A DNA stretch of 64,000 bases from IMG/VR virus record IMGVR_UViG_3300042332_000818, positions 32,001-96,000 of that record, one strand, 5' to 3'. The stretch is from a virus. The translations under genes were made by a program, and so were the position numbers. The number at the start of each line of letters is the position of its first letter. The stretch's first letter is position 1. Below, piece after piece: positions 1 through 64,000 of this stretch. Under the pieces are notes generated by a model that had not been told where the DNA came from, did no database searches, and saw only the letters and a list, made by a program, of their open reading frames with translations.

Positions 1-1
1 G

Positions 2-481
2 CTGTCAACGATTACTAGTGATCTTGAGGTTGTCTATGTTCCGGGTAATCACGATAGACTAAGTTCTTATCATCTGGCACATGCTCTTTCTAAAGCTATT
101 GATTTGCCTACTGTTACCTTTAATGTTGAGTATTCTGAAAGAAAAGTAATCACTTGGGGTAACAACTTCTTTGCTTTTGAGCATGGAGATGTAAATACTA
201 AGGATGCCCCTATGGTTTATGCGTTTGAGTTTCCACAAGACTGGGGAGCTACAAAGTATAGAACACTGTACACAGGTCACTATCACATGAAGAAGACAAC
301 CTCGTTTGTTTCAGAGAATGAGATTCATGGATTTGCTGTAAAGATCATGCCGAGTCTTTCTAGAACTGACTACTGGCACTACCATAATAAGTTTGTTGGT
401 AGTAAGAGATCAGCAATCATGGACATTCACGAAAAGTACGATGGTAAAGCTGGAGAAATCTGCCACATTAGTAAAGATTAA
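2..481 (+). CDS. Calcineurin-like metallophosphoesterase, 5'-truncated by the window edge
   Basis: The frame is open from base 2 and reads VVYVPGNHD, FEHGD and TGHYH, which are metallophosphoesterase motifs. The listed 104 start is internal. Confidence 0.8.
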   Translation: MSTITSDLEVVYVPGNHDRLSSYHLAHALSKAIDLPTVTFNVEYSERKVITWGNNFFAFEHGDVNTKDAPMVYAFEFPQDWGATKYRTLYTGHYHMKKTTSFVSENEIHGFAVKIMPSLSRTDYWHYHNKFVGSKRSAIMDIHEKYDGKAGEICHISKD

Positions 482-526
482 TGGTTGGTTCTTCCAGCTT
501 TTTTATGTAAATTATAGTGTACCTAT

Positions 527-1108
527 ATGAGGAAGTATAGAAAACCGGATTTAAAAGCACCACGTTATAGAAAGACAACACATAATATTTTAAATGCCAG
601 CTTCTTAGAAGACTTTAAAACAAAATACCCACGGTATTCTGAAATAGACAATAAGAAACTTAAGAATATTATTGAGACTTATAACGGTGTTCTTTGGCAG
701 ATGGTTATTGATGAGAGGGAAGGTGTTGAACTTCCTGAAGGTTTAGGGTTTTTGTTCATTGGAACAGCCACTTCAAAAAGTGAAAACCCTGATCCGACCA
801 AATCAGCAGAAATGGGAGTAGCAGTTACTCACATGAACTGGGCCACCAATAACAGAATCTGTAAGATCTTCTACACCAACTATCCTTCCAAGTATAGGTT
901 TGCTAATAGAGAGGTATGGACTTTTGGTGCTGTAAGGCAATTTAAACGTTCAGTTTCTAAAGCATATGTGGATAACTGGGAAAGATATATCGTCATTGAT
1001 AATCTCCGCAAGATTTCACACTTGTATAGGAAAATGAACCATAAGTTTTATGACGAAAAGAAATTACCCGAACTATTAGAGATGTACGATGAGTTTCAGA
1101 TAGATTAA
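527..1108 (+). CDS. HU/IHF-like basic DNA-binding protein (divergent)
   Basis: Basic protein with 'EGVELPEGLGFLFI', resembling the HU/IHF beta-arm. crAss-like phages carry IHF-like genes next to tail genes. Confidence 0.5.
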   Translation: MRKYRKPDLKAPRYRKTTHNILNASFLEDFKTKYPRYSEIDNKKLKNIIETYNGVLWQMVIDEREGVELPEGLGFLFIGTATSKSENPDPTKSAEMGVAVTHMNWATNNRICKIFYTNYPSKYRFANREVWTFGAVRQFKRSVSKAYVDNWERYIVIDNLRKISHLYRKMNHKFYDEKKLPELLEMYDEFQID

Positions 1109-1118
1109 ACCAAGTCTT

Positions 1119-1790
1119 ATGACTACAATTAAGGAAGTTGTTTCTAGAGTTAGAAACCTGATGAAGGGATCCAAACAGGATCCTTTTCTGACTGATAGAT
1201 ATATCTACAGTCTTATTTTGAAATACGCTGCTGTATACATGCGTCGTCAGGACTCTACAAACAAACTGATGAAATTCAACAGTGTGTTTCAGACTCTGCC
1301 ATTTGTAGAGCTAATTGAAGTAGATAAGGTAGAAGCTCACTGCTCTGGTGTAAAGAGTGGTATCACAATTAAACGTACTAAGGAGAGGCTTCCTAGTTTT
1401 ATGCAGGGTTACTGGGGTCCCATTATTAGAACCGTAAGTTCTATTGATGGCTCTATTGAATTGCAACCTACTATGCCGGGAACTTTTACGTCTATGACTA
1501 AAACAAGTTCTTTCAAGTACAATACAACTAAGTACTACTGGTTTCTTAATGGTTACCTGTACATGCCCAATATTGATTGGGATGCTATTTTGATTGAGGG
1601 TGTATTTGAAGGAGATATCACTAAGTGGAATTGTGACCCTAAAGATGATTGTGATCCAAGACATCATCAACCTCTTAATGTTCCGGATTTTCTGTTTGCT
1701 GAGATTGAAGCAATGGTGCTGAAGGATCTTGCAGCTCAAGCAAGTGTTCCTGCCGATATGAGTGATGACAAATTAAACGTTCTTAGATAA
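1119..1790 (+). CDS. Putative crAss-like virion ring/neck structural protein
   Basis: 223-aa ORF coupled (TAATG) to the tail-tubular-like gene. Position and size match crAss-like ring proteins. Confidence 0.55.
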   Translation: MTTIKEVVSRVRNLMKGSKQDPFLTDRYIYSLILKYAAVYMRRQDSTNKLMKFNSVFQTLPFVELIEVDKVEAHCSGVKSGITIKRTKERLPSFMQGYWGPIIRTVSSIDGSIELQPTMPGTFTSMTKTSSFKYNTTKYYWFLNGYLYMPNIDWDAILIEGVFEGDITKWNCDPKDDCDPRHHQPLNVPDFLFAEIEAMVLKDLAAQASVPADMSDDKLNVLR

Positions 1791-2659
1791 TGGCACAGTA
1801 CACAGTTAAATACCGTTCGTTTGATCAACTGCTTGAGGATGTGACAGTTGACTTTAGCTCATATGCTCTTGAGGGTATGATTGAGCCTCAGCAACTTATT
1901 AAGGTTGCTTTGAGAGTTAACTATGACCTTGGTCTCAGAATTCATCAGCAGAAAGAAGTTGTTATTGATGTTGAGCATGGTAAGGCAAAACTGCCATCAG
2001 ATTTCTACACTTTGAACTTTGCTTTGCTTGCTGGTAATATGACTTGGCAGGAGCCTGTTCTTTCTGGTACACACATTGAAGATGTTGTTCTTGACCGTGG
2101 ACTTGTAGAGCTTGATGCTAATGACTGTCCGGTTGATACATCTGTTTGCCAATCTGATTGTGGTAACTACTACCAGCTTATTCAGAAGTTTAAAACAAAG
2201 ACCGTTACCTATGAGTCTTTGCAGACTATTAGAATTAAACCTTCAAGTGCTGTAAGTGGTGATTGTCCTAATACACGTTGGAGTTCTTCATATCAAGCAG
2301 ACATCCGTGGAGGATTCATCTATACTAGTTTCCAAACCGGTAAGCTTTATGTAAACTACCAAGGAGCTCTTGAAGATGAGAATGGTGAGCTTCAGGTTAT
2401 GGATCACCCTATGATTAATGAATACTATGAATATGCAATTAAGCAGCGTATTCTTGAGAACATGTACATTAATGGTGAAGATGTAGTTCAGAAGCTTACG
2501 CTTGTAGAACAACGTCTTAGAGGTGCTAGAAACAACGCTTTGTCTATTGTTAATACTCCGGACTTTGCAGAGATGAAGAAGCTTTGGGAAGTTAACCGTA
2601 AAGCGCAATACCACAAGTATGTAGATATGTTTAAGTCTTACCCGACTGTACAGTACTAA
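1790..2659 (+). CDS. Putative tail tubular (ring) protein
   Basis: 'IDVEHGKAKLPSDFY' and 'GFIYTSFQTGKLYVNYQG' resemble crAss-like tail tubular proteins. It lies directly before the stabilization-like gene. Confidence 0.6.
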   Translation: MAQYTVKYRSFDQLLEDVTVDFSSYALEGMIEPQQLIKVALRVNYDLGLRIHQQKEVVIDVEHGKAKLPSDFYTLNFALLAGNMTWQEPVLSGTHIEDVVLDRGLVELDANDCPVDTSVCQSDCGNYYQLIQKFKTKTVTYESLQTIRIKPSSAVSGDCPNTRWSSSYQADIRGGFIYTSFQTGKLYVNYQGALEDENGELQVMDHPMINEYYEYAIKQRILENMYINGEDVVQKLTLVEQRLRGARNNALSIVNTPDFAEMKKLWEVNRKAQYHKYVDMFKSYPTVQY

Positions 2660-2670
2660 AGAAATAAGAA

Positions 2671-5600
2671 ATGGCTAAACAGAATCAAGAAGGAACGTCA
2701 CCCATTGCCTTTAACAAGGGGATGGTAAAAGATAATGCTGATCTGTTTCACCCTGATGGTTCTTGGTCACATGCACGTAATGCTGTGAACTCTTCATTTC
2801 AGGGTGACGTAGGTGTATTATCTAATGAACCTTCTAACAAGTTCTGTGCACAAGCCCCATATACGGTTATCGGTACAATCCACATCACTGATGATGAGTG
2901 GGTAATATTTTCTACAGATAATAACAATAGTGAGATTGGCTACTTTAAAGAAGCCACTTGCACTTACACTAAAATTGTCAATGCCCCGTGCTTAGCATTT
3001 GATAAGAATCATCTTATTACAGGAGCCTCTAGAGAGAACTTTGACTGCAGTAGGCAGATCTATTGGGATGATGGAAAAAACCCATCACGTACACTAAATA
3101 TTAATAACCCTCCGTACATAACTACAAGAACTGTAGTTAATGACTGTGTGGTAAATACCCCAACAGATGAACTCAATTGTGAAGCCCTACGTTTGGCTCC
3201 TCTCTTTAAAGTACCATGTATTTCAATGGGAAGAGGAGACAATGCTGGCACTTTATATAATGGCTCATATCAAGCAGCAATCGCCTACTCAATCAACGGA
3301 CAACGAGTAACAGATTACATTGCTCTTTCTAATGTTGTATCATTGTTTGATCACGATAATGCAAATGGTTCTCTTGAAATTAAGATTACCGGTTTAGAGA
3401 CAGAAGCTTTTGAAGAGTATGAACTTGTAATTATTAGTAATACTAAGACCTTACAAGCTGATGCTAAGATTTTGGGTTACTACAGTACTAATCAGAATAT
3501 TATTAGTATTGACAATGTTGCAATCTCTCTTGTAACAGTTGAGCTATCTAGAATTCCTATTCTTAATTCTGTATATGAGAAGTCTGATGCAATGTTTCCA
3601 ACTGGAGACTACCTTATCAGAACAGGAGTATACGAGCGTTTTAATTTTAACTACCAGCCACAAGCAAACAAGATTAAGAGCAGATGGGTTGCTGTAGAGT
3701 ATCCAGCAGATTACTATCTAAATGGTAGTAATCGTGGTTACATGCGCGATGAGCAGTATGCTTTCTTTATTCGTTGGGTTTATAACACAGGTGAAAGATC
3801 ACTTGCATACCATATTCCTGGAAGAGCGGCATTATCCTCTGATTTAGAGAATGTTGTTGGTAATGACGTAATTTATTCTAATAAGAGTAAGCGTTGGCAG
3901 AACTACAATACTGCTACAATTACTTCTGCACAGACAGAATTACTTTCTGATGGAGGTAAGATTATTGGAAGAGGTGAAATGGGTTACTGGGAATCTACAG
4001 AAAGATATCCTGATAACAAGCCGGAACGTTGGGCTGAATTGTGTGGTAAACCTATTAGACACCACAAGTTTCCGGATGATGGATTGATTCCTAGACATAA
4101 TGTTGATGGAACTAAGATTGTAGTTCTTGGCGTTGACTTTACCAATATTACCGTTCCTGTAGATAATGACGGTAACCGAATTGATTCTATTGTAGGTTAT
4201 GAGATTCTTAGAGGATCAAGACTTGGTAATAAAACTATTCTTGCTAAGGGTCTTATTAACAACATGGGTACTTACCAGTTGCCTGGTGAGAGAGAAGCAG
4301 ATGATCAAACTATCCTCTTTACAAACTATCCGTTTAATGACCTAAGAAAGGATCCCTTTCTTTCTACCAACTTTGTAAAGGGTGGAACTGCACTTAATAA
4401 TCTACAGGTTGCAGAGCTAGATACCTATAAGGATAATAAAAGATACTTTTCTTTTCACTCACCTGAGTTTGGTTTTAACAAGACTTTTTTATCTGCTACC
4501 GAGCTTAAGGTTTATGGTGAAGCATACGGTAAAACAAAAGGTAAGTTTATTGAACCCAGTGAACATCCCAAGCATGTAATTATTAGAAACCTTACAGCTT
4601 TGGTTTCTTTGCTTTTGGGTCTTGGTAAGTTGGATAAACACTTAAGAGGTCAAAGAACATTTACATTACCAAATGTTCCAAGTATAATAAGAGGTGGACT
4701 TCTTCCTCCCTCTGCAGGAACTCTTGATAGATGGGCTACCACACTTGGCACTTTGCTTGATCCTTCAGGTGCTGCTCAATGGGCATCACTTGGTTTTTTA
4801 ACACAAGATATTGAAAGTTCTGATCTTAATGATTTACCCCAACCTTTAAGAGCTGCGGCAGCTATTCCTGCCATTATTAGGGGACTGACCGAGGGTACAA
4901 ATGACTACCTTGATAAGTTTTATGATTTTCTTCAGTACAGACAGCATGCCTTACAACATGTTGCTTATGGATTTTATAATCAGTTTAAGAAAGCACCGGT
5001 AGGTAATACTCGTAGATTGATTTCAGAATCTGCTTATGTGTATCCTCAACTTCAACAGTTTGAAAACAGAATCTCTGTAAATAATCTTTATAGAAGTAGA
5101 ACTGTAGTATTTAAAACTGGTAGTGATCTACAGCATCCTACTATTGTAGATGATTCTCGTTATACTGTAGGTCAGTCTCGTTCTTGGAAGAATCCGTTTG
5201 ATGAAAAGGTTCGTAATATTTCTTCGCACTATGGTGCAATGAAGATTGATTACGAGAATCAATATGGTCAGATTGATAGTACTATTATTCTTCCAACTGG
5301 TTGCAGATTTGTAATTCCTGGATTTGTACAAAATGGACAGAAGTTTACTTCTCCATTAGTATTTGGTGGTGATATCTACATCAATCGTTATACAGAGAAG
5401 AATACAATGTTCTTCTTTAATAACTGGATGACAGATCAGCCAGATGGAACTGTATTTGACTATACAAAATACATTAACGTTCCGTTCCCAACATATTGGA
5501 TGAATACAGAAAGATGGGAGCTTGAAGAGTTCTTCACTGGAATTGGTGACAATATATCTAACTGGGTTTCAGGATTGTTTAGCAGTAGCATTGCACAACA

Positions 5601-7374
5601 GAATAGAGAAACTATTCCTGATGCCGCAACTCTTCCTTCCAATCTTCATAACCTAGACATGAATAGAAGTCTGGTTAATAGTATAGGTTTTGGGATTAGA
5701 TATGGTTACATCTATTTGTTTAGCTCTGGTGTTAAAGACTTTTTTGTAGAGTCTGAGTTTAATACTGCACATAGAGATCATGATGATAGACCTGAAACTC
5801 GTCACTATGATCATAAAGAATACACAAGACTAGAAGATTTATTTGATATTAAGATTATTACTACTGGTAACTACTACAAGTACGATCTTACTCTTAATAT
5901 CTCTAACTTTCCAACTCAAAAGTATACTCACTCTATTCTTCAAGCTCGTTACTACAATCCGGTAACCGCAGAAGATTGTGAGATCTACTATCCCACAAGA
6001 GCTATTTACTCTTTACCCTCTACAAGTAGTACGCAGATTAAAGATCCTTGGAAGGTTTTCTTAACTAATAACGTTTATGATTTTAATAGCCGTGTTGCTA
6101 ATATTAAGATTAACGTTGATGGAACGTTTTTAATTCTGCAGGAGAACCATCCTCCTTTGAGATTCTTAGCTCAGGATACTCTTCAGTTGGATCTTGGTAC
6201 TAAGATCTCTGTGGGTGATGCTGAAGTATTTGAGAGAGCACCACAGGCTTTGCTTGCTGCTGATTCAGGATATGAATATGGTACATGTCAGAGCACGTTT
6301 GGATCAACGTCTACACCTTACGGTGTATTCTGGATGTCATCTAAGCAAGGTAAGATTTTCCAGTATTCTGAAGGATTAAAAGAAATTTCAAGAACCGGTA
6401 TGAAGTGGTGGTTGTCACGTTACATGCCCTTTATGATTCTTGAAGACTTTCCGGATTTTCCGCTTACTGATAATTCTGTAAATGGTGTTGGAACATCGGT
6501 AATCTTTGATAGCACCGAAGAGCTTGTATACTTCAGTAAGAAGGACTACATGCTTCGTCCAGAGTTTAAAGGACAACTTGTGCATGTTAGAGATAATCAA
6601 TTTGCTCTTGCTAATAACCGCCTTGTAACAATTACTCTGCAGGATCCAAATTATTTTGCTGAAGCTTCTTGGACTTTGAGTTATGACTTGAAGACCAACT
6701 CTTGGGTATCTCTACATGACTGGCATCCGAATCTTATGATTCCTTCACAGTCACACTTCTTCTCAATTAAGGATGACAAACTGTGGTTGCATAATGATAC
6801 TTGTCAAAGCTTCTGTAACTACTACGGAGCGGATTACCCATTTGAAGTAGAGATTCTATCTAATACAGGGGTAACGGTAACCACACTTCGTAGTGTAGAA
6901 TACCAAGTAGAAGCTTATCAATACAGAGAGAACTGTTCTGACGCACACCATGTGTTAGACTTCAATTTCGATAGAGCTGTTGTGCATAACTCTGAACAGG
7001 TTTCTGGTATGCTAAAACTGAATCTTACTCCTAAGAATAACTCTGCTGCAATTCTTACTTACCCTAGAATAAACGTTTCTGATATTGATATTCTTTACAG
7101 TAAGGAAGAGAATAAGTATAGATTCAATCAGTTCTGGGATATTACCCGTGACCGTGGTGAGTTTAGCACTGTACGTAGAACTATTTGGAATACTGAACCC
7201 AATGGTTATATCAGAAATCTTAATACTGTAAACCTAGACTATACTAAGGATCCGCATCAGCGTAAGAAGTTTAGACACTATCATAACCACATTATGTTTA
7301 GAAAGAACTTTAGTGGTAACAATCATATTCTTTTGAACCTAGCTACTGTTAAAGTACAATACTCACCACGATGA
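2671..7374 (+). CDS. Tail stabilization / muzzle protein (P22 gp10-like, crAss-type)
   Basis: 1567 aa, beta-rich. Carries N-terminal 'FNKGMVKD...ARNAV', 'VFGGDIYINRY' and 'SWTLSYDLKTNSWVSLHDWHP', as seen in crAss-like stabilization proteins. Confidence 0.75.
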   Translation: MAKQNQEGTSPIAFNKGMVKDNADLFHPDGSWSHARNAVNSSFQGDVGVLSNEPSNKFCAQAPYTVIGTIHITDDEWVIFSTDNNNSEIGYFKEATCTYTKIVNAPCLAFDKNHLITGASRENFDCSRQIYWDDGKNPSRTLNINNPPYITTRTVVNDCVVNTPTDELNCEALRLAPLFKVPCISMGRGDNAGTLYNGSYQAAIAYSINGQRVTDYIALSNVVSLFDHDNANGSLEIKITGLETEAFEEYELVIISNTKTLQADAKILGYYSTNQNIISIDNVAISLVTVELSRIPILNSVYEKSDAMFPTGDYLIRTGVYERFNFNYQPQANKIKSRWVAVEYPADYYLNGSNRGYMRDEQYAFFIRWVYNTGERSLAYHIPGRAALSSDLENVVGNDVIYSNKSKRWQNYNTATITSAQTELLSDGGKIIGRGEMGYWESTERYPDNKPERWAELCGKPIRHHKFPDDGLIPRHNVDGTKIVVLGVDFTNITVPVDNDGNRIDSIVGYEILRGSRLGNKTILAKGLINNMGTYQLPGEREADDQTILFTNYPFNDLRKDPFLSTNFVKGGTALNNLQVAELDTYKDNKRYFSFHSPEFGFNKTFLSATELKVYGEAYGKTKGKFIEPSEHPKHVIIRNLTALVSLLLGLGKLDKHLRGQRTFTLPNVPSIIRGGLLPPSAGTLDRWATTLGTLLDPSGAAQWASLGFLTQDIESSDLNDLPQPLRAAAAIPAIIRGLTEGTNDYLDKFYDFLQYRQHALQHVAYGFYNQFKKAPVGNTRRLISESAYVYPQLQQFENRISVNNLYRSRTVVFKTGSDLQHPTIVDDSRYTVGQSRSWKNPFDEKVRNISSHYGAMKIDYENQYGQIDSTIILPTGCRFVIPGFVQNGQKFTSPLVFGGDIYINRYTEKNTMFFFNNWMTDQPDGTVFDYTKYINVPFPTYWMNTERWELEEFFTGIGDNISNWVSGLFSSSIAQQNRETIPDAATLPSNLHNLDMNRSLVNSIGFGIRYGYIYLFSSGVKDFFVESEFNTAHRDHDDRPETRHYDHKEYTRLEDLFDIKIITTGNYYKYDLTLNISNFPTQKYTHSILQARYYNPVTAEDCEIYYPTRAIYSLPSTSSTQIKDPWKVFLTNNVYDFNSRVANIKINVDGTFLILQENHPPLRFLAQDTLQLDLGTKISVGDAEVFERAPQALLAADSGYEYGTCQSTFGSTSTPYGVFWMSSKQGKIFQYSEGLKEISRTGMKWWLSRYMPFMILEDFPDFPLTDNSVNGVGTSVIFDSTEELVYFSKKDYMLRPEFKGQLVHVRDNQFALANNRLVTITLQDPNYFAEASWTLSYDLKTNSWVSLHDWHPNLMIPSQSHFFSIKDDKLWLHNDTCQSFCNYYGADYPFEVEILSNTGVTVTTLRSVEYQVEAYQYRENCSDAHHVLDFNFDRAVVHNSEQVSGMLKLNLTPKNNSAAILTYPRINVSDIDILYSKEENKYRFNQFWDITRDRGEFSTVRRTIWNTEPNGYIRNLNTVNLDYTKDPHQRKKFRHYHNHIMFRKNFSGNNHILLNLATVKVQYSPR

Positions 7375-9113
7375 AGAAGTCAAAGCTTGGATATAAGAGA
7401 TATTCTCCGGATGTAAAGAAGCCGTATAATGTCATTCCTTCTGGTAGAATTACTATGAAGGATGTAGACTTTCCGGTATATGGAGTAGATAATATTGGCT
7501 ATGCTCAGGTAATGTATCCTGGAGGAGAATATCAATTTCCTGGTAATCAGGTATTTGAAGTACCTATGGCTCAAGTTGGTGCCCAAGTACCGCAACCTTT
7601 TATTCGTCCTGACTTTTTTACACCTGCACAAATACGCCAAGCAAAGATTGATCTAGCTCAAAATAAAAAACCTTTAACTACTGAAGGTAGAATTAATGAG
7701 ATGTTAGGTGATCCAAAAAGTAGAGCTGCTGATCTTTCACAAAAAGTTGCACCTAAAGGTGAAGGCCCGGTAGACAATATTAGACATACTGTTGCTGGTA
7801 TGTATACTGCTGATGCTATTGCTAATAAGTTAGCACCGTATCCAATGGGTCCTACAACAATTCCAGCAAAAGCATTAGGTTTTGTAGGTTCAAATCTTGC
7901 AGGACTTGCACATGAAGTAAAAGCATTTGTGCCAAGTTTGGAAGGTGACTATAGAAATATTCCTGCTGTTGCTAGGATGAGTGCTGAAGACATGATTAAC
8001 AACTTTGTTGGATCAGCACTTTCTCTTAATCCGTTTATGACTGAAAAAGAAAAAGAAGATTTTATTGTAAAGATGTCTTATGAAAATTATCTTCCAGATG
8101 GTTATGTACAAATAGATCCTAAGCATTCTAAAGATTTATATTTTAAAAAACAATATGGTGGTGATTTAGAGGAGTTTGGATCTGGTGGTTTAAAGCAATG
8201 GTTTGCTGAGAAGTGGGTTGATGTAAAGACCGGCAAAGAATGCGGACGTTCTGGTAAAGACAAAGACGGTAGACCGTATCCTGCATGCAGACCAAGTAGA
8301 AGAGTAAACTCTACTACACCTAAGACTACTTCTGAAATGTCATCTGCTGAGAAAGCTAAGTTTAAAAGTGTAAAGACTTCAGGACAAAGAATTAATTATA
8401 ATCATAAGAGAGCTCAACAAGGGGGACAACTATCTGCATCTGCTAGATATCAAACGGGTGGTTTTATGATACCAGAAGGATTATCACCAGCATTCTTTAC
8501 TGGTATGAAAGATGCAGTAGTGGATGCTTTTAAATCTTTTATGGCTTCTCCGGATGAACCAGTGGCTAAACCTAAACCTACAGACTGGAGAAAACTTTCT
8601 AGACCTGAGCAGATTGATTATGGTATCAATCAGATCGTTGCCCTAGAAGATCCTAAGAATAGAAAAGCTGTTGAGAATCTATTACAGGCTACTGCTTATA
8701 TGGAGAATACATATGGTACAAATCCAAAAGCTTACGGTAGAAACTATACATCTTCATTCATGTCTATTGATCCTATTGCCTTAACTGATATGTTTACAGG
8801 TAGAGGTAATCAGGGTGCTTATAATGCTGCACAGCAAAGACAGTTTGAAAACTTTAAGAGATTGAATCTTCCCACAGATAAGAACAAGTTTAATCAACTT
8901 CTTAGAGAAGATAATCCTGTTGCTGCAATGGCTGCAGCTAGATATAGATATGCTTTGTCACCACAAGCATTACCGGATCCAAATAACTCACGTCAGTTAT
9001 TTGACTATTGGTTGAAGAACTATAATGGTAATGGGGTATTGAAGTACAAATCAAGAGAAGAAGCATTCAAAGATTTTCAAAAGGCTTACCAAAAAGCTAT
9101 TAGTAACGATTAA
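7371..9113 (+). CDS. Modular virion cargo-like protein (DUF6973-like, DUF5872-like half, C-terminal lysozyme-like domain)
   Basis: Modules are separated by AQVG, QYGG, GSGG, QQGG and QTGG. Motifs include RH...AHE...DMINNFVG, GLKQWFAEKWVDV and LLQATAYMEN...YWLKNYN. Confidence 0.6.
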   Translation: MKKSKLGYKRYSPDVKKPYNVIPSGRITMKDVDFPVYGVDNIGYAQVMYPGGEYQFPGNQVFEVPMAQVGAQVPQPFIRPDFFTPAQIRQAKIDLAQNKKPLTTEGRINEMLGDPKSRAADLSQKVAPKGEGPVDNIRHTVAGMYTADAIANKLAPYPMGPTTIPAKALGFVGSNLAGLAHEVKAFVPSLEGDYRNIPAVARMSAEDMINNFVGSALSLNPFMTEKEKEDFIVKMSYENYLPDGYVQIDPKHSKDLYFKKQYGGDLEEFGSGGLKQWFAEKWVDVKTGKECGRSGKDKDGRPYPACRPSRRVNSTTPKTTSEMSSAEKAKFKSVKTSGQRINYNHKRAQQGGQLSASARYQTGGFMIPEGLSPAFFTGMKDAVVDAFKSFMASPDEPVAKPKPTDWRKLSRPEQIDYGINQIVALEDPKNRKAVENLLQATAYMENTYGTNPKAYGRNYTSSFMSIDPIALTDMFTGRGNQGAYNAAQQRQFENFKRLNLPTDKNKFNQLLREDNPVAAMAAARYRYALSPQALPDPNNSRQLFDYWLKNYNGNGVLKYKSREEAFKDFQKAYQKAISND

Positions 9114-9138
9114 CATTTGGAAATCTCCCATAAAATAA

Positions 9139-9154
9139 CGAAATTATATAGAGG
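9139..9154 (+). promoter_or_regulatory. Putative late promoter (CGAAATTATATAGAGG)
   Basis: Variant of the shared motif, just upstream of the ATG at 9172. Confidence 0.45.
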
Positions 9155-9171
9155 ACTTATTGTATTTTATC

Positions 9172-11067
9172 ATGGCTAATAAACCTACTAACCCCGCACT
9201 CTACTCTAGAGTTAAAGCAGAAGCAAAAAGAAAATTTGACCGTTGGCCTAGTGCTTACGGTTCAGCTTGGCTTGTAAAAGAATACAAGCGTAGGGGTGGT
9301 GGCTACCGTAAAGCAGAAGACGGTATGGAAGTACAAGACTCAGTTAACCAAATGATGGCAGACTTGAGCATGATGGCTAATGGTGGTATCATGTATGGTG
9401 ACTATAAGTTTCCAATGATGGATGAAGGTGGTGAAATGGCATTAGGTCAGATTGCTGCTGTTACTGATAAGATGTCTAAGCTTCAACAGTTTCTTAATCC
9501 AAACTCAGATGTTGAACCGTGGGTAGCGTCTAAGCTTGCTGTAATGGATGATAGTGCTGGTGCTATTTATGATTACATGATGTATAATCCTGAAGCTCAA
9601 GAGTCAGAAGAAGAAATGGAAGAAATGCGTAATGGTGGTATACCACAACGCTACAAGAATCAAGGTTTTACTAGAGTTGGTGCTAAGAGACAGTCTACTC
9701 GTCCTGGTAAGAAATGGATGGTGCTTGCTAAGAAAGGTGATAAGTACAAAGTAGTACACGGTGGCTACAAGGGTATGAGTGATTACACCCAACACAGAAA
9801 TAAGAACAGACAAAAGAGATTCTGGGATAGAATGGGTGGACGTAACTCAGCAAAGGCTACTGATCCGTTTAGTCCTCTTTACTGGCACAAGCGCTTTGGT
9901 ACTTGGGCAGAAGGTGGTGAACCACAGAATGAAGGATTCCAAGCATTACCGAAAGAAGTACAAGCTAAGATCATGGCTAACATGATGTATGGTGGTGATA
10001 TGTATGCTACTGGTGGTATGCCTTGCTATGAGTGTGGTGGTGCTACAATGAAAAAAGGTGGTACGCCATTTATTGCAATGGCTTACTTTAAGGATGGCGG
10101 TATTGAACTAGATCCTGCTAAGAAGGGCACTTTTAAAGCACAGGCTACACGTATGGGTCTTAGTGTACAGGAAGCTGCCAAAAAGATTTTGGATGCACCA
10201 GAGGGCAAGTATTCACCTGAGATGAGACGTAAAGCAAACTTTGCTAGAAACTTTGCTAAAGCTTACGGTGGTATGATGGAATACCAAATGGGTGGTTCTG
10301 GGATGGGTAACATGTATTTAGATGAAATGGCCTTTGATTCTGGAATGGCTGGGTTATCTGATGCACCACTTAGTCCAGATATTGCTGGAATGAGAGAATA
10401 CTCTCTTGATCAGCAAGCAGCTCCTGCTGGATTTGTTTCAGATATTCCTGCACCAGCTAGAAGAGGTGCTGGATCAGGTATGGGTCAAATGGCCTTAGAT
10501 GAGTTTGCTTTTAATCAAGCTATGACATCTATGGAAGACGCATCTCAGCAAGAACCAGAATTGGATTTTTCTGCATTTGAAAACATGGAACCTCAAATGG
10601 AGATTTCAAGTGATGAAAAGGTTGAGTTCATTCCCGGTAGAAGTAAGAACATGTATGCCACTAAAAACTTTGTAGCAGGACTTAAAGGACCTAAAGGAGA
10701 ATCTAATCCTTTTATTGCTGGTAATATTGGCAATAAGTCATTCATGGTACAAGCAAGTGACTTTGCTAAACCCGCAGCAATTGCTAGTGGTATACTTGAT
10801 GCTGGTGCATGGCTTGGTAGAAATAGAAAAGAGCGTCAGGCTGCAAGAGAGATTCAACGCCAATCATTTACAGATAATCTTTATCAAGCTGCTCCCATGG
10901 GAATAACAGGTGAAAGAGGTAATTATGATGTTTTTGGTAACTTTAGACCAGACGAAACAATATCTTCAAGAACTTACTACACTCAAATGGGTGGTGAGAT
11001 TGAAATGACTGAAGACCAAATTAGACAACTTGTAGCTCTTGGAGCTGAAATTGAAATCCTTGACTAA
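9172..11067 (+). CDS. Modular Met/Gly-rich virion cargo-like protein with many xxxGG motifs
   Basis: The ATG at 9172 follows a promoter-like motif. More than ten MANGG/MDEGG/MRNGG/WAEGG/MMYGG/KAYGG-type motifs separate small basic domains. Confidence 0.65.
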   Translation: MANKPTNPALYSRVKAEAKRKFDRWPSAYGSAWLVKEYKRRGGGYRKAEDGMEVQDSVNQMMADLSMMANGGIMYGDYKFPMMDEGGEMALGQIAAVTDKMSKLQQFLNPNSDVEPWVASKLAVMDDSAGAIYDYMMYNPEAQESEEEMEEMRNGGIPQRYKNQGFTRVGAKRQSTRPGKKWMVLAKKGDKYKVVHGGYKGMSDYTQHRNKNRQKRFWDRMGGRNSAKATDPFSPLYWHKRFGTWAEGGEPQNEGFQALPKEVQAKIMANMMYGGDMYATGGMPCYECGGATMKKGGTPFIAMAYFKDGGIELDPAKKGTFKAQATRMGLSVQEAAKKILDAPEGKYSPEMRRKANFARNFAKAYGGMMEYQMGGSGMGNMYLDEMAFDSGMAGLSDAPLSPDIAGMREYSLDQQAAPAGFVSDIPAPARRGAGSGMGQMALDEFAFNQAMTSMEDASQQEPELDFSAFENMEPQMEISSDEKVEFIPGRSKNMYATKNFVAGLKGPKGESNPFIAGNIGNKSFMVQASDFAKPAAIASGILDAGAWLGRNRKERQAAREIQRQSFTDNLYQAAPMGITGERGNYDVFGNFRPDETISSRTYYTQMGGEIEMTEDQIRQLVALGAEIEILD

Positions 11068-13310
11068 TGAAAAGAAAAGTAAGAATCAAGAGCTTGCCGA
11101 AAGGGTATCACATGATGCCTGATGGTACTGTTATGAAAGACAGTGCTCACATGGCAGAAGGTGGATCAGTTAATAAAAGTCTTTCACCTGTTTCTAGAGG
11201 TATGGCAAATCTTGAAGCTGAAAAGGGTGAGATTGCTATGACTGATCTTGGCAGCACCGGTCAGATGGGTTTATATGAGATTGGTGGTCAGCGTCATTCT
11301 AATGGTGGCACACCTCTTAATCTTGATCCAGGATCTTTTATCTATTCTGATACAAGAAAGATGAAGATTAAGGATCCAGATTTTCTTGCCAAGTATGGAA
11401 AAAGTAATCCTACTACACCTGCCAAGCTTGTAAAGCCTTTTCTTAAGTTAAACGATTTTACTGATTCTTTATACGATCAAAATGCAGATCCTATTCAAAA
11501 GAGAACTGCACAAGCTATGATTGATAAGTATAAGGGTAAAGCCGGTGAGATTGCATTCTATCAAGAAGCAATGAAAGGATTTCCACAAGGTATCCCTGCA
11601 GTAGCTGCTGATTATGCTGAAGGTATTATGGGTGCTCCTATGGCTGCTTATGGTGGTTATATCCCTAAAGCACAAGATGGCAAAGAGTCAAGAAGTGATA
11701 AATTTTCTGCCATTAACCCTACTGTATTAAAAGTAATGCAGCAGCGTGGACTAAAACCTCTAGCTGGTGAGGCAGATTATTCAGATCCTAATAGAATTGA
11801 TTATTCTAGAGTTCAAGATTTTGTTCCCGGATATTCAGGTGTATATGAAGATGCTGAAAAGAATTTTCCTTCTTGGGTAAAACGTATGGAGGGTCTTGGT
11901 TATAATTTTTCTGACTGGAAAGATGCTCAAGGTAATTTTGATTTGAAGTCTTTAAAAAGTAAAGATCCAAGAGTTAAAGCTTACCAAGAATGGTGGAACC
12001 CCAGAGTTGAGCAGTTTATTCAAGAGGATGAGCAAAAAAGAAGTAATGCTGGATATGAGCCTCTTACTGAGCAAGAAAAGAATGATCTGAGAACTTTGAA
12101 ATTTTCAGAGGAGAATGCTGCTAATGCACAACCAGGAAGCAGAATAGATAGTAGACTGGGAACGTATACAACTAATAGATTCCTACCTGAAGGTGAATAT
12201 GAAGTACAACGTGGTACTGTTTACTTTTGTGTAGATGGTCAGGTAATGGGTCAAAGTGTTAGACCTGGTACACAAGCTGAAGCACCAAGTGGAAACGATG
12301 TAAAAGGTCCATTTACTTCTCAAGAAGAAGCTAATCAGGTTTGTTCTAGTAAGTCGGAGACTTCTGATTCTTCTGAATCTCCAACACCTGAACAGGAAAG
12401 AGTACTCAGACCGTTTAAGGCTGATGTTAGAAACCTAGAAGCTCTTAGACGTAATAGAGCTTCTGAAAGAAGGAGATACCCCTGGGCTCCTCAGTTGCCT
12501 TTAGATTTAATGGATGCTGTATATCCTGATGATACCCGTCAGCAACAGCAGATTGCTGGACGTGCTAAAGGTTCAATGGACGCATTAGGTGCATTTGCTG
12601 GACCTTCTAGACAGTTGTCTTCGGCTTCATTAATTTCTGGACAAGCTGCTGAGCAAGCAGCCAATGTTGCATCTACAATGGGTAACCAAATTATAGGTAT
12701 TGGTAATCAAGCTGCACAAGTAAATCAAAGAGTAAAGGCTGATAATGATAGAGCCAATTCACTACTTCGTAAAAGTGTTTATGATGACACTATAAAGACT
12801 GAAGAAGTATTTGATGAAAAGATGAGAAGATATAGAGTAAATGATGCTCTTCTTGCTAATCGTCTAGAAGATAATATGTATCGTGCTGATACATATAACA
12901 AGATGAATCCCTTGTATCAGATTACACCTGCTAAAGGTGAGTACTATAATACCGGAAACATTCAGTTTATGCCGGGTGTGTCTGCTGCAATGTTTGACTA
13001 TGAGAATTATACTCCGCAAAATCAGGGTGCAGAGAATGCTCGTAAAGCTAATTATGAAACTTTCATAAAAGATCCAAATCTTACACCTGAAGATAGAAGT
13101 GAGCTTACTAAACAATATTACTCTAGTTTACTTGGAGGAGGCTCTGGAAGTAGTCAGAGTACTGGAACCCGTTCAAGAAAAAGAAGAGATGATGAATTGG
13201 CTGCTCTTGATCAGTTAAGACAAAGACAACAACTTGCGGAAATGTACGGAGTAGATCCCCGAATTGTAAGCCCTGGTGGATATTATGATCCAAACTCTTT
13301 TGGTATTTAA
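11067..13310 (+). CDS. Virion cargo/ejection-associated protein
   Basis: Contains GYHMMPDG, MAEGG, 'NLEAEKGE...GGQRHSNGG...FIYSD' and AAYGG. The C-terminus is Gln/Asn-rich and helical. It precedes the giant ejection genes. Confidence 0.6.
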   Translation: MKRKVRIKSLPKGYHMMPDGTVMKDSAHMAEGGSVNKSLSPVSRGMANLEAEKGEIAMTDLGSTGQMGLYEIGGQRHSNGGTPLNLDPGSFIYSDTRKMKIKDPDFLAKYGKSNPTTPAKLVKPFLKLNDFTDSLYDQNADPIQKRTAQAMIDKYKGKAGEIAFYQEAMKGFPQGIPAVAADYAEGIMGAPMAAYGGYIPKAQDGKESRSDKFSAINPTVLKVMQQRGLKPLAGEADYSDPNRIDYSRVQDFVPGYSGVYEDAEKNFPSWVKRMEGLGYNFSDWKDAQGNFDLKSLKSKDPRVKAYQEWWNPRVEQFIQEDEQKRSNAGYEPLTEQEKNDLRTLKFSEENAANAQPGSRIDSRLGTYTTNRFLPEGEYEVQRGTVYFCVDGQVMGQSVRPGTQAEAPSGNDVKGPFTSQEEANQVCSSKSETSDSSESPTPEQERVLRPFKADVRNLEALRRNRASERRRYPWAPQLPLDLMDAVYPDDTRQQQQIAGRAKGSMDALGAFAGPSRQLSSASLISGQAAEQAANVASTMGNQIIGIGNQAAQVNQRVKADNDRANSLLRKSVYDDTIKTEEVFDEKMRRYRVNDALLANRLEDNMYRADTYNKMNPLYQITPAKGEYYNTGNIQFMPGVSAAMFDYENYTPQNQGAENARKANYETFIKDPNLTPEDRSELTKQYYSSLLGGGSGSSQSTGTRSRKRRDDELAALDQLRQRQQLAEMYGVDPRIVSPGGYYDPNSFGI

Positions 13311-13320
13311 AAGTAAGATA

Positions 13321-13337
13321 TAAACCTTTAAGGTTTA
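13321..13337. promoter_or_regulatory. Palindromic operator-like site TAAACCTT-T-AAGGTTTA
   Basis: Perfect 8-bp arms in the intergenic gap before the ejection/vRNAP gene trio. Confidence 0.45.
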
Positions 13338-13386
13338 AAAACTTACAAGATTTTTCCGTATCTTTTACTGTAGATCTACATCAAAT

Positions 13387-16182
13387 ATGGCATCATATAT
13401 AGACAATATTGCACAGAACTCTCAGATTGCGGCAGTACTTCCGTACACGCCGGATTGGGATTTTTTGTCCAGTAGCCAAAAGACTTTAGCGCAAATGCAG
13501 ACTAATGCGTTTGAAAGCTTTTACGATAAGTATTCAACGCTTTTGAAATCTGATTTGTTAAACTCAGAGAATCAGCAGTTTAGAGATAAGTTTATGACAG
13601 AAGCTGACAACAAACTTAAAATTGTTGGCAGCACTGATCTTACTGATCCAAGAAGTCTTAGTAATGCTAATTCAATTTTTGATAGTTTGGTAAACAATCC
13701 TAGATATGTAAAGGATATTATGTTTACTAAAGCAGTTAAAAAGGATTTAGATTATGCAGACAATCTTAGATCTTCATTAGATGAAAATGTAAGATCTCTC
13801 TATAACCCCTACTCTGTACAGGATATAATGTTTAGCGTAGAGGACTTTAAAAATGCTAAGGGTGATGCAATTTTAGGTATCGGCAATCCTCGTTATGTAC
13901 AGAATATAGATCTTTGGTCTCAAGCTGAAAAGTATTTTGAGGATAAAGATTGGAAAAGAACATATGATCAAAGATCTGGAGGATATATTTATACCAGTAA
14001 GAACGGTAAGCTTATAGAGGATGATGTTTATCAGTACCTCTACAATAGATTTTCTGAGGACCCTCTTGTTAAAGACTACCTTAATGTGCAGTCTAGAGTT
14101 GAAAGAAGAAGCTTTATAGAAAACAATCTTGATGCTTTTGGTGGAGATAAGACTAGAGCAGAGATGGCTTATCTTAAAACAAAGTGGAATACTATTTCTG
14201 AACCAATCAGAAAGCAGGTTGTCAAGTATGATGAAGAACTAGCAAAACTTGAATATGGTAATGCTGAAGTTCAAAGAGCTAGACAAAATCAACCCGCAAC
14301 GGGTAATCTTCGTAGACAAAGCGATCAACAGAGTGTTGTAGAATTGTTTAATGAGCTAATGACAAAGAAGGAATCAATGCCTTCTTTGGATCCTGCCATT
14401 AGTGAAGCTCTATCTAGTAACGATTTCTCTAACATTGCTGGTATTATATCAAAAATTGATGATATCAGTTTCAAAGCTAGCATTACTAAAATTGCCGAAG
14501 TATTTTCTAGAAGAGGAGAAGAGCAAAGTATGAAAGCTGATGAGTATGCATTAGCTCAGCACAGAGCAGGTCTTGATGATTGGAAAAATCAGCAACAGGT
14601 TGCAAGACAATTTGATGCTGATTTCCGAATGGCACAGCTTAAAGGTGAGATAGTAATTCCTGGTATGGGTGTATCTCAAACCGGTACTCCAATCTCTTCC
14701 GGTACAGATCCTGTAATGAGTGATAAAAATCCTGAAGATTATCCTAATTATAATTATAAGGAACTTGCTGAGAGAACTACCGATGCTCGTAATGCTGGCT
14801 ATGAGGCAATTAAACAATGGTCTCAACTTACAGGAACACCCGTTAGAAATTCTGCTGGTAAAGTTATTCCTCTTGATGGATTAGATAAACTAACAGAAAA
14901 AGAGTTTCAGTCTTATATATCCAAGGCTGAAGTTGTAAGCAAAAGAGGTACAAGAGATATTGAAGATTCTGATGGTGCAATTAATTTGCGTCAGAAAATT
15001 AGAATTTACAATGAAAAAACTGGTATTGAAAAGGGTCTTCTTAAAATAGAGCAAGAAAATTTGCTAAAGTCAATAGACAAGGCTTCTAATTCTGTTATTA
15101 ATGATGAAGAAGGTAAGCAAGCTTTTGCTTTAATGCGTGAGATTGTAAAGTCAGGAATTGTTAACCCTCAAACTATAAAAGAGAAGTTTGAAGAAAAGTG
15201 GGATGCTGAAAGAGATGCTAAAATAGCTGCTGCCCCACTTATTGGGCCTTGGTTAAGCAGTCCTAAATTCGGAGTATGGGCTGTTACTGAGAGTGGTAGC
15301 GATGCTTGGAATACTTGGTTTGGTGGTACATCTATACTAGATCCAGGTACTTGGGCAGGAAAAGAATATGAAGTTTCTACCTACTATTCTAAAGAGGCAA
15401 AGAGTTTAGCATCTGCTGTGCAAGGTCGTGATACAAGAGTAGGTGGAGAAGAAAGAAAGGGTACCAACTTTGGTATGGCTTCTTCAAAAGGTTCTGCGGT
15501 TAATATTGTTGTTAATCAAGCTAGTCAATCTTTATCTCAAAATCTTGGCTCTGTTGGTTTTGGTACATTGGAGAGTGCTATTGATGGCAGTCTTCCAAAT
15601 CAAGATGCTGCTGAAACAGCTTTTAATACTATTGTTAATGTTTTAAATACAAAAACAACAGGTAACACAAATCCGAGAAACATGCAGGTTGAAGGATTTC
15701 AAGATAATGATGGTAATCAGTTTATTAGAATTATTCCTGATTCTAAAACTGCTGATGAGTTAATGGGGTCCAAAGAAAACCCCGGGCCTTTAAAAGATAG
15801 AGTTACTTCAGATCTGCTTGCTCAAGGTGTTGTTGTTAAACTAGCTCCGGCTGGTGCGCTACCTAAAAGCACTTTTGATTTTAGAACTACTCCAATTGAA
15901 GCGGCTATTAATGTTAACGGTGGAGAGTTAACTATAGGCGGAGGTTATTATGATGGAGGAAAAGTTACTATTACTAGAAATGGTAATGGTTCTTATCAAT
16001 ACTATGGAGAGAAGTATATTTACGATCCAAATGAAGGTGGTTATAGAGAAGTTAATATTTCTAAAGAGATAAATAAATATATTAACGAAAATAATTTTTC
16101 TATTCAACAAGCTAAAGACTGGATAGATACATACTTAAACGCAAATGCTGCAAAAAATATAACATTGGAAAAACAAGACTAA
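13387..16182 (+). CDS. Putative ejection/core protein, first of the virion-RNAP gene trio
   Basis: 931 aa with N-terminal 'PYTPDWDFL'. Translationally coupled to the 4492-aa gene, as in crAss-like RNAP clusters. Confidence 0.55.
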   Translation: MASYIDNIAQNSQIAAVLPYTPDWDFLSSSQKTLAQMQTNAFESFYDKYSTLLKSDLLNSENQQFRDKFMTEADNKLKIVGSTDLTDPRSLSNANSIFDSLVNNPRYVKDIMFTKAVKKDLDYADNLRSSLDENVRSLYNPYSVQDIMFSVEDFKNAKGDAILGIGNPRYVQNIDLWSQAEKYFEDKDWKRTYDQRSGGYIYTSKNGKLIEDDVYQYLYNRFSEDPLVKDYLNVQSRVERRSFIENNLDAFGGDKTRAEMAYLKTKWNTISEPIRKQVVKYDEELAKLEYGNAEVQRARQNQPATGNLRRQSDQQSVVELFNELMTKKESMPSLDPAISEALSSNDFSNIAGIISKIDDISFKASITKIAEVFSRRGEEQSMKADEYALAQHRAGLDDWKNQQQVARQFDADFRMAQLKGEIVIPGMGVSQTGTPISSGTDPVMSDKNPEDYPNYNYKELAERTTDARNAGYEAIKQWSQLTGTPVRNSAGKVIPLDGLDKLTEKEFQSYISKAEVVSKRGTRDIEDSDGAINLRQKIRIYNEKTGIEKGLLKIEQENLLKSIDKASNSVINDEEGKQAFALMREIVKSGIVNPQTIKEKFEEKWDAERDAKIAAAPLIGPWLSSPKFGVWAVTESGSDAWNTWFGGTSILDPGTWAGKEYEVSTYYSKEAKSLASAVQGRDTRVGGEERKGTNFGMASSKGSAVNIVVNQASQSLSQNLGSVGFGTLESAIDGSLPNQDAAETAFNTIVNVLNTKTTGNTNPRNMQVEGFQDNDGNQFIRIIPDSKTADELMGSKENPGPLKDRVTSDLLAQGVVVKLAPAGALPKSTFDFRTTPIEAAINVNGGELTIGGGYYDGGKVTITRNGNGSYQYYGEKYIYDPNEGGYREVNISKEINKYINENNFSIQQAKDWIDTYLNANAAKNITLEKQD

Positions 16183-19100
16183 TGGACTTTAATGCAAATC
16201 CCCTGTTTCCAAATACTTCAAATCCAAAAGTTTCAGGAATTAGCCCTGAACTTTTAGCTGATTTTAATAGTGCTTTAGCACAAGCAGCACCTGAGTTTAG
16301 ACCTGAGCCAAATCCGTTGTTTACAAGGTTTCCAAATGAAAACTTTGGATTGTATGAAACGAACTATGAGCGCTATGCTCGTCGTTCAAACTTTGATGAA
16401 TTAGGCTTCTCTCCTTATAGAGACAATGATGCAATCTATAATGCTGAAGCAAACTTTGCAGGAGAGCTTTGGAGAGGTCTTCAGGGTGCTGCAATGTTAA
16501 CCGGCAGCACTGCTTTTGATATGCTGAAAGGTACTGGAGATATTTTAACTCTTGACTTTAAAGGGTTAATGGCTCCAGATATGGGTGCTGCGGCTGAATT
16601 TGAAGATATTAATAGAATCTATGGTTCTACAAAAGGTGGTGCTACAGGATTTATTGCTAATGGTGCAACTCAGCTAGGTTTTATTGGTGGAATGGTTTTG
16701 GGTTCGTTGCCTGAAAGTGCAGCACTTGCCTTTGCTACTGCTGAAGCCGGTGGTGCTGCAGGATTTTTAAACATTGGTCGTAAAATTGGTCAGGGTTTAA
16801 GAATTATTGATAAAGCTGCTGATGCTACTGCTGCAGCAAAAGCAGCACAAGCTGCTAGCGCAACAAGCACTGTACTAAAGAATGCTGAAACGGTTAGAGG
16901 TGCTGGTGCTGTAGCTGATTGGTTGGCTACTACTTCACCACAAATTGCAAAGATTACAGGTAATCCTATTCTGAAGTTTTTTAATCCTTTAGAAAATACT
17001 GTAGGATATATTGATGATGTAGCTAAAGCTGCAAGTGCTGGCACGGCACTACCGTCTATTGGTAAGGGTGTTGGTGCTGTAATGCGTGATGGTCAAATTT
17101 TTAAAGCTGCCGCAGTAGAAGCTAGTCTTGAAGGAGGTTTTGTTGCAAAGAATCTTAGTGATAAAGCTCTAAATGAGTTTTATGAAACTAACGGAAGACT
17201 TCCAAATGAAGAAGAATTAGCTGAGATTAAAGAAAAAGTAACTGAAGCTGGAGCAAGAACAACCGCTTGGAACTTGCCTGTAATTCTTTTTACAGATAAG
17301 CTTCTTTTTGGACCTATGCTTAATAAGCTAGATAAAACAATTTCTAGAGGTATTGGTGCTGACTTACAAGGTCTTGTCAGAAATGCTGATGGTACAGTTG
17401 CAGCGAAACAAGTATTGGGTGCCAGTGCTAGAAAAAGTGTAACACTTGAAGGTAAAGAGTTTTTAAATTCTTTACTTCAGCCTGGAAAATACTTGACTAG
17501 AGGTAGTGCATTCTTAAAGAACGGACTTGGTGAAGGTGCTCAAGAAGTGTTTCAAGAGTATGCTTCTAAAACAATGGAAGATTACTATGGTGATATTCTA
17601 TCTAGTCCTATGGGTATTCCCAAAATGGATGTGATGGGATACCTTAAAGAGAACATTAGTAACACTGGAGCCGATGAAGGGCTAGCGTTTTTGTCAGGAG
17701 CTTTTGTTGGTGGTGTTGCCGGAGGTGCAATGAGTAAAGTTGCAAAAGCAGCTAAGATTAATGCAGGTATCAATACTTTTATAAACCAGACAAATGAATC
17801 TGGAGAGAAGATGTCTTTTAAAGAAAGATATCAGGCATATAAAGCTGAGCAGCAAAAAATAAATAATGAGCTTGCTGATACTATTAATTCTGCAATTCAA
17901 TCACCGGTTGATCTTTTTGAACGCTCTATTAGAACCAATGAGGATACTAAAAAGCTTCTACGTCAAATTCAAATTGGAAACCTTATCCAGGACGAGAAGC
18001 TTGTAAGAGATGCTGCAGAAGAGTTAAGATTTAATAAGATCTACACTGCTCTTGATACGGGAACATTTGATTTGCTTACAGGTAAACTTGCTACTCTTAA
18101 GCAGCTTGATGATGTTGGTATTGTAGAAGCAACCGGATCTGCTAATGCAGAAGAAGCTAGAGCTAGACTTGATAAGACTATACAGAGAGCAAACGAAATT
18201 AAAAACAGATACGATAGCGTTAAGTCTAAGTATCCTAATCCGTTTGATTACTCAATGTATGAATATGCAACTGATGCATACAACCAAGCATACTTGGCAA
18301 ACAAAGGTTATGAGGAAGCGCTTAGAGATTACATCTTTATGGGTGAGACCATTGACAAACTTAAAGAAAGAAATGCTTCTTTAAAGTCTGCATTTGGTTC
18401 TACTTCTATTGCTCCTAAGATTACAAGTCTTGATGTAGATGTAATTACAAACTTGAGCAATCTACGTAAAGAGATGTCTTTACTTTCTGATGAAGTGCTC
18501 GCGGAAGATGCAGCTGTCACACCAGATCAAAAGAAAATTATTGCTAATAAGAAAGCTAGACTAAAAGTTCTCACTGAATACAATGATGCTCTAAATGCTT
18601 TTCATGCTGCCGAGAAAGAAGGTAAGGGTACTAAGCGTAAAGAAGCTAAATTAAAGTCATCTTTTGCTAAAGTAGTTAGTCATCTTAATGAAGTATCTGA
18701 AGTAGAGTCACAATACTCTGAGGATTCTTTTAATGAGCTATTTGCACAGCTTAAAGACTACCAAAGAAACGATATTGATAGTCTTCAACTTGGTGCACGT
18801 GCAGCTACGTTGGGTAACTACAGCACACTTATAGACTATGCTAAAAGGCATAGTGCTGCAATGAATGATGTTTTTGTAAACAAAAGAAAATACATCAAGA
18901 GATCTGTAGATAACTTTATGTCTGCTGTTGCACAGAATCAAAACCTTCACAGTCTAAAAGAAGCGGGCTATGCTATTCCGGAGGAAGAGCTTATGCCATA
19001 CATTGAAGAAGGTAAGATTCCACAAAATCTTATTTCTTTAAAGAATGGTACAACTGTACCAACAACAGATCCTTCTATTGAAGGGGTTCTTGAAACAATA

Positions 19101-22100
19101 CTTAAGCCTTACGCTTTAACTAAAGAAGAAGATGTAAAAGAGCAAGAGATTGCTAAACAACGAGAAGAGGCAAAGGCTCAACCTAAAGCTGCTGATACAG
19201 AAGAAGCAAGAAAGACAGCTGAGGCTATTAAAATAGTTGCTCAAATTTCAGCTGCTGAGATGGATAATCCTCAAGCTTACAGAGCCTTGGTTGCTGAGAC
19301 ACCAGAAGTTGCAGAAGTTCTTGCAGACTTTATGGATGCTGTTGGTGATAATAGAGAAGCGTTTGAGTTTATTGTTACATCTGAAGGTACAGCATTTATG
19401 GCTTTTGTTAAAAAAGCTGTTGACGCTAAGAAGCTTTCTTCATTTGCTAATGATTCTTTGAAGAGATATCTTGGTAGCCAAGCAGCTTTGAATAGTCAAG
19501 TTCTTAATGATGCATTTGATAGTATCATTAAAGGTGAAAAGTATCAAGATCTAGGGGTATTCCTTTCAAAGTTTGTTAAGGTTGCTAAGGTTGAAGGTTT
19601 TGAGAATGAATTAGGTGAGGGTGTTAAACTACTTGCAAGCTATCCAGAACAAGATCTTTATTTAGTTTCGCTAGAAGATTATGAGAATGTTGCAGAGGGA
19701 TCAACTGCTCAGGTTCAATACTGGGTAATTAACTCTCAGCAGGTTCCTAATGAGGTAATTCACGCTAATGATAAGATTTATGTAGATCTTGACGCCGCTA
19801 AAAATGCCTTAGCTGATTTTCTTGAGACAGGATCTGTAAACACAAAGAAGAACAGATTTACTTTTGATGGTAATGTTCTTCGTCCTGGAACAGTAATACT
19901 TAATTCTAACGGTACAAGATATCAAGTTATTGGTGTTGCTAGTACAGATGAGACAGGTAGAGTAAATGCTATTCAAATTCAAAAGCAGAATAGTAAGAAT
20001 CGTCCTGAGACAATTAAAAACTTCAATGGCTACACTGTACAAACAGATATTAAAGTTTCAGAAGACGCATCTAAGCTTAGCCCTACTGCAGAATTTGGTT
20101 ACGTTAAGAGACCGCAATTTGTCACAGGAGAGCACAATGTAAAGCTTTCAGAATACTACAATTCTGTTAGTGAAACGGAGTTTCTTGAAAGTTTGGTGTT
20201 TGAAGTATCCGCACCTATGGGTGGTGAGCTTACTGAAACTAATCTTCAATACGGAGGAAGAGGTGAAAACCCAAGAATAAAGAAGCGTTCTACTGATAGA
20301 GGATCTGTTGCTGTATATGCTGTAGATCTTACAGGTGAACCTTTGCTTCTTGGATATCTTAATGATCCTAGAGAATACATATTCTACTCTGCTGATGGTA
20401 AGAGAATGGAAATCCTTACTAAAGAAATGGTTAACGCTGACCTTTTCTACGGTACACCTAATGCAGATAATGTAATCAGAGCATACAACAATAGTTTAAA
20501 TCTTTACGATTACTTAGTATCTGCACGAGGTTCTAACAACATGGCTAGAATACCGTACTCTGAAGTAAGTCAGTTTGCAACTTTGAGTCTTGCTTCTCCT
20601 GGATATTTATTTGCTGGAGAGGACAAAGTATCTTTTTCAGATCTTAAGTATAAGACTTACGACGGTTCTACTGTTGTAATTGATAGATATCAAGGAGATG
20701 CTCCTATTGTTCTTTCTGGTTCTTTGACATTTGATCAAGTTAAAGAAATTACAAGTGTAGTCAACAGCTCTAAAGCAGTATATGAGAATCTTGGGCGTTA
20801 CGTTCTTGTATCAAAGATTCCTAATGGTAGAGTAATCTTTACTGAACTTAGCGCTAAGCAAATGGAAGCAACCGAAGCTGAGGCTTTGGTTAAAGAGTTA
20901 GTTGCTGCAGCAAGTAATAAAAAGCTAAACAAGAAAGAATTTGGTGATCAGTTTAATAGTAAGTTGTTCTTTGCTTATACCGGAAAGGACACCTTTAATG
21001 ATAGCAATGTTAAGTATAAGGTTACTTTTAATATTGTAGGAACTGAGGATAAGCTTATTGAAGCTTCTTTCTTGCCTTTAAGTGGTTCTGTAAAAGCTGA
21101 ACAAAAGATTCGTTTTGCTCCTACTGCTAAATCACTGGAAGAGTTTATCAATCTCTTTAATATTGCGATTGAGGAAAACAATAAGCAACTTGATAAGAGT
21201 GCTAACCTTAAGTATGTAAAGCTTGATCCTGTAGGTGCTGATAACTTCTATCAGAATATTTCTAAGAATATTACACAAGACGATCTTGCTAATACTAAGA
21301 GTAATGTTACTCATCCGGAGATGATCTCTGTTAATGGTATCAAGATTGTTGATGTGGCAGGTGCTACACCTATGGGTGCAGTAGTTGAAGATATGACCAG
21401 TAAGCCGGCACCAGCTGTAGTACAAGAAGAGCTTCCCGCTATTACAGAACCCGTAACGGACATTTCTGATGTAGAGGCTAAGAAAGCTGATATAGAAAAT
21501 AATGATTTTGTAATTAAAATAAAAAAGATAGGACAGAGCTATGCAGGAGGAAAACAGTTTGTTAATACAAAACAAACAGGAAAAGAATTTTTAGAACAGG
21601 TTAATTATGAAATGTATGGTGAAAAAGTTCAAGCAGAACATTTATTATATTTTAAAGATAAATTTGATGGAGCATTATATGATTTAATTAATAGAGGATA
21701 TAAAGAGCTTACTGGTAAAACTTTTGAAGAGTATGATGCAGAACTAGCTGCTTTAAAACAACAACCTACATCTACTACTCAACCATCTACTAGTGTTAAA
21801 GAGGGAGTAGAAGAAGGTGCTCAGCCTTCCGCAGGTATAGAAACTTTTGTTGACACTCTTTCTGTTTTTAATAACGATATGCTCAAGCAGGACTTGCTTG
21901 TTGCAGAAGCTGAGCTTGAAAGCTACAAGGAAGGATTAGACATTGATCAAACTTTTGATAATCCTGAACTTGACAGATTAGAGAACAGGGTTAATGAGCT
22001 TAAGAAGCAATTAAATATTGCTTACAAGAATGTTGATTCTTACACTCCAGAGACTCAGCAAGAACTTGCAAACTTCCTGGATTGGGTTAAGAACTCTTTG

Positions 22101-25100
22101 CCTAGTTACATTGAGGTTGCTACAGTAGAGACTATTGCTGATCGAATGATCAGTGAAGGAATTACTGTTGGTAGATTCTCTACTATTGTAAAGAATGCAG
22201 GAGATAACATCAATGAGATCTCTGGTCTAATTGAGATTGTTAAAGACTCTCCGGCTAAGTATCACGAAGCTTTTCACTCAGTATTTAGACTAATCTTAAC
22301 TGATAAGGAAATACAGAGAGCTCTTGCCCAGGGTGAAAAAGAGCTTGTGCAAAAACTCAAGACTCAAGGTAGAAGTCTTGATTCTGTAATGAATGAGTAT
22401 AGAAAGCAACCTTTCTACTTTTCAATGACTACTCAAGAGCTTAAAGAAAGAGTTGTAGAAGAATATCTTGCTGATACGTTTGAAGAGTTTAAAAAGAATC
22501 CAAGAGCTACAAATACTGCTGTATCAAACAAGTCTACTTTTAGAAAGATTATTGACTTTTTGATTAATCTCTTTAAAGTTTACCGTCCTAGATTTGAATC
22601 TAACGATGATTTGTTTGAGGGAATTGCTGACGGAAGATTTAGAAAAGCCGGTATTGCTAATAACAAATACACCAGATCTGCAATAAACAATGGAGGTGAT
22701 GTAGCCTTTGCTGTAATGCTGAACAAAGGTTCGGTTAGTGTTTCTACCGGAAGCGGTATAGAGGTAATTCCTCAATATGTAAACTCACAAGATACTCAGT
22801 ACTTGATGTCTGCTTTGGTATCTAGAGTTTACACAACCTTGCAGGCTGATCCATCAATTCGTACAAGTGAAGCAATTAAGTTTGCTATTATAGATTTTGC
22901 TAGACTGTTTAATCCTGAAAGATATTCAAATGTTGAACTTAAAGAAAGAGCTTCTGCTCTTCTTTCAGCATTGAAGTCTCCGGTTAACCGTTCTGAAATT
23001 GAGCAGCACATTAGAGAATCTTTAAAGACGTTTAATAACGTTAGAAATCTTCTGAATGATGCTCAAGAAGAACTTGAAGAAGACTTTGGTGGTAATACTT
23101 CTAAGTCATTCTTTAAGAGTAAGGAAGAGCTTGATGGTGTAACATCGTTGCCGACAGTGGTAAAAGCTTTGATAAGCACCACTCCTGTTGTAGAGGCTGA
23201 TGCTTTTGGAAATGAGTTCTTTGTAGATAGAGAAGGCAATCTTACAGAAGAAAGAATTATTGTTCCTGCTTCAGTACAATTGGTTTATAATACTATCACA
23301 AGAATCACAGCGGATAGTGTTGATGAGATTGAAGCGCTAAATAGAATGCTTGCGTTTACTAGATTTAATTCAGATTCTAGTAAGAACTCTCACGGTGTTC
23401 AGTTTATCAATCACGCGTTTAAGGTGTTTAATATTGTTGCAGATGATTCAGGTGCTATAACAAAGCAAAGCTTGCTTAACGTTAGAAACGCTGCTACATA
23501 CCAAGCGTTTATAAAGGCGTTTGCTGAAAAGAGTAAGAGAGACTACACATTTACAGCGGTTGACTCTAGAAATAAGAAGAAGAAGTCTTATGACGCCAAC
23601 AGAAGATCTGAGGGAACTCTCCAATATGATTCTTGGAGATCTGCTTACAATGCAAAGGTTGATTCAATAACGGATGAGACTGCAAAAGAAGCTGCTGATA
23701 TACTTTCTAATCTTACCTCTATTGTAAATAACGTTGCTGTTTATGATCAGAGTGTTTCAACAGCAGTAAAAGACGGGCTTACTCGTTTTGGTGATATTAC
23801 TGGAATTGAAATAGCTCCAGCTTTCTACGAATACTCTTGGTACAAGTACAAGATCTCTGAGAATAAACTTGAAATGACTGAAGCTAACGCTGAAGTTCTT
23901 TCAACAGTTAGACTTTTGTCTTTACCTGTATTAACACCTGAGATCCTAAATCAAATTGGTAAATCTTTACTTGAGAATAAGGGAACGGGTCTTTTCCTTA
24001 GAGATGATTCAGAAAGTTCTAACGAAGAATTGTACACTGTTGGTGGTAGAGTAAAAGCTCTTGCTTCGGGTAATGTCTTCTTCAATGAGAACATTGATAC
24101 AACAAGCTTTACAAATGCTAACGGTAACAAGATTCAGACTTACCAGGTAAAGACTGTACTTACTAAGTTGGTTCAAGCTTTAAAGCAAGGACTTCCTACA
24201 GATGCATACAGAGCTGATAACTATTTGGCTAATAACAAAGAGTTCTTGGCAATACTTCCTGAGATTAATACTAAGTCAATTGACGGTCTTGCTGCTAGAA
24301 GTCTAGATAATGCGGGTGTAAGCTTTAACCAACAAGCCGGTACTGTATACGCTGACTACACTGACAGAGAGTTCTTGTTTAATATTCTTTCTCAGTACAC
24401 AGAGGTAGAGGTTATAAATGGTGTTGTTACAGTACCCCATTTTATCAGAGTACTAGAAGCTGCAAGTACCGGTATGACGGTAAATCTCCCTGTTACAAAA
24501 GCAGTAGACTTTAAGACTACCGGTTGGACAGTTAATTCAGAATACCTAGATGCGCTAGTTGCTGAGGTAGAAAGAGACGTTAGAAGAATTGCAGAAGTTC
24601 AGGATCAGATTGAAAAGGTTGAGAATCCTGCACTTGATGAATCTGAACTTGATTTTGACATTATTGAAAATTATCATAGAGGTGATAAGCTTGGTCTAAA
24701 GTTGTCTCACAACTTAAGATCTCTTCTGGGTGCAGAATTTTCTGAAAAGATTGAAAGCGGTTTAGCTACGGATGCAGAACTTAGAAAGAATCTGGAGTCC
24801 TCTCTTATTAAAAGTGTAGATCAGTTTGTTGATAAGCTCATTCAGAATAATCTTTTACAAAGAAGAAAAGGATTGCTTGAAATAGGAGACAGTCCTTTGG
24901 TGTCAGTTGTTGGTCGTTCTGGAATAGCTGCTTCTAAAGCTGCAAGATTTGTAGAAGACTTGAATCTTTTTCCTATGCAGGAGAAAGACGCACCGGGTGT
25001 TAGAAACATTAGACTCGAAGCTTCTATTGCTCAAATCTTCTTATCTAGTTTCTTGAACGTTTCTTCTTTCAACCAGCTTTTGATGGGTGATCATAACAAA

Positions 25101-28100
25101 CAGTTTAAAGATTCTAAAAACGTTGTTAAAAGAGCAAAAGGTCTTAATGCCTCTGGTATATCTACATCTCACAGCACTTTAGCACCAGAACTTGGTATTA
25201 ATAAAAAGTTTGACGCTAAAGGTGATCTTGTTCATATTACTTTTCCTAATGATCTTTCTCCAGAAAAAACTAAAAGAGATGATGGCCAGTTATATATGAC
25301 CGTTAATGGTCTTCGTTACATACTTTTTGGTATGGGTAGACTTAGAGAACCTGCTATTGCAAATTTCTTGGATAAAATACAAAATGGGTTGCCTGTTAGT
25401 GAAGAAGAAGTCTTTGGTTTAAATGGTACTATTCAGTACAATTCACAAACCAATTCTCTTAAACTTGTTTACTATGATGGTGAGACATATTTAAAAATGT
25501 CAGCTGTTGTTCTTACACCTGAGCTAACTACAAGATTTAGTTCTCCAGGAGCTTTTCTTGACAATCTCAGAAGAGTGTTAGAAAAAGCAGAAGAGACTGC
25601 AACGGTTGCTTTTGGTCACCCTGAAAGTGCTGAAAAGACTTTTGCTAAAAATGCTGTATCAAGTAGAACAGACATTACTCCTTATAATGAAGTCTTGTTT
25701 AAAAAGCATTTTAATGCTCTTGATCCTAACTTCTTATATCTGTCTACTGAAATTCCTTCAAATAAAACTAAGATTACAGATCCTACGCAAATGAAGAGTA
25801 TCCTTATTTCAGGATTTTCAAATGCTGATAAAGTATATGTTGACGGCCAAGAAGTTTCTGCAGTTGCAGCTATTAAAGAGTTGTTACAGCTTAGTGCTAA
25901 AAGAACAGAGAGTAAGTACTTTGAAAGAAGAAAGAAAACTTTTGAAATTGAGGATTTTCTTGATGAGTTTACAAAGTCTTTGGATCTTGGTAAGGTTACA
26001 CCTAAGCTAGATTCGTTTAGACTTGAAGCTGTTGATACTCTAAAGAGTATTGGAGCATCTCCACAGGAGATTGAAATATTTGAGCGTGGTGATATTAACC
26101 TTAATAACCCTGTAACATTATCAAGATTCTATACTTTATTTCTTAGCTACTTTAGTAAGGGTGTAGGTAAAGATATTATTCCTGGTTATAAGCTTACCTT
26201 GATTTCAGACTCTGGTATTGTAATTAGAAGAAGAGCAAACACTGCTATTTCTAATGGTACTAGCGTAGATACTGTTGTAACATCAGATGAATATCTGAGA
26301 ATGTCAGAAGCTGAAAGAAAAAATGTTTATGATGATCGTCTTAGACATGATGTAAAGGTTTACGATAAGGCTGGTAAAATCATAGATACTTATGCTGAAA
26401 TGCTAATGCCCTCTCACTTTAGAGGTAAATCACTTGATAGTGAAAGAACAATGCATTCAGTTCGTATTCCTTCTCAAGCAAGCCAATCTGCAACAAACAG
26501 TAAGGTTGTTGATTATATGCCTGCTTACTATGGTTCAAGTGCTATTCTCCCGCAAGAGTTGATTGATATTACTGGTTGGGACTTTGACGCTGACTCTATT
26601 TTTGTTCATCGTCCTTTTACTTATCGTTTTGAAAACAGAGAACTTGTTTACGGTGAAGAAAAAACTGTAGCTGAAAAGAAGGCTGCTTACTTTAACTCTC
26701 TTATAAATAATAATGAAGAGTATGCTTTGGAGCTTTCACGGTACGAAGATCCTACAGATGAAGTATTAAGAGAAGATATTACCCAGAAAATGGGTATTAA
26801 GTATACAGAAGAGAAGTATAGAGCCACTCCTGAATACATCAACAACAGAATTCTTAAACTAAAAACTGCATTGCAAGGCTCTGAGTCTCGTACTGTTGCA
26901 AAAGATAGTGGTATTCCTAAGTCTTATCAACCAATGAAGACCGTTTCTTATGACGCTTTTGAAAGAAAGGTAAAAGAAGAATCACCTGAGTTTGCTAACT
27001 TCATTGATGCTCAAGTGGGTATTCACGATTCTATTCTTGGTCAACTTGATTTTTTTGGTAACATTAGAGAAGGTGCTGAGAATATCGGTCCGGCTGTAAA
27101 TGGTGTACTTGCTTACTCTCTTTTAAACTTAGGAAGAGTTTCTGGTAATGAGGATGCTGGATTCACAGTAAATGGTAACCGATATAACACATTTGAAAAT
27201 GTTGTTGATACTGACGGTAACGACATTTCAGATAACATGTCTCAAACTGTGAGCATCATGGTTGATAACACTAGTAATCCTGTTGCAAGGATGTACGGTA
27301 TGAGCCTTGAGCAAACCGGTGTTGCTGCATACATGACTTCTCTTGGTGTTTCAGTAGAAGACGCTCTATTATTTATCAATCAGCCTATTGTTAGACACTT
27401 TTCAAATGCTCTTAAAAACTCTAGATCTTCAATCAAGGTTAAGAGTGCTGATAAAGGTGCAAGCAGTAAAGAGATAATGGATCAAATGATTCAACTCTTT
27501 AAAGCTAAACTTAAAACTGAAGCTGACGATGTTGAGTCTATAAGTCAATACAAAAATGCAGTAGATGCTTCTGCCGGATATGAAACTTTAAAGTACTCGG
27601 TATTGCCTATAGAAAAGGCTATTGAGGAAATGCCTATCTCAGAAGTTGAGAACCAGCTAAAGCTTTTGTTTCAATTTGATAAAGTAAAAACACAAGCTCA
27701 GATATTCAGTGACTTTGCTAAGCTAACCAAGCTTAACCAGGGTGTTGGTAAAGATTCAGATAGCTTTGATAGATATCTTGAATTAGCCGATATGTTTACT
27801 ACCGAAGAGGGTGTTAAGTCTATTTCAAATTCAGGCTTCCCTGTTGAAGGTATTACCACCGCTATATCAAACAACGATTATCTTACAACTCAAATTAAAG
27901 CGCTTAAAGAACTATCAAAACTGTTTAGAACGGTATTTATTGATAGATCTCCTGTGTTTGGATTTGTTCAGGAGTCTCTTGAAAATGTATTAAGTCCTAC
28001 GGATTACATTAAAAGAGGAGCTGTTGAAAATATTAGAAAGGATTTGATGTCTGTAATTACTGCTTCTGCTTATATGAATAAGCTAGAGGATGGTGATATG

Positions 28101-29660
28101 AGAAACAGTAATCTTTCAAATGCTTTGATCTATGAAGCTCTTAAGACTAGTCAACCTTCCGTTAAAGACATTACTCAAATTGTAGGTTCACTAAGAAGAT
28201 ACTACTCTGATAAAGGTGTTAGAAATAGATTTATTCAAGATTACCTTTTTTCTAATCCTGCTAAAAAGATTAACGGTCAGACAAATACTAAGAACCGTGA
28301 GCAGGTAAATAGAGTATCTCTTAACAGCTGGAGCAAGCTGTCACCTGAAATTGGCGATATGCTCTACAGAGATTTTGTAGATGGTATTAGTAATTCTGAT
28401 GTACTTGATAACGGTATTACTGTTAGATCAGCATTCTTGGATCTTGTACACTACTTGATGGTTAAAGACGGCTTAAACTTTAAGAGCGGAAGCTTCCTGT
28501 CTTATGTTGCACCTATTGCACTTAGAGACATATTTGCTTCTAATAATGAGGCGATTAACGTTCTTAAAGATGCTGAAGGAATGCTTACAAAGTCAAGCAA
28601 AGTATTTGGTGGACCGTTGGATGTGTTTATTGGAGACTTCCTTATAAACTGGCCAAAGCATGCGGTAAACCAAAACGCTATAAAGACTTTGTTTACACCT
28701 GACTATAAAGATGAAAGAAAAGAAATCTTTGATGCTTTATTTAAGCAGGTTACAGAGGATCGTTTAAACGTTAGCATCTTTGGATATCAATCAGCGTTTG
28801 AAGAAAATCTTAATGTTGATCAAGAGTCTGAAGGATATGCCGATTACTTTAAGAAGGTAGCTCCTGTATTTGGTGCTTCACAGTTTAACAGTGTGAAATT
28901 TGAATCAGGAACTAAGACAGAGTTTCCGTTATACATAATTAAGGATAAAAATCTTTACAAGCTTTACTATTACTATGGTGGGGTTACTGATTCTGAATTT
29001 TTTAATACTGCAGACGGAAAGGCTAGAAAGATTTCAATTGGTAATAACAATGTTGTAGCTGTATTGAATGCTTCTAAAAGAGAGTTGGGTAGAGTCGGGT
29101 TCTTCGGTTCATTTGCTCAGTACGAGAAAGTTAATGTAAAGGGTAACAGATCTCAAACTGGTGCAGGATACATCTTTGGTGATCTTCCAAACTATACTCT
29201 ACTAGAATCTCAAGCTACTACTCCTACTTTAAAGACTGAACCTGCTGCTACAAGAACAGTTACACCTGTAAATCCTAAGCTTGAACAGGAAGCAGTGGAA
29301 CAAAGATCTGCAATTATTAAAAATGCAGTATTGACAGCAACAACTACTGATAGTGAGTTTGCTGGAAATATTGACTTTGAAAATTCAAATCTTGGAGGAA
29401 GACGTATAACAAAAGTTCCAACTTCTTTCCTTGAAACTTTAAATACATATCAGCTTACCGAGCAAGATCGTAATAAGCTTCGTCAACTATATGAAAATAA
29501 AGCATTTACAACTTTAGAGACAGGTAATATAGATGTCTCAAGTTTTAGTAAATTTATGGATCTTATAGAAGAAACGATTCAAGTTAATAGAAGTGTGCAA
29601 AATCTTGACGATATTATTGATAGAATGCAAACTTGTTACGGTATAACAATCAACCTATAA
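16182..29660 (+). CDS. Giant virion-packaged RNA polymerase-containing polyprotein with zincin-like motif
   Basis: 4492 aa. Has RIPSQ (26463) and GWDFDADS (DxDxD at 26580-26594), like the DFDID motif of crAss-like vRNAP, plus HEAFH (22263-22277) followed by EEYLAD. The N-terminus is Gly/Ala-rich and hydrophobic. Confidence 0.85.
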   Translation: MDFNANPLFPNTSNPKVSGISPELLADFNSALAQAAPEFRPEPNPLFTRFPNENFGLYETNYERYARRSNFDELGFSPYRDNDAIYNAEANFAGELWRGLQGAAMLTGSTAFDMLKGTGDILTLDFKGLMAPDMGAAAEFEDINRIYGSTKGGATGFIANGATQLGFIGGMVLGSLPESAALAFATAEAGGAAGFLNIGRKIGQGLRIIDKAADATAAAKAAQAASATSTVLKNAETVRGAGAVADWLATTSPQIAKITGNPILKFFNPLENTVGYIDDVAKAASAGTALPSIGKGVGAVMRDGQIFKAAAVEASLEGGFVAKNLSDKALNEFYETNGRLPNEEELAEIKEKVTEAGARTTAWNLPVILFTDKLLFGPMLNKLDKTISRGIGADLQGLVRNADGTVAAKQVLGASARKSVTLEGKEFLNSLLQPGKYLTRGSAFLKNGLGEGAQEVFQEYASKTMEDYYGDILSSPMGIPKMDVMGYLKENISNTGADEGLAFLSGAFVGGVAGGAMSKVAKAAKINAGINTFINQTNESGEKMSFKERYQAYKAEQQKINNELADTINSAIQSPVDLFERSIRTNEDTKKLLRQIQIGNLIQDEKLVRDAAEELRFNKIYTALDTGTFDLLTGKLATLKQLDDVGIVEATGSANAEEARARLDKTIQRANEIKNRYDSVKSKYPNPFDYSMYEYATDAYNQAYLANKGYEEALRDYIFMGETIDKLKERNASLKSAFGSTSIAPKITSLDVDVITNLSNLRKEMSLLSDEVLAEDAAVTPDQKKIIANKKARLKVLTEYNDALNAFHAAEKEGKGTKRKEAKLKSSFAKVVSHLNEVSEVESQYSEDSFNELFAQLKDYQRNDIDSLQLGARAATLGNYSTLIDYAKRHSAAMNDVFVNKRKYIKRSVDNFMSAVAQNQNLHSLKEAGYAIPEEELMPYIEEGKIPQNLISLKNGTTVPTTDPSIEGVLETILKPYALTKEEDVKEQEIAKQREEAKAQPKAADTEEARKTAEAIKIVAQISAAEMDNPQAYRALVAETPEVAEVLADFMDAVGDNREAFEFIVTSEGTAFMAFVKKAVDAKKLSSFANDSLKRYLGSQAALNSQVLNDAFDSIIKGEKYQDLGVFLSKFVKVAKVEGFENELGEGVKLLASYPEQDLYLVSLEDYENVAEGSTAQVQYWVINSQQVPNEVIHANDKIYVDLDAAKNALADFLETGSVNTKKNRFTFDGNVLRPGTVILNSNGTRYQVIGVASTDETGRVNAIQIQKQNSKNRPETIKNFNGYTVQTDIKVSEDASKLSPTAEFGYVKRPQFVTGEHNVKLSEYYNSVSETEFLESLVFEVSAPMGGELTETNLQYGGRGENPRIKKRSTDRGSVAVYAVDLTGEPLLLGYLNDPREYIFYSADGKRMEILTKEMVNADLFYGTPNADNVIRAYNNSLNLYDYLVSARGSNNMARIPYSEVSQFATLSLASPGYLFAGEDKVSFSDLKYKTYDGSTVVIDRYQGDAPIVLSGSLTFDQVKEITSVVNSSKAVYENLGRYVLVSKIPNGRVIFTELSAKQMEATEAEALVKELVAAASNKKLNKKEFGDQFNSKLFFAYTGKDTFNDSNVKYKVTFNIVGTEDKLIEASFLPLSGSVKAEQKIRFAPTAKSLEEFINLFNIAIEENNKQLDKSANLKYVKLDPVGADNFYQNISKNITQDDLANTKSNVTHPEMISVNGIKIVDVAGATPMGAVVEDMTSKPAPAVVQEELPAITEPVTDISDVEAKKADIENNDFVIKIKKIGQSYAGGKQFVNTKQTGKEFLEQVNYEMYGEKVQAEHLLYFKDKFDGALYDLINRGYKELTGKTFEEYDAELAALKQQPTSTTQPSTSVKEGVEEGAQPSAGIETFVDTLSVFNNDMLKQDLLVAEAELESYKEGLDIDQTFDNPELDRLENRVNELKKQLNIAYKNVDSYTPETQQELANFLDWVKNSLPSYIEVATVETIADRMISEGITVGRFSTIVKNAGDNINEISGLIEIVKDSPAKYHEAFHSVFRLILTDKEIQRALAQGEKELVQKLKTQGRSLDSVMNEYRKQPFYFSMTTQELKERVVEEYLADTFEEFKKNPRATNTAVSNKSTFRKIIDFLINLFKVYRPRFESNDDLFEGIADGRFRKAGIANNKYTRSAINNGGDVAFAVMLNKGSVSVSTGSGIEVIPQYVNSQDTQYLMSALVSRVYTTLQADPSIRTSEAIKFAIIDFARLFNPERYSNVELKERASALLSALKSPVNRSEIEQHIRESLKTFNNVRNLLNDAQEELEEDFGGNTSKSFFKSKEELDGVTSLPTVVKALISTTPVVEADAFGNEFFVDREGNLTEERIIVPASVQLVYNTITRITADSVDEIEALNRMLAFTRFNSDSSKNSHGVQFINHAFKVFNIVADDSGAITKQSLLNVRNAATYQAFIKAFAEKSKRDYTFTAVDSRNKKKKSYDANRRSEGTLQYDSWRSAYNAKVDSITDETAKEAADILSNLTSIVNNVAVYDQSVSTAVKDGLTRFGDITGIEIAPAFYEYSWYKYKISENKLEMTEANAEVLSTVRLLSLPVLTPEILNQIGKSLLENKGTGLFLRDDSESSNEELYTVGGRVKALASGNVFFNENIDTTSFTNANGNKIQTYQVKTVLTKLVQALKQGLPTDAYRADNYLANNKEFLAILPEINTKSIDGLAARSLDNAGVSFNQQAGTVYADYTDREFLFNILSQYTEVEVINGVVTVPHFIRVLEAASTGMTVNLPVTKAVDFKTTGWTVNSEYLDALVAEVERDVRRIAEVQDQIEKVENPALDESELDFDIIENYHRGDKLGLKLSHNLRSLLGAEFSEKIESGLATDAELRKNLESSLIKSVDQFVDKLIQNNLLQRRKGLLEIGDSPLVSVVGRSGIAASKAARFVEDLNLFPMQEKDAPGVRNIRLEASIAQIFLSSFLNVSSFNQLLMGDHNKQFKDSKNVVKRAKGLNASGISTSHSTLAPELGINKKFDAKGDLVHITFPNDLSPEKTKRDDGQLYMTVNGLRYILFGMGRLREPAIANFLDKIQNGLPVSEEEVFGLNGTIQYNSQTNSLKLVYYDGETYLKMSAVVLTPELTTRFSSPGAFLDNLRRVLEKAEETATVAFGHPESAEKTFAKNAVSSRTDITPYNEVLFKKHFNALDPNFLYLSTEIPSNKTKITDPTQMKSILISGFSNADKVYVDGQEVSAVAAIKELLQLSAKRTESKYFERRKKTFEIEDFLDEFTKSLDLGKVTPKLDSFRLEAVDTLKSIGASPQEIEIFERGDINLNNPVTLSRFYTLFLSYFSKGVGKDIIPGYKLTLISDSGIVIRRRANTAISNGTSVDTVVTSDEYLRMSEAERKNVYDDRLRHDVKVYDKAGKIIDTYAEMLMPSHFRGKSLDSERTMHSVRIPSQASQSATNSKVVDYMPAYYGSSAILPQELIDITGWDFDADSIFVHRPFTYRFENRELVYGEEKTVAEKKAAYFNSLINNNEEYALELSRYEDPTDEVLREDITQKMGIKYTEEKYRATPEYINNRILKLKTALQGSESRTVAKDSGIPKSYQPMKTVSYDAFERKVKEESPEFANFIDAQVGIHDSILGQLDFFGNIREGAENIGPAVNGVLAYSLLNLGRVSGNEDAGFTVNGNRYNTFENVVDTDGNDISDNMSQTVSIMVDNTSNPVARMYGMSLEQTGVAAYMTSLGVSVEDALLFINQPIVRHFSNALKNSRSSIKVKSADKGASSKEIMDQMIQLFKAKLKTEADDVESISQYKNAVDASAGYETLKYSVLPIEKAIEEMPISEVENQLKLLFQFDKVKTQAQIFSDFAKLTKLNQGVGKDSDSFDRYLELADMFTTEEGVKSISNSGFPVEGITTAISNNDYLTTQIKALKELSKLFRTVFIDRSPVFGFVQESLENVLSPTDYIKRGAVENIRKDLMSVITASAYMNKLEDGDMRNSNLSNALIYEALKTSQPSVKDITQIVGSLRRYYSDKGVRNRFIQDYLFSNPAKKINGQTNTKNREQVNRVSLNSWSKLSPEIGDMLYRDFVDGISNSDVLDNGITVRSAFLDLVHYLMVKDGLNFKSGSFLSYVAPIALRDIFASNNEAINVLKDAEGMLTKSSKVFGGPLDVFIGDFLINWPKHAVNQNAIKTLFTPDYKDERKEIFDALFKQVTEDRLNVSIFGYQSAFEENLNVDQESEGYADYFKKVAPVFGASQFNSVKFESGTKTEFPLYIIKDKNLYKLYYYYGGVTDSEFFNTADGKARKISIGNNNVVAVLNASKRELGRVGFFGSFAQYEKVNVKGNRSQTGAGYIFGDLPNYTLLESQATTPTLKTEPAATRTVTPVNPKLEQEAVEQRSAIIKNAVLTATTTDSEFAGNIDFENSNLGGRRITKVPTSFLETLNTYQLTEQDRNKLRQLYENKAFTTLETGNIDVSSFSKFMDLIEETIQVNRSVQNLDDIIDRMQTCYGITINL

Positions 29661-29664
29661 TTAA

Positions 29665-32600
29665 ATGGCAACGTCTTGTTTTAATGTTAATGATCCTGGA
29701 TATCAGGCTTTGTTAAGTGCTTATAACGGTAATAATATTCTAGTAGATAGTCTTATTACTTCTTACCAAAAGGCTGGTAATGGAGATGCTATACCTTCTC
29801 CTGAGCAGGTTTCAGAGATGCTGAAAAACATGTATGTTGAAAAAGCAATAGACCCTGTAAAGGTTTCTTACTATCAAACAGTTGCGGATCAGTCTACAAG
29901 CCAGGCTCAACGAGATGCTGTTATTAGTGTTCTTGAGTTTACTGAAAAAACTGACTTTGATCCTACGTCTCACACTTATGTAGATAGACAAACCGGTCAG
30001 ATTTTAAAGTCTACTACAACAGCTATCAAGGGCTCTTCTAAAATAGATAACTATTTACTTAATAGAGAAATAGGTAATCTTGCTGATAGAATGCTGGAGG
30101 GTATTATTACAGGTAAAAGATTAACCGATGTTTCTTTGGATTACTTTGATGAGCAGGGTAATAAAAAGACACTAGAGGTTTCTACTGAAACTCTAAATGA
30201 TATCTGGAGTGAGATGGAAGCTGTTGTAAGAACTCATCTTGAGATGGGCTCAGTGCTTATTCCTCAAGTGGTTGTTCAAAACTTAGAAGCTGGTATTGCC
30301 GGTTCTATAGACGTGCTTGTTGTAAAAAGAAATGGAAGCATGCAGGTTCTTGATCTTAAAACATCAAAGACTTCTGTAAAAGAGAAAAAAAATAACGGTA
30401 AGATTTCTTACTACCACACTGCATACGACCTTGAGAACGATTCAATTCTTGTAGAAAAAGGTCTGGCTTCAAAGCTTACAAAACATCAGCAGCATATTCT
30501 TCAGGTGAATATTTATACTAGAATGTTGGAGGCTGCTGGTTTTAAAGTTACAGAAGCATATACTCACAGATACAAAGTTGATATTAATGAGACTGAGACA
30601 GGTATCAATGGTATTGTAGATGAAGGTCGTTCAGAGAACATGTATTATGAAGAGTCTATGCTTGCTGACGCAATCATTGCAGAAAAAACTCATTACAGTG
30701 GTAATCCGGTAGGTCAAGCATTGTTTGAAGAAGCTGACACTGAGAAATCACTACCTCAGAAAAGAGCTCAACTCTTAATAGAGAACTCAATTATTAAGCC
30801 TTTGACTATGAGATTAAAGAATCTTTCCGATATCTATCGTGAAAGAGTGAATCTCAGAGATGATAACAATAGATTGTTTGTACCAAAGGCTGAAGATACC
30901 ATTAATAAGCTGCAAGATCTTTTGTTTGTAATAGAGAAAGAGGGTAAGTCTGGTAGAGCAATACTTGCTTACTCTAGATTTCTTCGTTATGCTACGGAGG
31001 ACATGCAAAAAATCATTGACTTTCTTTCAAATAAAGAAAACGTTGAGTCTGAGAGAGCTGCCGGTATCATTACTAATGCTTCAAATTTTCTAGAAACATA
31101 TAGTGATATTCAAAGAGCTTCAGGTGAACTACGACCAGAACTTCCATTAGAGCAACAAAAGCTCTATGATAAAATGGTATTAGCTTTAAACGAGGCATTA
31201 GCTGTTGTGCATGCTGCTAAAGAACAGCATGTAAAATATATAATTAAAACCGGTACTTCTCAAAAACTTACAGATGAGGAGATTGATCAAGCTTTAAAAG
31301 AAGCTGAGACTATTTCAGGAGTTGATGCTGCGATTGGTGATCTTGATACCAGTACAGATGTACTTCTTAGAATTATTGCTAAGAGATTTAAAAGACAGTT
31401 GTTGACTGCTCAAGATAATTCTCGTGCTTTCAATAAGAGAGCTGATGAAGCTGCTGCAGATTTGATTAGACTTTCTCCAGGAAGAGTTGTAGACTATGGT
31501 TTCATGTATGAGGTTGATGCTAAAGGAGACCTTGTAGTTGTTGATCCTTATTCTACTGCATATTATGAAATGGAGGATGATCTTAGAAAAGATCTTTATG
31601 ATTCTGACGGTAAATGGATAAACTACTACGAGATTAAAGATCCCCTTTCTGCTGATCCTAAGCACATTCAACATAACAAAGAACTCTTTGAAAAAAGAGA
31701 AGCTTATAATAGATTTAGAAGAGCTGAGATTATTGAGAATGGTACGTTTAAAGATGGTGAATATCATAAGTACAATGATGAATTTAAAGCGGCAAGATCT
31801 AGATTTGAATACTTTAATGGAAGATCTTGGGTAAAGAGACCACAGGTGAGTGATAGTCAATACCGAGTATTTAGAAACAAATACTACGAGGTTCATCATG
31901 ATGTAACTCTTCCTGTTAGAAGTGGTAAAGGTTATACCGGTGTAGCTACAACTAGAACTATTGAAGTTCCTAAACGTAAGTATGCTGAACCAAGATTAGA
32001 TGCAAGAGATCCTTCCGGTAAAAGCTTTACAAACGCTAAGTATAGTATTCTGTTAAATCCTAGAACAGATCTTGAAAGAGCACAAAGTAAGTTTTATAAC
32101 TTCTATGTAAATGAAATGCAGAAGGGAGTAATGGCAAAACTTCCGGATGATGTACAAGAACGTTATAAGCATAGAGTACCTTCTTATAATGATTACAGTG
32201 AGCAGTTTGCACATATCCCTACTGTACCTCTTAGGGCTATAGTAAGAATGCTTTATAGTCTAAAGGATTTCTTTTTTGATTGGAATCTTCCTATATCTGC
32301 TGTAAGAAGAACTAAAATTGATGAAAAGGGTAGACCTGTTTCAACTTTGCCTTTGTTTATGACTGGAACATTTGATGATAATGTTCAAGAAAAAATAAAT
32401 AAAATCAATAACGAACTTTCAACTTTAAAAGAAGATCTTCTTTCTAAAAAGATTTCTTTTACTGAATATGAAAAACTCCTTAAAGATCTCAAAGAAGAAA
32501 GAGCACGATTAAATAGAAGACCTCAAAAGAATATTGTAAGTAGAGATGTTCTTAAGTCTATGAAGATATTTCACAATCAGGTTTCTATATATGAGCAAAA

Positions 32601-34152
32601 GATGGCTGCTGAAGACACCTTCCTTATGCTTAAAGAAGCTGCTACTAACAGAACTTACTACACAAGAAAGAAGTTTAACTCACTCACAGGTAAGCCTGCT
32701 TTTGAGAATGTAACTTCTACAGAAAGTTCTGCGACGGTTAAAAGGCTTGAGAAGTGGTTTAAGCAAATCTATTATGAAGAGAACTACTTTGAAGACTTGA
32801 GCGGAATGTCAAAAATTGGAAGTCTTGCTTTAAAGAAAATAGTAAGTGCTTCTTCATTAGTATATGTTGGTTACAACGTTTGGGGTAACGCTGCTAACTT
32901 GGCGTTTGGTGGTGTTGCAAACCACATTGAAGGTTTTGCCGGTGTCCATTTTAGTGCTAAAGGTTTAGCTCATGCAAGAAAGTTACTCTATACAGATTAC
33001 TTTCCTAATAAGATTCAGAAAACAATGTCTGGATTTAATGCTAATCTTGAGCTTGTTGATGATCAACCGGGATCAAAGACAGAAGCTCTTATAAGATATT
33101 TTAATATGCCTAGACACCTCATTAGTGAAGATGAGCGTGGTAATGCTAATCAAATACCTGGTAGCTACTGGTTTCAAGACGGAGGTGAATTTTTAATTCA
33201 ATCAAGTACTGGTTTAGCAATGCTTGCTAAAATTAAATTGGTCAACGAGGAGAATGGTTCTCAGACTTCTGCTCTTGATGCCTATGATTGGGATCCTGAT
33301 GCAAGGACTTTAAAGCTTAAGGATGGTGATTGGTACATAATTAATGATTACGGTGGCGGTGCTGGTGAAAAAGTTAAGTATGATGATGACCAAAAGAGAA
33401 TGGTTCAGAATTATATATACGAAGTAAACAAACAGATTCACGGTAACTACGCTGCAGAAGACAGAGTAGCAATACAAGATAATGCTATTGGTGCTGCAGC
33501 AATGCAGTTCCACAAATGGGTTTACCCTTCATTTAAAACTCACTTTAAAGGAAGATACTTTGATGAGAACCTTGGCTGGTATGAAGGAAGATATTTTAGC
33601 TTAATTAAGTTTATTGCTGCTCTTACAACGTTTGGAAATCCATCAGTGGCTTGGGCTTCTTTAGAAAAAGATCAAAAGGCTAATATTGGAAAAGTCGGTG
33701 CGCAATTAATGTTCTTTGCTTCTACTTTTATGATTGGTAATCTTATAGCGTCTTTAAAAGATTTGGGAGATGATGAGGATGATGATGAAGCTTTCTTCAC
33801 CTTTAGAAGAAGTCTTAACGGATTGTCTTTCTTGAATGACAAAGTTGGAAACGATCTAGCTTTCTTTATAAACCCTGCAGACTTCTTGACATTAAGTGAA
33901 AATCCAATTGCTTCTTTCAAGTATGCAAATCAATTTGTAGAAGCTTTTTGGAGAACTATGCAATTCTCTTACTACGGTATTGTTCAGAGCAATCAAGAAC
34001 TGCTTGAAAATAAAGAGGTGTATTATCAAAGAGGTACTAGAGCGGGACAACTCAAACTTGCAAAAGAATGGGGAGATGTTATCCCGGCTCTATACACCAT
34101 CAACCGCTGGAAAGGTTTTGATACAGTAGATTCCGATTACACCGGAAACTAA
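29665..34152 (+). CDS. Large ejection-type protein with N-terminal PD-(D/E)XK nuclease-like domain
   Basis: 1495 aa with 'IAGSIDVLVV...VLDLKTSK...QVNIY'. The helical C-terminus has 'IHGNY...MQFHKW' and hydrophobic segments. Confidence 0.7.
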   Translation: MATSCFNVNDPGYQALLSAYNGNNILVDSLITSYQKAGNGDAIPSPEQVSEMLKNMYVEKAIDPVKVSYYQTVADQSTSQAQRDAVISVLEFTEKTDFDPTSHTYVDRQTGQILKSTTTAIKGSSKIDNYLLNREIGNLADRMLEGIITGKRLTDVSLDYFDEQGNKKTLEVSTETLNDIWSEMEAVVRTHLEMGSVLIPQVVVQNLEAGIAGSIDVLVVKRNGSMQVLDLKTSKTSVKEKKNNGKISYYHTAYDLENDSILVEKGLASKLTKHQQHILQVNIYTRMLEAAGFKVTEAYTHRYKVDINETETGINGIVDEGRSENMYYEESMLADAIIAEKTHYSGNPVGQALFEEADTEKSLPQKRAQLLIENSIIKPLTMRLKNLSDIYRERVNLRDDNNRLFVPKAEDTINKLQDLLFVIEKEGKSGRAILAYSRFLRYATEDMQKIIDFLSNKENVESERAAGIITNASNFLETYSDIQRASGELRPELPLEQQKLYDKMVLALNEALAVVHAAKEQHVKYIIKTGTSQKLTDEEIDQALKEAETISGVDAAIGDLDTSTDVLLRIIAKRFKRQLLTAQDNSRAFNKRADEAAADLIRLSPGRVVDYGFMYEVDAKGDLVVVDPYSTAYYEMEDDLRKDLYDSDGKWINYYEIKDPLSADPKHIQHNKELFEKREAYNRFRRAEIIENGTFKDGEYHKYNDEFKAARSRFEYFNGRSWVKRPQVSDSQYRVFRNKYYEVHHDVTLPVRSGKGYTGVATTRTIEVPKRKYAEPRLDARDPSGKSFTNAKYSILLNPRTDLERAQSKFYNFYVNEMQKGVMAKLPDDVQERYKHRVPSYNDYSEQFAHIPTVPLRAIVRMLYSLKDFFFDWNLPISAVRRTKIDEKGRPVSTLPLFMTGTFDDNVQEKINKINNELSTLKEDLLSKKISFTEYEKLLKDLKEERARLNRRPQKNIVSRDVLKSMKIFHNQVSIYEQKMAAEDTFLMLKEAATNRTYYTRKKFNSLTGKPAFENVTSTESSATVKRLEKWFKQIYYEENYFEDLSGMSKIGSLALKKIVSASSLVYVGYNVWGNAANLAFGGVANHIEGFAGVHFSAKGLAHARKLLYTDYFPNKIQKTMSGFNANLELVDDQPGSKTEALIRYFNMPRHLISEDERGNANQIPGSYWFQDGGEFLIQSSTGLAMLAKIKLVNEENGSQTSALDAYDWDPDARTLKLKDGDWYIINDYGGGAGEKVKYDDDQKRMVQNYIYEVNKQIHGNYAAEDRVAIQDNAIGAAAMQFHKWVYPSFKTHFKGRYFDENLGWYEGRYFSLIKFIAALTTFGNPSVAWASLEKDQKANIGKVGAQLMFFASTFMIGNLIASLKDLGDDEDDDEAFFTFRRSLNGLSFLNDKVGNDLAFFINPADFLTLSENPIASFKYANQFVEAFWRTMQFSYYGIVQSNQELLENKEVYYQRGTRAGQLKLAKEWGDVIPALYTINRWKGFDTVDSDYTGN

Positions 34153-34337
34153 AGTATAACTGTAAGCTTTGCGATTAGTATCCCTATTTCAAGGGAGTAA
34201 CCGTTAGCTTCAATTATTTCTGAGGTTTCATCTTTCTGGTATCCGTAAATAACCTTTGAAAGGTTTACACCTAATAAGGTGTTATTATTACTTAGAAACT
34301 CTAAGTGGAACCAGTGATTATAACTGAATTTAAACAT
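34149..34337 (-). CDS. Small hypothetical protein
   Basis: 62-aa ATG ORF preceded by a promoter-like 12-mer that recurs at 63468. Confidence 0.55.
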   Translation of the reverse strand: MFKFSYNHWFHLEFLSNNNTLLGVNLSKVIYGYQKDETSEIIEANGYSLEIGILIAKLTVIL

Positions 34338-34358
34338 CTTTTATTATTTAAAGGGGGT

Positions 34359-34370
34359 TAAAGTTAGACA
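34359..34370 (-). promoter_or_regulatory. Putative - strand promoter element TGTCTAACTTTA
   Basis: An identical 12-mer occurs at 63468-63479. Both copies lie about 21 nt upstream of a - strand ATG and resemble the Bacteroidota -7 element TAnnTTTG. Confidence 0.5.
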
Positions 34371-34380
34371 ATTAGACTGA

Positions 34381-34401
34381 ATTTCGTATCTTATATATGA
34401 G
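34381..34401 (+). promoter_or_regulatory. Putative phage late promoter (ATTTCGTATCTTATATATGAG)
   Basis: The motif recurs in intergenic gaps before + strand operons at 507, 9139, 13355, 40528 and 57130. Confidence 0.55.
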
Positions 34402-34444
34402 ACAAAACCAACAACTTTTATGAAACCTATAATGCTATCCGCAC

Positions 34445-36373
34445 ATGAAAAAGTTTTGGTGGAGTCTCTCGACTTCTCTTATATCTTTAAGCGTTCTTGC
34501 TCAAAACGGTGCTAATGAAATACTTGTAGCACCCGCAAGTAACGACCCTTATATCCTTGTAGATACACTATTTACACTGGATAACTATCCGGCAACGTAC
34601 ACAGATGTATACGTTCACTTTGCTAACCCTACCGCTACTCCGGTAAAGGCTGTACAATTCCGACTCTTCTATGACAACGCTAAGTTTTCAAACGCTGTCA
34701 TGTTTTGGGGACCGACCGCACAACCTATTACGGATAAGTACGGTTCTTATTTTACAAATGCTGGCTACATTAACGTAGTAGCATCATATACTGGTTCTAC
34801 ACCGAACTTTGACTGGGCAGACGGGGCTATGTTTAAGCTTCGTCTTTTTCATTCTAGTGCATACAATGGTATAGCCACTTCTATGGCAATTTCAGGATCT
34901 AGTAATTATCCTGCTCTTGCAACCATTGGTAATGGTACTGACGTAAACCTTGAGCTCTATAGTTACGGTGGTGCTTTCCAGATGACCCCAATGACGTTTC
35001 CTGTAAAGGTTAGAAACGCTGATGGTTCACCCGCTCAAGGTGTTTGGTTCTCTGCTAAGAAGAGACTTAAGTCTACACCTCTTGCTACTTGGCAACCAAT
35101 TGATACTGATTCAACTAATATGGCTGGTCTAGTAGAGTTCACTCACCCGCTTGATACAAACTACTGGCACATGAAGATCTCTGCACAAACAGATTCTATG
35201 TCTGATGGTGGAGCTTTGACTATTGTAGATGCGTACAAGTTGGCTAACCACGTATCTTCTCAAGATACTCTAAGTGGTATTGAATACTACGAAGGTGATA
35301 TTAACGAAAGCCAGTCTGTAACTGTATCAGATGCATTTGCTGTATTCAATAGACTAGCTCTTAACCAATCAAACTGGGATCAATTATTTACGGGAGTAAA
35401 TAACGTATCAGTTCTTTGGCCTTCTCAGTGGGCAACTGCAAATGCTGCTACAACTGCACCTAACTGGACAAACGTACCTAGACTATATGTAATTGATTCT
35501 ATTGTAAATAGTCTTGATTCTCTAGAACCTTACATCTATGTAGTAGGTGATGCTACAACTTCAGGATACAATAATCCTGCAACTATTCTTGCTAAGATGG
35601 CAAACCCTGGATCTGGTACAGATTACATTCTTGATCCGGCAGTATACTTCTCTAATAAGCCAGACTCAATTGAATTTAGAATTCCTAAGCTTATTGTAAC
35701 AACTGATAACTACATTGATGTACCTGTGACAGTGTACACGTTTGGTAATAAGGTTGGAGCTCTGCAGATGGGAATCCAGTATGATACTGCGGTATTTGAG
35801 TTTGTGTCTCTGAATATGGGAGATTCTGCTTCAAAGTGGACATCATTTATGACGTTTAAAGATGGTGGTGTATTCTGGGCTGGTCACGAAGATAAGATGA
35901 ACCCTGCTCTTCTTCAAGGACCGTCTCAAGTATTTACTTTCAGATTTGCAGTTAAGTCTATTCTTGGATGGAGAACTTCTCCTCTTGCAATCTTTAACAA
36001 AGCTGCAGGTGATGAGAATGCTTATGATATGTCTATTCGTCCTTCACCAAATGATGGCTCTGTAATCAACGGTAAAGCTGATATGGATGAGGAGACTAGA
36101 GCTCTGCTCACTGGATTTATTACTTACCCTAACCCTGTAACTGATCTTACTAATCACTGGTTGATTGCAGACTTTTACATTGAAGACTTTACAAACTTTA
36201 GCGGTCTGGTTCTTAACTCTCAAGGCCAGATTGTTAAGTCAGTTTCTAGTAAAATCACTGAAAGAGGTTTCCAAACTCAAGGTATTTGGTTTGGTGATCT
36301 TCCTAACGGTATTTACATCGTGAAGCTGACAACTAACGATAGAGAGAAATTTTACAAAATCATTAAATATTAA
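34445..36373 (+). CDS. Secreted cohesin-dockerin-cohesin protein with T9SS-type C-terminal domain
   Basis: Signal peptide SVLA|Q. Cohesin-like 'VKAVQFRLFYD' and 'IDVPV...VGALQMGIQYD'. Dockerin-like 'LTIVDAYKLANHV...GDINESQSVTVSDAFAV'. CTD-like 'YPNPV...LPNGIYIVKL...KIIKY'. Confidence 0.8.
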   Translation: MKKFWWSLSTSLISLSVLAQNGANEILVAPASNDPYILVDTLFTLDNYPATYTDVYVHFANPTATPVKAVQFRLFYDNAKFSNAVMFWGPTAQPITDKYGSYFTNAGYINVVASYTGSTPNFDWADGAMFKLRLFHSSAYNGIATSMAISGSSNYPALATIGNGTDVNLELYSYGGAFQMTPMTFPVKVRNADGSPAQGVWFSAKKRLKSTPLATWQPIDTDSTNMAGLVEFTHPLDTNYWHMKISAQTDSMSDGGALTIVDAYKLANHVSSQDTLSGIEYYEGDINESQSVTVSDAFAVFNRLALNQSNWDQLFTGVNNVSVLWPSQWATANAATTAPNWTNVPRLYVIDSIVNSLDSLEPYIYVVGDATTSGYNNPATILAKMANPGSGTDYILDPAVYFSNKPDSIEFRIPKLIVTTDNYIDVPVTVYTFGNKVGALQMGIQYDTAVFEFVSLNMGDSASKWTSFMTFKDGGVFWAGHEDKMNPALLQGPSQVFTFRFAVKSILGWRTSPLAIFNKAAGDENAYDMSIRPSPNDGSVINGKADMDEETRALLTGFITYPNPVTDLTNHWLIADFYIEDFTNFSGLVLNSQGQIVKSVSSKITERGFQTQGIWFGDLPNGIYIVKLTTNDREKFYKIIKY

Positions 36374-36378
36374 AAACC

Positions 36379-36783
36379 ATGAGCGAAGAAACTCAAGAAG
36401 GAGGACTGTCAGGACTTAAGAAAACTATCTTAGGTGTTGCAGGAACAGCAGTAACCGGATTTGGAATCTGGGCTACTACTAATATCAATAAGATCTTTGG
36501 TGTTGAAGAAGAGTCTGAAGTAAAGACTGAGCAAGTTGCTGAAGCTCCTGCCTCTGCAGGACAAGCAGCCGCACCAATTGTTCTAAACATTGATAACTCT
36601 GCTACTAATAATGCTTCTGCTGGAGGTGGTGGTACAAACACTATCATTAAGGAAACCGTACGTGAAGTACCAGTTGCACAACCGGCTGCAGCTGCTCCTG
36701 TAGAAGAGAAGAAAGAAACTACTGCAGAGCGTATTGCAAGACTTAAGAAAGAAAAAGCTGATAAAGATGGAGCACAGAACTAG
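36379..36783 (+). CDS. Single-pass membrane protein with low-complexity tail
   Basis: Hydrophobic 'TILGVAGTAVTGFGIWAT', Ala/Pro/Glu-rich linkers and a charged C-terminus. Confidence 0.7.
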   Translation: MSEETQEGGLSGLKKTILGVAGTAVTGFGIWATTNINKIFGVEEESEVKTEQVAEAPASAGQAAAPIVLNIDNSATNNASAGGGGTNTIIKETVREVPVAQPAAAAPVEEKKETTAERIARLKKEKADKDGAQN

Positions 36784-37513
36784 AAAAGAAGAACTAATGG
36801 CAATGGTTGCCAGTGTTCTCGGTATTGCAATGATTATTGCTTTTCTGATTACTGTCGGAGGAGTAGCAACATCTTGTTCTTCATCAATTTCTACTACACA
36901 ATACCAAGCTGAATTTGAAAAAGCTCAACCTCTAAATACATTTCCTGTATTCACTGGTGAGAAAAAAGTAATTCAGATTGCCAATCTTAACGTTAATAAG
37001 GAACTGTGGGAGATGTTTCCAGAACTTAGAGACAAGAGAGTTGGTATGGGTGTTTCTAACCGTATTGTAGAAAACTTTGAGGTGACTCAGAGATTCTTGT
37101 ATGCGGAAGAAAAGGAAGCCATTGTTAATCAAATGCTTGATGTATGGGAGAAAGATCTCAATGACATGGGTGACGGTAGAACCAAGCTCAACGTGGGCTC
37201 GGTAGTTCTGCCTAAGTACATTGTCTATGCAGAGATCTATGAATTCTCTACGTCTTATGGGGAAACTTACGATAAAGGAAAACTTCAGAAGACTAATACT
37301 ACTATCATCGGTATTCAAATTAAGATGGTTAATGTAGATAACTCTCAATATATTGTTGCATCTGGTCAAGGAACTTCTACTCAGGTTGGTGAGGGCTTCT
37401 TTAAGAATCCCACTATGGGCTTTGATCAGTCAACGGTGGGTGTAGCTACACAACGTGCGTTAGAGGTTGCCACGGTAAACCTTATGAAGCGCATGGACCA
37501 ATATGGATGGTAA
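36767..37513 (+). CDS. CsgG-like (curli transport pore family) lipoprotein
   Basis: Likely ATG at 36767. A hydrophobic signal ends in lipobox-like VATS|C. 'GMGVSNRIVENFEVTQRF', 'YIVYAEIYEFS' and 'IGIQIKMVNVDNSQYIVASGQG' match the CsgG/TolB-N fold pattern. Confidence 0.75.
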   Translation: MEHRTRKEELMAMVASVLGIAMIIAFLITVGGVATSCSSSISTTQYQAEFEKAQPLNTFPVFTGEKKVIQIANLNVNKELWEMFPELRDKRVGMGVSNRIVENFEVTQRFLYAEEKEAIVNQMLDVWEKDLNDMGDGRTKLNVGSVVLPKYIVYAEIYEFSTSYGETYDKGKLQKTNTTIIGIQIKMVNVDNSQYIVASGQGTSTQVGEGFFKNPTMGFDQSTVGVATQRALEVATVNLMKRMDQYGW

Positions 37514-38993
37514 ATTCAAAATATTATTATTATTTCTGCTGGGATGTATAGGGTTGCAAGCACAAACGTTTACTTACAACTACACGGATCCTTGTACGGG
37601 AATGCTACAGACGGTCACCCTGTCTCAGACATCTGGGACAGTGGTGATGTTTTATGCTGGGCAGTACCAAACTTTTACAGCAGCTCAACTTCAGTCAGGA
37701 GCTTATGAAAACTGGATTGCTCAAATTAATACTCAGTTTCCTCCAGGTAGCAACCCTTGTGCAGGTAACGGTTCTTCTAACGCTAATAATAGTAACGCAA
37801 ACATCGGTACAAACACAGCAAATAGTGTTAGTGGCATTGTCTCTATTAGCACTTCCATTGCGGGAAGCCTCGGTGGAGGTAGCGTAAGTTCAGGTTCAAT
37901 ATCAACAGGTAATACAAATGGATCATCGTCATCTTCTGGTAGCAGTTCTAATGATAACACTAACAATAACAGTGGGTCTTCTGGGTCTTCAGGTGGGTCA
38001 TCCTCTGGTTCCTCTGGTAGCTCTGGCTCTAATTCTGGTGGAACTAGTGGTGGTTCTAGTTCTGGCGGTGGTAACACCGGAGGATCAGGAAGTAGCTCGG
38101 GTGGTTCGTCTGGCTCATCAGGTGGAGGTAACTCAGGTAGACCAGACAGTGGTGGTAGTACCGGAGGAGGTACTGGAACATCAGGTAGTAATCCTGACGG
38201 AGGAGCAACGGGTGGTACGTCTGAAAGCACTGGAGGAGCTAGCTCTACTGGGGGAACTTCAGAGAATACAACAACAGCATCTGGAGGAGAATCAGAAAGC
38301 TCCGGAGACTCCGGTGGTGGAGGAGGTGGTGGTAATAAACCAAAACAAAAGCAAGAAAAAATAGGTAGAGGTTCTCTGATTGGTTCAGGGGATTTTGTTA
38401 TTATCCGTAATGGTAATGACATTAGTAAGCGTAATGATAATGTACGCTTCAATGCGTCAGTTACTCACGTTAACACCAAGCAAAACTTTATCAAGGGTGT
38501 CAATCTGAACTATACCACAGGAGAGAATGTAGCTAACCTTACTCTGTATGGGTCCTATAAGAAAAAAGATTTCATGGCGGTGGGGTCCAATTCTTTCATG
38601 ACTAATTTTAAATCTGATTGGTTTAACACGGTAACTATTCTAGGTGCACAGAAACTTTGGAAGTTTACCTTCATGGGAGGTAGCAACTTTACATTGGGTC
38701 AGATAGGTAAATCTGGTTTCCAGAACTGGTCTATGGTAGGTGGTGCGTTCACTAATTTCAAAGGAGGTAAGACTGTATCTGCTAACATAATGGCTCTAGG
38801 TGTATACTCACCTTATATCTTTTATTACGAAGGACAATGGTACAAGTCTGGCTTTCTTATTGTACCTCTAGCAAACGTTGACTTTAAACTTACCGATAAG
38901 TTTAAGTGGAGTATCTCATTCTCAGGAGCATACCAATACAACGCTGACATTCTTAACTTTCAGTTATCAACCGGTACAAAGATGTTGCTATGA
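37503..38993 (+). CDS. Secreted protein with Gly/Ser-rich stalk and probable C-terminal outer-membrane beta-barrel
   Basis: Signal GLQA|Q, a small Cys-pair domain, a long G/S/T/N-rich linker, then alternating amphipathic strands ending 'FQLSTGTKMLL'. Confidence 0.7.
   Translation: MDGKFKILLLFLLGCIGLQAQTFTYNYTDPCTGMLQTVTLSQTSGTVVMFYAGQYQTFTAAQLQSGAYENWIAQINTQFPPGSNPCAGNGSSNANNSNANIGTNTANSVSGIVSISTSIAGSLGGGSVSSGSISTGNTNGSSSSSGSSSNDNTNNNSGSSGSSGGSSSGSSGSSGSNSGGTSGGSSSGGGNTGGSGSSSGGSSGSSGGGNSGRPDSGGSTGGGTGTSGSNPDGGATGGTSESTGGASSTGGTSENTTTASGGESESSGDSGGGGGGGNKPKQKQEKIGRGSLIGSGDFVIIRNGNDISKRNDNVRFNASVTHVNTKQNFIKGVNLNYTTGENVANLTLYGSYKKKDFMAVGSNSFMTNFKSDWFNTVTILGAQKLWKFTFMGGSNFTLGQIGKSGFQNWSMVGGAFTNFKGGKTVSANIMALGVYSPYIFYYEGQWYKSGFLIVPLANVDFKLTDKFKWSISFSGAYQYNADILNFQLSTGTKMLL
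37860..38335 (+). repeat. Low-complexity Gly/Ser-coding region
   Basis: Runs of GGT/TCT/AGT/TCA codons encoding SSGSSGGSS-type repeats. Confidence 0.85.
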
Positions 38994-40111
38994 GAAAGTT
39001 TATTTTAAGTCTAATTTTTATACTGTCGGTATCAATCCAGACGTATTCTCAAACTATTACCCTGACTCCAATTGGAACTCAAGATGTTAGTGGTATACCG
39101 GTTACTGTAGACCATTATGTCACTACAGCTAATGGTACTACATCTGTAAAAATATATAGAACTCACTACGGAAACGGCAACACTTCTCAGTATGCAATAT
39201 ATCCTGGTACTCGTACTGAGATGAATAAGCTGTTTAATACTGCTTATGCTGCTACAACTTTATGGTGGAGTGGTAATATGAGTGCTAACTCTTCTTTAAA
39301 CTTCTATCAATTTACTACACTTACTAATGCTGGAGCTAGTGTACCTCCTAATGGGGATTACTATGCCACCGAAGTAACGTTCACTTTTGTTGCTGCAGAA
39401 ACAGGGACCTATTCTTTTGGTCTTACCTCTGATGATGGTTCTGATCTAGCAATAAACGGAACCTCTGTAGTAGAATGGTATGGTGGCAAGGGTACCGGAC
39501 AGTATAAATATGGTAACTATTCAATGGTTGCAGGAACTCAGTATACAGTGGTAGCTCGCATGCAAGAATACGGTGGAGGAGACGGACTAGTATTGGTATG
39601 GAGAAGACCATCACAAGGTTCTTGGTCTTTACAATTATCAGAGATTGGTGTTACCTCTAGTTCTTGGGTGAGTCAGGGGACCAAGAATACAAATGCTTCC
39701 GGACAAGTATCATGGACTAATTCTTCTAACTGGCCTTATAGAGTGACGGTAGATGTCACTAATAATTATCATACTCTTACAGATGCGGATATGAACTATC
39801 TCATGTATAAGAAGGCAGGATTATCTCCACTGCAATCATGGGACTTCTATACTTGCGATATAAATAATTCTACTGTGTTTGATTATGATGATATAGTTTT
39901 TGGATATGTCATCTGGTCCCAAGGTCATCTACACAATAAGTATATTTTTACTAAAGCTCAGCGAGATGCTATAATTACATCACCGTCTACAAATTTTTAT
40001 ACTACTTACTTCCCTGTTCAAACATTGATTGTGGAAAATCAAAATCTGTTTTACATAATGGGGACAGGTAAACATCAAACTACTATTAATAACTTAAATA
40101 GAATACAATGA
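38990..40111 (+). CDS. Secreted PA14-domain protein with degenerate dockerin-like tail
   Basis: Signal QTYS|Q. PA14 signature 'ETGTYSFGLTSDDGSDLAING...QEYGGGDGLVLVW'. C-terminal 'LTDADMNYL...CDINNSTVFDYDDI'. Confidence 0.8.
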   Translation: MRKFILSLIFILSVSIQTYSQTITLTPIGTQDVSGIPVTVDHYVTTANGTTSVKIYRTHYGNGNTSQYAIYPGTRTEMNKLFNTAYAATTLWWSGNMSANSSLNFYQFTTLTNAGASVPPNGDYYATEVTFTFVAAETGTYSFGLTSDDGSDLAINGTSVVEWYGGKGTGQYKYGNYSMVAGTQYTVVARMQEYGGGDGLVLVWRRPSQGSWSLQLSEIGVTSSSWVSQGTKNTNASGQVSWTNSSNWPYRVTVDVTNNYHTLTDADMNYLMYKKAGLSPLQSWDFYTCDINNSTVFDYDDIVFGYVIWSQGHLHNKYIFTKAQRDAIITSPSTNFYTTYFPVQTLIVENQNLFYIMGTGKHQTTINNLNRIQ

Positions 40112-40527
40112 ACCCCATTTTGATAATGTGCTTTTACGTTGCTAGCGTAAGCTCTCAAGATAATCTAGCAGGTATTGATAACCAGAAGTTCACTTTTGGT
40201 CTCAAGCAAATGACTGAAGATATTCTTCTACAACAAGGAAATCCTTTGTGTGATCAGTCTTCAGAAGGTGCAAGTCCGGTGTATGTAACAGTCACTGACA
40301 TCAAAGCTCCAACTCAAGGTATACGTCTAGGTCCGTTTGAATTTAAACAAAAGAAAACCATCGTAGAGGTAGACATTGCAATTGGTTCTAAAGTCTATCA
40401 CGGAGTAGGAAAAGCTAATACAAATGTTGCTGCAACCATGATGCAGCTTCAGGATGAAAACCTTGCATTTGAAAGAACAGAATTTTCTGTTGCTGTTAAG
40501 AAGGCAATAGTTGATGCTCTGGACTAA
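40108..40527 (+). CDS. Small alpha/beta protein, possibly a CsgG/LptE-fold paralog
   Basis: The pattern 'FGLKQMTEDILL...VYVTV...VEVDI...GVGKA...FSVAVKKAI' parallels the topology of the CsgG-like ORF. It is the last gene of the cassette. Confidence 0.45.
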   Translation: MNPILIMCFYVASVSSQDNLAGIDNQKFTFGLKQMTEDILLQQGNPLCDQSSEGASPVYVTVTDIKAPTQGIRLGPFEFKQKKTIVEVDIAIGSKVYHGVGKANTNVAATMMQLQDENLAFERTEFSVAVKKAIVDALD

Positions 40528-40548
40528 ATTTCGTATATTTTATATAGG
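40528..40548 (+). promoter_or_regulatory. Putative phage late promoter (ATTTCGTATATTTTATATAGG) for holin-endolysin
   Basis: Near copy of the 34381 motif. Confidence 0.55.
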
Positions 40549-40571
40549 ACCAACAATCAAAACCAACAGTC

Positions 40572-40835
40572 ATGTTTAATCAATTAAAGAAGAAGTTTAT
40601 GGCTTTTTGGGATATTTTCAAGGACAATAATGAGTGGAACGAGAAGACTATTGTTGGTTTCTTGTCATTCGCTGTAATGAGCATTACAGCTATTGCCGAT
40701 GTAGTAACAGGTATTATGGGCAAAGAGCTCATCATCTCTGATACAATTTTTAATTCGTTTGTAATAATCACACTGGGAGCTTTCGGTATTGCTGAAGCTG
40801 GAAAGATCTTCGGTGGTAAAAAAGAAGAAGAATGA
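40572..40835 (+). CDS. Putative holin
   Basis: 87 aa with two transmembrane segments and a charged C-terminus, overlapping the endolysin start. Confidence 0.65.
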   Translation: MFNQLKKKFMAFWDIFKDNNEWNEKTIVGFLSFAVMSITAIADVVTGIMGKELIISDTIFNSFVIITLGAFGIAEAGKIFGGKKEEE

Positions 40836-41446
40836 GTCTAAAGAGTCTACAAACCAAAGCGGGTGTTACGGCAGATGGAGCATTTGGTCCGGGCACTCTA
40901 AAAGCAGGAATGGCTTACTACAAGTTTACACCTGAACGTGCTGCACATTTCTTTGCACAAACAGCTCACGAGACCGGAGGCTTTAAAGCTTTCTCTGAGA
41001 ATCTGAACTACGGTGCTAAAGGATTGCTTGGTATTTTTAAAAAGTACTTCCCTACAGAAGCTCTAGCTGCTCAGTATGAGCGTAAGCCAGAGAAGATTGC
41101 AAACCGTGTGTATGCATCTCGTATGGGTAATGGTGATGAAGCATCTGGTGACGGATGGAAGTACCGTGGACGTGGTGCTCTGCAATTGACCGGTAAGTCT
41201 AACTACCAAGCATTTGCTGATTACTTGAAGAAGCCAGAGATCATGACTAACCCTGATCTGGTTGCTACTGAGTATGCATTTGAATCTGCTATCTTCTTCT
41301 TTGATCGTAATAAGTTGTGGGATATCTGTGATAAAGGTGTAAACAACGACACTATTCTTGCTCTTACAAAGAGAATCAATGGAGGTACTCACGGTCTAGA
41401 GGATCGTAAAGAAAAAACCCTGAAGTACTACGGATGGGTAAAGTAA
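40832..41446 (+). CDS. Endolysin, glycoside hydrolase family 19, with short N-terminal PG-binding motif
   Basis: Motifs 'AHFFAQTAHETGGF...ENLNY', 'YRGRGALQLTGKSNY' and 'TKRINGGTHGLEDR'. N-terminal 'ADGAFGPGT'. Confidence 0.92.
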   Translation: MSLKSLQTKAGVTADGAFGPGTLKAGMAYYKFTPERAAHFFAQTAHETGGFKAFSENLNYGAKGLLGIFKKYFPTEALAAQYERKPEKIANRVYASRMGNGDEASGDGWKYRGRGALQLTGKSNYQAFADYLKKPEIMTNPDLVATEYAFESAIFFFDRNKLWDICDKGVNNDTILALTKRINGGTHGLEDRKEKTLKYYGWVK

Positions 41447-41456
41447 AGTACATTTT

Positions 41457-41497
41457 GAGGGGACTCCTACGTGCTACGTTGGAGTTCCTCTCTTTTC
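41457..41497 (+). terminator. Intrinsic terminator after the endolysin
   Basis: GAGGGGACTCC...GGAGTTCCTC hairpin followed by TCTTTT. Confidence 0.65.
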
Positions 41498-41522
41498 ATT
41501 AACCTTTTAATTAAACCAACTT

Positions 41523-41666
41523 ATGGCAAAGATTAAAGCTCAATCGGCTGCTACTTTTAAACCAAGAGTTCCGAAAAGCCGTCCTGGTGTTCACTCTAAG
41601 ACTAAAACTTCAGTATTGAAGAGTTCTAGAAATTACAAGAAATCTTATAGAGGTCAAGGTAAATAA
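41523..41666 (+). CDS. Small, very basic protein (47 aa, ends KKSYRGQGK), absent from the ORF track
   Basis: Translated by hand: MAKIKAQSAATFKPRVPKSRPGVHSKTKTSVLKSSRNYKKSYRGQGK. Confidence 0.7.
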   Translation: MAKIKAQSAATFKPRVPKSRPGVHSKTKTSVLKSSRNYKKSYRGQGK

Positions 41667-41779
41667 TGGCAAAGGCACATAAAGAGGTTCCAAAACCTAC
41701 AAATAGGAAGACAGTTCTGCTAAGAAATAGAAGAATTCAGTCTAACTTAGAGGTCTTAAAAAGACTTCAAGAAAAATAA
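41666..41779 (+). CDS. Small basic protein (37 aa), absent from the ORF track
   Basis: TAATG-coupled to the previous ORF: MAKAHKEVPKPTNRKTVLLRNRRIQSNLEVLKRLQEK. Confidence 0.55.
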   Translation: MAKAHKEVPKPTNRKTVLLRNRRIQSNLEVLKRLQEK

Positions 41780-41784
41780 CCCAG

Positions 41785-42468
41785 ATGCAAAGAGATTATA
41801 ATGATGAGGTGTTTCAAGCAAAGAGACGCCCCAAGAATCCTATTAAGTTTAATATCCAGCTTAATGAAGAACAGAAAATCGCTAAAGAGATTATACTTGC
41901 AAATCCTGTTACGGTTCTTAAGGGTATGGCAGGAAGTGGTAAAACTTTGGTTGCTGTTCAAACTGCACTGGACCTTTTATTCACTAAACAAGTCGAAAAG
42001 ATTATCATCACGAGACCAACAGTGGCTAAAGAAGACATTGGCTTCCTCCCAGGAGACATCAAAGAAAAAATGGACCCGTGGCTTGCACCAATCTACCACA
42101 ACCTCTATCTCCTCTACTCAAAAGAAAAGATTGACAAAGAAGTAGAAGAAGGTAGAATTGAGATCTTACCATTTGCTTTTATGCGGGGTAGAACGTTTGT
42201 TAATGCTTTTGTTATTGTAGACGAAGCACAGAACGTTACTCACACACAAATGGAGATGGTACTTGGTCGTCTTGGTAAAGGTAGCTGGATGTCTATATGT
42301 GGAGACCTTGCTCAGGTAGACCTTAAGAATAAAAAAGAAACCGGGTTTTCTTTTCTCTCTAGGGTAGAAGAACAAGTGAAAGGTGTGCGGGTAGTTGTGC
42401 TCAAGCAGAATCACCGGCACCCAATAGTAGAACCTATTCTAGAAGTATATCAAACATTTAGAGATTAG
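41785..42468 (+). CDS. phoH: PhoH-family ATPase
   Basis: Motifs GMAGSGKT, IGFLPG, FMRGRTF, IVDEAQN, GDLAQVD and HRHPIV. Confidence 0.95.
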   Translation: MQRDYNDEVFQAKRRPKNPIKFNIQLNEEQKIAKEIILANPVTVLKGMAGSGKTLVAVQTALDLLFTKQVEKIIITRPTVAKEDIGFLPGDIKEKMDPWLAPIYHNLYLLYSKEKIDKEVEEGRIEILPFAFMRGRTFVNAFVIVDEAQNVTHTQMEMVLGRLGKGSWMSICGDLAQVDLKNKKETGFSFLSRVEEQVKGVRVVVLKQNHRHPIVEPILEVYQTFRD

Positions 42469-42475
42469 GAAAATG

Positions 42476-42508
42476 AAAAGAGAGGGCTATTAACCCTCTC
42501 TTTTTTTT
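42476..42508. terminator. Bidirectional intrinsic terminator at the convergence of the two gene blocks
   Basis: AAAAGAGAGGG-CTATTAA-CCCTCTCTTTTTTTT, with T tracts on both strands. Confidence 0.85.
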
Positions 42509-42540
42509 CCTCCATACGGAGTGTGCATGGCATGCAATAA

Positions 42541-42608
42541 GGGGGTAGACCCGGGCCCAACTGAGCCGTTCCTCAGATACGGAAGGGCCCTTTTTAAGGT
42601 CTACCTTT
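42541..42608 (+). ncRNA. Candidate structured RNA element (unassigned)
   Basis: Nested stems GGTAGACC/GGTCTACC, GGGCCC/GGGCCC and CTGAG/CTCAG. GC-rich intergenic sequence. Confidence 0.4.
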
Positions 42609-42774
42609 AGATGTTATTCTTCTTATTTTTATTGTAATAGAACTGACGCTTTTGCTTTTGTCTTAGATCTTCAAACTCTTCTTTCAAAGTTTTGAGATCT
42701 TTCTTTACATTGAGTAAGATACCCAAATATACAACAGCAAGGATAAAGCCAACAACGGCTAATGCAATTTCCAT
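42607..42774 (-). CDS. Small membrane protein (55 aa), absent from the ORF track
   Basis: MEIALAVVGFILAVVYLGILLNVKKDLKTLKEEFEDLRQK...: an N-terminal TM helix plus a coiled coil. Confidence 0.6.
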   Translation of the reverse strand: MEIALAVVGFILAVVYLGILLNVKKDLKTLKEEFEDLRQKQKRQFYYNKNKKNNI

Positions 42775-42776
42775 AA

Positions 42777-43112
42777 TTATTTATTTATTTGAATTCTTTC
42801 TTTCAACATTGCTTCAATAAGAATCATGTAGTTGATGACATCGCCAAACTTTTCATCAATCAGTTTGTCTGTAAGATGATCTTCTTTGCCGCTATCAACC
42901 TCTCTAATAAGAGCACGTACCGATTGAATGTGTTTGGTAACGTAACCCCAAGCAATAGCCTCTCTGGTATTAGCTAAACCAATAGAAACACCTTCTTCAA
43001 AGTTTTCAAAGGCTCCTAAGTTGTAAGAATACTCATCACCTTTTGCTTGTAGCACATTAGAGGTTCGTTCTTTAACGAAGTCAACGTAATTAGAAAAGTC
43101 TTTTCTGTTCAT
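42777..43112 (-). CDS. All-helical nucleotide-modification-associated (DUF1599/MazG-like) protein
   Basis: Pattern 'KGDEYS...FENF...KH...EKFGDVINYMIL'. Confidence 0.55.
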   Translation of the reverse strand: MNRKDFSNYVDFVKERTSNVLQAKGDEYSYNLGAFENFEEGVSIGLANTREAIAWGYVTKHIQSVRALIREVDSGKEDHLTDKLIDEKFGDVINYMILIEAMLKERIQINK

Positions 43113-43178
43113 GATTTAAAGTTTTGAGTTTGGTAACCGCCCCCGGATACCAGGGACGGTCACACAAACAACCCAAAG

Positions 43179-44126
43179 TTAGAAATTCAACCAGTCTAAA
43201 TCATCATCTTCCTCAGTTTTATTTTCTTGTTGAACATTTTCAATAGAATCTTCAACAAAAACTGATTCAGTGGTAATTTCTTCTTGTTCAAGAATAGTAT
43301 CTACTTCTTGATCAAGCTGCTGAAACTCTTCAACCAACTGAGTATCATCACCCTCCGGTACAACTACTGCTTGAACGTTCACAGGTGCAGCTGCCGTAGA
43401 AGTTAGATAATTCTTAGTGATCATTTCATGAAGCTTGTAGTGAGCTTCATCAAAGGTCATTGGGTGCTCTTCTTTAAGAGCATGGGTAACGTGGTTGTAG
43501 AAGTGCCACAGTGAGTTCTTATCACCTGAATACGTGTAAGCAGGAGCTTTAATCTGCTGCTTTACGATATTCATCTGTACACTACCAACAACATCATCCA
43601 TGAAAAGACGGCCGAGCAATTCATTAATCTCAGCATTGCTAAGACTACGATCAATCATACTGTTCTTATCTTGGACCATCTTAGCAAAGACATTAGAAGC
43701 CATTTTGAATTGTTCTTCAATCTGATCTACCATCTCTACATAAGCTGTATTACCCTTCTTGGCACTACCAATATGCTTACGAGAATACTTGCTGTAGTCT
43801 GCAGTGAGCATACCGTTTAGACAAACGCTAACATAAGTGCCCATTCCACAAGAGAATCTACGCATCTTATTGTAGCTGTTAGTCCAAGCAAACATCAACT
43901 TGATGTCTGGATCGTTACCATAGTTTAGAAAGTACTGACCGGTGGCAATGTTACCACCTGCAGTAGTTCTGTAAACAGAATCAACAATGTCAATTCCGTG
44001 AGCAGCAGCCTGACGTTTTACTTCACTGATGATTTGAGTGTAAGTAATTGGTGCATACCGCTTACCGTGATTGGGGATTGTAACGGTAGCAAGTTCTTGC
44101 TCCGTCACACTAGGAATTTTCTTCAT
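43179..44126 (-). CDS. DUF932-like protein with acidic tail
   Basis: Likely ATG at 44126. Motifs 'AWTNSYNK...VCLNGM' and 'SLWHFYNHVT'. Confidence 0.6.
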   Translation of the reverse strand: MKKIPSVTEQELATVTIPNHGKRYAPITYTQIISEVKRQAAAHGIDIVDSVYRTTAGGNIATGQYFLNYGNDPDIKLMFAWTNSYNKMRRFSCGMGTYVSVCLNGMLTADYSKYSRKHIGSAKKGNTAYVEMVDQIEEQFKMASNVFAKMVQDKNSMIDRSLSNAEINELLGRLFMDDVVGSVQMNIVKQQIKAPAYTYSGDKNSLWHFYNHVTHALKEEHPMTFDEAHYKLHEMITKNYLTSTAAAPVNVQAVVVPEGDDTQLVEEFQQLDQEVDTILEQEEITTESVFVEDSIENVQQENKTEEDDDLDWLNF

Positions 44127-44127
44127 T

Positions 44128-46125
44128 TTAAAATAAAAGTGAAAGTTGAGAACCACGAGCACTTTCTATTTCTCTCGTAATTCTCTGTAAGTAATACTTA
44201 TAATTGATATCATACTCCTCAAAAGGCTTTTCTTCGTACTGGTTAAATACAGTAACGACCCAAGAGCCGGCATCAACACTGATGATTTTACCCGTCTCTT
44301 TATGCATTTTATGCATTTTGCAACCTTTATTGGATAAATAGTAACGAGTGATCTTGTGCATGTTCTGCACAGTCTCCTTACCATTTTCTACACAAACAAT
44401 CTGTACAGCGTACGTACTGTTTGCTTTTACTCCACCGCAGAAATCATAAATGTTCTTATTAGTCATTATATAATCTTCGGGAAGTACATCGTGCACAAAG
44501 TAATTGTAAACAGCTTTTGATATCACAAGATGTGATTTGTTCTTGTGAAGAGCTAGATTAGAAAATTCAAATCTACCCTTGCACTTAGTAGCTGCATATG
44601 CAAACCCTTCAGGGAGAACCTTATAGACATAATCCGGATTAGATTCTTTCATCTTCTTCCAGGAGTCATGATCTATAAACTTCCAATCATATACTGCTAT
44701 GTAGTTGTTTACATCCGCTAAGATTAGCTTCTGGTACTTATCGTGTTCAAGTTGGAGATTAGTAATCTTCTCCCACTCTGCACATACCTGCATGTATATA
44801 TCTACTTTGTCTCTAGGTATGATTGTCTCAAGACCATCTGTGTTTTGCATCAGAGGTATAGACTCTGGAATTGCAACGGATATCATCTCGTACAGCATAG
44901 TTAGACTAAGCTGACCGTTGATGGTAATCTTCATTGTAAGTTCCGGATCATACAGGAAACTGTGCTTATCATTACTCAAACCATAGGTAGAGTTTAGAAT
45001 AAGCTTATAGACATAGTTTAGCGGATCTTTCTTAGGTATCTTCTTTCTCTCTTCAAAGAACCATTCATACTGCTCACTAAAAGCTTGAGCATCTAAGTGA
45101 CCCGGAGACCACTTATTACGAATAGCTAGATTTGGATAGAAAGATGTTACGTCAGAAGTCATGATGATTAAATCACTGGTGGATTCATATACACCACTTG
45201 CACGACAACCGTGAATGCCACCAAGACCATAGTCAGTCTTGACACCATTATTCAAAATACTATGTTTGAAACCGTTCTTAGTGTTTTCTGGATCAATGAT
45301 TACCGTTTTGAACTTCTCAAGCACCGCTTTGAATATTGGTGTTTGAAACTGTACATAGGGTAAGATGATATCATTAACTCTAATTAGGGTTCTCTTCTGA
45401 GTCGGAAGAGCTTTGACATCTTTGGGATGCATCTTAAGCTTCTGACCCAAGAAGTATGCAAACAACTCCTTACTGATTCTTGGTTCTGAAGCACTCAATA
45501 GATTCACCTTGTAAGTTCTACTCAAGTTCATACGAAGCTTGATTAGATCTTTACTTAACAGAACAATCTTTTTGGTTGACTTGACATCGTTTACACAATA
45601 CTTCAAGGTCTCTCTGATTTGATCTCCTGTATCTATTAGAGCATTAAAGGATATGCTTGACTCTTTGATATTGTACCAGTCCATTGTATACTGGATCCAT
45701 TTAAGAGAAGAACTCTTTGCAGGATTATCCCAGTGATTCAATTTAAATACATCAATCTGTTTTAAAGTCTGCTTAAACTCAGGATACGGAGTTCTAAACC
45801 CCGGATTATCCTGACCGTGTATAAGAGCATTTGAAAACATCCAAGCTTCACGGCATATCTCTATTGGCTTCTTGCTTAAGAAGTCAGCTTCATTTTGAAT
45901 TAGAAACTCAATTACCTGAGAATCGTAAGATAGATTGTTAAAGCCGAAGAATATACTACCAGCTTTACCTTCTTGCTTAAGGAACTTTATCATGTCATCG
46001 TAATCATTACGATAACTAGGGTGAATCATGTAAGTTATTACATCATCATCCTCAACTCCTTCAAGAACAATACAAAAGAAGTTTTCAAATACTTCAATGT
46101 CATAAACCCAAAACTTCTTTTTCAT
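44128..46125 (-). CDS. polB: DNA polymerase, family B (crAss-type)
   Basis: Exonuclease motifs YDIE and FNNLSYD. Polymerase motifs SDVTSFYPN, KLILNSTYG and QNTDG. Confidence 0.92.
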   Translation of the reverse strand: MKKKFWVYDIEVFENFFCIVLEGVEDDDVITYMIHPSYRNDYDDMIKFLKQEGKAGSIFFGFNNLSYDSQVIEFLIQNEADFLSKKPIEICREAWMFSNALIHGQDNPGFRTPYPEFKQTLKQIDVFKLNHWDNPAKSSSLKWIQYTMDWYNIKESSISFNALIDTGDQIRETLKYCVNDVKSTKKIVLLSKDLIKLRMNLSRTYKVNLLSASEPRISKELFAYFLGQKLKMHPKDVKALPTQKRTLIRVNDIILPYVQFQTPIFKAVLEKFKTVIIDPENTKNGFKHSILNNGVKTDYGLGGIHGCRASGVYESTSDLIIMTSDVTSFYPNLAIRNKWSPGHLDAQAFSEQYEWFFEERKKIPKKDPLNYVYKLILNSTYGLSNDKHSFLYDPELTMKITINGQLSLTMLYEMISVAIPESIPLMQNTDGLETIIPRDKVDIYMQVCAEWEKITNLQLEHDKYQKLILADVNNYIAVYDWKFIDHDSWKKMKESNPDYVYKVLPEGFAYAATKCKGRFEFSNLALHKNKSHLVISKAVYNYFVHDVLPEDYIMTNKNIYDFCGGVKANSTYAVQIVCVENGKETVQNMHKITRYYLSNKGCKMHKMHKETGKIISVDAGSWVVTVFNQYEEKPFEEYDINYKYYLQRITREIESARGSQLSLLF

Positions 46126-46679
46126 ATATTGAGTATTAGTTTTTTGACTTGAAGTGTTTCCTTCTCTATGTCAACTGGTGGACAGAGCTCACCAACATCA
46201 ACGAGAACATCTTTATCTACACCTAGTAGTTCTGCATATCTACCAAAGTAGAAGTCAGGGTATAGATAACTGTTCACATGATGGAATCCAATGTTCTTTA
46301 TGTCCTTAGATTTAAAGAACTGCACAATAACTTGCTTGAAGTCTTCAGATAGAGTTGAATACTTGCCGGCAAGGAACTTGATAAAGTCTTCATTAAACCT
46401 ATTGTAGTTGAATACAAATAGACCTGTATTGTCCTCTAGTAAATGAAAGTTGCTAAACATTTCATTACCAAGAAGATACTTGTTCTCAAATTTATAAAAC
46501 TCATCAGTTGTCTGAAGAGTATACACGCACAAGAACTTTTTATCTGCAGGATAGATTCCCTCAGCCCAAGCAACATAAGTACCTATAGGAACATACTTGT
46601 GTCCTTTTGGGATCTTTAAGAGAGGATACAAGAATACCTTAGATTTTTGAAAGTATTCTTTCCGCAGGCTTTCAATCAT
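46122..46679 (-). CDS. Hypothetical protein adjacent to the polymerase
   Basis: 185-aa ORF coupled to its neighbours by overlapping start and stop codons. Confidence 0.7.
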   Translation of the reverse strand: MIESLRKEYFQKSKVFLYPLLKIPKGHKYVPIGTYVAWAEGIYPADKKFLCVYTLQTTDEFYKFENKYLLGNEMFSNFHLLEDNTGLFVFNYNRFNEDFIKFLAGKYSTLSEDFKQVIVQFFKSKDIKNIGFHHVNSYLYPDFYFGRYAELLGVDKDVLVDVGELCPPVDIEKETLQVKKLILNI

Positions 46680-47635
46680 GACAATACAAATATACCAGTT
46701 CTAAATTTGTATGGTCTATTGTAGTCTTCATTTTCAATGTGATATGTTGCAACCCGAATAGCTTTTTCTAGCTCATCATGATTATGAGACATTAGAGCAC
46801 TGCTAATCGGGAAGAAACAAAAATCATCATACTTATCTATTACAAAAAACTCAAACTCAAGCTTGTAACTTCTGTATTCTTGCATTGAGGGATCACCCAT
46901 TGCTAGAACAACATAGACAGCACTCTGCAATCCATAGTTGTAGAAGTTGTAAGTATCAGGATAAAAGTCATTAAGAGCTTTACTGGTTGTCTTAATGTCA
47001 ATGATTCGGATAATCTTGTTCTTGTTATCAATAACAATTCTATCCGGAATACCACGTAGGGTAACACCAGGATACTTCTTGAGCTCAACCTGCAGCATCT
47101 TTTGTGTAATGACTTCATAGTTAAAGTCAGAACCATTGAGCCTTAGTCTATCGGATGCAAGAGCATCAGCTTTAACCATGTCTGCTCTTGCTTTGTTTCT
47201 TTCAAGAGTCTCCATATCAATTACAATCTTACCTTCAGACTCACACAAGAACTTAAAGTAGTTCTTAGCATCATCAGTTAAGATCTTCTCTAGACGTTGA
47301 GCATCAGTCTTCAATGACTGGTGAAGATTGATCTCTCTAAGAATCTCAAGGATATCCTCACTGTAAGCAGATAGATCATTAGAGACATGCTCTTCATCAC
47401 GTTGCTTATAGATTCGGTAAACAAGCTTCTTAGTGCTTTCTGTAGGAATTACACCTGGCACAATAGCAAACTTGTCTTCAATCTTCTGATCAGTTAGGTA
47501 AGCATCTACGATACTACCATCTACTGCCCAAGAATCAACAGACTCTTCTCTTTCACCAAGAATATAGTGTTTGTAATAAAGTTTAGGGGAAAACAACATT
47601 TTGTTAAGCCCTGAATAACTGAGAGTTACTTTCAT
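46676..47635 (-). CDS. PD-(D/E)XK exonuclease (RecE/Cas4-like)
   Basis: Motifs 'LSYSGL' and 'LRGIPDRIVID...IIDIKTT...YGLQSAVY'. Confidence 0.8.
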   Translation of the reverse strand: MKVTLSYSGLNKMLFSPKLYYKHYILGEREESVDSWAVDGSIVDAYLTDQKIEDKFAIVPGVIPTESTKKLVYRIYKQRDEEHVSNDLSAYSEDILEILREINLHQSLKTDAQRLEKILTDDAKNYFKFLCESEGKIVIDMETLERNKARADMVKADALASDRLRLNGSDFNYEVITQKMLQVELKKYPGVTLRGIPDRIVIDNKNKIIRIIDIKTTSKALNDFYPDTYNFYNYGLQSAVYVVLAMGDPSMQEYRSYKLEFEFFVIDKYDDFCFFPISSALMSHNHDELEKAIRVATYHIENEDYNRPYKFRTGIFVLS

Positions 47636-47647
47636 AAATAAAGAGTT

Positions 47648-47671
47648 AAAAGGGGTAGATTACTCTACCCC
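47648..47671 (-). terminator. Intrinsic terminator
   Basis: The minus strand reads GGGGTAGA-GTAA-TCTACCCC-TTTT (GNRA loop). Confidence 0.7.
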
Positions 47672-48790
47672 CTGTTGAACTGGCAATTTAACAACAAAGT
47701 CTGCTTGGATAGCATCACTCTTGATAAGTCTTTGAATAGAGTTAGGTAAAGAATCAACATACTCTTGTAGCATTTTCTTACTAATCAAGTCAAAGGCATA
47801 CTCATCTTCTGTAAAGATTTCAGGTTTCTTTAATTCTTTAAGCGCATGCTCATAAAATTCTGCAGCGGTGAATCCTGCATATTTTGTAGTATTAGAGTTT
47901 TCTACAAAGTACCTAACATCCTTAATTCTTCTATTTTGTTCTAGTTTCCACAAAGGAATTTTATCCATGATATACCACAGATAAAACGGTTTTTCTTCAT
48001 GATCAGAATTAGCTAAAAGAATTGAAGCTAATGTTAAATCTTCATTAGTTCCAGAAAACATTTGAATGATTGTGTTCACAGATTCTTTATCAAGAATCGT
48101 CATAGACTCACAATATTTGTTTTCAAAGTTTTCGGCAGAGATGATCTTTATCTTATTCTTTGCTGCATAATACAGCATGTTCAAAAGATAACCAGAGAAT
48201 ACTAGTGTTTCTTCATCTACTCTCTCCATTAACCCATCAGTACCCTGAGTTAATGAATATGTTCCATTTGGAGATATGTAAACACTACCTCTAGTTTTAT
48301 CCGGTAATTTATTTTTCGGATAGATTGAAGCATTATCTACAATAAAATGATGATCACTATGAGAAATTAATGTATTACCACTAAAGCTATCTTTATCGTT
48401 ATTGTTAGGTATAGTAAAATCTATATTAGATCTATAACTATATACATGTGTAAAATAAATATCTTGTGGAAATACTATAACACTAGCGGTATCATAAGTC
48501 TTACTAATCTTAGCTCCTTGTTTTTCAATAGCATCTTTCAGCTTCATAGCTGACATCTTATTACCAGGGACAAAGAAAACTTTATCACCAGATACAATGT
48601 CATCATTAGAAGAAGTCATCTTATTCAAAAGCTTTAGACCAACTTCAAGAGTCAATCTATAAACTTTATGAAAAAAAGGATTATGATAATTGTCTCTATT
48701 TTTCTTTACAAAATATACTTCGGAGATGTGGTTGCCCAGTGCCGCTTTGACACTGGGATCAACCTCACCAAACTGGTTAAATGTAATCAT
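47660..48790 (-). CDS. Hypothetical protein, possible BRCT-like domain
   Basis: 'KVFFVPGNKMSAMKLKDAIEKQGAKISKTYDTASVIVF' resembles BRCT. It lies directly downstream of the MoxR ATPase. Confidence 0.5.
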   Translation of the reverse strand: MITFNQFGEVDPSVKAALGNHISEVYFVKKNRDNYHNPFFHKVYRLTLEVGLKLLNKMTSSNDDIVSGDKVFFVPGNKMSAMKLKDAIEKQGAKISKTYDTASVIVFPQDIYFTHVYSYRSNIDFTIPNNNDKDSFSGNTLISHSDHHFIVDNASIYPKNKLPDKTRGSVYISPNGTYSLTQGTDGLMERVDEETLVFSGYLLNMLYYAAKNKIKIISAENFENKYCESMTILDKESVNTIIQMFSGTNEDLTLASILLANSDHEEKPFYLWYIMDKIPLWKLEQNRRIKDVRYFVENSNTTKYAGFTAAEFYEHALKELKKPEIFTEDEYAFDLISKKMLQEYVDSLPNSIQRLIKSDAIQADFVVKLPVQQGVE

Positions 48791-49992
48791 TAGCTGATAG
48801 TCATTTTAACAATTTCAGGATTCATTAGAAGTTTCTGGAACTTCGTACGGTTACCATTTACAATTTCTCGTACAAGAGTGTACTTAAGATCATTTGTAAA
48901 TAGGTCTTCAGTCATTAGATCAGACAGTCTATCAAGAACCTTTTGGTTAATAGCAGATTTCTCCGCATTGATAAGATTGTAGTTAATCAAACGACGTGTG
49001 ATTACAGATGCGATATCTGCACGGTAGTTATCTTCCTTACCAATAACACCAGTCAGCTGTCCTTTTACAGAAGACCAGTCGTCCATAGACATTACTTTCT
49101 CAGGAGTAATGATCTTGTCAAGACGGTTATTGATAAACATGGTAAACATTGTTGCAAACTCAGCTCCAACAGAACCCTCACCAATCATTTGGATAAGAGG
49201 TAACTGATCTTCAAAGTTCTCAATACTAGAGATAGAGTTGAAGAAAGTAGTAATACTACGAGCATTAGTTTCTTGAGTAACGAGCTCTGGATGCATTAGT
49301 AAGAAGTTGATGCAACGACCGTCAACACCATCTTCTTCTGCCCATTTAGCCCATACATCAACATCAAACTTAAGATTAGCAGTAATGAAACGAGTGCGTT
49401 GTGCACTGTCAATACTATTAACCATGTAGTCACCATTATCAGGATTACTAGTCAAGATAATGTGCCAGTTCTTTGGAAGCTTCCAAGAGATATAAGTCTG
49501 ACGATCAACAAGTTCCATTACAGCTTGAATGAAACGGGTATCGGCACGGTTCCAGTCATCAAGAAGAAGGATACCACCATCTTCTTTACCTGCAATCCAT
49601 TCAGGTGCAGCATAAGACATACGAGTTTTACCCGTGTCTTTAAAACCAGCTTTGAGATACTCTTGAAAAGATACTTCATTAACCCATGCGGTACGTGGAG
49701 TACGTACTTCATTAGGATTAGATGTGGTCATCTTTTCTTGAATTTGATATTGTACAATTGGAAAACCAACGAGGTCACCCAATTCTTCAATCTGAGCAAG
49801 GTTCAGCTTTACAAAGTTTAGTCCGAGCTCTTCTGCAACTTGGATGATGGTAGAAGTCTTACCAATACCCGAGTCACCAACAACCTCAACAGCAACAGGA
49901 TTCTTACCCTGAGCTTGGATTACTTGGTTGTTAGATACAATATGACGGAGGAAGTCTTTTACCTCGTTGATATTAAGATTTACTTGTGCCAT
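48790..49992 (-). CDS. MoxR-like AAA+ ATPase
   Basis: Likely start MAQVNL at 49992. Walker A GDSGIGKT, 'EELGDLVGFP', Walker B LLLDDWNRA, TSNP and AQRTRF. Confidence 0.85.
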   Translation of the reverse strand: MAQVNLNINEVKDFLRHIVSNNQVIQAQGKNPVAVEVVGDSGIGKTSTIIQVAEELGLNFVKLNLAQIEELGDLVGFPIVQYQIQEKMTTSNPNEVRTPRTAWVNEVSFQEYLKAGFKDTGKTRMSYAAPEWIAGKEDGGILLLDDWNRADTRFIQAVMELVDRQTYISWKLPKNWHIILTSNPDNGDYMVNSIDSAQRTRFITANLKFDVDVWAKWAEEDGVDGRCINFLLMHPELVTQETNARSITTFFNSISSIENFEDQLPLIQMIGEGSVGAEFATMFTMFINNRLDKIITPEKVMSMDDWSSVKGQLTGVIGKEDNYRADIASVITRRLINYNLINAEKSAINQKVLDRLSDLMTEDLFTNDLKYTLVREIVNGNRTKFQKLLMNPEIVKMTIS

Positions 49993-49993
49993 T

Positions 49994-51142
49994 TTAATTA
50001 AGTTGAATTTTGAAACCAGGTAGATCCTGATTAATTGTACATTTTGAAGAATGAACCCATAAGATTTTACAACGAACATTGTCCGGAGAATTACATTCAC
50101 CATCGGTGAAGTAAATAATAGAAGTATACTTCTTAGAATTTTTGTTATAGTGATCTATAACTGGCTGGAAGTCAGTACCACCACGACCTTTAATCTGGAA
50201 TTCCTTCTTTGGATTAAATGGTTCTGGATCATATATGTGACTATCACACTGTACTACAGTAATCTCTGTACCTGTCTTATAAATGTGATTCATCTCAGAC
50301 AAGAACTCTTTCAGCTCACCGCTACTTACAGAACCAGAAGTATCTACAGCAAGCAATACATGATTCCGCATTTTAATTTTTAATGCGGGGTTACCATCAT
50401 ATCGCTTGTTAGGCTTACGTCTAGTCTTTTTAGTATAGATCTTATTACTGTTACCAGCAAATCTGCGTAGATAACTTTTCCAGTCAAACTTGGCAGGCTC
50501 TTGGTGAAAGATATTGTTTATGAGCTCTTTAAATTGACCGGGGATATTACCACGATCCTTTATATTCTCTACAACATCTTTAAGCTGATGCTCAACTTGT
50601 TTCTGAATAAGTTTCTTTTCTGCATCAGTAAGCTCACCAATACCTTCTTCCCATGTAAAGTGAAAGTCACCTTCACCTAGCATCTCATCAAGCTGTGGGG
50701 ATGTACCATCCTCATGTGCTTGTTGAAGAAGTTTGTAGTACTTATCTGTACCGGCTCTCACTGGAAGATTAAGTTCTGGAAATGTATCCAAGAAGATACC
50801 ATTCTCAGGAAGCCAATCTCTATCAATGTATTGATTGATCTCAAGATCAGCCGCAATATTGAAGAGCTTTTTATCTTGATAGTTATCTCTAGTTACAAGG
50901 TGATTAAACGCAATGTGCATCAACTCGTGAATCAGAACACCTTTTTTGACATCGTCATTAAGGCTAGCCCAAAATTCTGGATTGATTGCAAGCTGCTGGT
51001 TAATACCGCTGATAGAGACACCCGCTGTTGGTAAGTCATTACGCCAAACCTTATTCAATGAAATCAAAAACAGCCCGTAAAAGGGCTGCTCAAGTATCAA
51101 TGTTTTAGAAATTTTAGCTAGACTTTGGTTCTTGTCTACCAT
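49994..51142 (-). CDS. Metallopeptidase-vWA protein (DUF2201-like)
   Basis: HELMH zincin motif, NIAADLEINQ, MIDAS DTSGS, GRGGTDF and YFTDG. Confidence 0.88.
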   Translation of the reverse strand: MVDKNQSLAKISKTLILEQPFYGLFLISLNKVWRNDLPTAGVSISGINQQLAINPEFWASLNDDVKKGVLIHELMHIAFNHLVTRDNYQDKKLFNIAADLEINQYIDRDWLPENGIFLDTFPELNLPVRAGTDKYYKLLQQAHEDGTSPQLDEMLGEGDFHFTWEEGIGELTDAEKKLIQKQVEHQLKDVVENIKDRGNIPGQFKELINNIFHQEPAKFDWKSYLRRFAGNSNKIYTKKTRRKPNKRYDGNPALKIKMRNHVLLAVDTSGSVSSGELKEFLSEMNHIYKTGTEITVVQCDSHIYDPEPFNPKKEFQIKGRGGTDFQPVIDHYNKNSKKYTSIIYFTDGECNSPDNVRCKILWVHSSKCTINQDLPGFKIQLN

Positions 51143-51549
51143 TTGATTTTAAATTGGATCTCCTCAATAAAGTCATAACCGTAGTTAGAAAGAGTCTTGA
51201 GAAGAGAAGTAGAGAACTGACGAGAAACAAAATCTTGCTGCTCTTCAGTAACCTTACCCTTCATACTCTTGTAAAGACCGGTAACATTTAGTGAGTATTT
51301 GTCTTTCAAATTTTCACAAAATGAGCAGCTATTAGGAGCAAACTGATTCCAGAGAGCTCGTTTTTTTACATCACAACTACGATATAAAAACAGGATATAG
51401 ACAAAGTTGTCTTCATAATCCATATTCTCAATGATTTGAAAAGCAATCTTTTGATTCTCAATATCACTAGAACTAATAATCTCTAAGAGATTGTAATAAT
51501 AAGGTTCGTCAATCTTTAGTCTTCTATCTTCAGAGTTTTGCGCATCCAT
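51136..51549 (-). CDS. Hypothetical protein
   Basis: 137-aa ORF in the operon, overlapping its neighbours. Confidence 0.6.
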   Translation of the reverse strand: MDAQNSEDRRLKIDEPYYYNLLEIISSSDIENQKIAFQIIENMDYEDNFVYILFLYRSCDVKKRALWNQFAPNSCSFCENLKDKYSLNVTGLYKSMKGKVTEEQQDFVSRQFSTSLLKTLSNYGYDFIEEIQFKIKW

Positions 51550-51857
51550 TCTTTAGGGGTATTAAAATTATCAATCCATTCTTTAGCTGAGGGAATCTTA
51601 CCATAGCAGTCTTCTTTGACATGCTGTTCACCTACATAACGAGTGTATACAGTCTTACCATCTGAATTAACAAATGATACACCGAATATCTTTTCACACT
51701 CAAATATTCCTTCACTGTGATGACGGAATAATCTATGGGCACTATGACCCAGCCACCCTTTGGTTTCATCAAACCAATTGTGAATATGTAAGTAATCTTC
51801 TGGCTGACCTCCCCATTTCTTTACTGAGCTTTTAGCATGCTCACAGGGATGTGCCAT
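51516..51857 (-). CDS. His-rich conserved protein (DUF6915-like)
   Basis: 'MAHP..HAKSS.KKWGG.PEDY..IH.WFD...HR..RHH.EG...EQHV.ED'. Confidence 0.7.
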   Translation of the reverse strand: MAHPCEHAKSSVKKWGGQPEDYLHIHNWFDETKGWLGHSAHRLFRHHSEGIFECEKIFGVSFVNSDGKTVYTRYVGEQHVKEDCYGKIPSAKEWIDNFNTPKEWMRKTLKIED

Positions 51858-51858
51858 A

Positions 51859-52254
51859 TTAATCTTCTTTTAAATCTAGAATAGTTCCTTCAATACTTTC
51901 TGATGAAACGGTTCTGTAATTAGCGTTGATCTCATAAGTAGCATCTTTAAGATCAATATCTACATATCCAAAACCACCATCATCATTATACCAGTCTCCA
52001 ATTTGATCATCAAAGTGTTTGTCAAATACTTCAGAAAGCATTTCATATTCTTCACCTTCTGCATTATCGTGGTAGACATAACCTTCACCAAAAAACTCTA
52101 TATCACTAATATCACCGCTGTCACCAGCACCGTCATAGTTGATTCTGATATAACGTATATCTTCTAAATATTTTGAAGCAAAGTAAGCTTTAACTTCATC
52201 TAATGATGTTGACATATACTCCAGGATTTTTTTTATCATATGAGTATGGTTCAA
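51859..52254 (-). CDS. Acidic protein (DUF6878-like)
   Basis: 'INYDGAGDSGDI...DWYNDDGGFG'. The true start may be the internal MST. Confidence 0.65.
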   Translation of the reverse strand: MNHTHMIKKILEYMSTSLDEVKAYFASKYLEDIRYIRINYDGAGDSGDISDIEFFGEGYVYHDNAEGEEYEMLSEVFDKHFDDQIGDWYNDDGGFGYVDIDLKDATYEINANYRTVSSESIEGTILDLKED

Positions 52255-52564
52255 ACACTGGTATCACTATAGAAGCATTATCATCTTCTAACCACCCATG
52301 TTTTACCATCTCATCTTGAATTGTTTGAGCAGGGTTCAGGTAATCAAACTCATGTTTGCTACCACGAACGAACCGCATGGATAATTTGTATGGCTTCTCC
52401 AATCCATCTAGCTTTTGTAGAAACTCTGCTTTGTGTTGTATCCAAAACGGTTCTGTTTCTTTACGCCACTTCTGTACTGCTTTACTTGCAATAAAGAATC
52501 TACCTGTCCAAACTCTAGAATTTTTAGAGCTCGGAACATTGCCAGGGATGAAGATATCACTCAT
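52196..52564 (-). CDS. RusA-like Holliday junction resolvase
   Basis: 'IPGNVPSSKN', 'FDYLN..Q..QD.MV..GWLEDDN' and 'KNPGVYV'. Confidence 0.75.
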   Translation of the reverse strand: MSDIFIPGNVPSSKNSRVWTGRFFIASKAVQKWRKETEPFWIQHKAEFLQKLDGLEKPYKLSMRFVRGSKHEFDYLNPAQTIQDEMVKHGWLEDDNASIVIPVFEPYSYDKKNPGVYVNIIR

Positions 52565-53526
52565 ACGTTAATAGTTGCACTTAAAATTCTTTCAAGAGTA
52601 TTCTTTACACTCTCTTGTCCGTCTCTAGCTACAGCATCAGAAACATCTTTTGCTGTTGGATAGAAACATCCATTAATACCTAATTCAGTTTTGTATCTCT
52701 CAATTGCTTTGATACCGGCTTCATCATTATCAAACAATGTAATAATCTTTTTGTACTTTCTTTTGAGTACATCAACATACATTGGTTTGATTACCGTGTT
52801 CTCACTGTCTGGGGCAATAACTTCTAGTTTAAAACCCATAGCATCTAAGCACATTGCATCCTTTAGTGAGGAGCAAATAACCAAGATGTCGGATTCATAC
52901 TTAAGCTGTTCAATACCCTGAACATGATCAGCAACTTTGAAAAACTTCCGCTTAGGATTCTTAGGACTGTATATCTTGTATAAGGTTCCAGTCATACTGA
53001 AGTAACCATACGTAATGATACTAGGAGCAAAGTCTAATGTCTTATCTCCATTATTCATTCTGTATGACTTCAAGGGCTTTACATTATATCTTTCAAGCTG
53101 TCTGCGGGATATACCATACTGAGACCAATACTTAGCATCATTATCAATCCAGTTACGGGTTTCAAATGATTCTACTGTATAAGATCTCTGCGGGTTTATC
53201 TCAACAGCACTATCTATTCCAGAAGCTTTTGCTTTAGAATAGTCTTCCATTATTCTACTAATGGCAGCCTTGAAACTTATATTGTAAAGCTTTGACACAA
53301 GATCATAAGCACTACCTCCTTCACCACTAGAGAAATCTTTGAATCTGTATTCACGTTTAGAATGATCATACCAGAGTGTCATACTCGGAGTACGTTCATG
53401 TTTAAACACAGATAAAAGCTTTACTTGTTGACCGTGAAGTCTTTCAGATAGATTTAAATAATACTCAAAGATCCATGTTATTGGAACCTGCTTGATATCC
53501 GTTATGACATGTTTAGTACTGAGCAT
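52561..53526 (-). CDS. dnaG: DNA primase (TOPRIM)
   Basis: Likely start MLSTKH at 53526. Motifs 'ERTPS...FKDFSSG', 'SSLKDAM' and 'LFDNDEAG...KDVSD'. Confidence 0.85.
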   Translation of the reverse strand: MLSTKHVITDIKQVPITWIFEYYLNLSERLHGQQVKLLSVFKHERTPSMTLWYDHSKREYRFKDFSSGEGGSAYDLVSKLYNISFKAAISRIMEDYSKAKASGIDSAVEINPQRSYTVESFETRNWIDNDAKYWSQYGISRRQLERYNVKPLKSYRMNNGDKTLDFAPSIITYGYFSMTGTLYKIYSPKNPKRKFFKVADHVQGIEQLKYESDILVICSSLKDAMCLDAMGFKLEVIAPDSENTVIKPMYVDVLKRKYKKIITLFDNDEAGIKAIERYKTELGINGCFYPTAKDVSDAVARDGQESVKNTLERILSATINV

Positions 53527-53534
53527 ACCCAAAA

Positions 53535-53566
53535 GTAAAAAGAAAAGGGGTGGAAATCCACCCCTT
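53535..53566 (-). terminator. Intrinsic terminator/attenuator between the SSB-like gene and the primase
   Basis: The minus strand reads AAGGGGTGGA-TT-TCCACCCCTT followed by a T-rich run. Confidence 0.65.
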
Positions 53567-53587
53567 ATCAATTTATCTTAAAGAATC

Positions 53588-54277
53588 TTACCAATCAAGA
53601 TCATCATCCTGTGCAACAGGAGCTGCCGAAGGTTGTGATTCTTGAACAAGAGCACTCTTTACTTTCTCTGGAACATATAGATGAGTTGCTTCATCATATG
53701 CGGGAACAATGTTTTCTTCAGCGTCAGCGCTTTGGAAAGCACGTCCTTTCTTCAAGTAAGGAAAAGAGTAGTTAGTACGAAGCTTACCTTCTTTGTTCAA
53801 GTACTTAGAACCTCCAACAAGAACGTTCAATTTAGATTTTGCTGAACGGAAGATATGGGATACTGCTTGTACATACTCTTGAAGAGTAGCTGCATCTACC
53901 TCGTCTACATCATTACGTACACCAAGCTCATCAGCTAAGTGAGCAATAGTTTTCATAATTTGAGCATCACGGTCAATATAAGTACCGTCAGCAAGAGTTT
54001 TAGACTCAAACTTAAACGGACTAGTTGCAACACGTGACATTGGACCAGGAAAAGTTCCCTTATTAGGGTTATCCATATCAATTGGCCATCCCTCAAAGTT
54101 TGAATCATTAGACTTACCTACAAGAGTAAGTACAAGTTCCATTTGCTCAGCGTTGTATGGCATTGAACGTAGCTCAATTCCGTATACACGAACAGTGTGG
54201 TTACCAAGACCAAGGTTCTTATCAGGACCGATCTCTTTCTTAGGGGTGGTATCAATACCTTTAGTTGAAAATGACAT
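53588..54277 (-). CDS. Putative single-stranded DNA-binding protein
   Basis: Follows the AAA_24 ATPase and ends in the acidic-aromatic tail 'QDDDLDW'. Confidence 0.55.
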   Translation of the reverse strand: MSFSTKGIDTTPKKEIGPDKNLGLGNHTVRVYGIELRSMPYNAEQMELVLTLVGKSNDSNFEGWPIDMDNPNKGTFPGPMSRVATSPFKFESKTLADGTYIDRDAQIMKTIAHLADELGVRNDVDEVDAATLQEYVQAVSHIFRSAKSKLNVLVGGSKYLNKEGKLRTNYSFPYLKKGRAFQSADAEENIVPAYDEATHLYVPEKVKSALVQESQPSAAPVAQDDDLDW

Positions 54278-54279
54278 AA

Positions 54280-54969
54280 TTAATTTTCGTAGTTAATAAT
54301 TGCTTCTCTTACAAATTGAAGATCATTAGAGATCTCTTTAGAATCAAACATATCCATTGGAGACTTACAGGTATTCTCACCGTTCGTCTCAGTTTCAAAT
54401 AGATAATCAATTCCTTCTTTAGTTTTCTTTGCTTTTGCAAATAGAACTATAGAAAAGAGTCCCTCAAGTGTCAGCACATTGTCAATCATCTTACCGATTG
54501 TTTTAGCTTTCACTTTGCGGTTACCGTCCGTATCATATGCTTCTTCAGCATGTGTCAGGAAGTAAACCATTAAGTCATCACGCAGTGTGATAGGAGCTGT
54601 GGCAATATCACTCATTGACTTAGCCAATTGAGTAAACTTGTCATAACCCTTTTCATTTGCGCGAGCAAAGTATTCAAATGCAAACAAGTACTGGAAATCA
54701 TCAATCACGAAATTTTTGATCTCTGTACGCTCATTCACTCTTGCGAACACTTTACCTAATTTGGAAAAGTTTACCCTGCCGTCATCACCTACAATGTCTG
54801 TAAGTGAAAGGAGATTCTTATTCTCAGCAGAGTATTTACTCTTCCAACCTTTAAAAGGCAAAGGTTTGTTTGCCGTATTAAAGATTACCGTTTCTGCAGG
54901 ATTCAAATTACGAATACCTGTAGACTTACCACTACCAGATTCACCAATAATCAATACTGAATGTGCCAT
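54280..54969 (-). CDS. AAA_24 / Sak4-like recombination ATPase
   Basis: GESGSGKS, NKPLPF, VIDDFQY, KTIGKM and CKSPMDMF. Confidence 0.85.
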   Translation of the reverse strand: MAHSVLIIGESGSGKSTGIRNLNPAETVIFNTANKPLPFKGWKSKYSAENKNLLSLTDIVGDDGRVNFSKLGKVFARVNERTEIKNFVIDDFQYLFAFEYFARANEKGYDKFTQLAKSMSDIATAPITLRDDLMVYFLTHAEEAYDTDGNRKVKAKTIGKMIDNVLTLEGLFSIVLFAKAKKTKEGIDYLFETETNGENTCKSPMDMFDSKEISNDLQFVREAIINYEN

Positions 54970-55541
54970 TACTTCAAAGTTTTAAGAGCTTCAACTAAAT
55001 CTCCCAATGTTGCTTGCATCAGAGGTTTATCAAAGATACTACTTAAACTTTTAAAGTTTAGCTCTGGTTGATAACTTGAAGCATTTGCTTGACTATGAGT
55101 AGTGTGGGCTACCCTAAAGCTTTCCGGTTGATCAAGACTAATCCTTACTGGTTGGTCAAGATTAACTTTTGCTGGGGTATAGTCCATTACCATGATAAGT
55201 TCATCTGTTGGGATAGCAAAGCTTTCACCATCAGTGCTGGTTGGAATAGCATGCTCATCAGGATATCCATTATGAACAAGCTTATACAACTCTCTTTTAT
55301 CACTCTTTGGGCCCCAAGTACCATCATCATGTTTACGAGCAAACTCAAAGTAAGCAGCATGTGTACGTGCCATTTGCTCAAGCTCTTTCTTAAACAGGAA
55401 GATGTATCTACCAGAACCAATTTGTGGTTTGTTGCCCTCTAGTACGGGCTTAAAGAAGCAATTATCAATGTCTTCTCCAAAATTTGCTAGTGTTTGTGCG
55501 TGGAAGTATAACGCTTCCTTTTTAAATTCAACGTGTGTCAT
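54969..55541 (-). CDS. Hypothetical protein
   Basis: 190-aa ORF, TAATG-coupled. Confidence 0.65.
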   Translation of the reverse strand: MTHVEFKKEALYFHAQTLANFGEDIDNCFFKPVLEGNKPQIGSGRYIFLFKKELEQMARTHAAYFEFARKHDDGTWGPKSDKRELYKLVHNGYPDEHAIPTSTDGESFAIPTDELIMVMDYTPAKVNLDQPVRISLDQPESFRVAHTTHSQANASSYQPELNFKSLSSIFDKPLMQATLGDLVEALKTLK

Positions 55542-56509
55542 TAAAACAGATTTTCTTTACAATTAGGAGTATCCATTTCCTCTAATGACATAGTGGAACC
55601 TTCAAACTTAAACCAGAGTAACTGACCGGCTTCACCATCACGATTCTTAATCATATGAAATACCGTGTCATACCGTGTGGTAATCTGATATCTCATCGGA
55701 CCGTAGTATCTGATGTTGAACATTCCGGGTCTGTTAGCTCCAATAAGTATGTCAGCATGCTGCATTAAAGCATCTGAGCCCATTATGTCGGATGATGTAA
55801 TAAAGTTACCAGGAGAACCGTCAACGTTTCTCTCTGGTCTTTCTATATTACGGTTTAGCTGTGCCAACAGGATAAAGATTAAATCATACTTATTCTTCAT
55901 CTCTGTTATCATAGCTGCTAACTCAATCAGTGTATCCCGTTCTGTAGATTTAGAATTTCTAAGAACAAGACCTGCGTGATCAAGAGTGTACAGAACCTTT
56001 TTACCTGGAAACTTTACACCGCAATGGTATTCTATTTCTTTACGTAGTGATTCAACCGTTAGAGGTCTACTAACTACGTATGGTAAAGGAAGATTCTTTA
56101 CAATGTTTTGAGCGTTTAGTTTGATCTTCTCAAAGTCAGAGTCAGATAACCCTGCTTTTGATTGGATTTTACTATATGGCATGTTAGTATAGCCAGCAAG
56201 CTGACGGATTACATGTCGTACAGGAGGTAGTTCAAACTGAAACTCAACAACTTCAAACTGGGTGTTTGGATTTAAATGGTGAGCTAAACGTATAATCTGA
56301 TCTTTAATAGCAGTCTTACCAACACTGGAACGTGCGGCAATAACAACCATTGTCTTCCATTCAAAGCCATCTAGGGTTTCGTTATTTAACTTTTCCCAAG
56401 GTGTTTTAAATGAAGTAATTAGACCAGCTTTACGATCTTTAATATGTTTGATTGCCTGCTTATAATACTCCGATTGGTGTATTGCAGATGATTCAAAAAA
56501 TTCACTCAT
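55541..56509 (-). CDS. dnaB: DnaB-like replicative helicase
   Basis: AARSSVGKT, LDH, LAQLNR, GSDALMQHAD and KNRDG. Confidence 0.88.
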   Translation of the reverse strand: MSEFFESSAIHQSEYYKQAIKHIKDRKAGLITSFKTPWEKLNNETLDGFEWKTMVVIAARSSVGKTAIKDQIIRLAHHLNPNTQFEVVEFQFELPPVRHVIRQLAGYTNMPYSKIQSKAGLSDSDFEKIKLNAQNIVKNLPLPYVVSRPLTVESLRKEIEYHCGVKFPGKKVLYTLDHAGLVLRNSKSTERDTLIELAAMITEMKNKYDLIFILLAQLNRNIERPERNVDGSPGNFITSSDIMGSDALMQHADILIGANRPGMFNIRYYGPMRYQITTRYDTVFHMIKNRDGEAGQLLWFKFEGSTMSLEEMDTPNCKENLF

Positions 56510-57110
56510 ACAGATTTGGGTCTGAAGAAGTCTGGTACAAAGTCATCATCAGATGTGCTATCACGAGATTCAATCTCAGCAGCAAGTCTTGATTTACTCA
56601 TACCTCCTTCCATTTTATAAATAAAAGTCTTAGACCCTAACATGTAGTCCATATTATCTCTGTGACCATTGATATATTTTTGTGTGACCTCAAATATTAT
56701 ATTCCATTCTTCATTGGGGTAATCAGTGAAGAACTTATTAAAAGCCTGAACAACCTCTTTGATAGGATCTCTTAGAGGATATTTACGACCATTAATAATA
56801 CGGTTTACTTTAGGCCAGAGACTCTGGTATTTGTCTACATTATCAAGGAAACTAGGATCCTTAGTAAGATCTCTTTTGGTTTGACTCTTTAAAAACAACC
56901 CAATTGTCTGATCCAATAAAGCTTTACCCTTTGTACTGAGGATAGGTTTCCTGTCAACAATACTGACCAAGTCTCTAGAGATCATATCTCTTATGCTTAA
57001 ATCTCTTTTAATCCTTTCGGGAGCAATGTGGTTAATGGATATTGTATACAATACCATCAATTCATTTGGGGTAATGTCATGCTTTACGCATAATTTGTAT
57101 AGTCCCTCCA
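56506..57110 (-). CDS. Putative replication initiator / helicase-loader-like protein
   Basis: Likely start MEGLYK near 57110 rather than 57231. wHTH-like N-terminus and 'YQSLWP'. Lies upstream of dnaB. Confidence 0.5.
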
Positions 57111-57201
57111 TTGAAATATCAGAATTATGTGTTATTTTATAAGTGAGGGGGTAGACCCTTAAGGTATTGCAAGATACGAAATGTTTGGCTTGCGAGCCAG
57201 C

Positions 57202-57315
57202 CAGGACTCCACCTTGCAACCACCGTGGCAAAGTACCGTGGTGGTGGTCGTATTGTAAATTGTCTTCTTAATAGCAGGGGCTTTCTTCACTTTCTCAAAG
57301 AGCGACGGGGTCCTG
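57202..57315 (+). ncRNA. Candidate structured RNA / 5' leader upstream of the spanin-like operon
   Basis: Closing stem CAGGACTCC/GGGGTCCTG and inner stem ACCACCGTGG/CCGTGGTGGT, with G-U pairs that only form on the + strand. Confidence 0.45.
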
Positions 57316-57330
57316 TGTTTTTATAAAACT

Positions 57331-57627
57331 ATGGAACAGAACAGTTCTAACATCTTAAAAGAAGTTAAAAGTTGGATTACTCCAGCTTTACTATCATTCG
57401 TCTCTATGATGCTGTATCAGAACATGCAAGAGATGAAAAGTGATATCAAGCTTCTTCTGAACCAAAGTGCTCAAGACAAAGTCCGCATTGATAATCTTGA
57501 GACAAGATTCTTGCGTATTGAGGATCAACTCTATAACAAAAAGACAAGAGAAGCTAAATTTGAGCTTCCTGACTTTGTATTATATAGAGAAGAACAAAAG
57601 AAAGTTAAACCAATAAAGTATGCTTAG
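57331..57627 (+). CDS. Membrane protein with coiled coil (holin/antiholin-like)
   Basis: One hydrophobic helix followed by a coiled coil. First gene of the + strand island. Confidence 0.5.
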   Translation: MEQNSSNILKEVKSWITPALLSFVSMMLYQNMQEMKSDIKLLLNQSAQDKVRIDNLETRFLRIEDQLYNKKTREAKFELPDFVLYREEQKKVKPIKYA

Positions 57628-57952
57628 GAGAATCAGCTTGCTCATTTTTGCTGTAATCATTGTAGGTCAGCTGTATCTTCTAAGAGAAGGACGCAAAACC
57701 TTGACTGAATTAGAGAATCTCAAGGAGCTCTCAGAACAAAAAGTGGATAGTCTAAGACTAGCCAATGATTCTCTAGATATCTTTACAGATGTGTTGGTTG
57801 TACAGGTTGACTCACTGGGTAGAGAGATCAACGCAGATGAAAAACAATTACAAAAAATCAAAAATGATTACAAGAAAAGAATTGACTCTATTAGTAAGCT
57901 TTCTAGTAATGAGCTTACCGAGTATTTCTCAAACCGTTATAACAACAACTAA
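57620..57952 (+). CDS. Putative inner-membrane spanin-like protein
   Basis: N-terminal TM helix and a long coiled coil. Confidence 0.55.
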   Translation: MLRRISLLIFAVIIVGQLYLLREGRKTLTELENLKELSEQKVDSLRLANDSLDIFTDVLVVQVDSLGREINADEKQLQKIKNDYKKRIDSISKLSSNELTEYFSNRYNNN

Positions 57953-58274
57953 AGACACCATCATCTGCCTACCGGTAGAAATGGCTAAAATGGTTGTTGT
58001 TGATTTAGAAGAAGGAGACCTTGTTCGTAAAGAGAACAAGATACTGTCTGATATTCTAACAAAGTTAAAGTCTCAGGTCACTATTCAAGACCAAATTATT
58101 CAGACCAAGGATCTTAAGATCAATAACTTGGAATCAATCATTACCGAGAAAGATAAGATTATCTCCATTTGTAATGAAGAAAAAACTATTATTCAGGGGA
58201 AAGTGAAGAAGTCCTTTGTTAGTGGTACTCTTGTTGGTATTGGTGTTGGGGCTTTAACTATTCTTCTCTTGTAG
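57864..58274 (+). CDS. Putative outer spanin-like partner
   Basis: Likely ATG at 57864, overlapping the previous gene. Signal PSIS|Q, a coiled coil and a C-terminal hydrophobic helix. Confidence 0.5.
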   Translation: MITRKELTLLVSFLVMSLPSISQTVITTTKDTIICLPVEMAKMVVVDLEEGDLVRKENKILSDILTKLKSQVTIQDQIIQTKDLKINNLESIITEKDKIISICNEEKTIIQGKVKKSFVSGTLVGIGVGALTILLL

Positions 58275-58306
58275 GTGAAGCATACTGATGCACGATATAG
58301 TATTGC

Positions 58307-58903
58307 TTAAAGGGGGTCTGTTAGATCCCCTTTCTTTTTTATAGCCTCATCAATAAGATTTAGTTTCTCTTGATGTGTTAAAGCTTTCTTAAGAATACTT
58401 TTAATAGAACGTATAGTACCTTCTAGTTTATCTAGTTTTCTTTGCCGGGTCTTCTCCTCCCTCTTAAGTTGCTCCATATAGTCAATGCTTTGCTTTGACA
58501 GATCAATATAAGAGTTGCTAGCTTTTACAACCAGCTTAGAAATGTTTTGTACTATAAAGCAGCAGTGATCATAGTATGTACGATACTCAGGAAAGCTTCT
58601 ATAGTAAATCTCATGGTTCTTGTTTTGATGTATAACAGTAGCATGATCTTTACCTATGGCATTTCCGATAGATGCTAATGAAAAAGCTGTGTACTTTCTA
58701 ATGGAATTAGAAATAGAAGCTCTTACAAGCAAAGATCCGGTCTTTCTACTACCGTCATCTTCAGCATCATAAGTATAGTACAGTACCCTCTCTAAATATA
58801 GTTTTAATATTTTAGGAGAGTAGTTTGTTACCAGATAATTGATGTCTGATTGACTGAGGTCAAATAGTCGTTCACCTGATTGAATAGATTGTTGCTGTTC
58901 CAT
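58307..58903 (-). CDS. DnaA C-terminal-like HTH protein
   Basis: 'FSLASIGNAIGKDHATVIHQ' matches the DnaA domain IV signature (SL..IG....DH.TV.H). Confidence 0.7.
   Translation of the reverse strand: MEQQQSIQSGERLFDLSQSDINYLVTNYSPKILKLYLERVLYYTYDAEDDGSRKTGSLLVRASISNSIRKYTAFSLASIGNAIGKDHATVIHQNKNHEIYYRSFPEYRTYYDHCCFIVQNISKLVVKASNSYIDLSKQSIDYMEQLKREEKTRQRKLDKLEGTIRSIKSILKKALTHQEKLNLIDEAIKKKGDLTDPL
58309..58340 (+). terminator. Intrinsic terminator for the + strand island
   Basis: AAAGGGGGTCT-GTT-AGATCCCCTTT followed by CTTTTTT. Confidence 0.7.
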
Positions 58904-59547
58904 CTAGATTCTTTATTATAAGCAGCGCTAGCAGGATGGCTCACGTGAATCTTGTGATTTGTATCATAGATAAAATCATCCCATTCTTGAGCCTTCTTAC
59001 CAAGCATTACATAAACAATACCTTCGTTCTTGTATGCAAGATAATCTAGAACATAGGCAATGAAGTCTGACCAAAGATCATAATGCTTACCGATTTCTCC
59101 AACGTTAGTTGTGAGAGCACAGTTAATCATCAATAAACCTTGATTAGACCATCGTTTAAGATCTGCAGATTGTACAGGATCTCTTTGATCTTCAGGTACT
59201 GTCAAGGATATCTCCTTTAGCATGTACCTTAAAGACGCTTCCGGATACTTAGTATTCCCGCAAGAGAATGCTATTCCGTCAGCTACATTAAATTGTGGAT
59301 AGGGGTCCTGTCCAATCATTACAACCTTTACAGTGTTTGCAGGGCATTCTTGAAACGCTCTAAAAACATTTTTAAGGGGAGGTGTAATTCTTTTACCCTC
59401 ATTACGTAATTTTACTAGCTCATTTAGAAGAGTTTGAAAACTATCTCCCAGTAAGTATGTGCGTAATGCTTCATCCCAACCGGTACCTTTTAGCTTTTCA
59501 TAAAGCTTCTGAGCTATTTCTACAGTATTAACTTCAACGTTTGTCAT
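58828..59547 (-). CDS. ung: Uracil-DNA glycosylase (family 1)
   Basis: GQDPYP, ADGIAFS, WSNQGLLMIN and SHPAS. Confidence 0.93.
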   Translation of the reverse strand: MTNVEVNTVEIAQKLYEKLKGTGWDEALRTYLLGDSFQTLLNELVKLRNEGKRITPPLKNVFRAFQECPANTVKVVMIGQDPYPQFNVADGIAFSCGNTKYPEASLRYMLKEISLTVPEDQRDPVQSADLKRWSNQGLLMINCALTTNVGEIGKHYDLWSDFIAYVLDYLAYKNEGIVYVMLGKKAQEWDDFIYDTNHKIHVSHPASAAYNKESRWNSNNLFNQVNDYLTSVNQTSIIW

Positions 59548-59824
59548 GGCAACTATTCCAACAATTAAAGAGGATTCAATTATTACGATTCAAGTAAATG
59601 GATCTTTCTATGCAAGAGTTCAGCACTTGATTATGTACATGCTTGAGTCTCTTGAACCACAAAGAATCCAGGAAATCTTTGATAAGATTAACGGTGATAA
59701 GATTGATGAGCCTCTTGCTGCACACATTCAAACATTAGTTGTCCTAATGAATGAGATTGAGCGTGAAGCTACAGAACAAGGAAAGGTTGAAGAGACTGAG
59801 ATTGAAGACTCACTAGAGGCTTAA
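59546..59824 (+). CDS. Acidic hypothetical protein on the opposite strand
   Basis: 92-aa ORF filling the gap between ung and the NinB-like gene, with natural-looking helical composition. Confidence 0.65.
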   Translation: MATIPTIKEDSIITIQVNGSFYARVQHLIMYMLESLEPQRIQEIFDKINGDKIDEPLAAHIQTLVVLMNEIEREATEQGKVEETEIEDSLEA

Positions 59825-60187
59825 TCCCAACTGTTCACCAAGAGTTACCGCTGCTTGAATACAAGCAGATAGTTCATCTCTGTTCATATCACCAAAAGAT
59901 TTCACATCACCACCTTCAGATGAGATGATAATGAAACCGGCTTTCTGTTTAACATAGAGTTTAACGTCTTCGAAATCCTGGCCGGTGTAGTTAGAAATCT
60001 CTCTGATGGTGGCGTGAAGTTTATTCACTTGTTGTCTTGTACCCTCTGCGGTTACAGCACTAAAGCTGACTTCAACAATCACGTCTTTATCAAGATTGCT
60101 AACAAATTCTCTATATAGAGATTTATGAGCAAGAGAAACCGGCACAAGACCGGTCTCTCCTTTTTTCATTTTAATAGTAAAGCTCAT
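59813..60187 (-). CDS. NinB/Orf-like recombination protein
   Basis: 'TRQQVNKLHATIREIS...KSFGDMNRDELS..I'. Confidence 0.6.
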   Translation of the reverse strand: MSFTIKMKKGETGLVPVSLAHKSLYREFVSNLDKDVIVEVSFSAVTAEGTRQQVNKLHATIREISNYTGQDFEDVKLYVKQKAGFIIISSEGGDVKSFGDMNRDELSACIQAAVTLGEQLGLSL

Positions 60188-61275
60188 CGTTCCAAGTAAG
60201 TTATTTTATTTGGATCAATAGACTTAAGCGCTTCTTGTACCCATTTAGTATCAACGGTATCTCTGTAGCATAGGATATGAATGTTGGATACCATATCAGG
60301 ATTAAGACGCAGTAGTCGTCCGATTCTCTGATTGGTTTTACGTTCATTACCATATGCATGCATAATGATACCGGTATCTAAATGTGGTATAGTAACACCC
60401 TCATTTAATTGATCTACACAACTAAGCTTATCAATTTCACCGTCTTTAAACAGTGTGAGGTTAGCTTCAGATTTATAATTACTGCTGTGATAGCTGTGCT
60501 TACAAATTCTATCAGCCTGTGCTTGAGTATTACAGAAGACAATAGTCTTACCACCAAGCTCTGATAATAAGCTTTTAGCATATTTCTCTTTAGTGTTGAA
60601 CTGCTTTAAGGCAGTCATCCTATTAATGATAGCAAACTGATACTCTTGGGTACCTTGTACGCTATTCATTATTCTACTGCTTGCATAAGCGTATCTCTCT
60701 TTTTCTGAAGTTTTAAACGATTTACCGTTCTTCATATTGACTTTAAAGTCTTTTACTTCAGAAAGAGAAAGCATATGTACTATGATTCTGTAATCATTTA
60801 GGATGTTAGCGTTGACTGCTTCATCCACCTTATAACGAAATACAATAGGACAATACTGATTTACCATCTTAGCTTTTTCGGTAAACTGTCTCACTGGAGG
60901 AGTACCGGTCAAACCTAAGATCTTACCCTTATATGTATCAAGAAAGTCTTTGTGTGAATACAAAAGACTATGACACTCATCAAGGTATACTACAGTATAT
61001 TTTAAAGGATCTTTCTTGCCTAATGATAGATAAGTAGTAAAATCAATCTTATCTAGCAGATACTGCATTTTAAATTTAGCAGCATCATCTTTCCAAGATT
61101 GAAAGATTGATACTTTAGGAGCTACTACAAGAAATCTTGCATTAGTATTGTAATGAGAAGCCATATGTGTAAGACCAATTAAAGTCTTACCGACACCCAT
61201 TGAGATACCAAGACCACAACGGAAGTGTTTGTTAGCTTCAACAATCGCTTCCGATTGGACTCTGTCTCTAGACAT
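60184..61275 (-). CDS. Superfamily 2 helicase (DExH)
   Basis: MGVGKT, LDECH, GLTGT, LNEGV and QRIGRLLR. Confidence 0.9.
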   Translation of the reverse strand: MSRDRVQSEAIVEANKHFRCGLGISMGVGKTLIGLTHMASHYNTNARFLVVAPKVSIFQSWKDDAAKFKMQYLLDKIDFTTYLSLGKKDPLKYTVVYLDECHSLLYSHKDFLDTYKGKILGLTGTPPVRQFTEKAKMVNQYCPIVFRYKVDEAVNANILNDYRIIVHMLSLSEVKDFKVNMKNGKSFKTSEKERYAYASSRIMNSVQGTQEYQFAIINRMTALKQFNTKEKYAKSLLSELGGKTIVFCNTQAQADRICKHSYHSSNYKSEANLTLFKDGEIDKLSCVDQLNEGVTIPHLDTGIIMHAYGNERKTNQRIGRLLRLNPDMVSNIHILCYRDTVDTKWVQEALKSIDPNKITYLER

Positions 61276-61456
61276 TTTTTAATTTATGTTTTAGTTCAAG
61301 ATCAGCATGTATGCTGAGTTTATACTTATCTCTATTCGCTGTTATGTAGTTTTTTAACACATGTGGATCTTGCGCAATCCACTGCATAATACTACGTTTA
61401 GTTTCGTTGATTGTCAGGTAATCGTTGTTAGCGAGTTTGATAAGTTCTAATCTCAT
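61268..61456 (-). CDS. Hypothetical protein
   Basis: 62-aa ORF coupled to its neighbours. Confidence 0.55.
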   Translation of the reverse strand: MRLELIKLANNDYLTINETKRSIMQWIAQDPHVLKNYITANRDKYKLSIHADLELKHKLKNV

Positions 61457-61854
61457 AATCTGTTTTCTGAAAAACCTAATTCTTTGGCTTCTGTAGGGTG
61501 AGTTTCAATCCAAGTATGGCAAATTCTACACACTGGAAGCCAGGTTGTTGTAATCAAATAGTATTTACCTCGGCCGGCTTTATGATGCACATCTGTAGCA
61601 ACATTAGTACAACCGGGAACTTTTGCTCTGCATACCGGATGAAGAGTCAGGTAATCCTTTCTTAATTTGGAATATACCTGATCTTCTCCAGCTTTCTTGG
61701 AAGATTTGGCAGGAATCTTTTTTGCAGGTGTGATGCGTCCAGCACACTCTTTACAATAACGGTCCCTACCAATTGTCTTCCATATGTATTGCTCAGTCTC
61801 ACAACCAGAGCACATTTTCTTTTTAGCCTTCATCATCGTCTGAGTCTTCGTCAT
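61453..61854 (-). CDS. HNH endonuclease-like Zn-finger protein
   Basis: CxxC pairs and 'DVHHKAGR...VCRICHTWIE.HP'. Confidence 0.75.
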   Translation of the reverse strand: MTKTQTMMKAKKKMCSGCETEQYIWKTIGRDRYCKECAGRITPAKKIPAKSSKKAGEDQVYSKLRKDYLTLHPVCRAKVPGCTNVATDVHHKAGRGKYYLITTTWLPVCRICHTWIETHPTEAKELGFSENRL

Positions 61855-62194
61855 CTAAGTCTTCAGTCTCAACTACAAACTCACCAGACTCAGCTTCAGC
61901 AATCATAGCTTCAATCTTGTTATAGAGTTCAGGCTCAGAATCTTTGATGAGCTCTACAATAGGTGCTAATGATTTTTCAATTGACATGTACATCTGTACT
62001 ACAGGGATTTCCATGATGATCTGTAAATCATCATCTGTAATCTTTGTTTCAGTTTGTACATCCCCAAAGCCGATTGTAATCTTTCGGGTAGAATAACCTT
62101 CAAGAATAAGATCGTTAACATAATCAGCATACTTCTTAAGTCTCAGGTAGATAAAAACAATTTGTTCATTTGTTAGTCCGGCAAGTTGTGACAT
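61823..62194 (-). CDS. Acidic hypothetical protein
   Basis: 123 aa with a D/E-rich tail. Confidence 0.65.
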   Translation of the reverse strand: MSQLAGLTNEQIVFIYLRLKKYADYVNDLILEGYSTRKITIGFGDVQTETKITDDDLQIIMEIPVVQMYMSIEKSLAPIVELIKDSEPELYNKIEAMIAEAESGEFVVETEDLDDEDSDDDEG

Positions 62195-62196
62195 TA

Positions 62197-62574
62197 TTAT
62201 TTCAGGTTTAAGAAATTAGGTCCTAGAACTCCGGACTCAAGTAATGCAGTGACAATATCATCTTTGGTGACTTCCAATAGTTTATCATCTAGAGCAACAC
62301 GTAAGTCTGGTTGTGTAAAGATAACTCTTTCTGATTGGAGTTGATCATATACATTACCACGACTAAAGAACAAGTTTAAAACATTGTTAGACTTCTCTAC
62401 AAGCTTTTGATAGCGAAGAGTTTGAATAATCAGATTAGCTTTCTTACTAACCTTTCTTATTCTATCTTTCTTTTCTTTGGTCATAAGACCAATTTGTTCT
62501 GGTGTGTAGATCCGAAGACCTAAGATAGCTCTCTTATAGTAAAACGTTTGAGTTTTATTAAGAATAAATTTCAT
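62197..62574 (-). CDS. Basic hypothetical protein
   Basis: 125-aa ORF. Confidence 0.65.
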   Translation of the reverse strand: MKFILNKTQTFYYKRAILGLRIYTPEQIGLMTKEKKDRIRKVSKKANLIIQTLRYQKLVEKSNNVLNLFFSRGNVYDQLQSERVIFTQPDLRVALDDKLLEVTKDDIVTALLESGVLGPNFLNLK

Positions 62575-62590
62575 GTGGTGTGGAGTTTAA

Positions 62591-62625
62591 ATAAGAGGGC
62601 CCCCATATTTCAGAGGGCCCCTTAT
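62591..62625 (-). terminator. Hairpin / probable terminator
   Basis: The minus strand reads ATAAGGGGCCCTC...GGGGGCCCTCTTATTT. Confidence 0.5.
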
Positions 62626-62627
62626 CA

Positions 62628-63110
62628 TTAAATATCAAACACGTTCTCGTCTGCTTCAACAAGATTTTGTACTGAAGGAACAACATTAGAAAGCTTTTGA
62701 ACTGCTAATGCCTGACGGATTTCTTCAGTATTGTCATGAGCCACAAGAATATCCTTTTGTGTCATGTCTTCAGTGAAAAAAGTCTTACGGTAAACCGGTT
62801 GACCTTTAACTGAACAAATTACACCTGTAGATCCTGCAACTTTAATGTCACGATCCTCAGTTGTAAATGGAGTAAGTTGCTCACGAATTACAATTTGACC
62901 ATTTAAAACTTGTCCTGCAGCAAAATTAAATGCTTCCAGTACGTTTAGCTCACCAACAATTAAAGTACTAACAGACTTGTTTTGAGCAAAGTTATTAGCA
63001 ATAGTCAATTTGTCTTGACGAAGAGTAATCCAACCGAAGTTAGGGTTATTCTTAGAAACATTGATAACAGAACCGTTATCGTCACCAGCAATGTAAACAG
63101 AATTTGTCAT
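62628..63110 (-). CDS. Hypothetical protein, beta-rich (possible OB-like)
   Basis: 160-aa ORF with an acidic-aromatic end (ENVFDI), bracketed by hairpins. Confidence 0.65.
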   Translation of the reverse strand: MTNSVYIAGDDNGSVINVSKNNPNFGWITLRQDKLTIANNFAQNKSVSTLIVGELNVLEAFNFAAGQVLNGQIVIREQLTPFTTEDRDIKVAGSTGVICSVKGQPVYRKTFFTEDMTQKDILVAHDNTEEIRQALAVQKLSNVVPSVQNLVEADENVFDI

Positions 63111-63121
63111 GATTTTAAAAT

Positions 63122-63148
63122 AAAAAAAGCCTGCTATTTCTAGCAGGC
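63122..63148 (-). terminator. Intrinsic terminator
   Basis: The minus strand reads GCCTGCTA-GAAA-TAGCAGGC-TTTTTTT. Confidence 0.8.
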
Positions 63149-63171
63149 AGGTTAAAGTTTGATTTGAAGTT

Positions 63172-63447
63172 TTAGTTATCGTCTCTATGAAAGTACTCGT
63201 CTTTCAACTTTTCTTCTAATGGAATGTCTGGGAGTTCAAGATCAATCTCTTCAATCAGTTCATCCCATTCCTCTATATCATCAAGCACCATAGCTCCGGG
63301 TTTTTGTAGCACAGATCCAAAGAAAGGATTGTCAATATTCTCTCCGTAGTTTGTAGATATAAGGGAGCGCAACTCTTCATCCGTCAGATCAAAATATTGT
63401 TCTGTGGATAATTCTATTACTCTCCCATCCGGTAATTGATATAGCAT
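63172..63447 (-). CDS. Acidic hypothetical protein
   Basis: 91 aa, 'MLYQLPDGRVIELSTEQY...NPFFGS'. Confidence 0.7.
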   Translation of the reverse strand: MLYQLPDGRVIELSTEQYFDLTDEELRSLISTNYGENIDNPFFGSVLQKPGAMVLDDIEEWDELIEEIDLELPDIPLEEKLKDEYFHRDDN

Positions 63448-63467
63448 ATTGTCATGACTTTACATTA

Positions 63468-63479
63468 TAAAGTTAGACA
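63468..63479 (-). promoter_or_regulatory. Putative - strand promoter element TGTCTAACTTTA
   Basis: Identical to 34359-34370, with the same spacing to the start codon. Confidence 0.5.
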
Positions 63480-63545
63480 TATACGCATTTGTTATTAGAT
63501 AATAGTAAACGATAACATTAAATAAATTGCAGTAATAAAGCTATA

Positions 63546-63917
63546 TTAAGATAATCTAGCGTTAATTAAAGGATGCATCTCCAATGAACGCATGATTTCA
63601 AGTCTCACTACAGACCTGAAAGGAAAAACTTGTTGTTCTTGAGCAAAATTTGACTCAAGAGTAAACTGTGCTTTTCCATCTATACCCCAATGAATTTCGG
63701 TAATATTGTTATACAACATACTACCTCCGTTCTTTAGAGTAACTTGGCAATCAAAACCTAGATTACCATTTTCGCAAATAATTTCTGTCTCTACAGCATT
63801 ATAAATAGGCCGACCAAGAAACAAAAATTCTGGTTTATGAGTAACACGATCTAGAACCTTAATATCATCAATATTACGGTTCATAGAGTAGTACTCAGCT
63901 GACTTTGAGCGTTCCAT
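63546..63917 (-). CDS. Hypothetical protein
   Basis: ORF of up to 123 aa. The start is uncertain. Confidence 0.55.
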   Translation of the reverse strand: MERSKSAEYYSMNRNIDDIKVLDRVTHKPEFLFLGRPIYNAVETEIICENGNLGFDCQVTLKNGGSMLYNNITEIHWGIDGKAQFTLESNFAQEQQVFPFRSVVRLEIMRSLEMHPLINARLS

Positions 63918-64000
63918 CAGGTAACAAAATTAACTCATGTCCACAGAATAAACACTCATAATTATTATCAGTTATTTGCTCTACCATCTTTGTTTCAAGA

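What the first reader, a model, noticed from the sequence alone, without database searches (positions are those of the whole stretch)
34381..40527. Phage-encoded six-gene envelope cassette: cohesin/dockerin T9SS scaffold, PA14-dockerin adhesin, CsgG-like pore and stalked beta-barrel
Seen: six tightly coupled genes with their own promoter-like motif sit between the ejection genes and the holin/endolysin. At least five of the products have a signal peptide, lipobox or TM helix, so they target the host envelope rather than the virion. Known: cohesin-dockerin pairs assemble cellulosome-type complexes, CTD-bearing proteins exit through the Bacteroidota T9SS, CsgG forms an outer-membrane oligomeric pore, and PA14 domains bind glycans. 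Inference: the phage builds a modular surface complex on the infected cell, with a scaffold that docks a swappable lectin, anchored or exported by its own OM proteins. Possible roles are adhesion or aggregation of infected cells, receptor masking, or vesicle-linked release. No curlin (CsgA/B) repeats are present, so this is not a curli operon. I know of no characterised phage system like it, but I cannot check novelty here.
Basis: partly seen in the sequence, partly recalled or inferred. Interest (0 to 1): 0.92.

Follow-up and report, generated by a model that had tools for sequence, protein, structure and literature searches.

The report
Phage envelope cassette with swappable lectins
A lake-water phage of Flavobacterium-type bacteria carries, next to its cell-bursting genes, six tightly packed genes for exported proteins that probably hang exchangeable sugar-binding proteins on the infected cell's outer envelope; many phages share the block, but nobody has tested what it does.

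Summary
The six genes exist as described: same strand, gaps of 5 nt or overlaps of 4-17 nt, at the end of the late operon just before holin and endolysin.

Domain calls:
- Confirmed: cohesin, T9SS type A sorting domain and PA14 (above curated cut-offs); an outer-membrane beta-barrel at the c4 C-terminus (fold search).
- Supported only through relatives: the lipoprotein c3 as a CsgG-superfamily member. A pore is not shown.
- Below threshold: "dockerin".
- Not supported: the promoter motif.

Conservation and context:
- 53 of 58 IMG/VR loci keep the order c1-c2-c3-c4-[variable lectin genes]-c6. The other 5 are cut by contig ends.
- 47 of 58 loci also hold the holin and/or endolysin.
- The cultured Flavobacterium phage immuto carries the block (gp013-gp019).
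- c6 is a half-size paralogue of c3.
- Bacterial MAGs hold an operon of c3-like, stalked 410-aa and second c3-like genes, a possible source.
- One sister phage lacks the cassette, so it is accessory.

Best reading (0.45): a late-made envelope complex that displays exchangeable lectins. Its purpose is untested.

This scan noted the cassette before on other DNA (41 notes, at least 38 genomes). My five paper searches found no description of the whole block. Partial precedents are the pelagimyophage CsgG/CsgF clusters and "Cryophage" T9SS cargo.

The parts
34153..34444 (+). Intergenic region upstream of c1.
   Evidence: Promoter-like sites are not above shuffles, and the region is not conserved in 10 loci.
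34445..36373 (+). c1, a 642-aa scaffold protein. Layout: N-terminal signal-like segment; N-domain (about 22-178); beta-sandwich plus dockerin-like module (about 180-310; nt 35192-35359 for residues 250-305); cohesin (nt 35702-35962); T9SS type A sorting domain (nt 36125-36364).
36379..36783 (+). c2, 134 aa. It has a conserved N-terminal 50 residues with a Gly/Thr-rich, moderately hydrophobic segment (residues 16-33), then a low-complexity Ala/Pro-rich tail with a charged end. Candidate inner-membrane tether.
   Evidence: No family hit.
36767..37513 (+). c3, a 248-aa lipoprotein with an invariant lipobox Cys37. Divergent member of the CsgG/LpoB-like superfamily.
   Evidence: No direct CsgG HMM hit.
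37503..38993 (+). c4, 496 aa. Layout: signal peptide; small two-Cys N-domain (residues 22-90); conserved hydrophobic helix (about 98-123); Gly/Ser-rich linker (about 125-285); C-terminal outer-membrane beta-barrel (about 286-496, nt 38358-38990).
38990..40111 (+). c5, a 373-aa secreted lectin. A PA14 domain (nt 39347-39622) sits in a shared frame made of an N-terminal strand (residues about 19-44) and a C-terminal beta-sandwich plus dockerin-like module (residues about 215-373, nt 39632-40108). This is the variable slot of the cassette.
40108..40527 (+). c6, 139 aa, with a short N-terminal hydrophobic segment. It is a half-size paralogue of the C-terminal half of the c3 fold.
   Evidence: No family hit.
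40572..40835 (+). Holin-like 87-aa protein with two hydrophobic helices and a charged C-terminus. It is a neighbour of the cassette and in some loci lies inside it, between c1 and c2.
   Evidence: No family hit.
40832..41446 (+). Endolysin (GH19-type).
   Evidence: Glyco_hydro_19, 35.1 bits; phrog_181, E 2.9e-63.

Best explanation
The cassette is an accessory, late-expressed envelope module of phages that infect T9SS-bearing Bacteroidota. All six products leave the cytoplasm.

Proposed roles:
- c1 is taken across the outer membrane by the host's type IX secretion system through its type A sorting domain. It serves as a cohesin-bearing scaffold.
- The gene or genes in the variable slot (here the PA14 protein c5) are lectins built on a common beta-sandwich plus dockerin-like frame. 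They attach to that scaffold.
- c3 (a CsgG-fold lipoprotein), its half-size paralogue c6 and the stalked outer-membrane barrel c4 form an outer-membrane base. c2 may tether it to the inner membrane.
- This base resembles, and may derive from, an uncharacterised cellular operon of FCB-group and other bacteria.

The outcome would be an infected cell, and then its debris, coated with phage-chosen glycan binders at the time of lysis. The coat would either capture neighbouring host cells or mask glycan receptors on debris so that progeny are not wasted.

Shown: gene order, export signals, domain families, conservation, the variable lectin slot and the linkage to lysis genes.
Inferred: late timing, surface location, cohesin-dockerin docking, the c3/c4/c6 assembly and the purpose.
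For: DOMAINS AND FOLD.
- Cohesin, T9SS type A CTD and PA14 all score above curated cut-offs.
- The c4 C-terminus is a barrel by fold.
- c3 has a lipobox and CsgG-superfamily kinship.
- c6 aligns with the C-terminal half of the c3 family: hhalign probability 86%, E 5.4e-6, against a profile of 59 sequences. A bacterial c3 paralogue also hits c6 at E 4.4e-6.

CONSERVATION.
- 53 of 58 IMG/VR loci keep c1-c2-c3-c4-c6 in order; the other 5 are cut by contig ends.
- All 21 loci show the parts that their DNA covers.
- The block occurs in the unrelated cultured myophage immuto, among replication genes.

VARIABLE SLOT.
- It carries PA14, Lectin_C or Laminin_G_3 in 9 of the 17 proteins scanned, and no family above cut-off in the other 8. 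The signal peptide and C-terminal module are kept.
- The chassis is homologous to c1 residues 211-302.

OTHER.
- immuto splits c1 into gp014 and gp015, each with its own signal peptide.
- No paralogue of any cassette protein is found among the other ORFs of 60 aa or more called from an ATG, tail genes included.
- Sister phage L085 lacks the block but keeps holin-like and lysozyme-like genes.
- Bacterial relatives of c3 sit beside T9SS-CTD cargo (L091) and a PA14 protein (L100).
Against: - Dockerin membership fails Pfam's cut-off: 13.9 bits, half a model, in c1 only.
- The chassis profile finds nothing in the PDB.
- Across 9 loci, chassis divergence does not co-vary with cohesin divergence once c3 divergence is controlled for: partial r -0.04, with 1109 of 2000 permutations as high.
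- The lectins have no T9SS tag, and no route across the outer membrane is shown for them.
- The c3 counterpart of CsgG's first membrane hairpin is about 6 residues shorter, polar and invariant. A CsgG-type channel is therefore doubtful.
- c4 lacks a terminal aromatic residue.
- The near-constant adjacency to holin and endolysin (47 of 58 loci) fits a role in lysis just as well.
- There is no expression, localisation or virion-proteome data.
Confidence: 0.45

Rival explanations
1. Lysis or egress accessory. The c2 + c3 + c4 + c6 set acts at the outer membrane at the end of infection, as a spanin substitute, an outer-membrane weakening device or a gated channel that times lysis. The cohesin and lectin parts would be secondary.
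For: - A holin and/or endolysin homologue lies in 47 of 58 loci.
- The holin sits between c1 and c2 in L029-L031.
- c2 and c3 overlap by 17 nt, like overlapped spanin pairs.
- No spanin-like pair is seen beside holin and endolysin in the window.
- A lysis-timing role was proposed in print for phage CsgG/CsgF (PMC9004378, passages read).
Against: - c3 is a 211-aa folded CsgG-fold domain, not a short proline-rich o-spanin.
- The periplasmic part of c2 is low-complexity, and its membrane segment is weak.
- A role in lysis gives no reason for a 642-aa T9SS-tagged cohesin protein or a hypervariable lectin slot.
- The one sister phage without the cassette (L085) shows no spanin pair in that place either, so the 'slot' argument found no support here (n=1).
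- In immuto the block lies about 6 kb from the endolysin, among replication genes.
Confidence: 0.2
2. Superinfection exclusion by interference with the host's T9SS or gliding surface. The CTD-tagged c1, with bound lectins, occupies or re-dresses the secretion and adhesin apparatus that Flavobacterium phages use as a receptor.
For: - c1 has a type A CTD.
- Papers listed link gliding/T9SS mutations to phage resistance in Flavobacterium (PMC9804748; title and abstract only seen).
- The cassette is dispensable.
Against: - The position at the end of the late operon suggests late, not early, expression (inference).
- Nothing ties the lectins to T9SS components.
- This role would not need the c3/c4/c6 base.
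Confidence: 0.1
3. Released or periplasmic binders that act after lysis. They might coat virions or bind particles or polysaccharides in the water, rather than being displayed on the living cell.
For: - The lectins lack any outer-membrane export tag.
- From my own knowledge, not from a call: many type A CTD cargos of Flavobacterium are released in soluble form.
- Cohesin-dockerin docking could occur outside the cell.
Against: - This leaves the lipoprotein, the barrel and the tether unexplained.
- No cohesin or dockerin-like module was found elsewhere in the genome.
Confidence: 0.1
4. Ordinary virion (tail-fibre or decoration) proteins whose N-termini only look like signal peptides.
For: - The cassette follows the virion genes on the same strand.
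- Lectin-type domains are common in receptor-binding proteins (own knowledge).
Against: - c3 has a lipobox Cys, c1 a T9SS sorting domain and c4 a membrane barrel.
- In immuto the block lies among replication genes, not tail genes.
- The PHROGs scan gave no hit for any of the six proteins.
Confidence: 0.05

Closest known systems
Syntenic block gp013-gp019 of Flavobacterium phage vB_FspM_immuto_2-6A (NC_055915; annotated only as lectin C-type, hypothetical and cohesin domain-containing proteins)
   Same: - gp014+gp015 = c1 (30% and 25% identity).
- gp016 = c2, gp017 = c3 (36%), gp018 = c4 (35%), gp019 = c6 (37%).
- The C-terminal part of gp013 resembles the c5 chassis (27% identity, E 1.8e-4).
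Source.
   Different: - The lectin is a C-type lectin and lies in front of the block.
- c1 is split into two secreted proteins.
- The block lies among replication and nucleotide-metabolism genes of a 160-kb myophage, about 6 kb from the endolysin.
- No function is published. The paper search found 16 papers naming the phage. Among the 10 titles and abstracts shown, none is about these genes.
Phage-encoded CsgG/CsgF ('curli operon', type VIII secretion) clusters of pelagimyophages and Methylophilales phage Melnitz (PMC7029224, PMC9004378; passages read)
   Same: - A phage carries a CsgG-family outer-membrane lipoprotein with small exported partners and no curlin subunits.
- The function is unknown. 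'Sibling capture' of host cells and lysis timing were proposed.
   Different: - Those proteins are clear CsgG and CsgF homologues in phages of Proteobacteria. Here c3 fails the CsgG HMM and no CsgE, CsgF or curlin family matches.
- Cohesin, the T9SS tag, lectins and the stalked barrel are absent from the published clusters as described in the passages read.
'Cryophage' T9SS cargo genes (Bellas et al. 2020, PMC7468147; passages read)
   Same: Phage-encoded proteins with T9SS type A sorting domains, one of them a PA14 protein. They lie in hypervariable islands and are presumed to be secreted through the host's system.
   Different: - There the PA14 protein itself carries the CTD. Here only the cohesin scaffold does.
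- The paper text never contains 'cohesin' or 'lectin' (0 occurrences each), and the passages shown describe no multi-gene cassette.
Cellulosome-type and non-cellulosomal cohesin-dockerin assemblies (anchoring scaffoldin plus dockerin-bearing subunits)
   Same: - A cohesin domain scores above threshold in an anchored scaffold.
- Several exchangeable subunits share one small C-terminal module with an EF-hand-like D-x-N-x-S...D loop.
   Different: - The dockerin HMM cut-off is not reached.
- Only one Ca-loop looks intact in c5 (read by eye).
- The subunits are lectins, not enzymes.
- Anchoring is by a T9SS CTD in a diderm host.
- The system is encoded by a virus.
Uncharacterised cellular operon of FCB-group and other bacterial MAGs: CsgG-like lipoprotein (about 230 aa), a signal-peptide protein of about 410 aa with N-domain, linker and C-terminal region ending in RF, then a second CsgG-like protein (about 217 aa)
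   Same: - The order and architecture match c3 - c4 - c6.
- The c3 relatives are 29-40% identical, and some pass Pfam CsgG.
- One second copy hits c6.
- Some loci are adjacent to T9SS-CTD cargo or a PA14 protein.
   Different: - Homology of the 410-aa family to c4 is not shown (hhalign probability 17%, E 0.0014).
- No cohesin or lectin chassis is present.
- The function is unknown, and some loci carry caspase-domain proteins instead.

Membership tests
Cohesin (PF00963) | Match to the family HMM above the gathering score | tested here: met
   c1 420-506, 37.1 bits against 24.1. Six-frame search: 31.1 bits. Weak PDB hit to a cellulosome-anchoring cohesin, 3ul4_A, E 0.15.
Cohesin (PF00963) | Binds a dockerin partner | not testable with these tools
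   Needs a binding assay. Only sequence-level hints are available.
Dockerin type I (PF00404) | Match to the family HMM above the gathering score, with two 22-residue Ca-binding repeats | tested here: not met
   Only c1 284-310 matches, at 13.9 bits against 22.9, covering model positions 2-30 of 57. Nothing in c5 at E<=10. Nearest ESM Atlas clusters carry Dockerin_1 in 40% and 19% of members, at scores of 0.79, which is a lead only.
Dockerin type I (PF00404) | EF-hand-like loop with acidic or polar residues at positions 1, 3, 5, 9 and 12, followed by a helix | tested here: inconclusive
   Read by eye from the alignments. c1 has D285, N287, S289, T293 and D296, of which D285, N287 and D296 are invariant. 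c5 has D-I-N-N-S-T-V-F-D-Y-D-D, with D77 and D93 of A4 invariant. The first repeat is degenerate in c5.
T9SS type A cargo | C-terminal sorting domain (PF18962 / TIGR04183) at the extreme C-terminus | tested here: met
   c1 561-640/641: 28.9 bits against 27, and 30.9 against 23. Weak PDB hits to T9SS CTDs 8glj_D and 8glk_D.
T9SS type A cargo | N-terminal Sec signal peptide, and a host that has a T9SS | tested here: inconclusive
   The N-terminus MKKFWWSLSTSLISLSVLAQ looks like a signal peptide but falls below my hydropathy threshold; no predictor was run. The host of this phage is unknown. The only cultured carrier infects Flavobacterium sp. LMO8.
CsgG/HfaB family (PF03783) | Match to the family HMM | tested here: not met
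   No hit for c3 or for any of 12 close homologues at E<=10, nor in the six-frame search of the genome.
CsgG/LpoB-like superfamily | Transitive or profile homology to CsgG | tested here: met
   22 of the 61 relatives scanned pass PF03783's cut-off, and 34 of 61 hit at E<=0.05. The 61 were the longer ones picked from 150 listed, of 198 hits. Profile A7 hits CsgG structures (3x2r, 4q79, 6l7a and others) at E 4.3e-6 over positions 3-180. ESM Atlas CsgG clusters score 0.94.
CsgG secretion channel | N-terminal lipobox cysteine | tested here: met
   An invariant Cys37 follows A/I-T-S/G in 12 of 12 homologues.
CsgG secretion channel | Two amphipathic transmembrane hairpins that build the 36-strand barrel | tested here: inconclusive
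   In the alignment to CsgG, the TM1-equivalent is about 6 residues shorter. In c3 it is polar and invariant (S163, Y164, E166, Y168, K170, G171, K172, K175-T179). The alignment stops before TM2. The c3 model was too poor to use (pLDDT 46).
Curli / type VIII system | CsgE, CsgF or curlin-repeat partners | tested here: not met
   No Pfam, PHROG or NCBIfam hit of those families in c2, c4, c5 or c6.
PA14 (PF07691) | Match above the gathering score | tested here: met
   c5 120-211, 28.5 bits against 24. Also found in slot genes of L003, L005 and L014.
Outer-membrane beta-barrel protein | Closed antiparallel barrel fold | tested here: met
Outer-membrane beta-barrel protein | C-terminal aromatic residue (beta-signal) | tested here: not met
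   c4 and 11 homologues end in ...TGTK-x-L-L/ML. The bacterial 410-aa family ends in RF or GF.
Classical autotransporter (type Va) | Autotransporter beta-domain family match, with a helix directly before a 12-strand barrel | tested here: inconclusive
   No Pfam family hit. NalP, AIDA-I, EstA and EspP barrels are among many equal-scoring barrel matches. The conserved helix (98-123) lies about 170 residues before the barrel.
Two-component spanin | i-spanin with an N-terminal TM and a coiled-coil periplasmic domain; short proline-rich o-spanin lipoprotein; overlapping genes beside holin and endolysin | tested here: not met
   The genes do overlap (17 nt) and c3 is a lipoprotein. However, c3 is a 211-aa folded domain, and c2 has a weak hydrophobic segment and a low-complexity tail. 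There are no PHROG spanin hits.

The most novel reading that the evidence does not exclude
Phages of Bacteroidota carry a self-contained, horizontally mobile 'lectin display kit'.
- A scaffold hijacks the host's type IX secretion. Through a cohesin / dockerin-like contact it carries interchangeable lectins outward, possibly piggy-backing through the translocon as a folded complex.
- The scaffold is mounted on an outer-membrane base (CsgG-fold ring, half-ring and stalked barrel) that may have been captured from a still uncharacterised envelope operon of FCB-group bacteria.
- The kit is made at lysis, to capture neighbouring hosts or to blind receptor-bearing debris.
This would be a new class of viral manipulation of the host surface and a natural cellulosome-like system in a virus.
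Probability: 0.3. Interest if true: 0.85.

Novelty: new variant of a known kind. Interest (0 to 1): 0.72.

Why it matters
- If the reading holds, a widespread group of aquatic phages spends about 5% of its genome re-dressing the host envelope with sugar binders of its own choice. That would bear on how phages find hosts in dilute water, avoid loss to debris, or exclude rivals.
- It would be the first cohesin-dockerin-type assembly in a virus and the first viral use of T9SS as an assembly line.
- It would point to an unstudied cellular envelope system (CsgG-like / stalked barrel / CsgG-like).
- It can be tested directly, because a cultured phage-host pair (immuto on Flavobacterium sp. LMO8) carries the block.

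Tried and rejected
- STRUCTURE OF c3. Mean pLDDT was 46 with a 12-row alignment, too poor for fold search.
- Complex prediction, c1 cohesin (405-550) with the c5 chassis (not accepted; one search run; result). No answer: score 0.00, and the partner's own fold was uncertain. This is neither for nor against binding.
- PDB PROFILE SEARCHES for c3 close homologues, c6 and the chassis gave nothing meaningful.
- c6 AGAINST THE 12-SEQUENCE c3 PROFILE. Probability 1.8%. The relation appeared only with the 59-sequence profile.
- c1 N-DOMAIN AGAINST THE c1 COHESIN. Probability 1.7%, E 0.028. A second cohesin is not shown.
- c4 AGAINST THE BACTERIAL 410-aa FAMILY. Probability 17%. Homology is not shown.
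- CO-VARIATION OF CHASSIS AND COHESIN. None beyond phylogeny, n=9 loci, with L014 left out because it has two chassis genes.
- DNA SEARCH OF PHAGE ISOLATES. No match. Protein searches found only the four immuto records.
- FIRST genome contigs SCAN with close c3 patterns. Nothing found.
- PADLOC. No hit.
- 'SPANIN SLOT' LEAD. The one cassette-less sister found (L085) shows no spanin pair there.
- EXPRESSION. No RNA holder is listed. Two runs labelled RNA-Seq are 'probably DNA' and gave only short contigs. This says nothing about transcription.
- PAPER SEARCHES for the whole cassette found no description. The library lacks most subscription journals. No supplements were opened.

Full report
WHAT IS THERE. 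The window is bases 32001-96000 of a 119-kb IMG/VR virus record that CheckV rates complete. Near-identical DNA occurs in lake-water and wastewater metagenomes from 13 studies, two of which may be the source. One long + strand block of genes runs from before the window to about 42.5 kb. Its members include matches to PHROG 'virion structural protein' families and giant ORFs of 1567, 4492 and 1495 aa.

At its end lie six ORFs, c1-c6, at 34445-40527. Spacing is a 5-nt gap, then overlaps of 17, 11, 4 and 4 nt. They are followed by a two-helix 87-aa holin-like gene and a GH19-type endolysin (phrog_181, E 2.9e-63). The observation of six tightly coupled genes in that position is correct.

The 'own promoter-like motif' is not supported. 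Sigma-70-like sites number 27 against 21.7 +/- 5.3 in shuffles, and the 120 nt upstream of c1 are not conserved among 10 loci. In L013, c1 follows the holin by 4 nt.

DOMAIN CALLS.
- c1 carries a cohesin (37.1 bits, cut-off 24.1) and a T9SS type A sorting domain (Pfam 28.9 against 27; TIGR04183 30.9 against 23). PDB sequences of T9SS CTDs and a cellulosome-anchoring cohesin appear as weak hits.
- c5 carries PA14 (28.5 against 24).
- The Dockerin_1 HMM matches only c1 284-310, at 13.9 bits and for half the model, below its 22.9 cut-off. It matches nothing in c5. By eye, both proteins have an EF-hand-like D-x-N-x-S...D loop followed by a helix, with invariant acidic positions. 'Dockerin' is therefore a resemblance, not a demonstrated membership.
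- c1 residues 211-302 and c5 residues about 221-307 are homologous to each other (hhalign probability 75%, E 2.6e-5). Scaffold and lectins thus share a beta-sandwich plus dockerin-like module.

c3 (CsgG-LIKE).
- c3 has an invariant lipobox cysteine (A/I-T-S/G-C, 12 of 12).
- It does not match Pfam CsgG even at E<=10.
- A profile of c3 homologues finds 198 representative clusters at E<=0.001 among 1.84 billion proteins. I scanned 61 of the longer ones among the 150 listed. Of these, 22 pass Pfam CsgG's cut-off and 34 hit at E<=0.05. Some are fused to caspase or Ser/Thr-kinase domains.
- A 51-sequence family profile with c3 as first row hits E. coli CsgG structures at E 4.3e-6, from the lipobox to profile position 180.
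- The ESM Atlas places CsgG/HfaB clusters nearest among named ones (0.94).
- c3 is therefore a divergent member of the CsgG/LpoB-like superfamily.
- 'Pore' is not shown. The counterpart of CsgG's first membrane hairpin is about 6 residues shorter and, in c3, polar and invariant. That looks more like a binding surface than a lipid-facing strand. The c3 model was too poor to help (pLDDT 46).

c6 AND c4.
- c6 (residues 58-138) aligns with the C-terminal half of the c3 family (153-236) at hhalign probability 86%, E 5.4e-6, when a 59-sequence profile is used. With 12 close sequences it did not align. A bacterial c3 paralogue also hits c6 (E 4.4e-6). c6 is a half-size paralogue of c3.
- c4 has a signal peptide, a small two-Cys domain, a conserved hydrophobic helix, a Gly/Ser-rich linker of about 160 residues and a C-terminal region predicted as 12-14 long strands.

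CONSERVATION.
- Searching IMG/VR with c4 gave 21 loci and with the c3 alignment 58 loci.
- Of the 58, 53 hold c1-c2-c3-c4-c6 in that order. The other five are cut by contig ends. The loci were retrieved through c3, and some contigs are near-duplicates, so these are loci, not independent lineages.
- c3 stays 65-100% identical while the neighbouring 1495-aa virion gene drops to 27%. Host contigs range from about 9 to 228 kb.
- Between c4 and c6 lie one to three genes that keep the signal peptide, an N-terminal strand (c5 residues about 19-44) and the C-terminal module, but differ in the middle. Of the 17 slot proteins scanned, 9 carry PA14, C-type lectin or C-type lectin plus Laminin_G_3, and 8 carry no family above cut-off.
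- Among 50,697 phage records, only the four Flavobacterium phage immuto records carry the block. There gp013 is the lectin, gp014+gp015 = c1, gp016 = c2, gp017 = c3, gp018 = c4 and gp019 = c6. The block lies among replication genes.
- immuto gp015 (cohesin + CTD) has its own signal peptide. c1 therefore exists as two proteins there, a fusion/fission hint that the dockerin-like-bearing half and the cohesin half act together.

RELATION TO LYSIS AND DISPENSABILITY.
- A holin87 and/or endolysin homologue lies in 47 of 58 loci. It sits after c6, before c1, or, in L029-L031, between c1 and c2.
- Of two distant sisters found through the upstream virion gene, L084 has the cassette with five extra small genes between c1 and c2. 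L085 has none, only holin-like and lysozyme-like genes, with no spanin-like pair.
- The block is thus accessory.
- No cassette protein has a paralogue among the other ORFs of 60 aa or more called from an ATG.

CELLULAR RELATIVES.
- A first scan of 185,579 species genomes with close patterns found nothing. A second scan, with a broader alignment, found 16 loci in MAGs.
- Three of them (Flavobacterium, Sediminibacterium and a Bacteroidetes bin) are phage-like versions with an endolysin.
- The rest come from KSB1, Ignavibacteriales, Rhodothermales, Cloacimonadota, Chitinivibrionales, Nitrospinota and others. They show a c3-like lipoprotein, often followed by a signal-peptide protein of about 410 aa with the same layout as c4 (N-domain, conserved hydrophobic stretch, acidic linker, C-terminal region ending in RF) and a second c3-like protein.
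- In single cases these sit beside T9SS-CTD cargo, a PA14 protein or caspase-domain proteins.
- Homology of the 410-aa family to c4 is not shown (probability 17%).
- This is a plausible cellular source for the c3-c4-c6 base, itself uncharacterised.

WHAT IT MOST LIKELY DOES. I commit, at 0.45, to an envelope module that displays exchangeable lectins.
- c1 exits by the host T9SS.
- Lectins dock on it through the shared module.
- c3, c6 and c4, with c2 perhaps as a tether, form the outer-membrane base.
- The coat appears around lysis.
- Its purpose could be capture of neighbouring hosts, in the spirit of the 'sibling capture' proposed for pelagimyophage CsgGF (PMC7029224), or masking of receptors on debris. 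This is open.

Against this reading:
- The dockerin call is sub-threshold.
- Chassis and cohesin show no co-variation (partial r -0.04, n=9).
- The lectins have no known route across the outer membrane.
- The lysis linkage fits a rival in which the base acts in egress (0.2).
- Other rivals are T9SS- or receptor-directed exclusion (0.1), post-lysis soluble binders (0.1) and plain virion proteins (0.05).

KNOWN PRECEDENTS.
- Phage CsgG/CsgF clusters (PMC7029224, PMC9004378) and phage T9SS cargo including a PA14 gene (PMC7468147) are published, all without a tested function. I read passages of these three papers only.
- Five full-text searches found no description of this cassette. Subscription journals and supplements were not covered.
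- This scan noted the same cassette earlier on other DNA: 41 notes in at least 38 genomes. Those notes gave me the leads to the CsgGF papers, to the second CsgG-fold protein and to the spanin-slot idea. I checked each here.

VERDICT. This is a real, widespread and apparently undescribed accessory module built from known parts. It is a new variant of phage-encoded envelope and secretion cassettes, with the mechanism inferred and the function unknown. Interest 0.72.

Noticed in passing
window 16182-29660 (+) and 29665-34152 (+): Giant ORFs of 4492 aa and 1495 aa lie directly upstream of the cassette. The 4492-aa ORF has no PHROG hit. The 1495-aa ORF has only a weak PD-(D/E)XK nuclease-like match (E 0.0028). 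They are probably internal or ejection proteins.
   Followed up: partly
L084:15009-16943: In a distant sister phage, five small genes (116, 67, 196, 156 and 86 aa) are inserted between c1 and c2 of an otherwise complete, more divergent cassette.
   Followed up: no
L008:10614-11408, L013:10900-11727, L014:11355-12167, L016:11266-12084, L018:12020-12838, L020:10726-11553: A conserved gene of about 270 aa (N-terminus ...AKNRDRAYKP...) follows c6 in several loci but is absent from this window. Its family was not determined.
   Followed up: no
L090:4403-9071 and L093:4572-8971: A reduced variant of the cassette occurs in Flavobacterium and Sediminibacterium MAG contigs. It has a c1-like protein of about 590 aa ending in ...KLTGYNNF, a small lipoprotein, a c2-like and a c3-like gene, and a short 139-185-aa protein in place of c4.
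   Followed up: no
L096:3482-7243, L097:5405-7081; proteins P0176, P0182, P0203, P0261, P0212, P0225: Bacterial relatives of c3 are fused to, or sit beside, caspase (Peptidase_C14) domains or Ser/Thr protein kinase domains. This suggests that the CsgG-like module also serves as an envelope anchor in unrelated systems.
   Followed up: no
window 37733-38452 (-) and 37918-38364 (+): Long 'ORFs' of 239 and 148 aa lie on other frames over the Gly/Ser-rich linker of c4. They are by-products of the low-complexity coding sequence, not genes.
   Followed up: partly
window 44128-46125 (-): The DNA polymerase (phrog_1252) is at most 33% identical to that of any listed isolated phage. This phage lineage therefore has no close cultured relative.
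   Followed up: partly
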